Source: Amoebophrya sp. A120 (lineage: Eukaryota; Protista; Dinoflagellata). Taken from it: 64,000 bases of DNA. The stretch covers positions 6,788,743 to 6,852,742 of the forward strand of contig CAJINV010000002.1 in the NCBI GenBank assembly GCA_905178155.1, given 5' to 3'. The notes beneath the pieces were generated by a model, which was not told the origin of the DNA, ran no database searches, and saw nothing but the letters and a program-made list of their open reading frames with translations. Below, piece after piece: positions 1 to 64,000 of the stretch; the first letter of the stretch is position 1; every line of letters starts with the position of its first letter. A program made the position numbers and the translations under genes.

Positions 1-3000
1 GACATGATCGCGCTCTGTGACAGCGTTTCTGATTGCCTGTACACTGACGTTTTCAAGGTGGACAATAAGACTCCCACATCACAAGGCACTCCCAAGATTA
101 CCACTTACATTCTGCAAGTCGCGGCGAAGACTGCCGCAGCTCTGAAGGACGAGTATTTCAACAAAGCAGGCACTAGTGATCCGGCCCCAGCAGCCGAGAA
201 ATTGCAGCAGTACCTCAATACAATCAAAGATACCGTCCTGTACACGGCTCCAGGGGCTGACGTAGAGCATGGGCAGCAGATTGTCGGGGGAGTTGTCAGC
301 GCGGGAACCCCCGTACTACAGGCGCAACCAACGTACGACAGTTACCAGCAGTTCGGTCTGCGGGATCTACCGGGGCTCTTCAGCGCAACCTATCCTGTGT
401 AAAAACGTAACGCACATTTGCATGATGGAAATCTCTTCCATGCGGAGCCCCATGAGACGCATTGTCTAGTAGCTCTGTTTGAAATAATTTCTGATGGTAC
501 AATGAGCATGAGATATTGGATTTGTGATGCTGCTGCACTAGCTCTACTAGCTGAACGCGATTACATTCCGAGCCCAAACTTGTCATGCGCAACAGCCTGA
601 TACACAATGTCTCACCCGCAGTAGAACAGTCTGTTTATGTCATGCTCATGCGCAACAGCCAAAGCCTAAGTTTGCTGCTTTGTCTTGCAGATTTCCCAAC
701 TTGACTATGGGGCGGGCGCGTTTTTACATATGATACGACTACGAAGATAGTCATGAAGGATAGCGTCACCGCTGACCAGGCGAAAGCAGTAGTTGATGCG
801 TTGCACCCGTTGTTTGTTAACCTGAAGCAGAAAACCTGCCTAGTTGCGAACGTCAACTGCGAGCGTTTCAACCTGTTGTACGGCAACTTTACTGCTGGCG
901 TTCAACCAAAAGTGCTTGCCACCGAGGAAGTCTATCCGGACCTTGCTTCGTGGCAGAAGCTGGTTAACTCCGAGGAGTACAAGGCACTCACGACCGCCGT
1001 GAAAGACACCGCTCGCCAGCAGTATATCGATAACGACCAGTCGATCTTGCACGGCGACTGGAATCTGAACGTGAACGTCGAAGACACACCAAATCCCTTG
1101 ACTGGCTACTTTGTCACCTTGGGGCAGTCTTACCAGCAGAATATGGAATTCTAAATAAACGCCGCGCTCTCACTTGTTGCAACATGATTTGTCAACACGC
1201 AGAATCACTATCACGTCGCTGCGCTTCACGCGCTCAAGCCTCTTCGCATGACAAGTGGTCCTCACCGCGCTAAATACCATTGATTAGGATCCGTGCGAAA
1301 TCTGTAATGCAAGACGCGCAAGGTCGTGGCGGTCAAAGTCCCCCCCTTTCACCACTAGCTTTTCTTTTCTCGCATCGCAAGTTCATGCAACAGTCGAGAG
1401 TGTAAAAGCGCTTGGGCTTGCCATACAGAAGGACGACGACTTTCGAACGCGAGCCACCGTGGGGGCAAGTTTGGCGCCCGCTATCGCTCTCGGGGACAGG
1501 ATGCCGGACCAGTCTCAGCCTCTCTGGAAGGATTACGAAACAGATCCGAAAAAGACGCACGTGCAAGTGAACGTGCGCNATCGCTCTCGGGGACAGGATG
1601 CCGGACCAGTCTCAGCCTCTCTGGAAGGATTACGAAACAGATCCGAAAAAGACGCACGTGCAAGTGAACGTGCGCCTGCTTAAGTTCAATAGAACGGCGC
1701 TGATGAAGCAATTCACTACGAACGGCACGGGCGACACTGTCATGGTCCCTGGGGTCGTGGCGAAAATCGCGGACGCGATCAAAGCCCTGGAGACCACGCA
1801 CCTTCACGCAGTGGCCGCTATGTGCGCTTCGTACACAGCCGGAGATAAAGCCCACAACTGCCTCCACTTCAATATGGGACTCTCAAATGTTACATTCTCA
1901 ACTGTAGTTACAACACGATTTGTACTGCGAAAATGCCATCAGTATCTACATGATCAAGCTGCTTCGCATGAGAAATTCTCGAAGAGCCAAACAGGCTGAG
2001 AATCTGCGCCAAATCTGTCATGCGAGACGCGCTAGGTCTCCCCTTTCGCGTTTGCCATTCTTGCGTCACGAATTCATGTAACAGTTGAGAATGTACTAAC
2101 GTTTGAGAGCGCCATACTCAACGTGTTTCGCAGTTGGGAATTCCCCACCGGAGGTTTGTATGCGCCAGGAGGAGCCGACAGTCAGGAGGAGAAGTACTAC
2201 CTTCTCCAGCACGCCTATGCCGAGTTCGAGGACACTGACACGACGAGGACCAAGTCTTCGCTTGAAAATTCTTCCGCGGTCAAGATGTGCATGGCGCATA
2301 CGTCTCCTGGGTCGTCTGGATGAAGACTAGTAAGTATTGCATCGAAGAAGATTTAGCAACAAAATCAGGCTTGCTTGACATTGCTCGAGTCTTGTTCGTT
2401 CTCTGTGATGCGGAGGCTGGGAAAGATCCTCTTGCGCGTCGAGCCTCTGCTCATGCAAAATAGTAGAAGACGCAGTACAGTTTAATATTGCCATGCGGAT
2501 AATAAACTACGTAGCAGCTAGAAATTGATAAACAATAATTTTCGTGGTCATCGTCATGCAGCTTCTTGGGTGCGTATATAATAGATGACAATCATTCAGT
2601 AAAGTTTTGCAACGTATCTTCATCTTTCCAGACCCGGACGTATTTGCACTCGATACGACACTGACCTGTTGGACTTCTTGAAAGATCAGAAGTTGGACGA
2701 CCCCCTTGGAACGCCGATCTTCAATATTTATGCATTGCAAAAGTTGCCTCAGGTGCCCGCCGTATCATGCTATAGGTTGCGGTATACTTATGTATCAATT
2801 GCTACTGAGAAGTTGCTTGCTCTTGGTCTTGCTGCAGCCTGCTTCTATAATATGTCGATGTAGTCGTGCGTAGCAGTTATATCAATTTATATGATCTATG
2901 ATCAAGAACAAGATCAAGCAAGAGGCTTGCTGCAAAGCGCTTGTTGCAGTACCCGGTGTACGAACTGGCCGATTGCGGTGAGTTTTGCAATGCATAGCAC

Positions 3001-3648
3001 CTTTCCTTCTGGTGCGACGGGCGATGACGTTAATGACTACCTTATCCTGAGTAAAAACATCCCCATACCAGAGTCAAGATGGGGATTTTGCAACACAAAC
3101 CTAGAACTTTTGGGGGTCACGCATGGCAAGTTGCAGTCCGTAGTGTAGTGCAGGTTCGCAAAGCCAGCTGCATCAGAAATCCATCTGCTGATCCGATTTA
3201 CAGCATTACAAATTCCAAAACACGACTAAAAATGGTTCTCCTGGCGATGCGCATTACAAATGTTCCCGTCATTGCAAATCTGCATGACAACTCTGGTGTG
3301 GGGACGTTTTTACTCAGGATATACCTCTTCTTGCATGGCGGTGGTCCGTGCCAGCACATTCCGCTCTATGGCGTTCTCAACTGTTACATTCTCAACTGTT
3401 ACATGATTTGTAATGCAAGAATGGCAAAAGTGAAAGGAAGGGCCTTGCGCGTCTTGCATGACAGATTTGGCACAGATTCTCAGCCTGTTTGGCCGTCTGA
3501 GAATTTGTCACGCGAAGCAGCTTGATGGCGTTGATAGTCAAGGCAATTTTGCATGACAAATCATGTAACAGTTGAGAATGTAACAGTTGAGAGCGCCATA
3601 CGCTCTCAGCCAGCGTTCAGCTATGCGTGGAACGAATGTTTGTTGTAG
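1..3648 (+). CDS. 5'-truncated multi-exon gene; tandem ABM/Dabb-like repeat protein, paralog of 6703-9597
   Basis: ORFs 4-402, 753-1154, 1459/1598-1999 and 2123-2323 join in frame once the TIR elements are removed (LFSATTKIVMK, YQQKDDDFR, NCLHFNVFR). They align with the 8104-9597 protein (LYTVSNRVQFK, LNQQTDDDFR, NCVFLNIFK). Exons after ~2240 and the stop at 3646-3648 are tentative. Confidence 0.7.
391..735. mobile_element. Introner-like TIR element, family A
   Basis: TATCCTGTGTAAAAACG...CGTTTTTACATATGATA; flanking DR CAACC/CGACT; internally similar to 24033-24316. Confidence 0.85.
1142..1425. mobile_element. Introner-like TIR element, family B (diverged)
   Basis: TATGG...CCATA ends; perfect DR CAGAA; removal restores frame. 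Confidence 0.8.
1873..2116. mobile_element. Introner-like TIR element, family B
   Basis: TATGGGACTCTCAAATGTTACATTCTCAACTGT...GAGAGCGCCATA; DR TTCAA/CTCAA. Confidence 0.88.
2240..2655. mobile_element. Degenerate introner-like element, family D
   Basis: 3' end TTCCAGACCCGGACGTATTTGCACTCGATA resembles that of 31565-31820; the 5' TIR is decayed; 9-bp DR GACACTGAC at 2231-2239 and 2657-2665. Confidence 0.55.
2729..2996. mobile_element. Introner-like TIR element, family E
   Basis: Perfect 14-bp TIR TATGCATTGCAAAA...TTTTGCAATGCATA; the flanking 5-mers (ATATT/GCACC) no longer match. Confidence 0.7.
3043..3321. mobile_element. Introner-like TIR element, family A, reverse orientation
   Basis: TATCCTGAGTAAAAAC...GTTTTTACTCAGGATA; perfect DR TACCT. 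Confidence 0.9.
3367..3600. mobile_element. Introner-like TIR element, family B, near-perfect ~44-bp TIR
   Basis: TATGGCGTTCTCAACTGTTACATTCTCAACTGTTACATGATTTG and its reverse complement; perfect DR CGCTC. Confidence 0.93.
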
Positions 3649-4077
3649 CGTCAAGCCGTGAAGATCGCCATAAATCATATCGTTTGATATATGCTTGGTT
3701 GAAGACGAAGTGGAAGTGAAGTAAAATCATTTCTGGTCGAAGATCGACGTTGATAGTACAATCAACATGTGGTCATGCTGTACTATCTCCATCACGAGAG
3801 CCCCCCTCTGGGAGATCAATCATCTGGGTCAATCATCTATGATGAGAGCATCCCTGTGGGTACTACATATAGGTTTTCATCCTACTGAGCCTCCCTCTGG
3901 GTCAATGTTCCTCTTCCTTGCATGCAAGAAATTTCGATCATGGAGAAATGCCTCATCCTTGCATGCTGGAAAAATGTCTTTGCATATTGAAACAAAAAAA
4001 CTGTACTTGGTTCGACTCCGTATGACCAACGCGGTCATTCTTTGCGTTCTTCACATTCTCGCGACAATAAGATTTTC

Positions 4078-4726
4078 GCAGCATACTGCTCCACGCCACC
4101 TTCTGCGACGCTGCTGAACGCCATGGCGAGTCCGGTGACGCAGCCTCTACTATCAACTTGTAGTGTGTCTGGGTCTTGAATCATGCTGTGGACAAAATGT
4201 TTGTCATGCATTTTCGTGTAGAACTGCAATTGCAATACGAAGAGAGACCACGATCTGGAATGCACAGCACAGCTGTTGAGCCTGACAAAATCCGCGGAGC
4301 AGGCTTTTTTTCCATACCTAGCCCGCATGAGGAATAATTCATGCCTTCTACTTATTCGGGAGTTGGCAAATGCTAGAGGTGTTCCAACGCCCATCCGCCA
4401 GGAGGTAAGTGGCTAGTACTGACTGTGCTGCTACTACTTCGAGGGACAAAAAGTGTGTGAGTGCGGCTCGTCTCGCTGACGATGCAAGACAGATTTTTTA
4501 TGTCCACTCCAACACCATCATGATCACGACATCAACAAGTTGCAGCAATGTTTCCAGACCCTGACATATTTGCAATGCATAGCTGCAAGCGGTGAGTGAT
4601 TTTCACAGTGCCACGGTTATTCCGTTCCTGCAGCGCTCCGCGCAGCAGCTGGCTTCCGCACAAGCGGGGGTGTCGCAGTCCCTGACCAACGGCCAGAACC
4701 AATTGCAGCAAGTACTGACGTTCTAG
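4078..4726 (+). CDS. Small hypothetical gene (last two exons; start unresolved)
   Basis: Removing element 4151-4581 plus one DR gives AAYCSTPPSATLLNAMASPVTQPLQAVSDFHSATVIPFLQRSAQQLASAQAGVSQSLTNGQNQLQQVLTF*; this is not in the ORF track. Confidence 0.5.
4151..4581. mobile_element. Introner-like TIR element, family D
   Basis: TATCAAC..TGTCTGGGTCT...CCAGACCCTGACATATTTGCAATGCATA; DR TCTAC/GCTGC. Confidence 0.72.
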
Positions 4727-6702
4727 ACGGAGAGGATGTGAGCTGCACGACGTCCACCTCGTCGTCAGCCGTCTTCTAGGTCCTTGTACTGGCACCTAAT
4801 CCTATTTCCGTCAAGATAAAAGCAGTGTGACTTCTGGGAGAACTGAGAACAACGCTGGGCGAGATGGGCCCTGGCCCACCTGTTAGAGAAGAACATTGTT
4901 GGATGTACAACTTTGATCACGCAAAAAACGCGACGAAGTAGCATTACTACTTTCACGTAGTTTTTCGCTTGGTACTAGTATACTGTGAGGCCAGAACATC
5001 AAAAGTTCCTACGCAAAGTTCATCTTGTCAGGAAAGGACAATTTAAAAGTTGAAGTGTAAAAGACTGTGAAAACAGAAGTTTGCGATCACAAAAACAACA
5101 TCACCCTGGGAACGCCAGAAGTAGGATGTAACACCAATATTGAGAACATATAGTGATCCATATGTATCGTTATTTCAACTACTATCGCTAGCGGAGCGAA
5201 ACCCAAACCGAAAGCTTGCTATACTTAATGTGCCAATTAGGGGCAGAAGTATCAAGATTTACAAGTGTGTCGCACACATCTAAGTAGTGCGAACTGATCC
5301 TAAGCAAGCAAGAGCGCGTGTTCAGTAGTTGATGCGCAAGCTAGTGAGCAGTCGTTTTCCATACAGTGAAAAATAAAAAAGATGCATAACTGATGAAACT
5401 GGTTGATGATGCTGAAGACTAGCGTTGCGATGAACTGGTAAGAATTCCCCAGTCGGAATCGTGCGCAGTCAGCTACACTGATTGCGAGTGTAGTTTTTGC
5501 CTCAACATGATCAACACACAAGAACATCTAAAGACCTTTTCCTACTAGCATTTCGATCGCCTGCTGATCATTAGAAACCATCTGAAGAACTCCTTCGCGG
5601 TTCGGGACGGCACTCGTTCTAAAAGGAATGAGCAGGTTGCTTATAGTACATACATACATCAGTAGGAGCAGGCTGCTCATACTGACAACAAGATGAGCAG
5701 GTTTCTCATACATACATTGCAACTGATTAATACACGGGGGCAGGCGAGTCGTTATAAACGAAAAAAATGAGGAACAAGATGACTCGGAAGAGTTGGTGAT
5801 GAGGTAGCCAATCAATCTTCATCGTTGCGTGTTCTGTCATGTTTCATCTCAGGTGGAGGTGATCCCGCGAAACTAAGTAACGCTCCTAAGTTGCTTTTTT
5901 AGTGAAAAGGATGAAATAAAAGTAAAACAAAAAGGAGAACCGAAGACAAAAATGCGTTCGCATCATCTCTGCCGCACAAATAGCTCCAACGCCGGTTCAC
6001 AGATCACTCGGTAATAAAATGAGGAAAAGACGATCAAGAGGACAACAAACCCAAGTCAATGACCTGTTGAAACCAATATAATGAAAACGATCAACCTCTA
6101 CCTCTACTTATCGGTCGCGTTCCCTGTCGACGCCGAAGATGAAGCTCGTCGGTCCACGGTCAAATGGAAGAGCAGAGACTCACAAGCATATATTTGCGCA
6201 CCTTTCATCCGCCCAAAGCGATCATACAAGTTTAGTATAGGAAAAATAACTATGAGACTCTTTCAAGATGTTGAAACGAAGCACGTGAAATTTGCATCTA
6301 TCGGTATCGCCTTCATGCACATGCTCAAAAAAGAAAATGCAAACTCGAATCGTACAATTAAATGGGGCCTACCTCATCATTCTTCACAAAAATCAACTTC
6401 AGCGATTTTCAATATTGGATAATTTTGAAGACACCTACTACAAAAACTTCCAAAAGTACAATTTACTATCACATAAAAAACAAAAACTCTTTTTGGACCA
6501 AGAAGCATGTACAGCTATTTCTAGCTAGCGAAAGTCGAAAGTCTATGGACCGGGAAAACAGCAGATAGTACGACGTATCTATTATAGTTGTCGGTAGCGA
6601 AGCCGAAGAACATTAGAAAAAACGACAACAAGAATAAACTCAAGAGTAGTAGTATAGCCTCAAGAATAACGACGACCGTCCAAAGCAAAAAACGCACAAA
6701 AA

Positions 6703-9597
6703 ATGGCCTCGTCTCCGAAAGTCAAAACTGCCGCTCCTGAGCACAACAAGGGCGGCAAGAACGACCGGCCTAGCTCTTATGCCGACTATTTGTCGGACTA
6801 CGATCCGTTGCTAGAGGACGTGGAAAAGGGTCACCACGGATCTGCTGCGAAGCATGCCCGCGCCGGGGGCGGTGATAGTCGGAAGAAGTGCTCCCCGTGG
6901 TGCATCGGCCTCCTCGTGTTCTTGGTTCTCGCCCTTATGGATGTGTCAGAGTTGAAATCGACAAAGTTGAAATAATTTGTCATGCATAAAATGGATGCCA
7001 GTTGGAACCCAGTTTCTAACTGGCGCATGACAAATTTCGGTGGTCCCTAAATCCAGTTTGTCATGCTGTTTAGGCAAAGAAGAGCGATTTTCTCATGCTA
7101 CTTTAGCAGCTCGAGCTGTAACCCCAATCAGGCTTACAATCGGCCTCACTTGCCTGCTCTGCAACACACGTACCTCGGGTCATGCATTTTATGCATTACA
7201 AATTATTTCAACTTTGACGATTTCAAACCTGACGCTCCCATAGCCCTGATCGCGGGTATAATCGTGGCCATTTACTTCGCCGTCGTCAACAGCAAGGGGG
7301 ACGGATCCTTGTCAACGGAGCAAATCTACTCCATTAACCCGGTGCTGACCTTTGTGAACGCGCCGGACGCCGCCACGCAAAAGAAGGTGCAGGCTGCACT
7401 GGACGAGTTGGAGTTCACACTAATCCCGCAGCTCAAGCAGAAGTGCTACAGCCCAGTTAAGAACAAGGTGCTGGCGCAGGCCTGCCTCCGGTTCGAGACC
7501 TACCGCGGGAAGCAGGGGGACCCCACCAAGCCGGCGGAACAGAAGGAAATGGTCCTGCTGCACACGGCCTATGCGATGAACAAAACGTGGACCATATCCG
7601 GCGGAAAAACGGGGCCCACAACCGATACAGATAGTTCTTGCCATACGATAGAGATAGTTCTTGCCATGCGATAGAGATAGTTCTTTCCATGCTGCATGCC
7701 CAGATCATACATCCAGTTCCAGAGCCTGTGGCTCTGCCATGCCCCTCCGCAGGGGAGGCAATTTTTTTCTATTTGAAGTTGGGAGTTTGTAAAAATGCGA
7801 TAAGTAACCAGGAAGACCAAGATAGGGAAGTGGATCTGTGGTGCGTCTGCTGCACTAGTACTTGCAACACACGATTACACTGCACCAGCATCGTGTCATG
7901 CGTGAGCCCCTAAACAAAGGTCTGGCTTTGTCTGGCAGATTTCCCATCTCTGCTTCGGGGTGTGGGCCCGTTTTTGCTCAGGATAGACCAACCCGGACAC
8001 CAACAGCCAGGAGGTAATCGCGAACGGCTACAAGGTCTTCAAGGACACGTGGGCCTACAAGGCGTTTGACGCCGCGCTGAAGCGGTATGCGCAGGACAAG
8101 CTTTTGGACGGGGTGGACCTTACGCAGGGCAAAAAGCTCCAGCACTACGGGGGGAGCAACTGGCTCTACCAGCAGGGCGCAGGTGGGGATGAGAACAAGA
8201 AGGAGAGCAAGAACAGCGCCGCCGGCCTCGCGGAGAACCGGCGCGACTGGAAGACGAAGGCGCAGTCGAGCAGCGTGAAGGGCGCCACCGCGGTTCTGGC
8301 GTTCACGGGGGACCCGGCGAAGAAGGACGCGGTAAAGAAGGTCATCAAAGAGCTGGAGCAGACGCACATCCCCGCACTGATCGACTCCTGCTACGACGAC
8401 AGCAAAGAACCCGGGTGCCTCTACTACGACGCCTTCCGCCGCAGCAGCAAGAAGGACGACGACAGCGGCGTGTCGCAGGAGTTTGTGACTTACGTGTTCG
8501 AAGAGGCGTTTGCGACCGCCGCCGCCCAGCAGGCGCACGGCAAGGCCGAGGCGTTCACGAACTTCCGGACCTGGCGCGACTCGGACGAGGTCAAAGGCCT
8601 GCGGATTCAGCCCCTGTTCGCGTTCTCCGGGAGCGAGTTTGGCCTGCAGAACCTCCCCTCTCTGTACACCGTCAGCAACCGGGTGCAATTCAAGCACGAC
8701 GCGGACCCGACGGCGGTCGCCAACGCGGTAAAGGACTTCGAAGAGAACATTTTCGCCAACATCCGCAAAACCCCGTGCGTGAAAAAGATGGCGGACTTGC
8801 GCAAGAAGCAGAACTACAGTGGGGCGAAGCAGCTTTGCGAGCGGTACGACGTGTGGAAGAACGACGCGTACGCCGTTCCCGGCGTGACGCCGGCAGTGAC
8901 GACAACGCTGTTCTCCACCATGGAAGTCTACCCGGACCGCCAGAGCTTCCTGGATGCCATGGCTGCGGACGAAACTTACCAGGCCCTGCGCGACGCGGTT
9001 AACACGACGCACGCAACGGTGATCGACGCGGCAAGCACGAAAATTTTCGATCCCGCCGCGGCGCTCGCCGACGCGCCGTTGAGTGGGAACTTGGCGCGCC
9101 TGAATCAACAGACGGACGACGATTTCCGGCAGCAAGAGGACAGCAAGTCCTTGGGGATCGACCCGGCAAAGGCCTTGGGGGAAAAAATCCCCGACCAGAC
9201 CCAATACGCCAGTTTCGCGAAGCCGTTTGGGCGGATTACGAGCATTCAGTTCGACCCTGCCGCGGTCACCGGGAACAAGATCAAGGACGTGGTCAGCAAG
9301 CTGGAATCCGAACTGTTCCCGGCCGTGGTCACTTCTTGCAAAGATACCGAGGAAAACTGCGTCTTCTTGAATATTTTCAAGACCACGGGGTTCAGCTCCT
9401 CCACCAGCCTTGGCCAGCAGGGCTACGTCATTCAAGCCTTCTACAAAGACGAAGCGAAATTCCTGACGGAGGATATGGCCGCCCCGGCCGTGAAGGCATT
9501 AGGTGAGTACCTTCTGGCGCCAGAACAAGCACCCTTGTTCCAGGGTGACGCGGCAGGAAAGGCTAGCATGACGGGAAACTTCGTCACGTTGAACTAA
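6703..9597 (+). CDS. Type II membrane protein with ~4 tandem ABM/Dabb-like domains (3 exons)
   Basis: Splicing out 6936-7242 restores the TM helix CIGLLVFLVLALIAGIIVAIYFAVV; splicing out 7595-7985 joins to ORF 8104-9597. The EPGCLYYD...EEAFATAAAQQAH segment resembles ABM domains (the domain call is inference). Confidence 0.8.
6936..7242. mobile_element. Introner-like TIR element, family C
   Basis: ~50-bp imperfect TIR TATGGATGTGTCAG...CTGACGCTCCCATA; perfect DR GCCCT; homologous to 24561-24866. Confidence 0.92.
7595..7985. mobile_element. Introner-like TIR element, family A, with internal 23-bp tandem repeat (7630-7692)
   Basis: TATCCGGCGGAAAAACGGGGCCCACA...TGTGGGCCCGTTTTTGCTCAGGATA; perfect DR GACCA. 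Confidence 0.9.
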
Positions 9598-11150
9598 CTT
9601 TTCATGGCGGCTATTTGATCGATAACACGACCGAGACGAGCAGGGGTTGGTCATTGAGAAGTCTTGATGTACAGTTATCTAGTAAAACTTGATGTTGTTC
9701 TTGACCACGCAGCTTGAAAATAAAGAATGGGATTGTATAAGTTTGTATGCTTTTTATTGGCAACTAAAGGTTTTTTTTTTGTTTTGTGAAGCTCCTTGAG
9801 TTTGAACCGTAGTAAAGAACTACCTGCTGCTACGGTCGACTCATCGTAGTACTCATCGCCTCGCAGAGATAGTGCTATTGGAGCTCCTTTTGGGGAATGG
9901 AAATAATGATAGCCTCTTTTTATCGAAGAAGATGAAATTTATCATGTGTATGATTGGACATTTTTTGATGATGTTGATGTTGCCCTACCATGTATGATTG
10001 AACTTCTGGAGTAGTTGTATTTTCGTATGTACCTACTTCTGACTTTTACTTCTTTCCTTATCGAGATATAAAGCGTGCTAGTCGGAGCCATCCTCGTCGG
10101 ACAGAAGAAAAGCATGGAAGATACAAGGCGAGGGTGTAGAGCGTGTTGGATGATGAACACGACAAACAAAGATCGTGGTCGACGAGATAGGTCTCTAGTA
10201 CCGCCGATAAGGAACTATTGCGAGGATGCGCTAGTCGCTCGCGCGCTCAAAGTTGTCCTCCTCCGGGGCTTCTTCACGCCGCTTGTAGCGCTAGGAACTT
10301 CGCACAAGAAGAAGAACACCACCAAAAACTCTTGCTACCTTATTTTTACTACCCCGAGAAGTTTACTTCCGCGACGAGGTCTGCAAAGGCTGCTTGTTAC
10401 TCGCGAGTAGCTGCTCCGTAGATCTCGAAGAAACTTTCTCTAGGTACTTGGCATCTATTGGTAAAATTATCGCACGAAAAGAGAAAGAGTCCTACGATGG
10501 ACTTTTCCGTGTTCAGTATTAGGAGATGCGGATGCAGCCTGTTCGTACAAACGTAAGATTTGCGTTTTCGGAAATTATAATCTCGGGAACACGACGAGCA
10601 GTTTCTTCTTGCCTTGTGCTGGTATAGTAGTTTTCTTCTTCTCCGCGTCGTCTGTCGCGTATTGCTACCGTCGTTGCTGGGAACCACGACGCGGCGTCAC
10701 CGCTCCATCTCTTCCACAGTTCTTCGTCTTGCAACACCAATTGTTTTTGTTTCTTCGATCCTAGGCACCAGAACTGTTGCAAAGAAGGTCGAGCTCAAAG
10801 TGCTGAGGTTGTACAGAGTCGTGTGCGACCTGTACTAGTTCTCCCTCGCGCAAAAGGGACGAAAGCTGCCCATCGGTGCTAATCGTAATCGATCGGCAAA
10901 GAGCCACCCCGTTTTGGTCTTCGGTTTTCGGCATTGATTTCTAATTCATTTGTGCGACCCCGACCTCTCCTGCCTATTCCAGTAGACCAACAGAAATCTT
11001 TTGCAAAAACCGTATTACTCAAGCATGGCGCCGCAATCCTCAGGGTCGCGAATGAGTTTGGGTCTCCTCGTGTCCTCGCAAAAACATGCTGCAGAGAGAG
11101 ACGAGACGAGGTGTATATTGAGGGACGAATCCACCTGCCTGCAGAAAGAG

Positions 11151-14100
11151 ATGCCCACCATGACAAAACGTCGGCTTCTTCTTCCCAATTTCTACTCTTC
11201 TCCCACAACGACTCTGCTCGCGATTGTTAGTGCGGCAAACTTGTTCTGCTCTCTTTTCCTGCCGACTTGTTCCGCTCTCAGTGTCGTGCATACAAGAACC
11301 GGACGAGGAGAAGGTCATGCAACAAGGAGCAGAGTCTTCACGTCGACATCATCAGTAAACAACAAGGGCCTTTTCATTTCCTCTGAAGTCTCGAGCGGTA
11401 GGGAGGACCAGCGAACTGGACAAGAATTCAACTTTGACGAACAGGACACCTCTGCGGGCCGCAGTGATAGTACGAACACGCTTTTAAATAAGCACAGTAC
11501 CAGTTCTAATATCAAGTCCACGCTACTCGATCGTTCTCTCTCTTCGATCAACGAGATGTTAGAGAAAAACTGGAAACGGAAAGACGTGCTCGACAATCTG
11601 TTGCACACCCACGAGCACAAGTTCACCGAGAAAATGCAGCATTTGCGGAAAGAGCTGCAGAGACAGAGCTCCGCGCTGTCGCAAATCGCGCTTGAACAGG
11701 CGGAAAGCAGGAATAGTGTCGACGGAAGCAAGTCCGAGATTGCGCGCCTGCGGAGAAGGTACAAGCTCGAAGTTGAGGAACAGTGCGGGAAGGAGGTGGA
11801 CAGGATCGGGAAAGAGAAAAAACGAAAATTACTGGAGTTGAAAGATCGGAGGGAAATGTACGCCAAGTATTTTGGGAAAAGAGTTAGGGGTCAAAAGAGT
11901 AACGAGACAAAATCCTCTGCTGCTTCGTCGGATGTCGACAGTAGTAGCACTTCTGCAGTTCTTTCTTCCGAGCCTTGTTGTCCCCCGTACGACGAGGACA
12001 CTCTGGATTTTCTGATCGGGGAAACCGAGGACGCGCTGCAGACACACACGGAAGAGCAGGAAAGTAAAGAAAAGCAATGCGAGAATCAAAGAACCGACCT
12101 CAACAACCGCATCGCGGCACTGCAGAACGAGGAGAAGCAAGTCGCAAGAAAAATGAGCCACACGGAGCAGTTGCGGAAGAGGTACCAGGATATGAAAAAA
12201 GGTTTGGAAAACGAACTAGCGCAAGTGAAAAGAGACTTCAACATCCGCACAAAGAGTCTGAAGGAGGAAAGATCGGGCCTTGCTTCCTCCACCTGCACCT
12301 ACACAGATGTGAGAAACCAGGTCGCGCAGGAACAGACCTTTGATTGCGAAATGACTCCGTGGAAGCCGAAAAGTTTGTGTACGAAGCAGTGCAGAAATGG
12401 GAAATTGGAAAAACCGGGGAAGATGCTGCTAACTCGGGAAATTCTGCGAAACAGCACGCAGTACGGGATTTCCTGTTTTGCGGACGGGAAGAACGGGAAA
12501 AAGTCGGTTTTAACCGCGACAGAGAAAGAAGTGAGCTGCAACGACGTGGCGTGTTAAGGAAAGAAAATTTTTCAACATGGGACGAGGGAGACACGACTCT
12601 TATACTTTTCTTGCAGGGTGTAGGTGTTGACGTTCTCCTGGGTGACAATTTTGATGTCATGACACAGATACAGAAAATCCACCATGCCTGCATGCCAAGC
12701 GAATGACATAGGGAAAAATGGGCTGTACTTTACAAGTTCGCTGAAGAGAAGCAGCTTTAATTTCTGAGAAATCTCGTCCCGTCCTTCTCCTTTCTTTTTC
12801 CAATACTCCCCCGGTCGATTGCAAGCTCGGGGACTGGACGGATTGGTCGGATTGTAGTGCAATTTGCGGGTTCGGGACCACCATGCGCACCCGCGAAGTG
12901 CTCCAGACCCCGCTGCACGGCGGCAAGGTTTGTCCGGCTGTGCAGGAGCGGAAGCCCTGCAACCCGAACGGGGCGTGCGACAAGGACTGCACTGTCAGTG
13001 AAAGCTGGGAGCCACTGACTACGGAAGCGGACGGCAAAGTAGAGACCGGCTGTTCGCGGGCCTGTGGGGGTGGGGTTTTGAAGTTTGAGAAAAAGATCAA
13101 GGAGCCCGCGAAGGGTAGCGAGGGGCAGTGCTTGAGAAAGTGGTACGAAAAAACTGAAAGCTGTAATGAAGAAGCATGTACTTCAACTTCTAGTACTAGT
13201 AGTGCGGAAGAAGCAGGACCCGGAGGTCCTGTTACTAGCAATAGTATGTAGTGAGGTCACCGAACGGTTCTAACCGGGGAGTTTTTTTGCCATATACCCA
13301 GAAAAACGACCGGCAGTTTTCAAGCGGGCGGAAGTGTATTTTGACAAAAAAGATTTCCAATTATCAAGCGGCTGGGGCTTTGCCATCAAACAAGCCCGGT
13401 CGAAAACTGTCGATTCGTACTTGATAAAACGACGCAGGGGAGCCGGCAAAAGGGGCGCCCTTCTGAGGCGCCCGCCGCCTTGGTTTCTGGCGATTTGGGG
13501 CGCCCAAAAAGGGGCGCGCAAAAAACGCGCCCAAAATCAGAACAGCGAAACAATATGGCACGGCCGCGATTTCGGAGCATTTTGGGCGTCCGCGAAAGCG
13601 GCCGCCTTTTCGCCGGTTTCAGAGCCTGGGAAGCTTTGCAAAAAGCGCCGGCGTGAAAAATAAAAACGCGAAAAAGAAAAAGCGCCCCAGACGCGCAAAG
13701 CCAATCCGCATGCTATGGGCCCGATTTTTCTTCGCTTTTTGGGCGCCCCCCGTGGCACCCGGATCGGCCCCATAGCATGGGGGCTCGCCTGCGGAAACGA
13801 ATTTCTGGAATTTGCGAAAATTTGCGACGTTTATCGAGCGGCCGCCATACCGTGCGGCCTAACGTTACTCACGGCGGTATGGCGAGCCAAGAAAAAGCGA
13901 AGCCGCGGCCAAAGCGATGGCCGGCAAGAAAACGCCCACGACCTCACTACCTCCGCCCCGGCGGCTATATTTGGCACGCGAGCAACTACCTCCTCCCCCG
14001 TCCAGTTCCAATGCGGCGCGCGCAACGTGGTCTTAATCGTGGACCAATCTGGCTCCATGAACGACACGGAAGTAAGTTCTTTCCGGAACCAATTTCGCCA

Positions 14101-15190
14101 TAGCATGATGAAACAAATCTCCGACTACACGGACCACGTCCGTTTTGCGGAGCTGGCGTTTGGGAACACAGCTGCTTCCCTCCCCGAGCCGAAAGTGAAG
14201 AAGAGCATTGAAAAAGCGCAGCGGGATTTAGTCACTGAATACACGGCGGATAACGGCGGCGCGTCTCTGGCGACTTCTGGGGTGGACGGAAACTTTTTAC
14301 AACTGCAAGAACACCGAGCTGCGGATGAAATGTTGGCCGATCAGGAGAGGAACAGCTTGTCCTCTTCCCTCGCCTCATCTGCTACTGGAAGTAAAACTTC
14401 GTCTTCAAGAACTCCCAAGATGAATCTTGGCTTTGGCACCCACGTGGCTTCGGCGCTGAAGAAAGCCCGGGACTTGTTCCAGGAGATTCATTCCAGTCGG
14501 AAAGCCGGCCGGAAACTGCGCGAAGCAGAATTAGCCAAGGTGCCCGGGGGCGTGGTCTTGGCGAACCGGGTGAAAGTGAATTTGAAACTGAACCAACCGG
14601 AGGGCAGCGACGTCATTGTGGTTTTCAGCGATTGTAAATGGTCGAGGAAACACCTTATCCACGAAGAAATGAAAAAGTTCGCCACGCCGAGTGCGAATGG
14701 AGAGAGAACAAAGACGACCCAAGTTCTGCTCGTGCTCGGTGGTGGAAACGGGTCCTCTGGGGAGAAAGTTGACACGGCGAAAAATGAGATTCTGGAAGAG
14801 GAGTACGTCCCGAGCCAGCACGTGTTCGCAGCCACACCGGAGGCGCTGAGCGGGAAGAATGGGGAGGAGCAGCTGGACCTCTTCACGAACATCTTGTCAG
14901 GAATTTGTCCGAAAGTTCTGGCAATGAATGCTGCAGCGGGGGGGACTACAGGGTCTGTAGGATCATCTTCTACCTCCACGGGCGGACCTTCCGCTGCATT
15001 CATGCTTCACGGTAAAACTACCGCCGACAACAGTTATCTACCAGAACCACATCTTCAACCACCTAGAACTACATACACCACGAAGCAGCGCGAAAACACG
15101 ATAAATACGGCATTGGAGGGGACAGCGGAAAGCTCGCGGTCGGTCATGTCCGATGTGCGAAGAGCGATTCGGGAAATGGAACATTTGTGA
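11151..15190 (+). CDS. Putative secreted coiled-coil + 3x thrombospondin type 1 + von Willebrand A protein
   Basis: Hydrophobic N-terminus; coiled coil; TSP1 motifs (DCKLGDWTDWSDCSAICGFG..RTR, CTKQC, CSRACGGG); vWA MIDAS motif VVLIVDQSGS and VIVVFSD. Non-canonical introns at ~12555-12810 and ~13240-13950/13988. Confidence 0.82.
12552..12810. other. Non-canonical intron with decayed inverted repeats
   Basis: Required to join CNDVAC to PVDC; GGGACGAG/CTCGTCCC and GGAAAGAAA/TTTCTTTTTCC inverted pairs lie near the ends. Confidence 0.6.
13245..13950. mobile_element. GC-rich ~700-bp inverted-repeat element acting as an intron
   Basis: GTAGTGAGGTC (13248-13258)/GACCTCACTAC (13940-13950); begins TAT; internal hairpin TGCTATGGG/CCCATAGCA at 13711-13777; separates the TSP1 and vWA exons. 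Confidence 0.65.
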
Positions 15191-15949
15191 TTCAAGTAGT
15201 AGAAGTGGTAGCCGCAGAAGTAGTAATTCTACAAAGGCAGGATTGCTTCTCCAATCGAATTTGAATGCCCGCGTTTCCATACATATGTTTCGAAATTGTT
15301 GTACGGTGCCTAGCGTTTCGATAACGTGTAGATGGCTCAAATTTTCTTTTCCAACCAGAGCCTCCTCGAGACTCAGTGAGTTTTGCTTTGTCGTTGGTAT
15401 GCATTACCTCCTGGCAAAGTCGCTGATCAACGAGAATCAGAACTAGACGAGAAGTAGTCTGACGTCTGTGACTTAGTTTCACTCCGGTGGCTTTGGTGTT
15501 TTGTCCCCTGTGTTGTTCATCGGTTTTCCCGGATTACGCTTGTCGTATAGTCAGAGCTGAGATTTTACGATGCGCGTCTCTTTTGACGAGCGTGAGCGAA
15601 ATCAAATGCGACCAAACAGGATCAGCCAAGAAAAATGCTATGACGAGGGTCGGCACGCATGCGCATCGCCCTGCCGCGTCCGCGATACATGTTTTATGAG
15701 GCGAACAAGGTGGAAGTCCTATTCGTCAAAACGCAAGCCTAACTTGGTCCGTGATGAAATGCAAAATGATGGCGCTTCTGCAGTTTGGACCACTTCTGGG
15801 CTTACAACTTACACTATCTATGAAATAAGTAGAAATTTGAGTTGCAGCTTCTTTTCATCGTGACGTGAAAGTGGTTCTTTCTCTTTCAGTGAGACGCGTG
15901 AAATCCCTGGTCCACTAGAAGCTGCAACTGCAAGTGAAAGATATCGAGG

Positions 15950-18900
15950 ATGAGCGCGTTTCCCCCAGAAGATGATGGTGGTGATGACGACGGTGGTGGC
16001 CCACAACACCCCCCGTCGGCACTGGTGAACATGAACCGCACCACCGAGGAAACGAGGCCGAGCAAAGGATCACGACAGCGCCCCAATTCTATATCCGGAA
16101 CGGTCTCCGCCAGGTTTCTGGACAGGTCGACACTGATCTCGAGCATCACGGGCAGGAGCTCGCAAAGGACAGGCAGAACCTCCAGTAGTGCCAGCGTTTC
16201 CAGCACAGCTCGGAGGTCCGTGATTGCAGCCCTGGTGGCGGAGGAAGACAGTGAAGAGGATGGCAGTAACTTCAGCGGAGGTGGTGCTGGGGGAGGAAAT
16301 ACGGCGGTCTCCGCGTCCCAGTCCCTGGAACAAGCGGTGAACAAAATCAGTTGCCGTATCTCCCTTCTGCGGTCGACTTTTATGACTCAACGGCAGGACC
16401 TGGAGGAAATGGAAAACGAGCCACCTCCACCAAATAATGGTACCGCTGGCCGCCGCACAAGCCGGGCCGAGTCCATTGCTTCCACCACAGCCTCGGTTTT
16501 ACGCAGAGCGGACGGCAAGCCGGCGTGTTCCCTCACCTGCCTGTCGGTGTTTATCATTCTGGGCAACTTCTTCTCCACCTGGGCCTACTTCGGCCTTTTC
16601 TGGGACGTTGGATTGGGAAGCTTTCCCCTTTGCCCCATATCGAGGAGCGCGATCCTGCACAACCGTGCCATCGAAGAAAAGAAAAACAACGCGGCGGTGC
16701 TTTTAGAAACTGTTGGAACTGGGAGTGCAACTGAACGAACAGAATCAGGAACTGCGGTCGTGGCACCACACGCACCAGTACTAGCAGCTGAAAACGATGG
16801 TGGTACAACACAATCAACTTCCACATCGACTTCTGTCCCTGCCACCGCAGAAACGCCTGATCTGCAAATACCAGACTGGCAAGCCAGCATATTTCTGAAG
16901 GAGCTTCCCTTCTATGTAGCGGCGATGACGTGGATCGGGCTGTACCATGCTGTGTTCTGGAACGAGGGCTTGGGCAGCACGGGCATGCGGAGCTTCGTCT
17001 GGGTGTTAGTCCTCCTGTGGACCATGATTACGTGGCACTACTTGAAACAGGAGGACGCTCGCGAGGACGCGAAGATGATTAACGGCGCGTGCCACGGTGC
17101 GTGGCTTCTCCTCGTCACCGCCACCTTCTATCCAGCGCCCCGCACCTGGGAACGTCTCCGCACCTACGTGCTCGGCTCGTTTTCTTTTGTCGTGTACGGC
17201 AGTGCGCAGTACCTGTTCATCTTCGGTCCCCAGGGAGTGCTCACGATCTTGATCAGCATCGATCGCAGAAAAGAAGAAGAGCCGATGAAAGCACTGTTGA
17301 TGCAATCTGTCCTGTTGATCTTCACATTCCAGCTCTGGCTGCCCATCTCTGAGAACTTTCTGGCTCGGTGCATGCTCCCCCTGGTGCACAGTAATCTAAA
17401 GGAGGACCCGGCCTACGACCCGCGTACAGTGGGTGGCGAAAGGGCACACCGGGCCTACATGTTTCGCGTCAAGTGGTGGTCGTACTCCTACTGGGACATG
17501 TGGAAAGCCGGCATCACACGTATGCTCTTACTCCGCACTATCCATGTGAATTCTGGATGACGTCGACGAGAAGTTGCGTCTTATTCGTCTGTTTGGATCA
17601 TTTTTGATTTCGATAAATTGCACACGACAAGATCCTCGCTAAGGGTATATCATGCACGTACAACTCGAACAGGACGGGACCTTGTAACAAGTAAAGACAA
17701 ACATGAACACAATCATTAGTCTTTCGCGTCAAGATTTCGCATCGATAAGCAGTTTGCCCTCGGTTTTTGTCTTCACACTGGTCAAAGACTTGGTTTCCCA
17801 TGTTATCCACTACGCACTGCGCACCTCCGACCCCGCCGTGGTTTTCTTCGTGAAGTGCCTGAAGTCACGGGAGCTAGCAAAGCAGTACCCCTGGCTCACA
17901 TACGCCATGCGGTGGTGGAACGAATCGCCTTGCTTCGACCGCTACCTGGCCTGCTGGACGTGGTTTTACGACTCGAGGGAGTTGGATTTCGGAAGTGGAA
18001 CTTCGCATGCACAACTGGTAAGGAAACAAGGACACGGGGTGGATCACGTCGGATCTTCGTCTTCGATGGCGCAACTACGTGACCAGCACGGGGAGGACGG
18101 CTATCCACGCCGGACAACTGCAGAGCGGATGCAGAGCAAAAGAAATAAATATCAGTACCCGCTGTCGCACCTGAAGCCTACTATTAAAACGGAGCAACCT
18201 CAACTTGTCAACAGCGAAGAAAATAATGAAGTGTTGTCTTTCTCCTTCGAGAACGTGACCATCAAGTTTTTCAACTTTCCCGGCAATCTCGACGAAGCAC
18301 TGCGGGTTCGCCGGTCGAGCTTCCGTGCCTTCGCCAGCGGGGTAACGAATATGCCGGGGTCGAGTAGGACGAAGTCCTCCACTGCTTCCTCGAAGAAAAT
18401 ACCACCTCCACCCGTCACCTTGCTGCAGACCGCCGCTTCAGCTGGCCCGGAGGACCAAGTTGGCGTCACGAGCGCAAAAGAGAAGCCGAGTAATTGTTCT
18501 AACGGCGTCGGGGTCTTCAACTACGACGAGCAGGCTGAAAAAGCAGACCACCGACCAGCAAGTGACGCAACGCCGAGCCTGGTCAGCCGCATGCTCACGT
18601 CTGCACTGAGTTTTGTCGGAGCTAATGCGGCCAGTTCATCGACAACACCGGCAAGGACTTCGAGTACGCAGGGCGGGCAGTGGCTGCTGCGGTACCTGGA
18701 AATGGTGCGGAAAGTCTACGTTGACAGCGAGGACCAGCTCGAGGGGCTGTGCAAGGTGATCCGTTATGAAACGTTCTTCCGCTGGCAAGCGAAGTGGATT
18801 GTCGCGGCAGTGATGTCTATGTTCTTGCTGTTTTTGCCGTTACTAATGCAGCAGAGCTGGATCGTCGAGTCCCCGGGGTACAAAAACAACATCAAGCCCG

Positions 18901-19601
18901 ATTACTTCTTTCGCGCCACGTTGTTCCTCGTTTTTGACGTGCTCGAGTATTTCGCCGTCACTTCGTATGCGCAGTAGAGCCTTTCGCTTTTTTCAATTCT
19001 CGCGGATCACTATCGATGTGCATGAAGAAGAAATGGTCTTGATATAATCGTGCATTGTGGAGGACAGGACGAACCGTTCCCACCCACAGTACAGGATGTA
19101 ATTTCGCCGTGCTCCCACAAGAGTGATTGCGATCCACCTGCGGAAAGCGTGTAGTGAGTTTTTCTAATTCACACCACATTGCTCTGCTCCACGGCCGAAG
19201 CCGCAGCGGCCAAGAAAACAACTTCAAGCTGGTCTCTCTGGTTTTGCCCGGGTCGTAAAAAAACAACTAGAATAAACCCCGCGTCATCTGCGGACAACCA
19301 AACAGGAATTCTGCCCGACATGCCATCGGCTTTTACCGACGACCAGAGTATGAACGCCGAAAATGAGGAAGAATCAGAGGACAGCGACTCTCTCGAGAGC
19401 CGACGCAGCATGATAGCCCAGGATTTCGTGAAGTACACTACGCTTTTCGAATTTCTCATGATCGCGATCAACTGTGTGCAATACCAGACGACCATAACAA
19501 ACATGTGGTCGAACGACAAGCTCATCGATTTCCAAGAAGTCCTCCGTGTACCAGATTTGCGATGGGACGAAATCTTTCGCATTTGCTCATTCGCGCGATA
19601 G
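15950..19601 (+). CDS. Hypothetical multi-pass membrane protein (3 exons)
   Basis: ORFs 15950-17560, 17703-18977 and 19179-19601 with many hydrophobic segments; non-canonical TAT-starting introns at ~17539-17710 and ~18966-19190 (boundaries approximate). Confidence 0.7.
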
Positions 19602-20592
19602 AAGAAATGCGGCGTAGTAGTATCTGTTGTGTGCTGTTGCATCTTTTTTTATTCCAAGTTGAACTTCAACTTGTGTGCACAATTGAATAGTAGATGTAGA
19701 CCCTTCGATATAAAAACAGGTATCAAGGAGAACAAAAAAAGCAAAATTTATGATGAGGAGCTTTGGGCTCGCGTTCGCTCAGTTTTGTGGTATTATTTCA
19801 GCATTTTGGGGCACGATTTTCTTTTTTTCAAAACGAAATCCCGTACCACGCATAGCCCGTTCCCGGTGATGCTCATGCACCCAATGAACCCACATTATAG
19901 CGCGTTTCAACATCTGCATGATGCATAGATCTTTTCTTCCGAGATCTTCGAGCCGGCGTGTCCATGTATCAGTGCCTAAATGTAAATGTTTCATCTCACA
20001 CTCACTCTCAATTATTTTCCGCTAAGCGACTTCTTGCGCACACTTGCAAAGAAAACATCAACATGTTGGCACTCTCCGTGAAAAAATGGCATGCGTTCCT
20101 GAACATCATGAAAGAAAATAAAAGATGACAAAAGACTGATATTGCGGGCTGCCGACAAGTGCGATCGCATGGTGTTGTGCGCCCTTTTCACCCACAAACA
20201 AATGTGCGACGATCTTCACGTTTTGTGGTTGTACGACCGTGTGCATGTGCATTAATTATTCGCGATGGATCAGAATCAGAAAATCAACACACACACGAGG
20301 ATCATCATGGGATGTTCACATCAGGACCTCAATGCACGCGTTTCAAATTCGGTTCACACAGAAGTACAATGCACCAACATGATTGTGACTCAAAGACATT
20401 ATTGCAGCCACAGGCCACGCCACTAGAAGGTGCTTGTTGTATCTTCATTTTCTGCCCATAGATAGCCATAAGCCATACGTATTCGCGCGTCAAAAGATCA
20501 TTATCATTTCACTCAACGACAACGTCGCATCTCCGTTTTTCTGGTGTATCAGTATCGCAAAATATTAATATCACTCCTGCTTTTCGCCCACC

Positions 20593-21354
20593 ATGTTTCG
20601 CAACTACACCCCGAAGGACGTCCAGACCAACAAGGCGAAGTCCAGTGTGGAGCGCAAGATAAGGGAGGACATATTGGAGTCCTACCCGCGGTTGCAGCCG
20701 GTGATGGACCTGATTTGGCCGAAGAAGAACGCGAACATTCTTCTCGGGAAGACGAAAAACAAGATTCAACTGGTTATTTTGGACGAGGAGGTGATTTTTT
20801 TTCAGCCGGACAGCAACAACCCAGGCAAGGTGTGGTTCCCGACCCTGAGACTACTGCACCAGTACCCAAGCATGATGCCAAAGATGCAAGTGGACACCGG
20901 AGCGATCAAATTCGTTTTGAAGGTACAGCTCGTTGTGTATTTTCCACGATGCTCATACGTGGTAACTTATTCCGTATTCCGTATTGGATTCTTGTTTTCA
21001 CCACAGACTTAGGCGGGAAAAGCGCACTTGTTCTGATTTCCGCTCTCGCTCTTTTTGTATTTGTAGCAGTCAACAATTATTTCGGAAAAATACTAGAACT
21101 ACAGTTTGAATTTTCCATCCCTACAGGGCGCCGACGTGATGTGTCCGGGTCTGACTCACCCAACGGGCGGAGCGATGGAAGACGTACCAAAGGACGTACC
21201 AGTCCAAATTGTTGCCGAGAACAAGGAAACCGCGTGCGCCGTCGGCCTGACCGCAATGAGCACGGAAGAAATCAGGAAACTGAACAAGGGGAATGGTGTC
21301 CTGTCCATGCACTCATTGGGAGACTGCTTGTGGAAAGAGGGCAAGGTGGTGTAG
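20593..21354 (+). CDS. MCTS1: MCT-1/TMA20 PUA-domain translation re-initiation factor
   Basis: [33 protein letters not shown]...NKGNGV..MHSLGDCLW; GT-AG intron 20923-21126. Confidence 0.95.
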
Positions 21355-21976
21355 ATATGTCGTCTTAATCATGAACGGATCTCGGATCGAAAAAAGCATG
21401 TCCAGAACATGATAGCTCATTGGCATTACCCATCACAACCCAACACGACCTCTTTTGACATATAGAATTTTATCAAAATCATCAAAAGATTTCTGCAGCC
21501 GGGTGCTAAGTACACTGAATCCCGGCACTGGTGTTCGTCCTCGTTCTCGTCAGGCGTGGGCATGCGCATTGATTGTACCGCCTACACTATACTCGTCTCA
21601 GTTCTTTGCGGCCCTCTTGATGTTCTGTCGTTTTCTATGAGAATAGCAATGTGTGTGCGCACGACATCTGAGCACACGCACAGTATTGAAGATGAGTGTT
21701 GCTTGAGAAGCAGTTTGACAGTCCACCGCGAGAGTAACTAATTGGAATTCATTGCTGGAGTCAGAGAGGAGTAACGTTCTCGTGACAGTTTACTTGAGTT
21801 ATCGCTTCTTGTTCGATAGGTCCAGCTTCTTGTCCTCCTTACCATTTTAGAGAAACCGTGACTTTCTTCGGAGAGGCACCGGGATAAAGATCATGGTCAC
21901 GTTGTTCCTTACGTCTATTTCTCGTTGACGCAAGAAAAAAGAAAGTTTCGAAATTAACTCTGTATAGAGATCAACC

Positions 21977-24900
21977 ATGGTTGGCTTTGCGGGCTCTCCT
22001 TCCACCACGTTCAGCATCGACAAGGCTACCTACATCTATGACACGTTGAACCCTAAGGCCGGATTGAACCCCCTACGGTGCACCGAACTTCCCCCCGGTG
22101 TGAAGTCCGACAAGTGCTTCCACAACCCGAAAACCGGCCGCGATGAGTGCGATTCTGACGAAGTCGGGAAGGATACGGATTACCCAGTTTTCCACTACTT
22201 CTTTGACAACAAAGCGGATTCCAAACAGAACACGACGCACAACTATCGCTGCGTCATCGACGGGCTGAACCCGGAGGACCAGGCCCGCGAGACGGACAGC
22301 GAGTGCCCGCTGCAGAAAACGAAAGCCCAGTGCATGGCGTTTGAGTACCACGGGCACAAACTGTGCGACTGGAGCGACGTGGACCCAAAGAGCAAATCGG
22401 TCGGCGAAAAGATAAAACAAACCGCGGGTGCGCTCGCCAGCAACGTGAAGAAGTTGTTCGGCTTCGGGACCAAGCCGCCGCCGCAAATCTACAAGTTTCC
22501 GACGGACACCATCCGGTGTCGGTCGCGGTGTGCGGTGCAGGACTTCATGGAGTGCGACGAGCACGTCTGCTCCCTCACCCCCGACTACAAGTGCGTCCCA
22601 AGGAGGGATTTAGGGGCGGGATTGCTGCTGGAGAAATCTCGGACGGTGAAGAATTCAGCGACTTTCGGGCCCGGGAACCACTCCGGCGGGACGGAAATGG
22701 TGGTGAAGCACCCGAGTTACAGGGAGCAAGGGAACGATTTAGGTTTTCAATTCAATTATTTATCGAGTGGGAATAAAGTGTGTCCAGTTTTGCGAAAGAA
22801 CGAAAAGCTCTTCCAACAAGGCGAGAAAGTCTACATTCGCGCCGGGTCAGCGAACAGTTCCGGCTCGTCCTTTTTCGATTTCGGGTCCTTCCTCCACTAC
22901 AAGAAGCCCGAACGGGGAAAAGTCGTGAAATCCGAGTACGACCACGGGGACAAAATGGTCTCGGTACAAATCGACGATCCGACCTCCGCCGAACCGAAGC
23001 TGAAGCGGGTGAAGGTGGAGGATTTGCTGCATTTTGACGAAGCGAAGGTGAAGTACAGACAGTTCAACTCCGCGGTGAAGCACTCCAGTCTGTTCACCGA
23101 CCCGACTTTATGGAGCTGCAGTAATCTGGGGAACGGAAACAAGCCGGTGAAGTACACGAATTTCCAGGATTTTTTGAAGAACAGAACCAAGTGGGATCAG
23201 CAGTTTTCGCACCCCGAGATCGAGATGCGGGAGCCGTTCACGTGGTTGCGCGTGCAGGTCGTGAACGTGGACGACCCGACGGACATCAAATGGAATATGG
23301 AGTTCTCAAATGTTACATTCTCAACTGTTACATGAATTTGGAATGCAAGAGTGGCAAAATTATTGAAAGGGGGAAGATTGCGCCTTTTGCATTACAGGTT
23401 CGGCGTAGATTCTCATGCTATCTAGAAAGTCGCGAACTTGTCATCCGGAGCAGCTTGATCGTGTAGATATTCATGGCTAATTTGCATGACAAATCATGTA
23501 AAAGCTGAGAATGTAACAGTTGAGAACGCCATATAGAACGCAGTTTACACGTACCGAAAACCGACCCGGCGGGTATCCAGCACCGCGCAGCCCAACGTCG
23601 GCGCGACCGCGCACTTCTACGACGCCGATTTCTACAAGTACCCGTATTTGAACACAACCAAAGACCTGTTCAACAGCGGGATCAACGACAGTCGGATTCG
23701 GCGGTCGTTGGGGCAGCTGGCCAACGGGATCAAATCTTTGATCCCTCGGATGAGCCCGAGCGAGAAGAGCCAGGAGCTGTACAACCCAGCGATCTCCTAT
23801 CCACCGAAAAAGACCCTTCCACATCCAATTTGTCATGCAAAACAAGTATCAAGTCATGTCCATGTTGTGATGTTTGTCATGCAAAAAATGGAGGATGTGG
23901 ATGGGTTTTTTTCTGTGGATATTTCCAACGGCGATTTGCGCCGGAAGTGGAGCTACCGGGTCGGGAAGGCCATGAACGTGCTTACGGGGAAGGAGGACAA
24001 GGAAACCGCGAATATGAGAATTCCACCCCCGATATCCTTTGTAAAAACGTCCCCACACCATAGTTGTCATGCAAATCTGCATGCTTAAAATATTTCTCAT
24101 GCGGAGCCCCATGAGAAGCATTTTCTAATGGTGTTTTGAAATTTATTTGTCATGCTCCAATCAGCATGAGAGACTAGATCTGTAATGCTGCTGAACTAGC
24201 TCAAACAGCACTACACTACGCGTCCAAATTTGTCATGCGAAACAGCCAAAGCTTGTGGATTTGTCTAGCCGATTCCCCATCTTGACTATGGGGTGGGTAC
24301 GTTTTTACATAGGATACCCGAATCATATTTTACCCCACCAGCGGGTCATCGATTTCCAGCCGCTTTGCGGGCCGTCGAAACCCGGGAAGAGAAGATTGTA
24401 CGACGTGTCCATCGTCACGGACGGGATGGCGAAAGGAGGAAACTCTTCACCGTTTTTCGACTTGTCAATGAAGAAGCTGTACGACTTTGCCCGCGACAGC
24501 CTGTACCTGGACATGACCGAACCCGCCGGGGGAATCAAGGGCCGCATGGCCTTAACTGGCTATGGGAGTGTCAGAATCGAAATTGACAAAATCGAAAAAT
24601 TTGTGATGCACAAAATCGATGTCAGTTGGAGCCTCAGTCTTCAAGTGGCGCATGACAAATTTCGGGAGCACCAAAATCCAGTCTGTCATGCTGTTTGGGG
24701 AAAGAAGACTGCTCCTGTCATGCTACTCTGGCAGCACATTGCATACCCCTAAACAGGCTCACAGTCGGCCTCATATGCCTGCTCCCCAATACAGGCCTTC
24801 AGTGCTCTACATTTTATGCATCACAAGTTTCTCGATTTTGTCGATTTCGATCCTGACACATCCATACCGGCGCAGAGGAAATTAGAAAGCAGGCGATGAA

Positions 24901-25640
24901 GGACAGCAGCAGTACAGGTTCGACCTTGCTTATTCAAGAAAAAAACACCATCACAATCACTTTTGCACACTTTTGCAATACAAAATTTTTTGTCATGCGC
25001 AAAAATGCATCACAGTCGAGAGTTATAGGCGACTTCCCTTTGTGTTTTTGCAATACAAGAAAAATTTGTCATGCGAGACAAATTTCTGATGCAAAACCTC
25101 CTAAATGTGATTGTGGTGGTGTTTTTTTCTTGGATATTGCTCATCCCGCAGAAGGCGCAGGAATTGCTTTACAAAGATTTCAATCCGAAGAAGTACACGA
25201 AAAAGCCGATTTTCAAAATGCTGGAGAGGGAAATGATCAACGTGCCATCGCGGTTAAGGAGAAAACTGGCGGAGCAGAACTTCTTGCAGCAGGAAAGCCC
25301 GGTGCAGGTGAACTACCCGGTTTTCCCTTTAGAATCGGGGTTCACGAATGGGAATAGTCACGGTTTTTTGAACAATCCGGGTGTTTTAGCGCCCGGTGGA
25401 GAGCCGACGTTCTACGGAGATCACACGGGGATCGAGGTGATAACACCGAAGTTCAAGTCCGGGCCGCAATTGCTGGTGGACGAGGAAATGACTTTAAAGG
25501 AGTGTCAGAAGGAAACTCCTCCTGTGGTTACAGGGACGGTGGTCGAAGGCGGCGTTGGTCAACAGCAGAAGAACAACCAGAATGCTCCTCCTGCACCTAT
25601 TCCAGAGACCGAGCAGACGGGGGTCGCCGGTGTGGAATAG
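21977..25640 (+). CDS. Hypothetical protein with Cys-rich N-terminal region, split by five TIR introns
   Basis: Continuous frame after removing 23296-23533, 23798-23921, 24033-24316, 24561-24866 and 24931-25136, each with one DR; the start may lie upstream. Confidence 0.8.
23296..23533. mobile_element. Introner-like TIR element, family B
   Basis: TATGGAGTTCTCAAATGTTACATTCTCA...TGAGAACGCCATA; DR TGGAA/TAGAA. Confidence 0.92.
23798..23921. mobile_element. Introner-like TIR element, family F (short)
   Basis: TATCCACCGAAAAAGACCCTTCCACATCC...GGATGTGGATGGGTTTTTTTCTGTGGATA; DR TCTCC/TTTCC. Confidence 0.9.
24033..24316. mobile_element. Introner-like TIR element, family A
   Basis: TATCCTTTGTAAAAACGT...ACGTTTTTACATAGGATA; perfect DR CCCGA. 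Confidence 0.92.
24561..24866. mobile_element. Introner-like TIR element, family C
   Basis: TATGGGAGTGTCAGAATCGAAAT...ATTTCGATCCTGACACATCCATA; DR CTGGC/CCGGC. Confidence 0.92.
24931..25136. mobile_element. Introner-like TIR element (F-related ends)
   Basis: TATTCAAGAAAAAAACACCATCACAATCAC...GTGATTGTGGTGGTGTTTTTTTCTTGGATA; perfect DR TTGCT. Confidence 0.92.
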
Positions 25641-26966
25641 AAAAAAAACGCAGGTACTGCAACATCTAATTCTGGACAGGCGCAAGAGCCTGCTCTGAAG
25701 AACGACAGCCTAGGTTTTGATTTAGCTGCTGTAGCTACGGAGATTGCTCTTCATTAATTTCTCGGCGAATAGCCCTCTCAAAAAATGCTCCTAATCGGCA
25801 GCATGAGCATGACTAAGTAAGACGCCAGAAAAATAATGATCCCTTCGTCGTCAACAATTTATTATTGCGCTTGCGCCAACGTATCCTCGATTTGATTGCA
25901 GAACTTTTTTTTTGTGGTTTTCTTGAAAGATTAAATTGCAGACGGAGTGCTAGAAAAATGAACCTATGTAGAAACCTGCTTCCCAGGTGAGAGAGCGTTT
26001 CGGTTTTATTTGTTCTGTGTTGATGATGTTTCTGGAATCTGTTTGCCCACGTAAACGTAAAATAGCGAACGAAAAAAATTGCATCAACATCGACAGCGGA
26101 GCTGTGATACTTAAGCATAAGTGCAGAGGCAGTACTATCTTTGCACCCACTTGTGTTCTATCTTCATAGATCATGTACGTAGTGTTTACTATTCTGGCCA
26201 TGTGCAATAATAACAAAGTCAAGGAATCGGTCGTCTTTTTTTTGAAGCAAAACGGGGCACATTCGCAGTGGGAGTAAGAACTTGAAAGTCGTCCCAATCC
26301 CTTCGGTATGTTGTTTTGGTCAGAACAAAATGAAAATTTCACAGGCCGCTTCATTGTACCCCATTTGATGTAACTAAGTAGCAAATCTATCACAACCTCC
26401 CCACCTTCGATTGTTCAGACGCGATTTTTAAGAAGTATCCCATCTATACGACCTTTCTTGCGTTTCGGTTTCTTTTACTTGCTTCTCACCTAGGTGGACA
26501 CAAAGACAAAGGGCTAGGCCGTTCCGCTTTCGGGCCTAGTACCTTCGCCTACGTATTGTTTAGATTTATTTTTCTCGAAATTTATCTTTCCAAACTCACT
26601 TCGTATAGAATGATTTCTTGAAAAGAAAAGTTACAAGTGGATACAGTCAGAGATACGAAAACTCGCCTCCTATAGTAATTTTTATGATAGTAGCAGTGCG
26701 AGAATCCTTATCTTGTGAATGACAAACGCGCATCAAAAGGGTCAAAAAGGCAATATAATCTTCTACTGATAGGCCGATTTTTTCCCCCTCGACAACGTCA
26801 ATCTGGACGCAACCCCTGACTCTGTGTAATTTTTTTAATTTTCTTTGAATAAATATAAATTTTTCATCCCCACCTCTCTCCCAACTTCTAATTTCGGCTT
26901 TTCCTGCACCGCCGTTCTCGTTCTGACTGGAGAGTCCACTGCCTATTAAACAACGACCTTTCCAAG

Positions 26967-29900
26967 ATGATGACCCCCTCGGGCGATTCCCTATGCCGCA
27001 AGCCTTTTATGGTGACAATCAGCGGGAACAATCTCGCCGCGCAGGCACCGCCGAGTGACCGCGAGGGAGAGAAGTCGCCATCGGAATCCGGCGGAAACCA
27101 GAATCATAACATGCAAAACAAGCAGCAGGTTCCGAGCAACCCGGACTTCCTCCTCCTGGAGTCCCGCCGGTCCTCATTCGAGAATGAGGTCAGCTGTCGG
27201 TCGTCGCCCATGCACTCCGTGGGCCATTCGCTGTTCCAGAAAGCCCCGTCACCAACCGCACTTGCGAACGAGATCAACACTGGGGGGCGGAACAGTCCGA
27301 ACTTGGTCCAACAACAGGGCGGTGGAGCTAATTCTACCGGGGATGACCAGGCGGATCAGAGCACGAGTAACTACTTGATGCAGAACACGGTGTCGCAGAC
27401 CTCGAACAACAAGGCTCCGTCGAGTAACGACAGCACGGTGGACGATCTGCAGGAGCAGTTGCACTTTATGGGCCCCTTGGTGACCTACGCGTACTCCGGG
27501 GATTGTAACAAAGTGGTGAACATATTGGAACAGCGAGCGAACGTGAACATGTGCACGCCCTTGGACAAGAGGACGGCGCTGCACTACGCAGCGGCGGCGG
27601 GAAGTACTTGATATACGTGATTATTTTCCTGTTGATTTATGGGTTTCATTGAGTGGATCTGCTGGATTCCTCCAGGTGTGAAGTTTCTAGAGGACGTGTT
27701 AGTTAAGTACTGCTCGCATAATTTATTGCGTGCTTCTGGCATGTCTATGTCTATCTTTGTTATTTTTCCACAACTATACCTCCAGGTCTCGACGTTGTGA
27801 AACTTCTGATCGAGGAATATGGTGCGAAATCGAAGCCCGACCGCTTTGGCATGCTGCCCATCCACGAGGCGGAAAGACACCCCGACGTGCGGGTATCCAG
27901 GAAAGAACACCCATCCCCATCCATTTTTTGCATGACAAATAGTGGCTTTTATGCATGTTTTGCATGACAAATACAAATTGGATGGGGATGGGGGTTTTTT
28001 CCTGGATAGCGGGCTTACCTACACGACGTGGAGTCGGTCGAGCTCCTTTCGGATAAAATGAAGGACAAAAACATGCCGATCTTTTCCCCCCCGCAGACTA
28101 TCCAACCGGGAATCTCCGTGTTCCTCCCGGCGATGGGCGATCTGCAGCGGTTGAAGGCGAAAGTGTTCCAACTCTGCACCCGAATGTCCGACTTTTCGTA
28201 CTACGTCGTCGCGCAGGAAGTGGACTACTTCTTCAACGTTTTGGGGTTGCACCAAATGTACTTCGCCCACTTCACCGCGGCACAGATCGCGAACCACATC
28301 TCCGTTTTGCTATCTTCGAAGAAGGTGAGTAAGGCCGCGGGCAGTGAGGACGTATCTTTTGCGTTGGAGAACGTGGATAAGGCGTTTTACTTGTCCTCGC
28401 TGGGAACACCGGAAACCCAGATGAACGTGTACCACCAGGTGTGTGTATCCACAGTGTGAATTTTTTCCGGCATACGAATACATCAAATGCGGTTCCTGCA
28501 TGACAAAGCTTTCCGATGGTGATCCTATTCAGCATGACAACAAGTGGCGTGCTTTTTCAAATTGACGAATAATCTTGTCCTTGTGCTCAACATGCATTTT
28601 GTACGTCGTGCGCGGGAATGAACTTGTATTGCATATTGAAACTACATCCTCTACAAGGACCGGGACACGCTGGAAAGGAGGAAAAACTCCGAGCACATCA
28701 ACCAACAGGACGAGAGGTTCCAGAAGCAAAATCTCTACGGGAAGTACGGGCCGTTGGATAAGAGAATCGAGCAGGACAAGAACAAATTCAACGCGGACGG
28801 GCAGCTATTAAGACAAGGATTTTCCGTCATGTACATGGCCAGCGACAACCCAGCTTTCCAAGATTCTAAGAACAAGGACAATATTCTCCGTCTCTTCATC
28901 GTCGACCGATTCTCCTTCGACAAACAGGTCTCCGAGGACGAGACGGATTTGCAGATGGTTGCGACGCCAAGGTTTTTGAGAACAAAATCCGAATACGCCT
29001 TGTCCCGCTACCAGCTGTTACTCGATCAGGTCGTCGTATCCAGGAAAAAAACTGTGTTAGTGTAGGTTTTTTGGGAAAACAGCATCACAAGTTTGTCTGC
29101 CATGACAGGAAAAACTTGTCATGCGCAGATAGGACGGGAAAACACGTAGGAACAAACGAGCCTATCATGCATGTGGAGCATGACAAGCGTAACCGTTTTG
29201 CATTTTCTGCATTACAGAGTTACACTACTTACACAGTTTTTTTCTTGCATACGTCGCGAGCAAAAACGCGGTCGTGACGAGCAACACGGGGGAGATGTAC
29301 CCGCTGGATGGGAATGGATACGTGGTGCAGTTTATGCACTGCAAAAGTAACGTACTAGTATAAATTGCATTACAAATTTTGGCAAGATGAAAAGTCGAAT
29401 TTGTAATGCTGTTTTACCTTAGATGGGAGATTTCGATTTGTCATGCATGTTTGCAATTAGTACGAGTGCGATACTTTTGCACAGGATACAGTTTGCGACG
29501 GCCGAATCGTCGCGAAATTTCTACCTCCACGAGATCGCGCAGTGCTTCCACTTCTTACAAGTGAATCCGAAGAGGTTTTACATCGAGTCCTTCGCCAACG
29601 GGGTGGTCACCTACACGTATTTTTTCACGAATACTAATGCGACTGCGGAGCAGATTGGGCGGTTGACAGACGTTTTGAAGTACATCACGCATTTGAAGAT
29701 GACGCCAAATCGGAGTGGTTTGGTTTGGAACTGCGTCCTGAACGGGTATCTATCCCCCGAGAACATGACGTACGTCCTCGCGCTGGTCAAATTCGCGCAC
29801 GCGTTCTTCCCGCGGGAGCAGCTGTACCCCCAGTTTGCGGAGCTCAAGTCGCAGCTGTCGTTTCACGCGGAGTCGCAGAACAAATTCGAGGAGCTGTACA

Positions 29901-32900
29901 AGAAGGCACTGTTGGAGATCTTAACGCCGGAAAGAATTTACGTGTGTGCAGTGAAGCATGTGCAGGTACTTACTTACTTCCGAACAGAATTTTCGTTTTT
30001 TCGTTTTCCAAAAGATAAAAAAAGTATGGTGCACGACTTTGCATGAAGATTCCAAACGCATAAAAAGTTTACCAAGCACACCGATGTGATCATGAGCTCT
30101 ATCAAAAAATACTTTTAGGTTCTCGCCGCTCTTTTCGACGATTTCGAAAAAATCGCCACCGGCAAACGCAAGCCCTTCTTCAACGAGGAGCTCTTCGAGA
30201 ACCACTGCGGCATGCTCCCCGAGGACGAGCGGCTGGTGATGCGAACCTTTTGTCTGTTCAACGAAGCTTTACGGGTGACGAACTTCTTCAAGAAGAACGG
30301 CATTCCCGGCGCGATGGCGTTTCGGTTTGATCCAAGCTTTTTGGTTTCTAACCGGGGCCCGGATCTGTACCCCGAAGTGCCCTACGGCATTTACATGATT
30401 GTTGGCCGCACCTTCTTTGGTTGGCACGTGCGGTTCCGGGAGATCGCGAGAGGGGGGATCAGATGCGTGAAATCGCCGTCGAAGGAGGCGTACACGAGGA
30501 ACGCGGCGAGCTTGTTCGACGAGACCTACAATCTCGCCTACACCCAGCAAAGGAAGAACAAGGACATCCCGGAGGGGGGATCCAAGGGGACCATTCTGCT
30601 GGACTCCATCAATCAGGACTCCGCGAAGGACGCTTTTTTGAAGTACGTGGACGCTTTGTTGGACATCATGCAGGGGACCATGGAGCAGACTTCGAACTTA
30701 AACAGTGGCGCTAGTCCGGCTAGTACAACATCAGTGAGTAACAACAAACAAAACAAAACCAGAACCCCCCTGACGCCCTCTTCCTCAAAAAGCAAAAACT
30801 TTTCCGGCATTTTTTCCCATCTCCCGAACAACCAGCCAGAAACGCTATTTTTCGGCCCCGATGAGAACACGGCTGACTTCATGAAGCTGGGCGCCTTACG
30901 TGCGAAGGAAAGGCGCTACCCCTTCGCGATGGCGCTGACGACCGGGAAACCGCAGGAGCTGGGCGGCGTCCCACACGACTTGTACGGGATCACGACCACG
31001 GGCGTGCACGAGTACGTGCTGTGTCTGCTGAAAGAGTTGAACATCGAGGAGTCGTCGATCACGAAATTCCAGACCGGCGGCCCGGACGGGGATTTGGGCA
31101 GCAACGAGATTCTGATCAGTAAGGACAAGACCGTCGCGATCGTGGACGGTTTATCCACATAAAAAAACCCATCCCCATCCAATTTGTCATGCAAAACATA
31201 CATGAAGTCCAGTGTTTGTCGTGCAAAAAATGGATGTGGATGGGTTTTTTTCTGTGGATACGGTTCCGGCGTCGCCTACGACCCAAATGGGTTGGACCGC
31301 ACGGAACTCGTCCGGTTGGCGAAGCTGAGGAAACCGATCGCGAACTTCAACAAGCAGTTACTGTCGTCGAACAACGCTGGAGGTGCAGCTGGGACGAGCA
31401 ATAATTCCGCGAATACCCCGGACGGGTCGGCTTCGGTTGTTTCTGTGGAGCGGAACGTCTCCAACCAGTATTCCGGTTTCGTGTACTCCGTCGACGACAG
31501 CAATATCACCCTGCCCGACGGCAGCACGTACAGAAACGGGGCCGATTTGCGGAACGCTTTCCCTTATCAAATGCAAAAATGTCTGGGTCTGGAAACTTGT
31601 GATGTTTGTTGGGTGGCGTATCGTGAGGAGGCCACAAATGCTGGCTCAGCATGATAAGTTTCTGAGCTTCTAGGTGTTGCCTATTCTGCATTACAAACTG
31701 CGTTTCTGCATGACAGAAAAGTGGCGCTCTTGGGTAACGTGCGTGCCAGATGTGAGAGTCATGCCAGACAAGCATGACAAACATGCACTCTTCCAGACCC
31801 AGACATTTTTACAGTTGATATCCCTTTAACGACCTTCGCCCACGCGGATCTGTTTGTCCCCTGCGGGGGCCGCCCGGCGACGATCTCCATGTCGAACGTG
31901 AAGCAGTTGAAGCGGGAAACCGACGGCGCGATGCAGTGGAAGTTCGTCGTCGAGGGGGCGAACTTGTTCTTCACGGACCCGGCGCGGCTGTGGCTGGAGA
32001 AGCACGGGGTGATTCTGTTCAAAGATGCGAGTGCGAATATCCCACGAAAAAACTGTTTCACTGTGATGATTTTGCAAGATCTGCATCACAAGTTTGTTAC
32101 ACATGACAGAGAAAACCTGGCATGCGTGCTTCCTAAGGGAAAACACAGCTAAAAATCCAATGTCTTGCATGTGTAGCAAGACAAACACACTTGCGCTCCG
32201 TTCTATGCATCACAAGTTTACAGTGAAGCAGTTTTTTCTTGCGATAGCGAACAAGGGAGGGGTGACGAGCAGCAGTCTGGAAGTTTTCGCGGCGCTCGCC
32301 ATGGACCCGCAAACCCACGACACGCACATGACAGTGAAACCGCTGGAACCGCCGCCGGTGATGTACACGAAGTATGTGCAGGAAATCATCTCCCGGATCA
32401 AGGACAACTGCAAAAAGGAGTTCTACTGCATCTGGAACCACACGAAAATCGTAACTACCGGAGGTAATAACTCGAAATCCAACTCCGATTCCGAGGGCGC
32501 GACCGCGGCAAATCTCCACAACGCCGTGAACATGAAGACCTGGGGCAGCACCGGCGGGTCCGGGACGACGTACAATAAATCACCGACAGCCGTTTCAGGT
32601 CTGCCGGCTTCATCTCAGGTGAACAACTATTTGATCCCGCTTACCTCCCCGACAAGCAACAGCGCGTTGACCTCTTTCGCCAACCAGTACCAGCAGCAAC
32701 ATCTCCCCTTCACCGAGGCGAATTCCCGGACGAAACTGACCGCGGAACTCTCCACCGCGATCACCGGGATTCATGATTCCTTGATGCTGAACTTGGATTT
32801 AGACGACCCGAACTCCACGGATATTGCGCTGGTGAACTACGTGTTAACCAAGGCGATTCCGAAACTGTTGCTGGAAAAGATTGGGCTGGATCAGATGGTC

Positions 32901-33143
32901 CAAAGGTGTCCGCAGGCGTATTTGAAAGCGATGTGTGCGGCGTACATCGCGAGTTCGTACGTGTACAACACGGGACTAGCGAACAACACGCCCTACGCCT
33001 TCCATCAGTACATGCTCAAGCTGCAGAAAGAAGCGGACCAGGCGATCTTGATTTCGCCGGAGCTGTCGCACAATTCGTTCGGCAGTGGCTTTAGCGAGAA
33101 GGTGGGGTTTGGGAAGACGGCGTTAGACGCAGTGAAGTTTTAG
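26967..33143 (+). CDS. GDH2: Large NAD-specific glutamate dehydrogenase (GDH2 type) with N-terminal ankyrin repeats
   Basis: Motifs HVRFREIARGGIR, TQQRKNKDIPEGGSKG, FFGPDENTA, QTGGPDGDLGSNE, IVDGSG, DLFVPCGGRP, VEGANLF and KDASANKGGVTSSSLEV; IVDGSG and KDASANKGG appear only after element removal. GT-AG introns 27604-27785 and 29966-30118, plus seven TIR introns. Confidence 0.95.
27894..28008. mobile_element. Introner-like TIR element, family F
   Basis: TATCCAGGAAAG..CCCATCCCCATCCA...TGGATGGGGATGGG..TTTCCTGGATA; perfect DR GCGGG. Confidence 0.92.
28446..28635. mobile_element. Degenerate TAT...ATA intronic element
   Basis: Interrupts the GDH frame; weak terminal complementarity; two GCATGACAA motifs; DR not recognisable. 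Confidence 0.5.
29037..29251. mobile_element. Introner-like TIR element, family G
   Basis: TATCCAGGAAAAAAACTGTGT...ACACAGTTTTTTTCTTGCATA; perfect DR CGTCG. Confidence 0.9.
29333..29488. mobile_element. Introner-like TIR element, family E
   Basis: TATGCACTGCAAAAGTA...TACTTTTGCACAGGATA; perfect DR CAGTT; similar to 57568-57717. Confidence 0.9.
31152..31260. mobile_element. Introner-like TIR element, family F
   Basis: TATCCACATAAAAAAACCCATCC...GGATGGGTTTTTTTCTGTGGATA; perfect DR CGGTT; removal restores IVDGSGVAYDPNG. Confidence 0.94.
31565..31820. mobile_element. Introner-like TIR element, family D
   Basis: TATCAAATGCAAAAATGTCTGGGTCTGGAA...TTCCAGACCCAGACATTTTTACAGTTGATA; perfect DR TCCCT. Confidence 0.93.
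32038..32246. mobile_element. Introner-like TIR element, family G
   Basis: TATCCCACGAAAAAACTGTTTCACTGT...ACAGTGAAGCAGTTTTTTCTTGCGATA; perfect DR GCGAA; removal restores KDASANKGGV. Confidence 0.94.
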
Positions 33144-34643
33144 ACGAGGTGGACAGCCGATGGGTAGTTTCGATACTTAACTTCTGGACAGCAAAGGGCG
33201 AGGCTCATCGTCGCTGTTGTATCGTAGTCACGTTTATCTATTTGGTTCTTAGAAAAAGAACGCATGTAATTAGAGTTGTTGTCGAAATTCCAATACGGTT
33301 ACGGTTTCCAACCTTAAGAAAAATACCTTACACGACTTTTTTGTCAGCGTAGTCACATTGATTCGGCGAAAGAGAAAAAAACAGAAAGCGGAAGTGACCA
33401 CGCAAGAACGACAGGATCAATGAATAACACCACCCCAGACGTCTTTCGTTACGTCGATTCTTAGTGGGAAACAATTTTACTGATACTCTGGGCTTCATGT
33501 TGTCTACGCGTGTACTAAAATATTTCACAAAACGCAGGTAAATCCAGTGTCAGCATCATGATCGTAACACTAGTTACTTGCGACTTGGGCTTTACGAAAT
33601 CCACGATGAAATTACACTCTTTCCTTTCGCCGTGTAAATAAAAGACCTATTACTCATGTATGATTTTTTCAAGCCGTTATCGCAACGCATCGACCAATGT
33701 GAAAAAATGCGAGAAAGTTTCTAATGATTATGTCTCCTCTTCTACCACTCCAGGTTCAGTGTAAAATAGCCAGAAAGAACAGCACAACTATACGCAAAGT
33801 CATAGCATAAGCACAGGGCGCACCACCACAACAGCCTTTTTTTTCACGGTGCCCGTCTGGAGGGACGTTTATTTTTTTCTCTCCTGTAAGGAGACGGGTC
33901 ATTTAGTTACTTCACCTATTAATAGTTCGTCTAGTTGCAGCAGAGATGACTGCTGTTTAGTGCAGTGAAAGCAATACCATCACGTGGTTGATTAGTTTAA
34001 AGATTCCAGCGAACAGTAATCACGACGAAATTCCTACTCTTTGTTGTGGTTAGCAACTGTTGCCAAACCCAAACCATTGTCATTGATATATACCTGAAAA
34101 ATGGGGAAGGACAAAAATGGACAACGACAAAGTAGTTTTGTTTCGTATTTGTTTTTTCAATACGCAAATCAAATCGCGGTCAACATGTGGGAATGAGAAT
34201 GTACATAATTAGACAATCTTGATCAGACCAAAACCCTTGTCGTTCTTGTCCGCTGTGACGCGGTCTTTTCGAGCCTGGTTCCTGCCCTGTTCGTTCCAGT
34301 AACAAACGCTACCCGTAAACTGATCTTTCTTGGATGTGTGTTTTCTTGTCACGAGCGTCAGGGAGTGGGGTCTGGGAAGATGATTCAGCATGAGCTGAGT
34401 GCGACAGGTGAGAGCTCAGGAAGCGGATGTGATGAGACAGCACGACGGACGTTGCGCGAGGTGGATCGTGCTGGACTGGTGTAGCTTTCGGCGTCACCGC
34501 TTCAGCTCGCGGCACGCTGCCGCCTGTGGAAGATGGCCAGCAGATGCGCACGCATATAATCGTTAGCTTCAACGAGAACGGGCGGCCCTGTGCATTTCGC
34601 GCGCCTCGGCAGCCGCATCAACCGCGACCGCCTCGGCGCTCCG

Positions 34644-35374
34644 TGTGTAATTCGGCGCGCGATGTCGCTAGCGGCCAGGGGGGCACGGCGGGCCAGCCAC
34701 GCCATGAGGGACCCTGACGAAGCAAGAGAAGAAAGGCAAGAAACGACCAGGCGGGCGACCCTGGGGAGCCGACTAAGCCGAGTCCACCAAGGAGCCCGGT
34801 TCCGTAGCACAAAACTACTACCAAGCCCACTCCGGCACCGGAACGGCGCAGAAGAGGTCGGAGCTGGCGAGCTCGCCCTTAATTTCTCTCCGCGGCCATA
34901 GATAGACCCTCCAGCCGACGGACCCCGGGCGGCGTGGGCTGCTAGCTCTCCGCGCTCTTCCATTTCCCCGCGGCCGTGGTGTGCGCGGTTTGGGCGCAGA
35001 GGTTAGCTCGGCCGTGTGTCCGGCCTGCCCGCCGGCCGGCCGCACGTTCGGACGGACCGGCGGCGCGCGGGCGCCCTCCCTCAAGTTGCGGCCCCGGGCC
35101 GTCCCTCGGCGCCGGGGGGGCCGGCGGGCCTCTCTCGTCTGGCAGGGCCGCCCAGCCGGTGTTGCTTGTTTCGCCTTGTTGACTTTGGCGGGCCGGCGGC
35201 GCCGCCCGCCCTGGGGCCGGCGGGCTCCTTGTGTTGCACGCCCCTCCCCTGCTCATGCATTTGACATCTGGCGCGCGCTCCTCAGTTTGGTGTTATTGTT
35301 TTGCCAAAACTTGCTGTGGCCGCAGCTGCTTGAGGAACGTACTTAGGTGTCAGTCGCGCGCGCTCAGATTACAC
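34644..35374. mobile_element. Putative intergenic GC-rich inverted-repeat element
   Basis: Very GC-rich core bounded by the imperfect IR TGTGTAATTCGGCGCGCGA / TCGCGCGCGCTCAGATTACACA. Confidence 0.45.
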
Positions 35375-35958
35375 ATCGACTCGGTGTGGCGGCACACCTT
35401 GTGTGTGTGAGTGTGGTCTATTTACCACGAGCGGAGGACTCCTTTTGGTTATGATTCCATGTCTTCTAACCGCTTGGCAGTATTGTGATGACCTCGCGTG
35501 GGTGGTTCGGCCGATGGCGATGAGCGCATGCAAAAAGAATGCGCCTCGCCCCAGGCCTTGTTCGGCGCGCTTTCTTTTGATCGTCGAAGTGTGTCTGTCG
35601 TAGTGCATTTAATCTTTTCAACACGAACACTCAGATGAAAAGAGTAAGTGCGAGGAGTGCTTTCACCTGCTAGACACGAGGGACGGAGTGTTGCGAGAGG
35701 CAGACACTGTGTGAGCATTTAGGTCGACTTCTTCTTCGTTGCGATAGCGCAGCCGCAGGCGAAATCTCGTGTGCGAAATTTGTTTCGATTTTCGTGAACC
35801 GTACTAACAAGCGAAGGCAAGAATCAAAATCATGTGACATCAATTCAGTTTCAAAACCAAACCTTATGCGATAGAAAATGTCGACCAGGACCAGCAAGGG
35901 TGCGCCTGATGCTGATCATGGGAGACATTAAAAAACAAGAAGCTTCTAAACGAAGACC

Positions 35959-36882
35959 ATGGAGTCCGTAGTTGCGATGAAGCTCGGTGGAAGACCCAGC
36001 TGTGGCATTATTGGTCTGGTCGCGTTTTTTGCTCCTTTGATCGCACACGCGGAACAACATCTGCGCGGACATCAAGGCTTCGCGGAGGCAGATGCAGCGC
36101 CGGCAGCAGCAGTTCCTGAACCCACAGAGGCGAATGCTGGTGCTGCTACAACGAGCACCAGCAGCGGCGCACCCAGTTCCAGAGATGACGATCCCGGCGA
36201 CGATTCTCCAAGAAAATATGATCTGAAGAATATTGGTATAATTTACATTATTTGCTTGCTTTTGCCGACCCGTACAACGAACTTTGGTTGCGAGCCTCTT
36301 CGAATGTTCGTACAAGAGTAGAATTATTGGTGAAGCCGTCTAAAAAATCCTACTCCAGGTTTGCGGGAAGATGGCCTCAGCGACGCGGAGATCGAGGCGA
36401 TGCAGACCATCGTGGACCGAAGCGACGGCGACGTAGACGCCGCGACGGTGGCCTACGAGTCCGGGTGTGTCACCGCTTTTGTTGGGTTCGACGTCAACAA
36501 GGACACGTACGTGGACGGGAATGAGTGTCCGTGTCTGTTCGAAAGTGCTGGTGACCACACGGCACTGACGGGGCAAGACCAAGAAGCAGTTACGTCTGGG
36601 CATGACGGAGGACCGCAAGGGGAGCAACGACCGGATTCTCCTTCATCAACGGGGGTTGCAAGAAGTGCAACCACGTCGCACGACGCGGAGGACATCCTCG
36701 GCTTCATGCCGTTTTGTGTGGACCAGATGTTGCGTCTGCAACAAGGAACGGCTGCGGATGAAACGGGCGGGGCATCTGTCGAAGTCGGTGTCACCGCTAC
36801 CGGACAAACACGGATCAGCACTTCCACGGAAAGGGGGGACAGGGTGGGGAATGTCAACATTTGCAAGTGGTGCCCCAAGTGA
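35959..36882 (+). CDS. Putative secreted protein with EF-hand-like loop
   Basis: Signal-like GIIGLVAFFAPLIAHA; GT-AG intron 36236-36358 joins in frame; FDVNKDTYVDGNE fits the EF-hand loop pattern; 3' end uncertain. Confidence 0.62.
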
Positions 36883-38708
36883 TGAGATCACAGGGTTGAT
36901 CTTGATTTATCTGCTTTCAGATGCAGTTTTTTATTGAGAGTTTTTGATTTACTTAGTTTCGTCAATGACTTGGCTTCGTACTCTTGCTGTAGCACCGTCA
37001 AACAAGAACACGCTCAAGCAGTGCCCACAAGAAGGTCAAGTGCATGCTCATCTTGATCTTGCAGCTGAAATCAAATTACTGGAGCCGATGGTAAGAACTA
37101 CTACAACTCCTGCAGTCTTCAATGATTGCTCCTGTTTTATTCCGTAGAGGTGGAGGCGCCCTTGGCCTTGTATATTTGTTTCCGGTGTTCGCCACGGAGC
37201 GTGGCAGCGGCAGCGCTGTTCATTGGCAGAGAGTTCTGGCACGGTGCAGAGGGAGAGTGTCTGTTTCTGTGCTTGAGTGATGTGGACACTTGAGGTTGAG
37301 ATCTTTGGGTGATATAAGCACGTGATATGGGTTGAGTCTGTTATTCTTATTTTTTACCGTGGTGTAGTACTTATCATTTAGCACAAGAACAAACGCAGAA
37401 GCTAAATCCATGCGGTTGCTCTTGGTCTTTCTGCGTCGCTCGTGTTCCTTCGCGCGGCACCGTGTAGCGACCCCACCTACCGACCAGGGTCGCGGGCTTT
37501 CCGGCTTCTTTGCGCTGGTGTATGCAGCACGCGGCGCATGGAGCGGCGCCACCTTTAACCGGAAGGGGTACGCAGACAATGCGGGAGCGCGTCCCGGTCA
37601 GCGGCTCGCCCGCCTGCTTATCAAGAATAACGGCGAAGCGAGATGGAAAGTGGTGGCAACATCACCGAGAAGGCGGCCGGGCATCCATGCCAGCGCGCCG
37701 CGGGCCCCGGGTCCGGGGCGCCCGCGTTTTTCGTGGTCGGCCGTGCCCGAGTGCGGGGGGGCCGATGGGGGGGCGCCTCTGTCGCCTTTTCCAGCACCCG
37801 CCAACGAACCGCGGGCGCCCCACCGAAACGGCGCGGCGCCCGCGCCAGCATCGGCTCGACGTCTTGGCAAGAGGCCGGCGCCCGAACCACGGACGGGCGC
37901 CGCCCTGCCCGATGGCCGCCCGGCAGGTTGCTCCCTCTGAGCGAGAGCCCCCCACTCGCGGGCCCGTAGGAAGGCCCCTCGGTCGCGCCTCGCTCCTTGG
38001 TGGCGCGTGTGTTGTTCTCGGGTGCGCAGGCCGCCCCGCCTGGATCTTTGCTTCCATCCGTGATTCGCGCTCGCCCCCCATTGTGTGTAGGCGCGCGGGC
38101 TGTTTTCTACGTGCAGCCGAACTACATGAGAACGGCGGCCATTTTTCGCGTTCTTGTGGTCTTGCTTCGGGCTGCTCGCGCGCGTGTGTTTCCTGAGTAT
38201 GGTCATGAAGTTGGGCGAGGACGCGTGCCGACGAGGCCGATCTTTTCATTCTCCCTAGCGTCGTGGCTTTCTGTTCAGTGTGCTTGCTGGTGAAAGGCAG
38301 CGTCGTCTGCCGCGATTTCCGCGCGAGACGGCACCAACTTCGAGCGAGAGGAGAGACGTCATGCTACAGTGGAATCAGTCAGTATTTGTATAGATGCGAC
38401 CACACACTCGTACTCCAGCAATTGCTGCTGTAGCAAACGACGATGTCAGGTGCCGCCGCTTGAAGATGCACTAAGTATGATGTGCAAGCCCCAGTTCTTT
38501 TGGATGCTGGGGAACCGTCCGGACACCAGCTTTGCGGCGAATTTTTAGAATTAGCGAGGCGTATAGACGGCGTGCGAGGGAGGTTTTTGAACGAGACGTG
38601 CTTTTGATCCCGGGCAGCGAAACTTCAGTCCGCGGGTGCAGTGTGTTGGCTAGGCACAGTCTCCAACGCCATCGAAGATAAACGGACGCGGAACTACTTT
38701 GGACGAAG

Positions 38709-41700
38709 ATGTTTGTCTACCTGTCAAAGAAAATCGCGATCCCGCACAACCTGAATCTTCAGGTCATCGCGTGGAACCTGTCGCAAGGATGGATAGCGTG
38801 CGGCGGCGAGAGGGGCCTGCTGAAGGTAAGTGTAAGACTTGTTGGTAAAGGAGCATCAACAGTCTGAAGAAAGTCAACGAATCATAGTCTGTTGAGGATC
38901 TAGAGCATCTAATTCTAGAACAAGTCCAAGTGCGAATACATGATCAAAAAATATCCTCAGGTCATCAAGCTGGAAACTCCATCAGCAAATTCCTCTTCCT
39001 CTTCCAGCAATCTGTCGATGAATCAAACTCTGGAAGGGCATCAGGGCACGATTATCAATTGCACCTGGAACGAGAACTTCCGGAAACTCACTACCTCCGA
39101 TCAAAACGGGCTCATCATCGTGTGGATGCTGCACCGGGGAATATGGTTCGAGGAGATGATCAACAACCGCAACCGGTCCACGGTGAAAGATATGAAGTGG
39201 ACAAGCGACGGGCAGAAAATCTGCATCATCTACGAGGATGGGGCGGTGATTGTGGGGACGGTGGACGGCCAGAGGCTGTGGGGGAAGGAGCTGAAGGTAT
39301 TGATGTTGCCTGGTATAGTATGTCCATTCACTTCGGAAATGAAAATTTTATTTTTTTTGTGGTAGTTGAAAATATGATGCTGAAGCTTCATAAAAAGAAT
39401 TTCCAGCAAATGCGAGAAAAAACCTCAACAGAGCCAACTCGCGATGGTCGAGTGGGCCCCGGACGGGCGAAATATTCTCTTCGGCACCCCGAACGGCGAG
39501 ATCCACCTCTACGACCCCGAGGGGGTGTACGTCCTGAAACTTCCCTGCTACTGCCTGGACCAGGGGACGGAGGGGCAAATCCCGCTTGCCGGCCTTCACT
39601 GGTACAGTTCCTACTCTTACAGCAACAACGGCGCCAACGGCACCACCACCGCGGTGTCATCCGCCGCAGCGCAGTATCCACAGAAAAAAATCCATCCACA
39701 TCTTCCAATTTGTCATGCAAAACACGTATCAAGTCATGTGTATGTCATGCAAAAAATGGATGTGGATGGGTTTTTTTCTGTGGATACGCGGGCTAGCGTT
39801 CCGTCCACCCAGCCGACGCTTTGCTGCGCATACGAAAACGGCCGGGTGCAGATTCTGCGCCACGAAGCGGACGATAGACCTGTGCTGATCGATACGCAAA
39901 TGCGGTGCACCGGAGCGAGGTGGAACCCGAGTGGGACGGTGGTGGCACTCGCAGGGATGCAGGGCAACAACGAGGTTGGGGTCGTGCAATTTTACTCCGC
40001 GAACCAGGGGGAGCACTTACGGACACTGCGGCTGCCGGGGAATAATTTGCGAAGCTTGAGCTGGGAAGGTATTTTTGACGTGCTTTGTGTATGATCATCG
40101 TGATTTGTCATTGTCAGGTCGCTCCGATTCCGATTCTTAATCAAAAGCCATGGGTTATTATTATTAAACCACGTACTATAGCAGGGTGCATATTAACTTT
40201 ATTCTGCATGGTATCACGCACCGTGCTTTTCGCACTTCACTGCACCCTGCTGCGTGACTTTACGCAGGACGGTGCGCTACACGAGGACAGGAACTGCACA
40301 ACATTTGCGCAACTCCACACATCACGGCACACCGTGGTGCGTAATGCGCCATGCCTCTGCAGCGGCTGGTCGATTCAGCGTCATGAAATTCGCGAGAGAT
40401 GGCACGGCCAAAGACCTGCCCGCGGTTCTCTCTGAAGCCTTTCGGCTTGACCGCGCCGGTGCAGCGGCGCTCTGTAACTGCAACCAGGGGCGCTGCGTAA
40501 AATTTTCGAAGCGGCCGCCGCGCGACGTCGTAGAAGTAGCAGCCCGGGATTGGCGATATCGGTCGTGAACGCCGGCGGCCTCGACGGCTGGGAAAGCCGG
40601 CGCCCCCCCGCGGGCCCTGCTACGATCTCGCATTGGGACGACGCGAGAACGGTCGATATCAAAGCGATCGATATCGCATGATCTCCGCCTGATCTCCCCC
40701 GCGATCTCGTTTATTTCGTGCCCAATCTCGCTGATCTCGCTGGCGGAAATTCATGATCTCCCGCCTGATCTCCCCCGCGATCTCGTTGATCTCGTGCCCG
40801 ATCTCGTTGATCTCGCGGGCGGAAATTCATTCTACAGCGAAAATGGGAAGGAATTTTCGACCTGCGGGCGCTGGCCAGTAAGATCAATCTCGGCCGTGAG
40901 TTATATCGCAGCGAGATCGGCGGGAGGGGGTGCGAGATCGGCCGGGGATCGCCGCGAGATCGGCCGGAGATGAGATCGGCACGAGATCAGCGAGATCGGG
41001 AGGCCGCTTTCGTGGATCTCGCTATGTTGCCGGGACGAGGTTGGGGGCTTTTGCTCGTAAGATCGGGAGCCCCCGATCCTGCAAGCTTATTTATCTGTGC
41101 CCGCGCTCTGAGTGAGCGCGGGTTCGAAGCTGGGTCACGACTTCGGGCTTCGGGGGCACCATGACCGAGAGCGCCCAGTGTTGTTCCGATTGGCTGCGGC
41201 TGCGCGAGAAGTTTTCTGAGCTTCTGGCGCGGGTGTGGCACTGTGTGGGGCTGCTGGGGGCCCGGCCCCTGTGCATTTGCGTGCGCACCTGTGGCCAACA
41301 GAAAGTGGCCGGGCGTCGCACTTGTACCATTGCGACGGACGCATCCGCTTCGGCGCACTATGTCAAGGCGCGAGGAAAGCAGCGCTAGAACCTGCCTACG
41401 CGCTTTGTCACATTTGCGCGAACCCGGGGCGCGAAATTTTTAAAATCGGTTACATGCGTAAGATCATCTTGGGAACTTGGACCACTTGACTACACGAGGA
41501 CAGGAACTGCACAACATTTGCGCAACTCCACACATCACGGCACACCGTGGCTTCGTTCTCCCCACCACACCTCCCAGCACCTGGACGCGCAACTCCACAG
41601 GCACAGCCCCGCAGGCGCGGCGGTTATGTTGTTGAGTCGCATGGCTAGGCTGCAAGTATTCGTTGGTGTGCACCACATGCGACGTCGATGATGTCGCCTG

Positions 41701-44700
41701 CGGGTGCTGGGTCGGGGTTGGGCGTCCACGACATTGTTGCTGCATCTCTTCGGGGTTTGCAAATACCTTGTCGTAGCCATTGCGCCGGCGCTTGGTTTTG
41801 TCCACGATGTGGATGTCTCTGAGTCGCTTGTGCTTTGGTATCAGGGGTGCTGACTTGGAAGGAGAGCTGAGCGCGTTAGCCTATCGGCGTCGTTGCTCCG
41901 TCCTTCGCCCCTCGACGTCGGTCCGCCGGCGTTGATTGCCTGCAGGTGATTAGCGCAGTCGAGGGGTTCAGTGGTTGGTGTGGGGGCGAGGAGCTGTGGC
42001 GCAGTTTTAGCAGGTCCTTCTCCTGTTTCGGATTTCTCTGCTGCTCCACGAGCCAGAGTCGTTCGATTCATCCAGCGTACCTGGGGACGCTTGATTTGCC
42101 TTTTTACATTTGGAGCGCCAATCCTGGCGTCTCAGACAGGTCGCAGCGCGATGTGCTGCGTCCGCTAGATCACATACCCGCGGGAACTTCCCGGAACTTA
42201 GTCACGATTGGGAGCAAGACCCCGCTGCGTCGCCCGGGTTCCGGGCTCCACGGAGGTGCCCTACCCCGGCGCGTTTCCCACGTGCTCGCTACCTAGCTAC
42301 AACACAGCCCCGCGCGCCTGGATCTCTGCACCGACAGAGCCAGGCCGCCCCGTTGAGTCACATTTGGGGAAGATGTTCGGTGGGCCATGTCGTGTTCCAC
42401 GGCTTGGCCCACCTTCACGTCCGGGGCGTGGCTCTGTGGGGTTTGAGAGCTTGGCTCGCGCGGCTTGCTACTTGTAGCTCGCTGTGCCGGCCGGGTTCTC
42501 TTCTTGCTCGCCAGTGTGACCGTCGCAGGGCGTCCCGCGACGAGGACTGCAGCGCGCGTCAGCACTGCCTTCGATTATCATCGTTTCCGCGCGCTTTCGC
42601 TCGTTGGGTGAATTGCGCCAGGAATGTGAATTTATATAACGGAATTTAAAGATTTTCGCCCATTGGAGGGCACCGCGCGAGGCCCATCGTTGCCCTGGTC
42701 TGTCTGCCCGGGGATTCGTCGGCATAGCGTAAACCCCTCGGCCGTTCTGCGCCATGCCTCCGCAGCGGCTGGTCGATTCAGCGTCATGAAATTCGCGAGA
42801 GATGGCACGGCCAAAGACCTGCCCGCGGTTCTCTCTGAAGCCTTTCGGCTTGACCGCGCCGGTGCAGCGGCGCTCTGTAACTGCAACCANNNNNNNNNNN
42901 NNNNNNNNNNNNNNNNNNNNNNNNNNNNNNNNNNNNNNNNNNNNNNNNNNNNNNNNNNNNNNNNNNNNNNNNNNNNNNNNNNNNNNNNNNNNNNNNNNNN
43001 NNNNNNNNNNNNNNNNNNNNNNNNNNNNNNNNNNNNNNNNNNNNNNNNNNNNNNNNNNNNNNNNNNNNNNNNNNNNNNNNNNNNNNNNNNNNNNNNNNNN
43101 NNNNNNNNNNNNNNNNNNNNNNNNNNNNNNNNNNNNNNNNNNNNNNNNNNNNNNNNNNNNNNNNNNNNNNNNNNNNNNNNNNNNNNNNNNNNNNNNNNNN
43201 NNNNNNNNNNNNNNNNNNNNNNNNNNNNNNNNNNNNNNNNNNNNNNNNNNNNNNNNNNNNNNNNNNNNNNNNNNNNNNNNNNNNNNNNNNNNNNNNNNNN
43301 NNNNNNNNNNNNNNNNNNNNNNNNNNNTGCGACGGACGCATCCGCTTCGGCGCACTATGTCAAGGCGCGAGGAAAGCAGCGCTAGAACCTGCCTACGCGC
43401 TTTGTCACATTTGCGCGAACCCGGGGCGCGAAATTTTTAAAATCGGTTACATGCGTAAGATCATCTTGGGAACTTGGACCACTTGACTACACGAGGACAG
43501 GAACTGCACAACATTTGCGCAACTCCACACATCACGCCGCCGGTGCGTAATGGCAAATGATTCATCTGCTTCCGAAGCACACCATCGTGCATAATGTTAC
43601 GCAGCTTGGTATGAAGATGACGTTTGCACTTGGCACAGATTGGATGCAAGTGAAGAATCTGAACTAAAACCCTCTCCAGGTAGCGGTCTCCGCCTCGCGC
43701 TCGCCGTGGATTACCACATCTTTTTCGCGAACGTCCGACCTGACTACGTATGGGACTACTTTGGCAAAACCTTAGTCTACTCGAGCTACAAGAAAGAACG
43801 CTCAGAATACGTCGTCGTCTTCTGGAACATCCCCTCTTCCGGATCCGGTTCGGGTGCCGATGGGTCCACCACCGGTAACACGGGTGCCATCACCGGTGGA
43901 GTTGGTACAGGGACCGGTGGAGCTGCGGCGGCGACAAGTGGTGGTGGCGCCAATGCGGCTTCCTCCACCAACAGCTTAGCGCAGGCCAACGCGCAGTTGA
44001 ATAGCGGCATTCAGGTGAAGTACATGAAAAACGTCCAGGCGATCAAGTCCTGCAACGATCACTGCGTGATCGTGACCAAAACAACGCACTTGGACGACAA
44101 CCTTTCGAAAGGTGGAGCAGGCGGAGGACCACAGCAAAACACCCAACTGACCAGCTACTCGATCTTGCTGTGCAACGAAATCGGCACGGTGATGGAGAAG
44201 AAGGAAGTGAAGTTTCAAACGGCCATCAAGGGCGTCAGCATGACGAAGACGCATGTCGTCGTTTGCTCCCAAGACGCGGTGTACTTGTGGTCTTGGAATC
44301 GGGATAGCAACAAAAAGGGAGCGGCAGCCACGAGTGCGAAAAAGGCTGAGATGATGTTCCACATACAAGACGACGCGCATTTTGTGGAAAAGGATGAGTT
44401 TGCACACGGTACTAGAGTGGTAGTTCTTTGTCGACGCATGCTTGCAGTTCTTGTTTTTTGCATGATGTTAAAAATCTCAGTTGATGTTCATCTTGTACAG
44501 CACGATGTTGCTCCCATAAGCATTCACATCGTTCTACTTAAGTTTTATCACGAATACAGGTGCCCTCGACCAGGGCCAAATCCAGGATGGCATCGCCTGC
44601 GTTACCGCGTCAGACACGACCTTGCTGATTGGCCGCGAATCCGGCTTGGTGCAGAAGTATGCTTTGCCGTTTCTCCAGAAGGACGGGCGGTTCACGATAA

Positions 44701-47187
44701 AAATCAATCCGCAGATATTCCAGCTGAATGTCAGCTCCACGAAGCTGCTGGTCGTGGATATTAATGGTAGATACGTGGTTCTTCAGTAGCAGTTTCAGAA
44801 TTGTTGATCATGTTCGTTGATTTGCGCTCGTGCGCCAGCAGGACGACCACTGCCCCCTGTGTTCGTGATGCATACGACAGCAGCATTCGCATTCCTCATT
44901 TCCTCTTACCGTTACCAGGCATCCTCTCTCTCTACGATGTGGACAAGCGAAAAGGCCAAGTGACGCAGCTAGAATTCGAGCGGAAGGATGTGTGGGACGT
45001 AAAATGGGCCTCGGACAATCCGGATCTGTTTTGCTTTATGGAAAAGCAAAGAATGTACGTCGTCCGGGGGTCGCAGCCGGAGGAACCCGTTCTGTCGAAC
45101 GGCTACATCTGCGAGTTCAAGGATTTGGAAATCCGATCGGCATTAGTCGACGAACTAGTCCGGAATCCCGATACCGTGCCACAGAAATCCACGATAATTA
45201 TGGATTTCGAAACGAAGTCTCTACGGGACACGCGGGACATTTTGACGAAGTTATCAAATTTGAAGGACGCCTTTCAATACGTAGAGGATAACCCGCATCC
45301 GAGATTATGGAGGTTATTGGCGGAAAATGCACTGGAATTGCTGGAGTTCCAGGTAGAATTGTGGTTTTCATCTTTTTGTGCATGACAAAGTGCACCATCC
45401 TCGAAGAAAAAATGCGGACGAGCAGCATAACATCAATTCCTATTCCACCTCCAAAATTCAGGTCGCCGAAAAGGCCTTCGTGAAATTCGAGGACTATTCC
45501 GGGATTCAGTTCGTGAAACGGCTCAAACTCCTGTCCGACAAGGTGAAGCAAAAAGCCGAGGTTTCCACCTACTTCCAGAAGTTCGACGAAGCGGAGGCAC
45601 TGTACCGGGAGATTGACAGGAGAGACCTCGCGATCGACCTGCGGTTGAAACTGGGCGACTGGTTCCGGGTGATCCAACTGGTCCAGGGGACGAACCAGAA
45701 CGAGAATTTGTTGCAAGAAGCCTACAGTTCGATCGGCGATTACTACGCGGACAGATCGAAGTGGTCTCACGCAGCGCAGTACTACAACAAAGCCAGGAAC
45801 TACTCCTCGTTAGTCGAAGCGTACTACGCGCTGGAGGATTACGACAGCTTGCAGAAATTCATCCCAACCCTACCCGAAGGGGATCCGTTGCTGAAAAACA
45901 TCGCGGAAAAACTCATCTCCGTCGGGCTCTGTGACTACGGGGTCAAGGCCTATTTGCGGTTGAACGACGTGAAATCGGCCATCGACGCGTGTGTGTTGCT
46001 GAACGAGTGGCCTTTAGCTGTGGAATTGGCGAAAAAGGAAAATCTGTCCGAAGTGGAGGATTTACTGGCGAAATACGCGCAGTACTTCCTGGAGAAGAAC
46101 GACATGGCGAACAAAATCGAGGCGGTGCAGCTGTACCGGAAAGCGAATAAGTTCACGGAGGCCGCGAAGTGGCTGATGACCTTGGCGGACGAGATAAAAG
46201 CGTCGAGCATGCAGAAAAATCCGTCGAAGATGAAGAAAATCTACCTGCTCGCGGGCTTGGAACTAGAGAAGAAGAAGGACAAAGCGGTAGGGAATCGGGA
46301 GGAGCAGGCGAAGAAGATAAGGTATGTTTTTACTGTCAGTTGTGTCATCTTCTGCGTTGTTTCAGGATGTGGTCTACTGATGTCTCCTGTGCAAGAATTG
46401 CATGGCACTCAGAACAACCTGTGTAGTTGCCGAAACGACCGAAAAGTACGCAATCACAATCTACACCAGAACTTCCGCCGACAATTTTTCTGCCCTGACT
46501 GCCATGATGGACGTCGACGGGGAAATCGCGGTGGAAGATACCTCGTACCTGCAGCCCTTCCGCTACGCCGAGGCGTACCATCTCCTGATGCTCTGCCAGA
46601 AGCAAATCTACGAACACCAGTTGGAAAAAGCGCTCCGGACCGCAATCCGCCTAACCGACTATGAGGACGTGCTGGACACCAAAACCGTCTACTGCCTCGT
46701 CGCCCTGACCGCGTTCCAGTCCAAGTACTTCCTCCAGTGCTCCCGCGCGTTCATGAAACTGCGGAAGTGCGACCCGAAGAAGTTCGAGGCGCTGGCTTTG
46801 CAGATCTTCCGGGTCCAAGCCCCGAGGGACCCGTCCAGCCGGATGGTTTCCTGCCCGGCGTGTAATGTACCAATGCACGATTGGATGATCCAGTGCCCGT
46901 CTTGCTCCCACAAGCTCGCCTTTTGCGTCGCCAGCGGCCGGTCGATTTTCCCGAACCAGCCGGGCGGGGCGTTGGGGGTGGACGAGGTGATCGACTGCAA
47001 GACCTGCCACCGGAAAGCGTACGGCGCGGAGGCGCGCGGGCGGATAAGTTGCGCGTTCTGCCACACGAGAAGCACGGCGGTGTATGGCGGAGGGAGTGGG
47101 GGTGCTGGGCAGCAGATGGGACAGATGCAGTACGGAGGTATGTATGGAGGAGGCGGCGCGCAACAGATGAAGTTCACGACGAGTTGA
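38709..47187 (+). CDS. WDR35: Intraflagellar transport complex A protein WDR35/IFT121
   Basis: [62 protein letters not shown] and a C-terminal Cys cluster. GT-AG introns 38826-38960, 39297-39431, 40069-43679, 44409-44560, 44768-44918, 45352-45461 and 46322-46469, plus TIR intron 39675-39786. Confidence 0.96.
39675..39786. mobile_element. Introner-like TIR element, family F
   Basis: TATCCACAGAAAAAAATCCATCCACATC...GATGTGGATGGGTTTTTTTCTGTGGATA; DR CGCAG/CGCGG. Confidence 0.92.
40277..43552. repeat. Composite repeat insertion inside the 3.6-kb WDR35 intron
   Basis: Segment X at 40277-40337, 41490-41550 and 43487-43536; block A 40345-40486 = 42748-42889; block B 41331-41489 = 43328-43486. Confidence 0.85.
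42890..43327. other. Assembly gap
   Basis: Run of 438 N. Confidence 1.
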
Positions 47188-47575
47188 GGTCGTCGTGACA
47201 AGATGAAGAGCGTGGTGCAGTTTGACAGCATGCACATGCTGGGATGAGGAGCTACCCACTATCCATTTGCCAAACCGTTTCTTCTTCAGTTTCAGATTCA
47301 GTTTCAAATTAACGAGTAATATTCGATGCTGTGGTTTTTGGTGTAGAGGTTCATATTCTTATTCCAAGTTTGAGAGTTTTTACCATCATTTACAGGGATT
47401 TCGATATGATTATGCGAGCGTGCCCTCCACAGAAACGGGGGGGGGCCCGTGTCCGACGTAGGTTTTTTTTGAAAAGGACATCGACAACAGATGATTCAGG
47501 AAGCGACAAAGAAAATTATCAGAAACACGGAGCAAGGCGAATACTTGATCGTTCGTCTTTGCAGAGGTGTGTAAT

Positions 47576-48782
47576 TTGTCTTTCGGTTTATATGCACGGT
47601 GTTAACTCAGAAGCACGCGGCGCTAAAAGTAAAAAAAATGAAATTCAAACCAATTTCAAAAGTTTTAAATTTCTGGCTTCCCCCCTCGCTACAGAGCATG
47701 TATTTCGCGCAGCGTCTGGGATCGATTCAGGTCGATACTCGGACGCCCGGTCGCGGCCACTTGTGCTCAACATACTAGGTTCTCTTCGACAGTTCCCTAG
47801 TAGGTTGTGTCGCGTGGTGGATCTCGATTGCCTTCTTCACTTTCTTCCACTTGGAGTTCTTCAATTTCTGCACACGCTGCTAGGCAGTCGCAAATTGAAT
47901 TCCGCCCTGTCCGCGGGATAGAAAGCAGCTTTTTGCCCATTCCTTTGCCTCGATCTTTGGTAGATGGGAGCTTACGCGGTCTTATGGCGTGCTCCTCTGC
48001 TTCTATTTCTTTTTCTTGTTGTGCCTCCTTTCTTTGCCCCGGGTGTTGGTGCACCACGCCCGTGTCTGAGTTTAGCTTTCGTTATCGTGTCTGAGTTTAG
48101 CTTTCAGGGGAAATCTGATCCGAATTTGATCCGAAAACGGTCCGGACGTGGAATGTAGTATGCGGACCAAATTTGGACCAAATTTGGACCGGTTCCTGAC
48201 CAGATCTCGATCAACCATTTGAAATTGGTTGGAGGTCTCGATCAACCGTTTGAAATTGGTTCGAAATCTCGATCAACCGTTTGAAATTGGCCGGAGTCTC
48301 GATTACCCGTTTGAAATTCCCGATCACCGTTTGAAATCTCCGGCCGCCATGTGAATTCGCAGCCTGCCGGCGGCCGCCAAGCGGCGACTTTCGTCCGTCA
48401 GTAGTTGGCCTGCGGGCTTGTTAGCGGATTTGCCGGTCTCCCTTTAAGGTGTTTCGGAAAGATCGAGAGAGTGGTAGGCTAATGCGTGACGCCTCGTACA
48501 GATGGAGCGATCGGCCGCTCGGGTGAGTGGTCGCTCGGCGACCCATCGCGAATAAAACTCGCCTTGGCTGTCACCGTATGCATGCTCTGTTTCTTACATA
48601 TGTCAACAAAAATGATGAACACCCACCCACCCCTGCATGCAAAGTCTGAAACTTTTGAAATTGGTTTGAATTCCGTTAGAAAAGAAATTAGTGCTCGCTT
48701 GCTTTTGAGTTAACACGGTGGCCGCGTGCCAACACGCGCATATAGTAAGTGTGAAATGTAAGTGTACTCGTGACAAAGACAA
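47576..48782. mobile_element. ~1.2-kb intergenic inverted-repeat element
   Basis: Perfect 24-bp IR core AATTCAAACCAATTTCAAAAGTTT (~47642-47665 / 48649-48672) within longer imperfect arms (GTGTTAACTC/GAGTTAACAC; TATATGCACG/CGCGCATATA); internal minisatellite at 48205-48337. Confidence 0.8.
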
Positions 48783-49534
48783 ACAAGTTTTAAAGTCCGA
48801 CGGTAGAATTTTTTTTTGAACGGCTTGAGCCACGGCTACTTGGCCCACCTGTATGATATATCATTTTGACGTCGTGACAAACCAACGGAAAGAGGAACCA
48901 AAGTGGTAGGCAGTCCCAGTATTTCTATTTGCTAAAATTTGTCCAGCTCAACATGAAACATAGAGTAAGAAGAAAATAAAGCAATCTCGCACGTCACACT
49001 ACGTAAATCCGGGGAGGAAAGCGAGCATTTCGTCGCTATTCCTGTCATATATCTAGAGTGAGGTTGCTTGTTGAGTTCAGATCAGCGACCGCTCTTTTTT
49101 CGGAATTTCCGTCCTTTGACGAGGGTCGTCTGGGCATTTCGTATATAAAGGGCGCGCTTTCAATTCCGGCTCTCTTGTTTCTCTGTGACTATCTACGGCT
49201 TCATGCTGCAACAACGCGCAGCGTTGGTTTACGTTAGCCATCGTGAGTGATATGAGTCTTTGTCTGTTGACCGCCACTACTGAGAGCACGAGGGCTATCG
49301 CAGTTTCTCTCGGTGGAAAAATAGCCACGCCTGGTACGAACTGAAAGCGATAGATGAGATCCTCGTTGTGGAGCGGTATGCCTTCTCCTGGCACAAAAGA
49401 GAGATGCTGATGCCTACAACTCATTTCTTTTTTTCTTTAGCTCGAGTTCTGATGAACAAAAAAAGTGCAACGTGATAGAACTTCGAGAATTTCGCTTTTT
49501 TTGCAGCGCTAAGCTCGCAGAAAAAAAAAACAAA

Positions 49535-50966
49535 ATGGTGGCTGACGAGAGACCGCGGGAGTCTCTCGTCAAGTACGACCCTCCGCTCGAGTTGGGACCC
49601 GCGAGCCAGAGCGGATCAACATCAGGTACATAAATTGAATTCATTTCTTGTGTATGCATCACAAACAAAGAGTAGACTGTATTCCTGAATGCAGGGAGAC
49701 GTCGCATGACAAAGAATCTCGTCTCTATCCGAACTGCTTACAAGGTAACAAACTCAAGCAGCAACTAAGCAAGAAGACGACTTTGCCACCAGTGGAGTTC
49801 AAGCCGCAATTGGAGGACATCCTGCACGCATTGCTGCCGCCAAGGTAGGACCACCAGGGAGTTTCTGCATGACTAATTCGTTTTCCTCCACGGCCACTCT
49901 ACATTGCGATTTTAACGATTTTTGCTTGCACGCTGTTCGTAAACGATGATGCGTGATAAAGTTCATGCGTCGACTTCTCTACCAAAATAATACAGGGAAT
50001 GGGTCGAGTCCGAGAGGAATATGATTCAGTACGTCAGCGCAGCACAGGCAACAAGATTAGACGTCATCCAGCTGCAGGAAGCCTTGGACCACAAGCTCAT
50101 GGAGAGGCAAGCACGAGAAACTGGTACAATCACTTACTTTCTTATATTGAAAATTGATTTTGTCATGCAGTTTCACTTTCACATTCACACGCAAATGCAA
50201 AAATACGAATACAACGACTTCGCATGCCAAAGCTCCTAGTAGAAGTGCTAGTCCTAGCTAAACGTAGTCGTCTTTTCCAATAACATTTTATCCAACTCGA
50301 GGTATCTGCCCGGTCCGAGAGGAACTCTATTCTCAGTGCTTCGACGAATTGATCCGACAAATCTGCATCAACTGCCCAGAAAGGTACTTTCTTACAAATT
50401 TTGTGGTACTGTCTGCTGCAATAGAACAATCGGCATTTCTTTGCGAAAATGCGTGGCGTACTAAAAAGGAAAAAATGTTGACTACCCAGGGGTCTCCTCC
50501 TTCTGCGAGTGCGGGACGAGTTGAGAATGACCATCGCCGCCTACCAGACCCTTTACAGCAGTTCAGTGACGTTCGGAACCAGGAAACAGCTCCAATCCGA
50601 GCAGGGAAAGGCAGACATGGAAACAACCTTAACGGACCTGGAGAAGAGTACTATTCATTATCATTTTTTGCATCACAGGTCTGAGTCTGAAGCTCCATGA
50701 CCATCGCCATGCGTTTTCTTCTACATGAGAGAAAGATAGAAACAAGTGGTGATTGCTTCCAATTCGTAAGAATACGTCAAAAACTCACAGAGAAAAAGTC
50801 GCTGGAGGCGCAGGTAGTGGAGCTGAAAAACCAGGCGGAGGCTATCGAGCGGCGGGAGGCTGAGAAGCGGGCCATCGAGGACCGCAAAAAGCGGGAGGAG
50901 ATCGAATTCCTGAAGCACCAGGGCCAGCACTTGGAGAGCTTCCTGAGCTCGGTGGAAAAGAACTAA
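49535..50966 (+). CDS. DNALI1: Axonemal inner-arm dynein light intermediate chain p28
   Basis: SLVKYDPP, EDILHALLPPREW, QARETGICPVREELYSQCFDELIRQICINCPERGLLLLRVRDELRMTIAAYQTLY; five GT-AG introns (~49626-49744, 49844-49995, 50124-50301, 50383-50489, 50648-50790). Confidence 0.96.
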
Positions 50967-51157
50967 AGTAGTGGATCACCAGTGGCGGTGATGTGGTCTT
51001 GCCGTTCTTAATACTCGTAGTGCTTCTGCTTCAGAAAGAAAATTGTTGTAATTCCATCAGTTTATTAAACTAATCGCTTTAGCAGTTACCAGTTAGCAGA
51101 AGCACGACACTAGCTAACAAAAACAATCACAAAAAATCACAGTCAGACGAGCACAAT

Positions 51158-51296
51158 AGCAAAAGTTTAAGTTTCCTTTTCCAAAACAATAGCAGTTTTG
51201 TAGTATAAACATCATACGATTACGACCGAAAGCGAAAATTCAAGCGCAGTCACGGATTGCGTCGAACCAGCAAAAGTTTAAGTTTCCTTTTCCAAA
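51158..51296. repeat. 28-bp perfect direct repeat with 83-bp spacer
   Basis: AGCAAAAGTTTAAGTTTCCTTTTCCAAA at 51158-51185 and 51269-51296. Confidence 0.9.
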
Positions 51297-51828
51297 CCTG
51301 AAGTGCGAGAAAAAAGGGAGATGATACGCCTCTCTCCTCGACGAGGACCAAAATGCCTGAAGAATATCCTCGCACGACACTTATTTCACTTCCTCGAGCT
51401 TTTAAAGAACTTGCTTCTTGAACTTCGTCTCTCTTCCTATCAGACTTCTTTCTGCACTTCTATAGTACGACCTGTATACCATCGAAAGAAGAACAGGAAG
51501 ACCAAGACAATTTTTCACTCGTTGCGCGTGCGCCACGGACACGGTTCGCTGTGCTTGCTCTGGTGCTCGACATGGCCCGCAACCGCATCTGGGTTTTGCT
51601 ACGGGCTCTTGATGTTCGAACCATAAACAGAGTTTGTGCATAATAACTATGCCTGAAGGCCAACTTCGACGCACTACGGAATAAATCCAAAAGCAGGTCA
51701 AAATGACACAAAAAAGAGAGTAGAAGGCAGGGGTGTGAGTGCTTGCTTCTGAGGTTGACGTTGATGCACGATCAACAAACGCGAACATAAGATCGTAAGA
51801 ATCAAGGAGCACTACCACTAACATCATC

Positions 51829-54800
51829 ATGTCGTCGTCCTCCTCAACATCGCGTCACCATCTGCCATCGCTTTTGCAAGACCCGAGTCTGCTACCGGCA
51901 GATGGAACAGATGACAAATCTCAACGTCAACGAGCGGAGAATTTCGGCTCGGAAGTTCTTGTCGCTCCAGGTAATCGGCCTTTCGTTTCGGGAACCAAAA
52001 CTGCTGCTGCTGCCGCCGAAGCCGAAGCCAATCCCAGAAGTGGAGGTGGTCGTGGAATCATTTCCAGCCAGCATCATGGGGAACCACTGCGGCCGCACCC
52101 CGGCCACCATCCCACCACTCCTTCGGGCCACGTCAATACCAGCTCCACCGCGCCCGGAATCGAGATGGACCTGCCCCTTCGCGAACTCAAGTGGGCAGCG
52201 ATTCTAGGCGTGTATGAAAACGCTGATGGCAGCAAACCAGGAGAGCAGGAGGAGAGGGAGAGAAGGGCGCTGAAGGACGTAAAGTTCACCGCAGTACCTC
52301 CGAGTAGCTCCGCGGGTGGTTCCACGTCCCGGCCAACGACAGCGCCAGTTGGTGGTGCAAGTGCTTCTGCTTCGCGGCCGAGCGTTGGCCCGCGGGCAAA
52401 AGCGAGGCAGACTGCTGCGGCTAGCAGGAGTACCACAACCACAACTACAACCACGCGTGGCGGAGGATTCCGGAGCACTACGAAGGCCCCTGCTTCTGCA
52501 GCGACCGAAACCTCCTCCCGAAAGATTGCTGCAAGCGTTTCTTCGCCCAAAATATTGACGAAAGCACCACATAATGCAACGAAGACTGATCCTAATTTAT
52601 TGGAAGCCACGTCGGCAGCGCAGCGGAAGTCCATCCAAATCAGCAGCATGGCCTCGCTGTTTGGGAACGACAAAGATCCATCAGCGCCGCGTGAAGGCTC
52701 AGCTGATCATGGTGTTGAGTTCGCAGAGGCAAGTTATGATGCGACGGCCACGTCGACAAAGCGTCATTCCGAGGACCTCGGCCTTTGGCATTTGAACGAT
52801 CGCGGTGTGAAGACAAAAAACGCATCGGAAAAGCGACTGACGTCACGGTTGCGTGGAATTTATCTCGGACAAGCAGCTGGTGAGAAGCAACTACAACGCG
52901 AACCGATTTCACAACAGAACGACCTGCAAAGTGGAGAAAGAGAAAGACCGTCCACCTCGCCTGCAAAGTTTCCCGCTCGAGTTGCTGCGAAGCTTTTCCT
53001 GGACCCGAGTGAGGAGAAGCAAGGTCTTGATAAGAAGAAGCTGAATCAAGCAAAGGCCACTGCCCAAGATGATGATGGGGCAGTAGCTGCAGACCATAGA
53101 ACAGAACTACAGCGTCGTCGAGGGCTCGAACTTCATGGCGGATTGGCACTAGCACGATCTGGCGAGTCAAAGGACGACGTAGATGCAGCTTCGTCAGCAC
53201 GGAACAACAAGAGCCCGAAAACTACATCAAGTCCGGCGTTTCGAATGAATAAATCTTCTTCGCCAACAAGCCGTGCGCGCTCGGCATCTCCGTCTTCTCC
53301 AAAGCATCATCATGTGAGACCGAATTCGCCAGGCCGCTTTCAAGTTCCGGTCAGTTCCCTAAATTCGCCGGGAACTTTTGAGCAAGGTGGCGAAGATCGA
53401 GATAACCGCGGGAGCAGCGCTTCACCATCACAGCCATCTACCACCTACCTCACCCGCGTTGCCGTTTTGAAACGGCAATTAGACCAAAACAAATTCTACA
53501 ACGCCAGTGATGTGCGAACTTGGCTGCTGGAGGACGAGGAAAACGCAAAGGCTTTGTTTCAAGATGAAAGTGATGGTCGAACAGAAAACTTCGTGCCAGG
53601 AGCGGAAAAATCGGGTGACGAGAATGACCACGACACGACATCACCCGAGCAAAAGACCGCTCGTCCCACCGACAAAAAGAAAGAGGAAGAGCAGCACTCC
53701 AAAACTACAACCCGACACCAAGAATCCACCTACCACGAGCTCGAGTCCGCCCTGCTAGCGGACCCGCGGAGTAACTTGCGGAAGAAGCTGGTGGATTTGC
53801 AATTACCGAACGAAAGCCTGGAAAAACTGAGCCGCATCCTGTTTGTGTACACCAACGGGCTGCATTCCGCGTTTAACTCCTTACTGGAGGATGCAAATAA
53901 ATCGTTTGCCGCACCAACGGGGACGGGAACCGGCGGACCAGGAAGCCCTAGAAGCACTGCTGCAGGAGCGTCGTCTACTGTCCTACCGGCTGGCCGACAC
54001 AATGAGGAAACACTAGGGCTTCTCTGGCGCGTGTATCTTGCGGCTCTGGACAAAACGGTAGGGGGCTTGGATTGCGGACCCGAAATTTCTTGGTTCGACA
54101 GAAATTTCGACTGGATCGTGAGCGAATTTCACGAGAAAGCGATGAATTCGCTGAAGGAACACGGTGCAAGAGCAGGTCACGAATCTTTCGAACAACACGA
54201 CACTGTTTTGGAGCGCCTGCTGGATCAGCAGTTCTTGAACGAAGCGAAGAGTACTGCGCCCAAGAAGACAACGAGAAAAGCGACTGTTTCACAACCCGAC
54301 GAGAAGATGGTGCCCGGTACAGCTGCTGTTGTCGGTGTGCCGACATCTTCTCCGAGTGCAGCTTCCGAGCAGGTAGCTGATGACAGCCAAGTAGGAACAA
54401 AGACTCTGACCTCCGCTGTTTCTGAAGACAGGAGTACTAAGGACCCCGGTGCGGAAAAACAAGATCCGCAACAACTTGGCAAACAAAGCGAAAAAGAAAC
54501 GAAAACAAGAAGTGCGACCACCCTTGATTCCGCTTCGGTGGGAGTATTAAATGCGAATAACGAGAAAGAGCAGCAGAAAAAGCAGAGCATCATCCTCCCG
54601 CTTTCCGCTTTTCTGAAGCAGGACGAGAAGAAGCGGATTTCCCAGTATGTGCAGAACGCAACCACGACTTTCCGCCAATTAGAGAACAAAATCGAGTCCC
54701 TGGAGCAAACGGTTTTCGAACTCGAAACAAAGGACTACGCCCTAGAAAATGATCAACTACAGACAAAAGTCGCCGAGTTGGAGAAAAAACTGCACGAAAC

Positions 54801-57800
54801 CGAAACCGAGTTAGACTTCGAGACGAAAGCGAAGGTGAAGCAGAAGAGACAGCACGACCAGCTACTGACCCTGTTCGGCGAGATTTCCAAAGATTTGGAA
54901 AAGGAACGGAATCTGAATTCCAGATTAGTGCAAACGGTGGACGCAATGGAAAACACCTCCGCCGTTTTGTACGCACCATCCAGGGGCGGAATCCCACCAC
55001 CGAACATGATGGGCGGCGGCGGCGGGGGAGGTACTAACCGCTCGGACCGCAAAAGAGGAGGACAACATCACAGCACTTCTTCGGCGAGGCATTCGGGTGT
55101 TGGGGCCAACCGGGGGACGAGTAACCAACCGGAGGAAAATCTTTTTGGTGGTATGGTCATCAACAAGAAGGACTTTTTCCACAAGCAGAAGTCCTCGAAC
55201 TCCGTGCGGTCGGGCCGACAAACCCCAGTTTTGTCTGTCCAAAGACGGCTTTCGTCCGCGTCCAATGCTGGTGCTGCGTTCAACATGATCCCTGGGTTTG
55301 CCCAGCGGAATACGTTCGCGAATTTCGGAAATCGGGGTAGCGGTTTCACTGCGACTTCATCCATGTCTCTGAACACGGCGAATTTAGAGTCTGCCATGAA
55401 CAGTGTGCAGCTAGGAGTGGACAGTCCGTTTTTCAGTCGGAAGAACAGCATGCAGAGCAATGTTGGCACGAACAGCACCCCGTTCGCCAGCCAACCGCTC
55501 GGCGCGGCGAGGAGAAGCCGCGAGTTGATGCGGCGGATCTCGACCGGCCAGGACTTGCAGACTGCGATGGGAGGAGGTGGAGTTGGAGCTGCTTCCTCCC
55601 TGCCGATGTCGAATTACGCGAACCTTCCCCCCTCCTCCTCTCTCGACCGGCAGGGGTCTTTGCAGGAGCTTGTCGCACAGCGGAACTCGTTCAGTAAGTT
55701 TGGCGGAGGAGGAAATGCCGGTGGCGGAGGCGGCCGTGGAGGTGGTCCGCCTCCTCTTCCGTATGACGACGGCGGCTCGGACTCGTTGAATGTCAGCCAG
55801 CGATCGAGTTTCAACTCTGTCGTTTCTCGACAGACTTTTCAGCGCGGGGAGCTGCACCGCGGCGGTGGCAATGAAAGTTTCCACTCGGTCGGATCGGCAG
55901 CTGATTTGGATAACCAGGCTGGCGTGCCGGTTACCGTCCCACGGCCGGAGCGGATTTCGCAACTGATGCAGAACTTCTACCCGCATCTTGCTGGTGCGCA
56001 GCATCATGGATCACATCAAATAACGGGCGGCGGAGCTGGTGGACAGCGATCCGCTGGGATTTCTCCGAGAAATTCCTTCAGCAACCCTCCAGGCGGTGGA
56101 GCTGGTGCGCGGGGGGCGTCCTTCGGCGCCGCTTCGTCCTTCCTCCGACGGGCGTCGGCCCCGAATGCGGTCTTTGGTGGTGGCCCTCCTGGAGGTTGGG
56201 GAGCAGCGGCTGCTGCGGGAGGTGGTCCTTTAGCCTCTATGCTGCCAGCGGCCAGGAACAGCTTCACCGGGCGAAATTCGTTTAGCAATTTGGGAGGGGG
56301 AGAAATGTCAGAGCTGGCCTCGATCGTGGAGGGGAAAAGGCAGACAATGGTGGAAGATTTTATCTCTAAGGACTACAGCACGGCAGATTATGACAAGGAA
56401 GTATCTGGTACAGCAAGTGCAACAAAACATCATCATCCCGACAGAAAGTATTTGCACCGGAGAAGGTCTGACTTTGTGGATTATGGCGACAAGTTGAAAA
56501 CCCTGTACATGACAGGAGGCACGACCAGCGGCAAAGGTGGTGGTAGTGGTGATAATGGGGGGAAGGAGAACCTGTTGCACGGCGGCACAAAGGCGGGGTT
56601 TCAAAAGCCTCCTACAGCTGTCTCTTCACAAGCAGCGGAAAACAACACGAGAAGCGATTCAATACCAAAACATCAACTGCCACTGCACGATGTCGTTCGG
56701 ATGAAGCAGCACGACCCTGAAGCTGGGCAAGAGATGAAGAAGGAGACCGCAGACGAGCAAAACCGCCATTCCTCGTCCTCCGCTGCCACAGAAGTGGTGG
56801 AGCCAGGACAAGAGAACCGCGACTCCCTTCTACCTGCGGTTGCCGACAAGAACCGCACTTCCGCAGTTTTCGGAACTACACTACAAGAGCGGTTCTCAAA
56901 AAATAGTAACAGTTCGCAAATCGCGTCCAGCCCTGCGGAGAGCGACAAGACCGTGGAACAAAAGCAGCCGTCTCCGACGGATTCCGAGGCAACGGTGACG
57001 TCGGAAGCTGGTGCAGCTGCTCCCGTGATGCCGAGCTTCAGCTTTTCGCCCGAGGCGGCTATGCCGATTATCGATAGCAAGGAGATAAACCAACTGGCGC
57101 TGTCGGTGATGTCGAGTCAAGAAACTGCTATGGGCTCAGTCGCGCGGTCGAAGGAGTTTTTTGTTGGTTGGAGTAAAAACGGAACAGCTGAAAATGGGAG
57201 TGTTGGACGTGGAGCAGCAGCAGCTCGTGAGATCAGCACTGCAGGTGACAACAACGACTTCGAGCCAACGCTTCGACTTCAAGCAGATAGCGGCATAGTA
57301 GGAAGAACGACCCCAACCAGTAATACTAACAACCTCATGCAAATAAACCACGACCCAAGCGAAAACCTCCCCATCGACCACCGCGCGACAGCAGAGCGTG
57401 ACGAGGAGGAAAACGAGAACGCTCCTGACTCCGAAAACGATTCCGACGTGGACGTTTTTGAGCAGTTGGAGCTCCTGCAAAAGGAAAAGCGCGAGTGGAT
57501 TATCAAGGAGCACGATTTCCAGCACGAGAAGAAATTTTTTCAACGGAAACTGCTGCAGAAGGACTCGTATGCATTGCAAAAACATCGTACTAGTACAAAA
57601 CGCATGACAAATTTTTCGTAAAGGAAAAATGAAATTTGTCATGCAGAAAAAGCTAAAAAAGCAGATCTGTCATGCAAGACCTGCATTTATACGAGTACGA
57701 TACTTTTGCACAGGATAACTCGGAAATCGAGAAGCTCGAGGAAGACATAGATTTCTACGCGGAGCAGGCAGAGGAACTGCGCGCGAAAAAATTGGTGCAA

Positions 57801-60800
57801 ATCGAGTCGGAGCTGAAGGAAGTGCGGGTGAAGTACGGAGAGGTTTGCGATGCGAAGGAGAAACTGGAAGAGGAAAAGGCAGAATGGAAATGTAAGTATT
57901 TCAACTTGCTGGAGTTGGACCAAAGTTGCACAGAAGGGGATACGGTGCAAGAAAACGTCGAAAAAAATCCAGACATCAGCGGCACGATAAGTAGATCAGG
58001 GGCTATTGATGCTGGGGAGGCTGCGCATGATTGCTCAGAAATAGACGAGCCTAATGTTGTTGATGGTACAAATTATCCAGGAGCACAAGCTGAGCATCAC
58101 CCGCCCGCTGGAGCGGAAACAGGCGGCACTGCGACCACGACCCCAACAGCACAGCACCACAAGAACTTGACGAAGCAGAAAAGACTGAACACCAAACTCA
58201 ACAAGGATTTGGAACTAGTGAAGCAAGAGAGAAATGCGCTTCTGGTGGATAAGCGCATTCTAGAAGCGGATGCCGAAACGAAAGAGCAACAGTTTTCGAA
58301 ACTCAGTCAAGATTTCCGACACCAGAAAAAGCTTTTGACCACAACCCAAGCAGACCTCGAGTTGTTAACCGACAAGTTTGAGCAGAAGAGGCTAGAATTC
58401 AAGACTTTATCCAACCACTTCGACTTGCAGAAAACGCAAACTTCTCACTTACAAAAAGAGAATGAGAAGTTCGATTTGGAGAACAAAGAACTGAAGAACC
58501 GATTGGAAATAGTGGAAACGTTTGAGCTGAAGGATCTACAGCAAAGGAACGATAAAATAGAACTGCTGCTATCAGTCGAAGAGCACAAGAATCTCCAGCT
58601 CCGCGCTCTAATCGATGAGAACAAACTGCGGCAAGATTTGGCGGAGCAGCAGCAAACGAGCGACTTCACGACCTTCGAGAAAGTAGAGCAGGTGGGGAAC
58701 TTGAGGCAGGTGGAACTGCTGGGCAAGCGGAACCAAGAACTGGAAAGTGAATTGATAAGATTGAAGCAGGGGAAGTTGGAGGAAGTGGAGAAAGAAAATT
58801 TGAAACTGATCAAACAAAATGAAGAATTGGAATATGAAGTGAAGAAGAAGGAACAAGTGGAAATCGCGAAATTGACCGAGTACGAGGAATTGATGGGAAA
58901 GCTGGAAAGCGGGCGGATATTGATTCTGGATTTCGAATCGCGATTGCAGCAAGCGCATATCTTCCTCGAGGAGGAGCGGAAGGAAAAGAACACTTTGTGG
59001 AAGGTTTTTGACGAAGAGCGGGCGGAATTGAAAGAGAAGCATAATCACGAGAAGGAGAAACTGCAGATGACCATCGAAGACCTACGGGCGGAACTTTTCT
59101 TCTCTGGCCTATCCACAAAAAAAACAGCACGATATCATCCCCATCCAGTTTGATGTCAACATCTACAAAACATGCATATGAAGTCTACTTAGCATGTTGT
59201 GCAAAAGGGGATGGTGATGGTTTTTTTTTTGTGGATACGGTCGGGTAGATTACTACAAGGACTTAGAGACCTGCTGCGAGGACTTCGGGACTAAGATTGA
59301 ATTTTTCGAAACAACAACGATTCCGCAGAAAGATCGGGAAGTTTTGAAGCTGAAGAAGGAGTTGGAACACTTTGCGAAGAATGTGGAGAAGGAAAAAGCA
59401 GAACTGCTCGAATTACGGAACCTGAAACTGTCAGCCGATATGAACTTGATCGACTTACAAGCGTGGAAGGAAAACGCTCTAGCCGATTACAATCAAAACG
59501 GGATGCGATTAGCGGACATGGAAAAAGACGTGTTGGACTCGAAGGGAAAACTCGCGGAAACGAAACAAGAGCTGACAGTCATCACGAAGAAACGCGCGAC
59601 TGCGATTTCAGTCGGTGTCACCGCAGATCCTGACATGATCCAGTATGGGTTCAAGCGGCACTATGTGAATAAAAATCAGCAAACAGATTGGAGCTTGCAG
59701 TTGGAGAAGAAGGAACGGAAACTCGTGACGGAGGAAGCGAAAAATGTGTACTACGATCAAATGCTGGTCAATAGTCCTGTCGGGGCGGCGGGGGATCATA
59801 GTCCTGACAATTTCGATAATTTTTTGTACAACGAAAGCAACAGCCTCTTCTCTCCAGTTTCCTTCGGAGGTGGAGACAACATCGGATCGCCGACGAGTCA
59901 AACATCCGCGCCAGGACTTGCAAGACCCGGACTTCCGGGAGTCCATCCAGCGAAAACGCCTAAGTCCGGAAAACAGCAGCGCTTTTCGTGGCCATAACAT
60001 GCTGATTCGCCTGGTTTTTTGGGTCGTTTTCGTGCGCCGGCGCAAGTTGCCCGTGGCGCAAACCTCCTGGTGGAGGCTTCCCAAGCTGCCTAGCCATGGT
60101 CGCCTTCCCTGGCTACGCAGCACCTGGGGTGGCCGTTGTTCTCGGAGTAAATGCTCTGGCCATGATTGTCTTTCGATTCTGCTCTCAGAATGCCTGCGCA
60201 GCATCGGGCGAGGGGGTTCTTTGGCAGAGTGGGGCTTCTGCGTGCACAGCCAGAGAGGCAGCGCCCTATGGCCACGGCCTTGCGCCCTCCACGGCTAGTA
60301 GCCTAGGGCAGCAGGGTTTTGGGGCGTGTTCTGCCTCGCCCCGCCCAAGCCGGCAGACTGGCAGGCGTGCCTGGCGCCCTCCCTTGGTAACCTCGCGGCG
60401 CCTTGTTAGCGTCTCTACCGGCGTGCACCCTCTTCACCTGGCAGGGGCCTTGGCGTTGTCTCCCCTTGCCTCCTTCGGGCGTGTGGTGCAGCTGTGGCTT
60501 CGCCTCTTCTCAAGACGCCAGCCGAGCAATGTCAATTTTTGCCGGCCGCCAGGCCATGGTGGATAATGTTATCCCCGCTCTATTGCTGGTGGTGCGGGTG
60601 CGGCGTGCCACACCATGCAGGACGGACCCGGGACACATTGGGGCCGCACGGTATGGCGGCCTGTATTTCTGGCCAATGAGGTGCCGGGGTTTGGTCCAGC
60701 GTGTGATGGTGGTTGTGGCAAGAATGGCGGCAGGGCACGGCCGCCACGCTTCTGCCAGCCCAGTGCACCTTTTTTGCTTTGTTGGCGCCGCCGGGCTTCC

Positions 60801-63800
60801 AGCCAGCGGCGCCGTGCGCATTCGCCCCCGAACGGGCGCGGGGGGACAGGCCATCGCCACCCGGCCGGGCCACCCACGAAAAAAAACGCCCCGGGGGGCG
60901 GCGCCGGGGTTCTACAGATGTTTGTGGCGCCTGCCGTCTGCTGCTGAAAAAGCCGTATGCGCGCAAGTTTTGCGCAAGTCCGCAGCAAGTTCTGGAATCG
61001 TCTCGCGCTATCCACCGTTTTGGCTCTAACTTTTCTCCAGTCTCCTTCGGAGGTGGAGACAACATCGGATCGCCGACCAGTCATCTGGTATATTTTCGCT
61101 GCGACACATGGGTGGGGTGGTTAACTAGCTAGAATGTGGCCGCTTGTTATGACTATGATAGCCAACGGGAGAGATCTTCGTCAGAGATACCGGCCGCCAC
61201 AGAAGAGAGGCCATTCCGTCGCGATTCGCGTCTGCAAGTGTAGTGGGCGCGATGCATACGAGAAGACGCCCGGCGTGTCACATGTGCAACGCTTGCTCCT
61301 TCAGCATGATCATGAGCGTGATCCTGCTGACTCAACAGCAACACAAAGACCTGGAGTAATAGATGGCCACAAAGGCCAGAAGCCCAGGCCCGTCCGCGGC
61401 CAGCTCAGCTGCCCCCGCGCCGGCCGAAAAGCCTGGATGCCGGCGGTGATCAGGGTGGAGGAAAGACCGGAAATCAAACAGCGAAAAAAGTGCGCGCACA
61501 TGCGCGAAATTTGTGTTGCGGGAGGGTCAAAAGTGCCTCTTTTTTGAGTATGATCATGTTTTTTGGCCACGAGCTAACGGCGGCCATGGTCATATTTCCT
61601 GACCTGCCTCATACCACCGTGATTGGCGGTTTTTGTAAAATGCTACTTTTCAGCGTTTTCGCGCCATAGCATCGGTTTAAAAAACATGATCGTGCGCTAC
61701 TTTGTGTCATTTTCTTTTAGAAATTTTCCAACTTCTCCAAAAGTGACACATCTGAGCTGCGGAAAAATGGTATGATCATGTTTTTCAAACACGATGGCAC
61801 AGGGCACATAAGGCCCTCACCAGAAAAAGCATGATCATGCCCAAAATTGCCAATTTTCGCGGTCCGCGAAAATTGCGAAAAAGTCCGTGAATTTCTTGTG
61901 TCGAAGACAAGAAATCGTCCTGGCCCGGCTCAGGGCCAGCGGATCCCGGAATTGGTATGATCATGCTTTTTAAGCACGGCGAGGCTGGGCTCTCCGGCCC
62001 CGCCTTTTGGGTGACTTTTGGTCCTGGGGCAGTGGACAAGCGATTCGCCAGAGTCCAGGCCCCCTCCAATAGCACGCAGGTCAATCCTCATCCGGGGCGC
62101 CCGGGCTCGGCTTCCCACCCCCGAACGCCCCAGCTGTGGCGCTGGCCATCTTCCCTGCTGACGAGGCTGCAACGCAGGCGGGGTGGCGTCCCGCACATGC
62201 TCACCCAGCAAGTGCCTTGCCAGATCCCTCCTGTTAGCTAGCTAAGTCATCACATCAAGCGGCCACTAGTTGCTTCGTGACATTCCTCCTTCCAACTCAA
62301 TCAAAACACTACGCACGCCCTACTATCCCGGCGAGGAAAAAAAGGAAAAAATAACGAGGCTTTTTTTTGAAAAAAAAGTGGCATTTTTTAGGTAAAAGTG
62401 GGTGCGTGTATGATTATGATCATTTTTTTCAGCGCGATATCGGAGGTGGAGACAACATCGGATCGCCGACGAGTCTTGTTTCCTTCGTTATGCCTTGCAC
62501 GGTCGTTAGCATACAGAATGGTGAATTTGCAGTGAATTTGTATTGCATGACTTGCATTTACTAACAAAAGAGAAGGGCGCTGCGTAGGTATGGACACGAA
62601 CCCAAGCAGCCCACGCAGCGTGAAGGGCTGCTCGTCGCCCGGTGGCACTTGCAGCACCGAAAAAAGTGGTCTTGCGGGGGCCCGCCGGACTGTGTGGGGC
62701 ACGCATATGTAACCAAAGATGGTGAATCGTGTGGCTCTTGTTCATCTGCGCGTCTGCCTCAGAAGTTCCTCTCCGGAAAGGCCGGGAGGGAGGGCGACGC
62801 CTGAACACAGGGGCACTAGTTCAACACGTGCGCTCTCACGAGTTGTGGATGTGGCTTGGAATTGGATATCTGGGAGTAGCCTCGGGTGGAAAGGAAGGCA
62901 CGACTCGGCTACGGGCACTAGCTTGCTTGGCCTGGTGTGCTCGGCTTACAACTCCCAAGGCGTGTTTTTGCCCCCGGAGCAAGTCTGTTTCGACGTGGCT
63001 CTCAGGTCAAGAATTCTCTTGGTGAATTTTGAGGCTTTTTGTTTTTGCGACACTTTTTTGAAGCCCCCAAACCCGGAGTTTCTCACGCGCTAGCGAATTT
63101 TGAAAAGGAGCCGGAGGCCAAAATTCACCGGCGCCCTTTTCAAAATCCACCCCAAAATTCACCGGGCGCCCATTTTCGACCGTGATAAGCAAACTTTAGC
63201 GCAGAAAAGTACTCAAAAAAGTGCACAGATAGGCCATGAGAAGGAACGCAAAGGGGGAAAAAGCGGAGTCCTCTGCTGCCCTAAGCCCGTCTGTATTCTG
63301 CTGAAAATGCCGCAAGATTTCACGCGCCTGCCGGGAAAATGCGTCAAAGCTCTCGGCCGGGTCCTTTCGTCCTTGCCTGCCTTCTTGCTTAGTTGTATGC
63401 GCTTCGCAGCCTTTATTTCTGGCGTCTTTGCCGCGGCTGCTGCAGTGCTCTTCTGCGAGAACCCGGAGGCGCAAAAATCTGCCCAAAGAACGGCGCCCGG
63501 GCCATGTCCTCTGGCTGCCCACTGCACAAAAGCCCGCGGCTGCTGCGCGGTGCAGGGCCTTCTACTTCCCAGAACAGGGCCAAGAGGGACAATGTCCCGG
63601 CGGGCTCATCTGCAATTTGGCATGCAAAATTCACTGCAAATTCACCACTTCTCATGCTAACGGGTGTTAAAGCTCTAGTTCCTTCGGAGGTGGAGACAAC
63701 ATCGGATCGCCGACGAGTCTCTCATCTCTGCAGAAGCAGTTCTCTATCGGCGGCAATGGTCCCCTGGCCGGCGGCGCGGGTGATAGTACGAGCTTGAGTT

Positions 63801-64000
63801 TCAGAAAACTGCGAACCACACAGCAGCTCGACAGTCCCCCCGGCGCGATGGCTTTGAGCAGTCCGCTGAACCAGAGCCAAAACATCCGTGCTTCGCGGTG
63901 GCGGAAGTTGCGTGCGGTTACGAAATTCGTTGTACAGCAGCAACACGCGCCGGCGGCAGCCTCTGCGGGCGATGCTGATGATCAGAAAACGGACGGTCGG
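51829..64000 (+). CDS. Very large low-complexity/coiled-coil hypothetical protein, continuing past the window end
   Basis: ORFs 51829-57621, 57672-59153 and 59344-59997 join in frame after removing 57568-57717 and 59110-59237. The frame resumes after the fourth repeat copy (~63690) and is open to 64000 (GDNIGSPTSLSSLQKQFSIGGNG...RWRKLRAVTKF). Confidence 0.8.
57568..57717. mobile_element. Introner-like TIR element, family E
   Basis: TATGCATTGCAAAAACATCGTACT...AGTACGATACTTTTGCACAGGATA; perfect DR ACTCG. Confidence 0.92.
59110..59237. mobile_element. Introner-like TIR element, family F
   Basis: TATCCACAAAAAAAA...TTTTTTTTGTGGATA; DR TGGCC/CGGTC. Confidence 0.88.
59901..61030. mobile_element. 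Cassette 1, GC-rich, weak subterminal IR
   Basis: CCAGGACTTGC..CGGACTT (59911-) versus AAGTCCG..GCAAGTTCTGG (60976-60995). Confidence 0.55.
61084..62439. mobile_element. Cassette 2, subterminal IR and iterated ATGATCAT palindromes
   Basis: Imperfect IR 61123-61177 / 62222-62271 with core GTGGCCGCTTG/CAAGCGGCCAC; ends in GATA. Confidence 0.65.
62476..63678. mobile_element. Cassette 3, ~45-bp subterminal IR
   Basis: 62504-62549 / 63621-63662 with perfect 21-bp core TGGTGAATTTGCAGTGAATTT. Confidence 0.75.

What the first reader, a model, noticed from the sequence alone, without database searches (positions are those of the whole stretch)
59848..63719. Repeat-cassette array inside an exon: three unrelated kb-scale IR cassettes stacked at one site, each followed by a copy of the host coding sequence
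Seen: the segment encoding (F)SPVSFGGGDNIGSPTS occurs four times, 1.2-1.4 kb apart. The three intervening sequences are mutually dissimilar by eye and GC-rich, and each has its own subterminal inverted repeat. The host frame enters at copy 1 and leaves at copy 4, so deleting between equivalent positions of copies 1 and 4 (3820 bp) restores it seamlessly. Established: DDE transposon target duplications are typically 2-11 bp and the short introners here use 5 bp, so 36-53-bp duplications do not fit. Inference: a site-reusing integration system that regenerates its target at each insertion (integron/CRISPR-like geometry, not homology), with the array removed from the RNA or DNA.
Basis: partly seen in the sequence, partly recalled or inferred. 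Interest (0 to 1): 0.92.

Follow-up and report, generated by a model that had tools for sequence, protein, structure and literature searches.

The report
Stacked introners with long target duplications
Three unrelated kilobase mobile elements sit one behind another in a gene of a parasitic dinoflagellate, each likely having copied 36-54 bases of the gene on landing; two of them are cut out of the RNA near their own ends, which keeps the copies in frame and would add short tandem repeats to the protein.

Summary
The array is real, but it is not integron-like. The host protein matches Amoebophrya sp. A120. Four copies of a 36-bp core are separated by three unrelated repeats that also occur elsewhere. 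Relatives of cassette 3 at four other sites each carry their own 36-55-bp duplication, so long target duplications are a property of the family. RNA contigs show cassettes 3 and 1 removed singly (62487→63684; 59959→61035). Both copies stay, in frame, adding 16 and 36 codons. The same cut keeps the frame at all three other complete copies. No splice joint was seen for cassette 2; read-through meets a stop. All three insertions share one duplication boundary (±1 nt), and two more stacked sites were found. Best reading: kilobase introners inserted at long staggered breaks, re-using one nick. The enzyme is unidentified; nick-primed copying is my inference. Published Amoebophrya introners have 3-5-nt repeats, and I found no long-duplication class in the papers searched. 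Verdict: new variant of a known kind.

The parts
59242..59899 (+). Host exon upstream of the array (coiled-coil, low-complexity protein, no Pfam family), ending in repeat copy 1
   Evidence: RNA contigs
59109..59241 (+). Ordinary short introner used as a geometry reference: 1 nt + TAT...ATA element + 4 nt removed
   Evidence: record 11 skips it; matches P0002
59847..59900 (+). Repeat copy 1 (host target, FSPVSFGGGDNIGSPTS)
59901..61029 (+). Cassette 1, 63% GC, low-copy repeat. 59901-59959 stays in the spliced RNA in frame; 59960-61034 is removed
   Evidence: depth 125-333 vs 43.5; joint 59959->61035 in 1 of 4 runs; same donor in P0002
61030..61083 (+). Repeat copy 2, 54 bp, 3 differences from copy 1, all synonymous (one lies in the spliced-out 5 nt)
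61084..62439 (+). Cassette 2, low-copy repeat with TAT (61089)...ATA (62439) ends; read-through stop at 61130-61132; no splice joint seen
62440..62476 (+). Repeat copy 3 (36-37 bp)
62477..62488 (+). Junction scar: 10 nt identical to the target start (59857-59866)
62489..63677 (+). Cassette 3 element, 1189 bp, TATG...GCTCTA, subterminal inverted-repeat arms 62504-62539 and 63627-63662, high-copy family; intron 62488-63683
   Evidence: joint 62487->63684 in 2 of 4 runs
63679..63720 (+). Repeat copy 4 (41-42 bp)
63684..64000 (+). Host exon downstream, same frame, open to the window end
   Evidence: RNA contigs
40277..43550 (+). Second stacked site: three copies of a 50-61+ bp repeat around kb cassettes inside GT-AG intron 40070-43679 of a WDR35-like gene; holds a 438-N gap, so partly unresolved

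Best explanation
Three unrelated non-coding kilobase repeats sit at one point of a host exon, each followed by a 36-54-bp copy of the target; cassettes 3 and 1 are spliced out singly near their own ends, both copies stay in frame, and the elements likely entered one after another through long staggered breaks that re-used the same nick. SHOWN: long, variable, site-specific duplications for the cassette-3 family; two splice joints; a common right boundary of the duplications (±1 nt). INFERRED: (a) staggered nicks 36-55 nt apart, one fixed, are filled in to give the duplication. (b) The element is copied in by synthesis primed from the nick (target-primed reverse transcription by a host non-LTR enzyme, or a repair polymerase; about 45%), rather than by a DDE transposase with long variable duplications (about 25%) or another route. 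(c) The duplication preserves the target, so it can be hit again. Cassette 3 predates cassette 2, because its duplication reaches further left than copy 3. (d) Splicing removes the element plus only about 5-7 flanking bases, as for the short introners, so exonic copies persist mainly when the residue is a multiple of three, leaving peptide tandem repeats. (e) Cassette 2 breaks that rule (+37 nt) and probably truncates this gene.
For: Distinct duplications at other cassette-3 copies: 55, 50, 40 and 36 bp in L004, L005, L012 and L010, i.e. 4 of 4 copies with both flanks held; L011 has the left end only. Element ends align sharply at TATG in 6 of 6 left junctions. RNA joints: 62487->63684 in 2 of 4 runs, 59959->61035 in 1 of 4; products are stop-free in the host frame. 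The annotated protein P0002 uses the same donor (59959) and the same cassette-3 joint. Net residue is 108, 48, 60, 48 and 39 nt at five insertions and 37 at cassette 2: 5 of 6 in frame, P=0.018; 4 of 4 in the cassette-3 family, P=0.012. L005 has ORFs of over 200 aa on both sides that join in frame. Templated scars re-copy the target start in 2 of 5 left junctions with a known duplication (10 and 12 nt). One of 5 copies (L010) lacks its right end while the left is intact. In DNA, the window's versions of cassettes 1 and 2 sit at about the flank depth (37-50 and 42.5 vs 43.5).
Against: All RNA runs come from one sample and one study, are contigs, and are RNA only by the tool's guess plus the spliced introner; the annotation may rest on the same data. 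The cassette-1 joint is one contig at depth 3 with 28 letters on its short side, below the 31 the tool asks for, and the same run holds an unspliced contig (59932-60043). Splicing at L004, L005 and L012 is assumed by analogy, and L012 may be non-coding. Long duplications were measured at other sites only for the cassette-3 family, not for cassettes 1 or 2. There is no poly(A) tail, and both ends are intact in 4 of 5 copies, which is unlike typical non-LTR products. No enzyme was found. Targets share no sequence motif or unusual fold (z -1.8 to +1.3), so why one nick is re-used is unexplained. No single read or contig spans the array.
Confidence: 0.72

Rival explanations
1. Same elements, but the stack was built by unequal crossing-over between alleles that each carried an insertion at this hot spot, using the 36-54-bp copies as homology.
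For: Copy 2 differs from copies 1, 3 and 4 at three positions, all synonymous (chance about 0.018), as a diverged allele would.
Against: It still needs independent insertions at the same nick. Synonymous changes also follow if copy 2 is translated (joint). Homology of about 40 bp is short for crossing-over (own knowledge).
Confidence: 0.12
2. The main mRNA is joined seamlessly from copy 1 to copy 4 (for example at the AG|GT inside the core), and the joints seen are minor forms; the protein is unchanged.
For: The 3820-bp deletion restores the frame; the core holds GGAG|GTGG; such a join is invisible in these contigs; observed joints are at low depth (3-4.2 vs 6-12 for the upstream exon).
Against: Seamless removal would need no 3n residue, yet 5 of 6 are 3n. 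Cassette-2 junction contigs stand at exon-like depth in 3 of 4 runs.
Confidence: 0.1
3. A dedicated integron/CRISPR-like system that regenerates a specific site and collects cassettes.
For: Three unrelated cassettes share one boundary; two more stacked sites were seen (window 40277-43550; L010), plus a head-to-tail joint of the cassette-3 family with a different 40-nt spacer (63674->62500).
Against: The duplicated sequence differs at every site; cassette-3 relatives are dispersed and 3 of 4 show no second cassette in the DNA held; duplication length varies; no Pfam family in 12 cassette ORFs.
Confidence: 0.04
4. Assembly artefact: alternative alleles concatenated.
For: The window holds a likely scaffolding duplicate (1479-1675 around one N) and a gap at the second stacked site; no listed contig spans the array.
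Against: No N in the array; copies differ in length and sequence; both cassette 1 and 2 versions are near full single-copy depth; junction contigs copy1-cassette1, copy2-cassette2, cassette2-copy3, cassette1-copy2 and copy3-copy4 exist.
Confidence: 0.03

Closest known systems
Amoebophrya introner elements (Farhat et al. 2021, PMC7789003; sections 10, 11, 23 and search passages read)
   Same: Same organism group; repeated non-canonical introns with paired ends; removal of the element plus about 5 nt; TAT starts.
   Different: Described direct repeats are 3-5 nt and non-canonical introns average 240 nt in A120. Here the elements are 1.1-1.4 kb with 36-55-bp duplications that are left in the mRNA, and they stack.
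A120 introner families in Gozashti et al. 2025 Dataset S2 (PMC12130899; all 58 A120 rows seen): fam103 (27 copies, 1143-1191 bp, 16-bp TIR) and fam169 (4 copies, about 1070)
   Same: Sizes fit cassette 3 (1189 bp) and the cassette-1 intron (1075 nt); fam103 is classed TIR DNA of unknown superfamily.
   Different: Match by size only, no sequence compared. Listed TSD calls are 3 and 2 nt; the largest in the 58 rows is 11 nt. So the families may already be catalogued without the long duplication.
Aureococcus introners that add codons (Gozashti et al. 2022, PMC9860276, Fig. 2F-G legend)
   Same: Splicing leaves the target duplication in the transcript and lengthens the protein.
   Different: There a fixed 12 bp (8-bp TSD + 4); here a variable 39-108 nt.
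Tandem transposons by double insertion (McGurk and Barbash, bioRxiv 10.1101/158386, passages)
   Same: Element-duplication-element geometry, because the target is preserved; R1 tandems are separated by 33-nt duplications.
   Different: The passages read concern copies of one family with a target preference; here three unrelated families share one nick with no evident motif.
Long-duplication elements: R9 and Dualen LINEs (PMC9977147, passages); IS1549/IS1634 (PMC2266710, passages)
   Same: Long duplications (126 bp; >50 bp; 8-514 bp), variable in Dualen and the IS elements.
   Different: These are autonomous and not described there as introns. The cassettes have no coding homology and no tail.

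Membership tests
Amoebophrya introner elements (IEs) | Repeated family of introns | tested here: met
   Cassette 3: five relatives 79-99% alike and depth 1000-2200 vs 43.5; cassettes 1 and 2 repeated by depth and variants only
Amoebophrya introner elements (IEs) | Spliced out of RNA at non-canonical ends | tested here: met
   Cassette 3 (2 of 4 runs) and cassette 1 (1 of 4, weak); not seen for cassette 2
Amoebophrya introner elements (IEs) | Inverted repeat joining the two ends | tested here: inconclusive
   Significant for cassette 3 only (0/500; 46/500; 17/500); end pairing predicted for all three
Amoebophrya introner elements (IEs) | 3-5-nt direct repeat at the boundaries | tested here: not met
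   36-55-bp duplications; no shared 5-nt repeat at the cassette-3 ends
Integron / CRISPR-type array | One conserved recombination site or repeat for all cassettes | tested here: not met
   Different duplicated sequence at each of six sites
Integron / CRISPR-type array | Dedicated integrase next to the array | tested here: inconclusive
   No Pfam hit in cassette ORFs or the host protein; DNA beyond 64000 and the genome were not available
Integron / CRISPR-type array | Excised circular cassettes | not testable with these tools
   Joint 63674->62500 in DNA has near single-copy depth and another spacer; it fits a chromosomal tandem better
Non-LTR retrotransposon (SINE-like, TPRT) | Variable-length target duplication with one fixed side | tested here: met
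Non-LTR retrotransposon (SINE-like, TPRT) | Poly(A) or simple-repeat 3' tail | tested here: not met
   Neither end has one
Non-LTR retrotransposon (SINE-like, TPRT) | Frequent one-sided truncation | tested here: inconclusive
   1 of 5 copies with both flanks (L010) lacks the right end
TIR DNA transposon / MITE | Inverted repeats at the very ends | tested here: not met
   Cassette-3 arms lie 15 nt inside both ends; only TA...TA is terminal
TIR DNA transposon / MITE | Short fixed-length duplication | tested here: not met
   36-55 bp, variable
TIR DNA transposon / MITE | Autonomous partner with the same ends | not testable with these tools
   No genome held; Farhat 2021 reports no transposase found in A120
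Penelope-like elements / retrozymes | Pseudo-LTR tandems, hammerhead ribozymes | tested here: not met
   No Rfam match at E<=1 in 59700-64000; no terminal direct repeats within the three cassettes. Some PLE clades lack ribozymes (PMC8557442), so this is weak

The most novel reading that the evidence does not exclude
An undescribed insertion pathway in Amoebophrya pastes many unrelated intron-elements into long staggered breaks, re-uses the same nick, and, because splicing leaves the 36-55-bp duplication behind, acts as a genome-wide generator of in-frame protein tandem repeats. It would link introner spread directly to the rapid protein evolution of this lineage and define a new class of eukaryotic mobile element.
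Probability: 0.3. Interest if true: 0.85.

Novelty: new variant of a known kind. Interest (0 to 1): 0.62.

Why it matters
How Amoebophrya introners move is an open question: no transposase was found in A120 (PMC7789003). Long duplications with a fixed side, templated scars and a re-used nick are a readable footprint of the mechanism and can be counted genome-wide. Introners are mostly described as neutral for protein length; here they would add 13-36 codons of tandem repeat per insertion, a concrete route to internal protein repeats that can be checked in existing data. It also warns annotators: the public model P0002 runs out of frame across this array.

Tried and rejected
No whole genome is held for the window, and the other assembly's contigs could not be searched as a genome, so there is no genome-wide count and no orthologous empty site. 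Protein searches: the upstream exon found only P0002; the downstream exon and the L005 host ORF found nothing among longer proteins, which is weak evidence. The search of cluster representatives for an empty-site orthologue did not run (full queue). Pfam on 21 proteins hit only WDR35-type families in one. Rfam gave nothing. The viral-contig scan gave 0. Of 13 metagenome loci, 7 loci on 5 contigs are cassette-3 relatives; the other 6 loci are chance motif hits and were dropped. Run X10 laid 0 reads (no test); X8 holds only short pieces. X3 and X4 have no cover at 59894-60084, and no run covers 61655-61968; holes in contigs prove nothing and were not used. The DNA joint table was cut (19 not shown), so absence of the two joints from DNA was not checked. 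The idea that targets are hairpins was rejected. Canonical GT-AG removal at 62487-63678 was rejected: out of frame and not the joint observed. Four other kb inserts in the window show no long flanking repeat. Earlier scan notes: nothing on this genome or sequence. Literature: searches for introner + target site duplication + in-frame + amino acids (0 papers), Amoebophrya + target site duplication (4 papers), and searches showed no description of long duplications in Amoebophrya. The library lacks most subscription papers; the Farhat supplement, two supplementary files of PMC12130899 and bioRxiv supplements were not seen and may bear on novelty.
Full report
Setting. The window is a compact eukaryotic region full of short hairpin introns with TAT...ATA ends. 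The exon upstream of the array is 100% identical to a protein its source names Amoebophrya sp. A120 (P0002). Farhat et al. 2021 (PMC7789003; abstract, sections 10, 11, 23 and search passages read) describe such introners with 8-20-nt inverted and 3-5-nt direct repeats, and report no transposase in A120. No whole genome was available.

Observation. Four copies share a 36-bp core, spaced 1183, 1393 and 1244 bp. Their right boundaries agree within one base, while the left boundaries of copies 2, 3 and 4 differ, giving 54, 36-37 and 41-42 bp. The 3820-bp deletion restores an open frame. The three cassettes are unrelated and encode no Pfam family in 12 ORFs and no Rfam family. The inverted repeat is significant only in cassette 3, though folding pairs the ends of all three.

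Is the array real? In DNA run X1 the flanks have depth 43.5. Cassette 1 has 125-333, cassette 2 has 70-140 and cassette 3 has 1000-2200, so all three are repeats (summed contig depth is only a rough guide to copy number). The window's own version of cassette 1 has depth 37-50 at three variant positions (total minus variant depth). A contig with no difference runs from cassette 2 into copy 3 at 42.5. Both are therefore near full single-copy depth, which alternative alleles would not be. RNA contigs add the junctions copy 1-cassette 1, copy 2-cassette 2 and cassette 2-copy 3. No listed record spans the whole array.

Are the repeats target duplications? A 20-nt motif from the cassette-3 inverted repeat found 13 loci, of which 7 (5 contigs of record set JACKZZ01, which also carry this window's short introner families) hold relatives 79-99% alike. 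All 4 with both flanks held are bracketed by their own direct repeat: 55 (L004), 50 (L005), 40 (L012) and 36 bp (L010), each with one mismatch or small indel, each a different sequence. Left ends align exactly at TATG in 6 of 6; right ends stop at GCTCTA or a variant. It also shows a dispersed family rather than a dedicated site. The junctions carry scars: in the window and in L004, 10 and 12 nt after the left copy re-copy the start of the target; L005 and L012 have small changes at the right junction. L010 lacks the right end of the element.

How is it removed? Four runs of one sample, guessed to be RNA, were laid; X3 skips the introner at 59109-59241, as P0002 does. Table 5 lists three joints. 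One, 63031->63166, is an internal variant with other letters between and is set aside. 62487->63684 (X3 depth 3.7, X7 depth 4.2; sides 30 and 37) removes cassette 3 plus 7 flanking bases and leaves copy 3, the scar and copy 4: GGGDNIGSPTSLVSFVGGGDNIGSPTSLSS..., +48 nt, in frame. 59959->61035 (X5 only, depth 3, side 28; weaker) leaves copy 1, 59 nt of cassette 1 and copy 2: +108 nt, in frame. Both acceptors lie 6 nt after GCTCTA. P0002 uses the same donor and the same cassette-3 joint, but links 59959 to 62444 and so runs out of frame; it may rest on the same data. Applying the cassette-3 cut to L004, L005 and L012 leaves 60, 48 and 39 nt. In L005 it joins two ORFs of over 200 aa without a stop, and in L004 it gives a plausible exon; L012 may be non-coding. 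Cassette 2 is the exception. It has TAT...ATA ends, the short-introner cut would leave 37 nt, read-through stops at 61130, and no joint was seen while its junctions are covered at exon-like depth. So 5 of 6 residues are multiples of three (P=0.018), three of them by analogy. A seamless copy-to-copy join cannot be seen in these contigs and remains possible.

Stacking. Cassette 3 must predate cassette 2, since its duplication extends further left than copy 3. The geometry recurs: at window 40277-43550, inside a GT-AG intron of a WDR35-like gene, with a gap that leaves it partly unresolved; in L010, where an unrelated element with 215-bp terminal repeats starts right at the second duplication copy; and in a DNA joint linking two cassette-3 ends through a different 40 nt. 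Double insertion at a preserved target is known (McGurk and Barbash, passages). What is unusual is that unrelated families share the nick, and the targets show no common motif or fold.

Mechanism. Shown: long variable duplications, one fixed side, scars, splicing at fixed positions near the ends. Inferred: two nicks 36-55 nt apart leave long overhangs; the fixed 3' end primes copying of the element, sometimes after a short false start on the other overhang (the scars); fill-in makes the duplication. I put about 45% on nick-primed synthesis (borrowed non-LTR reverse transcriptase or repair polymerase), about 25% on a DDE enzyme of the IS1549/IS1634 kind, and the rest on other routes. The lack of a tail and the mostly intact ends count against ordinary retrotransposition. 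The mechanistic expectations in this paragraph rest on my own knowledge.

Comparison and novelty. It works like an Amoebophrya introner but fails the 3-5-nt repeat criterion. It resembles the Aureococcus introner that adds four residues (PMC9860276, passages), on a larger and variable scale. Long duplications are known from R9, Dualen and IS1549/IS1634. Polarella introner classes have 3-8-nt duplications in the passages read; Replitron, Penelope-like and review passages gave no closer match. All 58 A120 rows of Dataset S2 of PMC12130899 list duplications of at most 11 nt; fam103 and fam169 match cassettes 3 and 1 in size only. The families may thus be catalogued while the long duplication, its retention in mRNA and the stacking were not found in my searches. 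Verdict: real, a new variant of a known kind, interest 0.62.

Noticed in passing
window 40277-43550: Second stack of kb cassettes between three 50-61+ bp repeats inside a canonical intron of a WDR35-like gene; the first cassette appears twice, the second time with a 438-N gap and without a repeat before it.
   Followed up: partly
L010 439-1957: Unrelated 1.5-kb element with 215-bp terminal direct repeats, abutting the duplication of a right-truncated cassette-3 relative.
   Followed up: partly
window 63873-63888 vs 59900-59908 and 61017-61027: The start of cassette 1 (9 nt) and the reverse complement of its end (11 nt) both match one spot of the downstream exon; possibly templated junction scars.
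   Followed up: no
window 61084-62439: Cassette 2 is covered in RNA contigs at both ends with its junctions; it may be retained and split the gene into two units (an in-frame ATG lies near 63849).
   Followed up: partly
window 13245-13990: 0.7-kb insert in a gene with thrombospondin/vWA-like motifs (labels from recall); shares an exact 20-nt word with cassette 1; no long flanking repeat.
   Followed up: partly
window 47595-48720: 1.1-kb intergenic element with 25- and 36-nt subterminal inverted repeats and an internal 31-bp tandem array; no long flanking repeat found.
   Followed up: partly
window 34380-35560 and 37140-38345: GC-rich kb inserts between genes without long flanking repeats.
   Followed up: partly
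window 1479-1675: 100-bp exact duplicate around a single N, probably a scaffolding artefact.
   Followed up: no
window 57568-57720: Very high-copy short introner family (summed DNA depth up to 95,000 vs 43.5).
   Followed up: no
protein P0002: The public gene model leaves the host frame across the array and ends early; it also starts at about 57030 although the ORF is open from 51799.
   Followed up: partly
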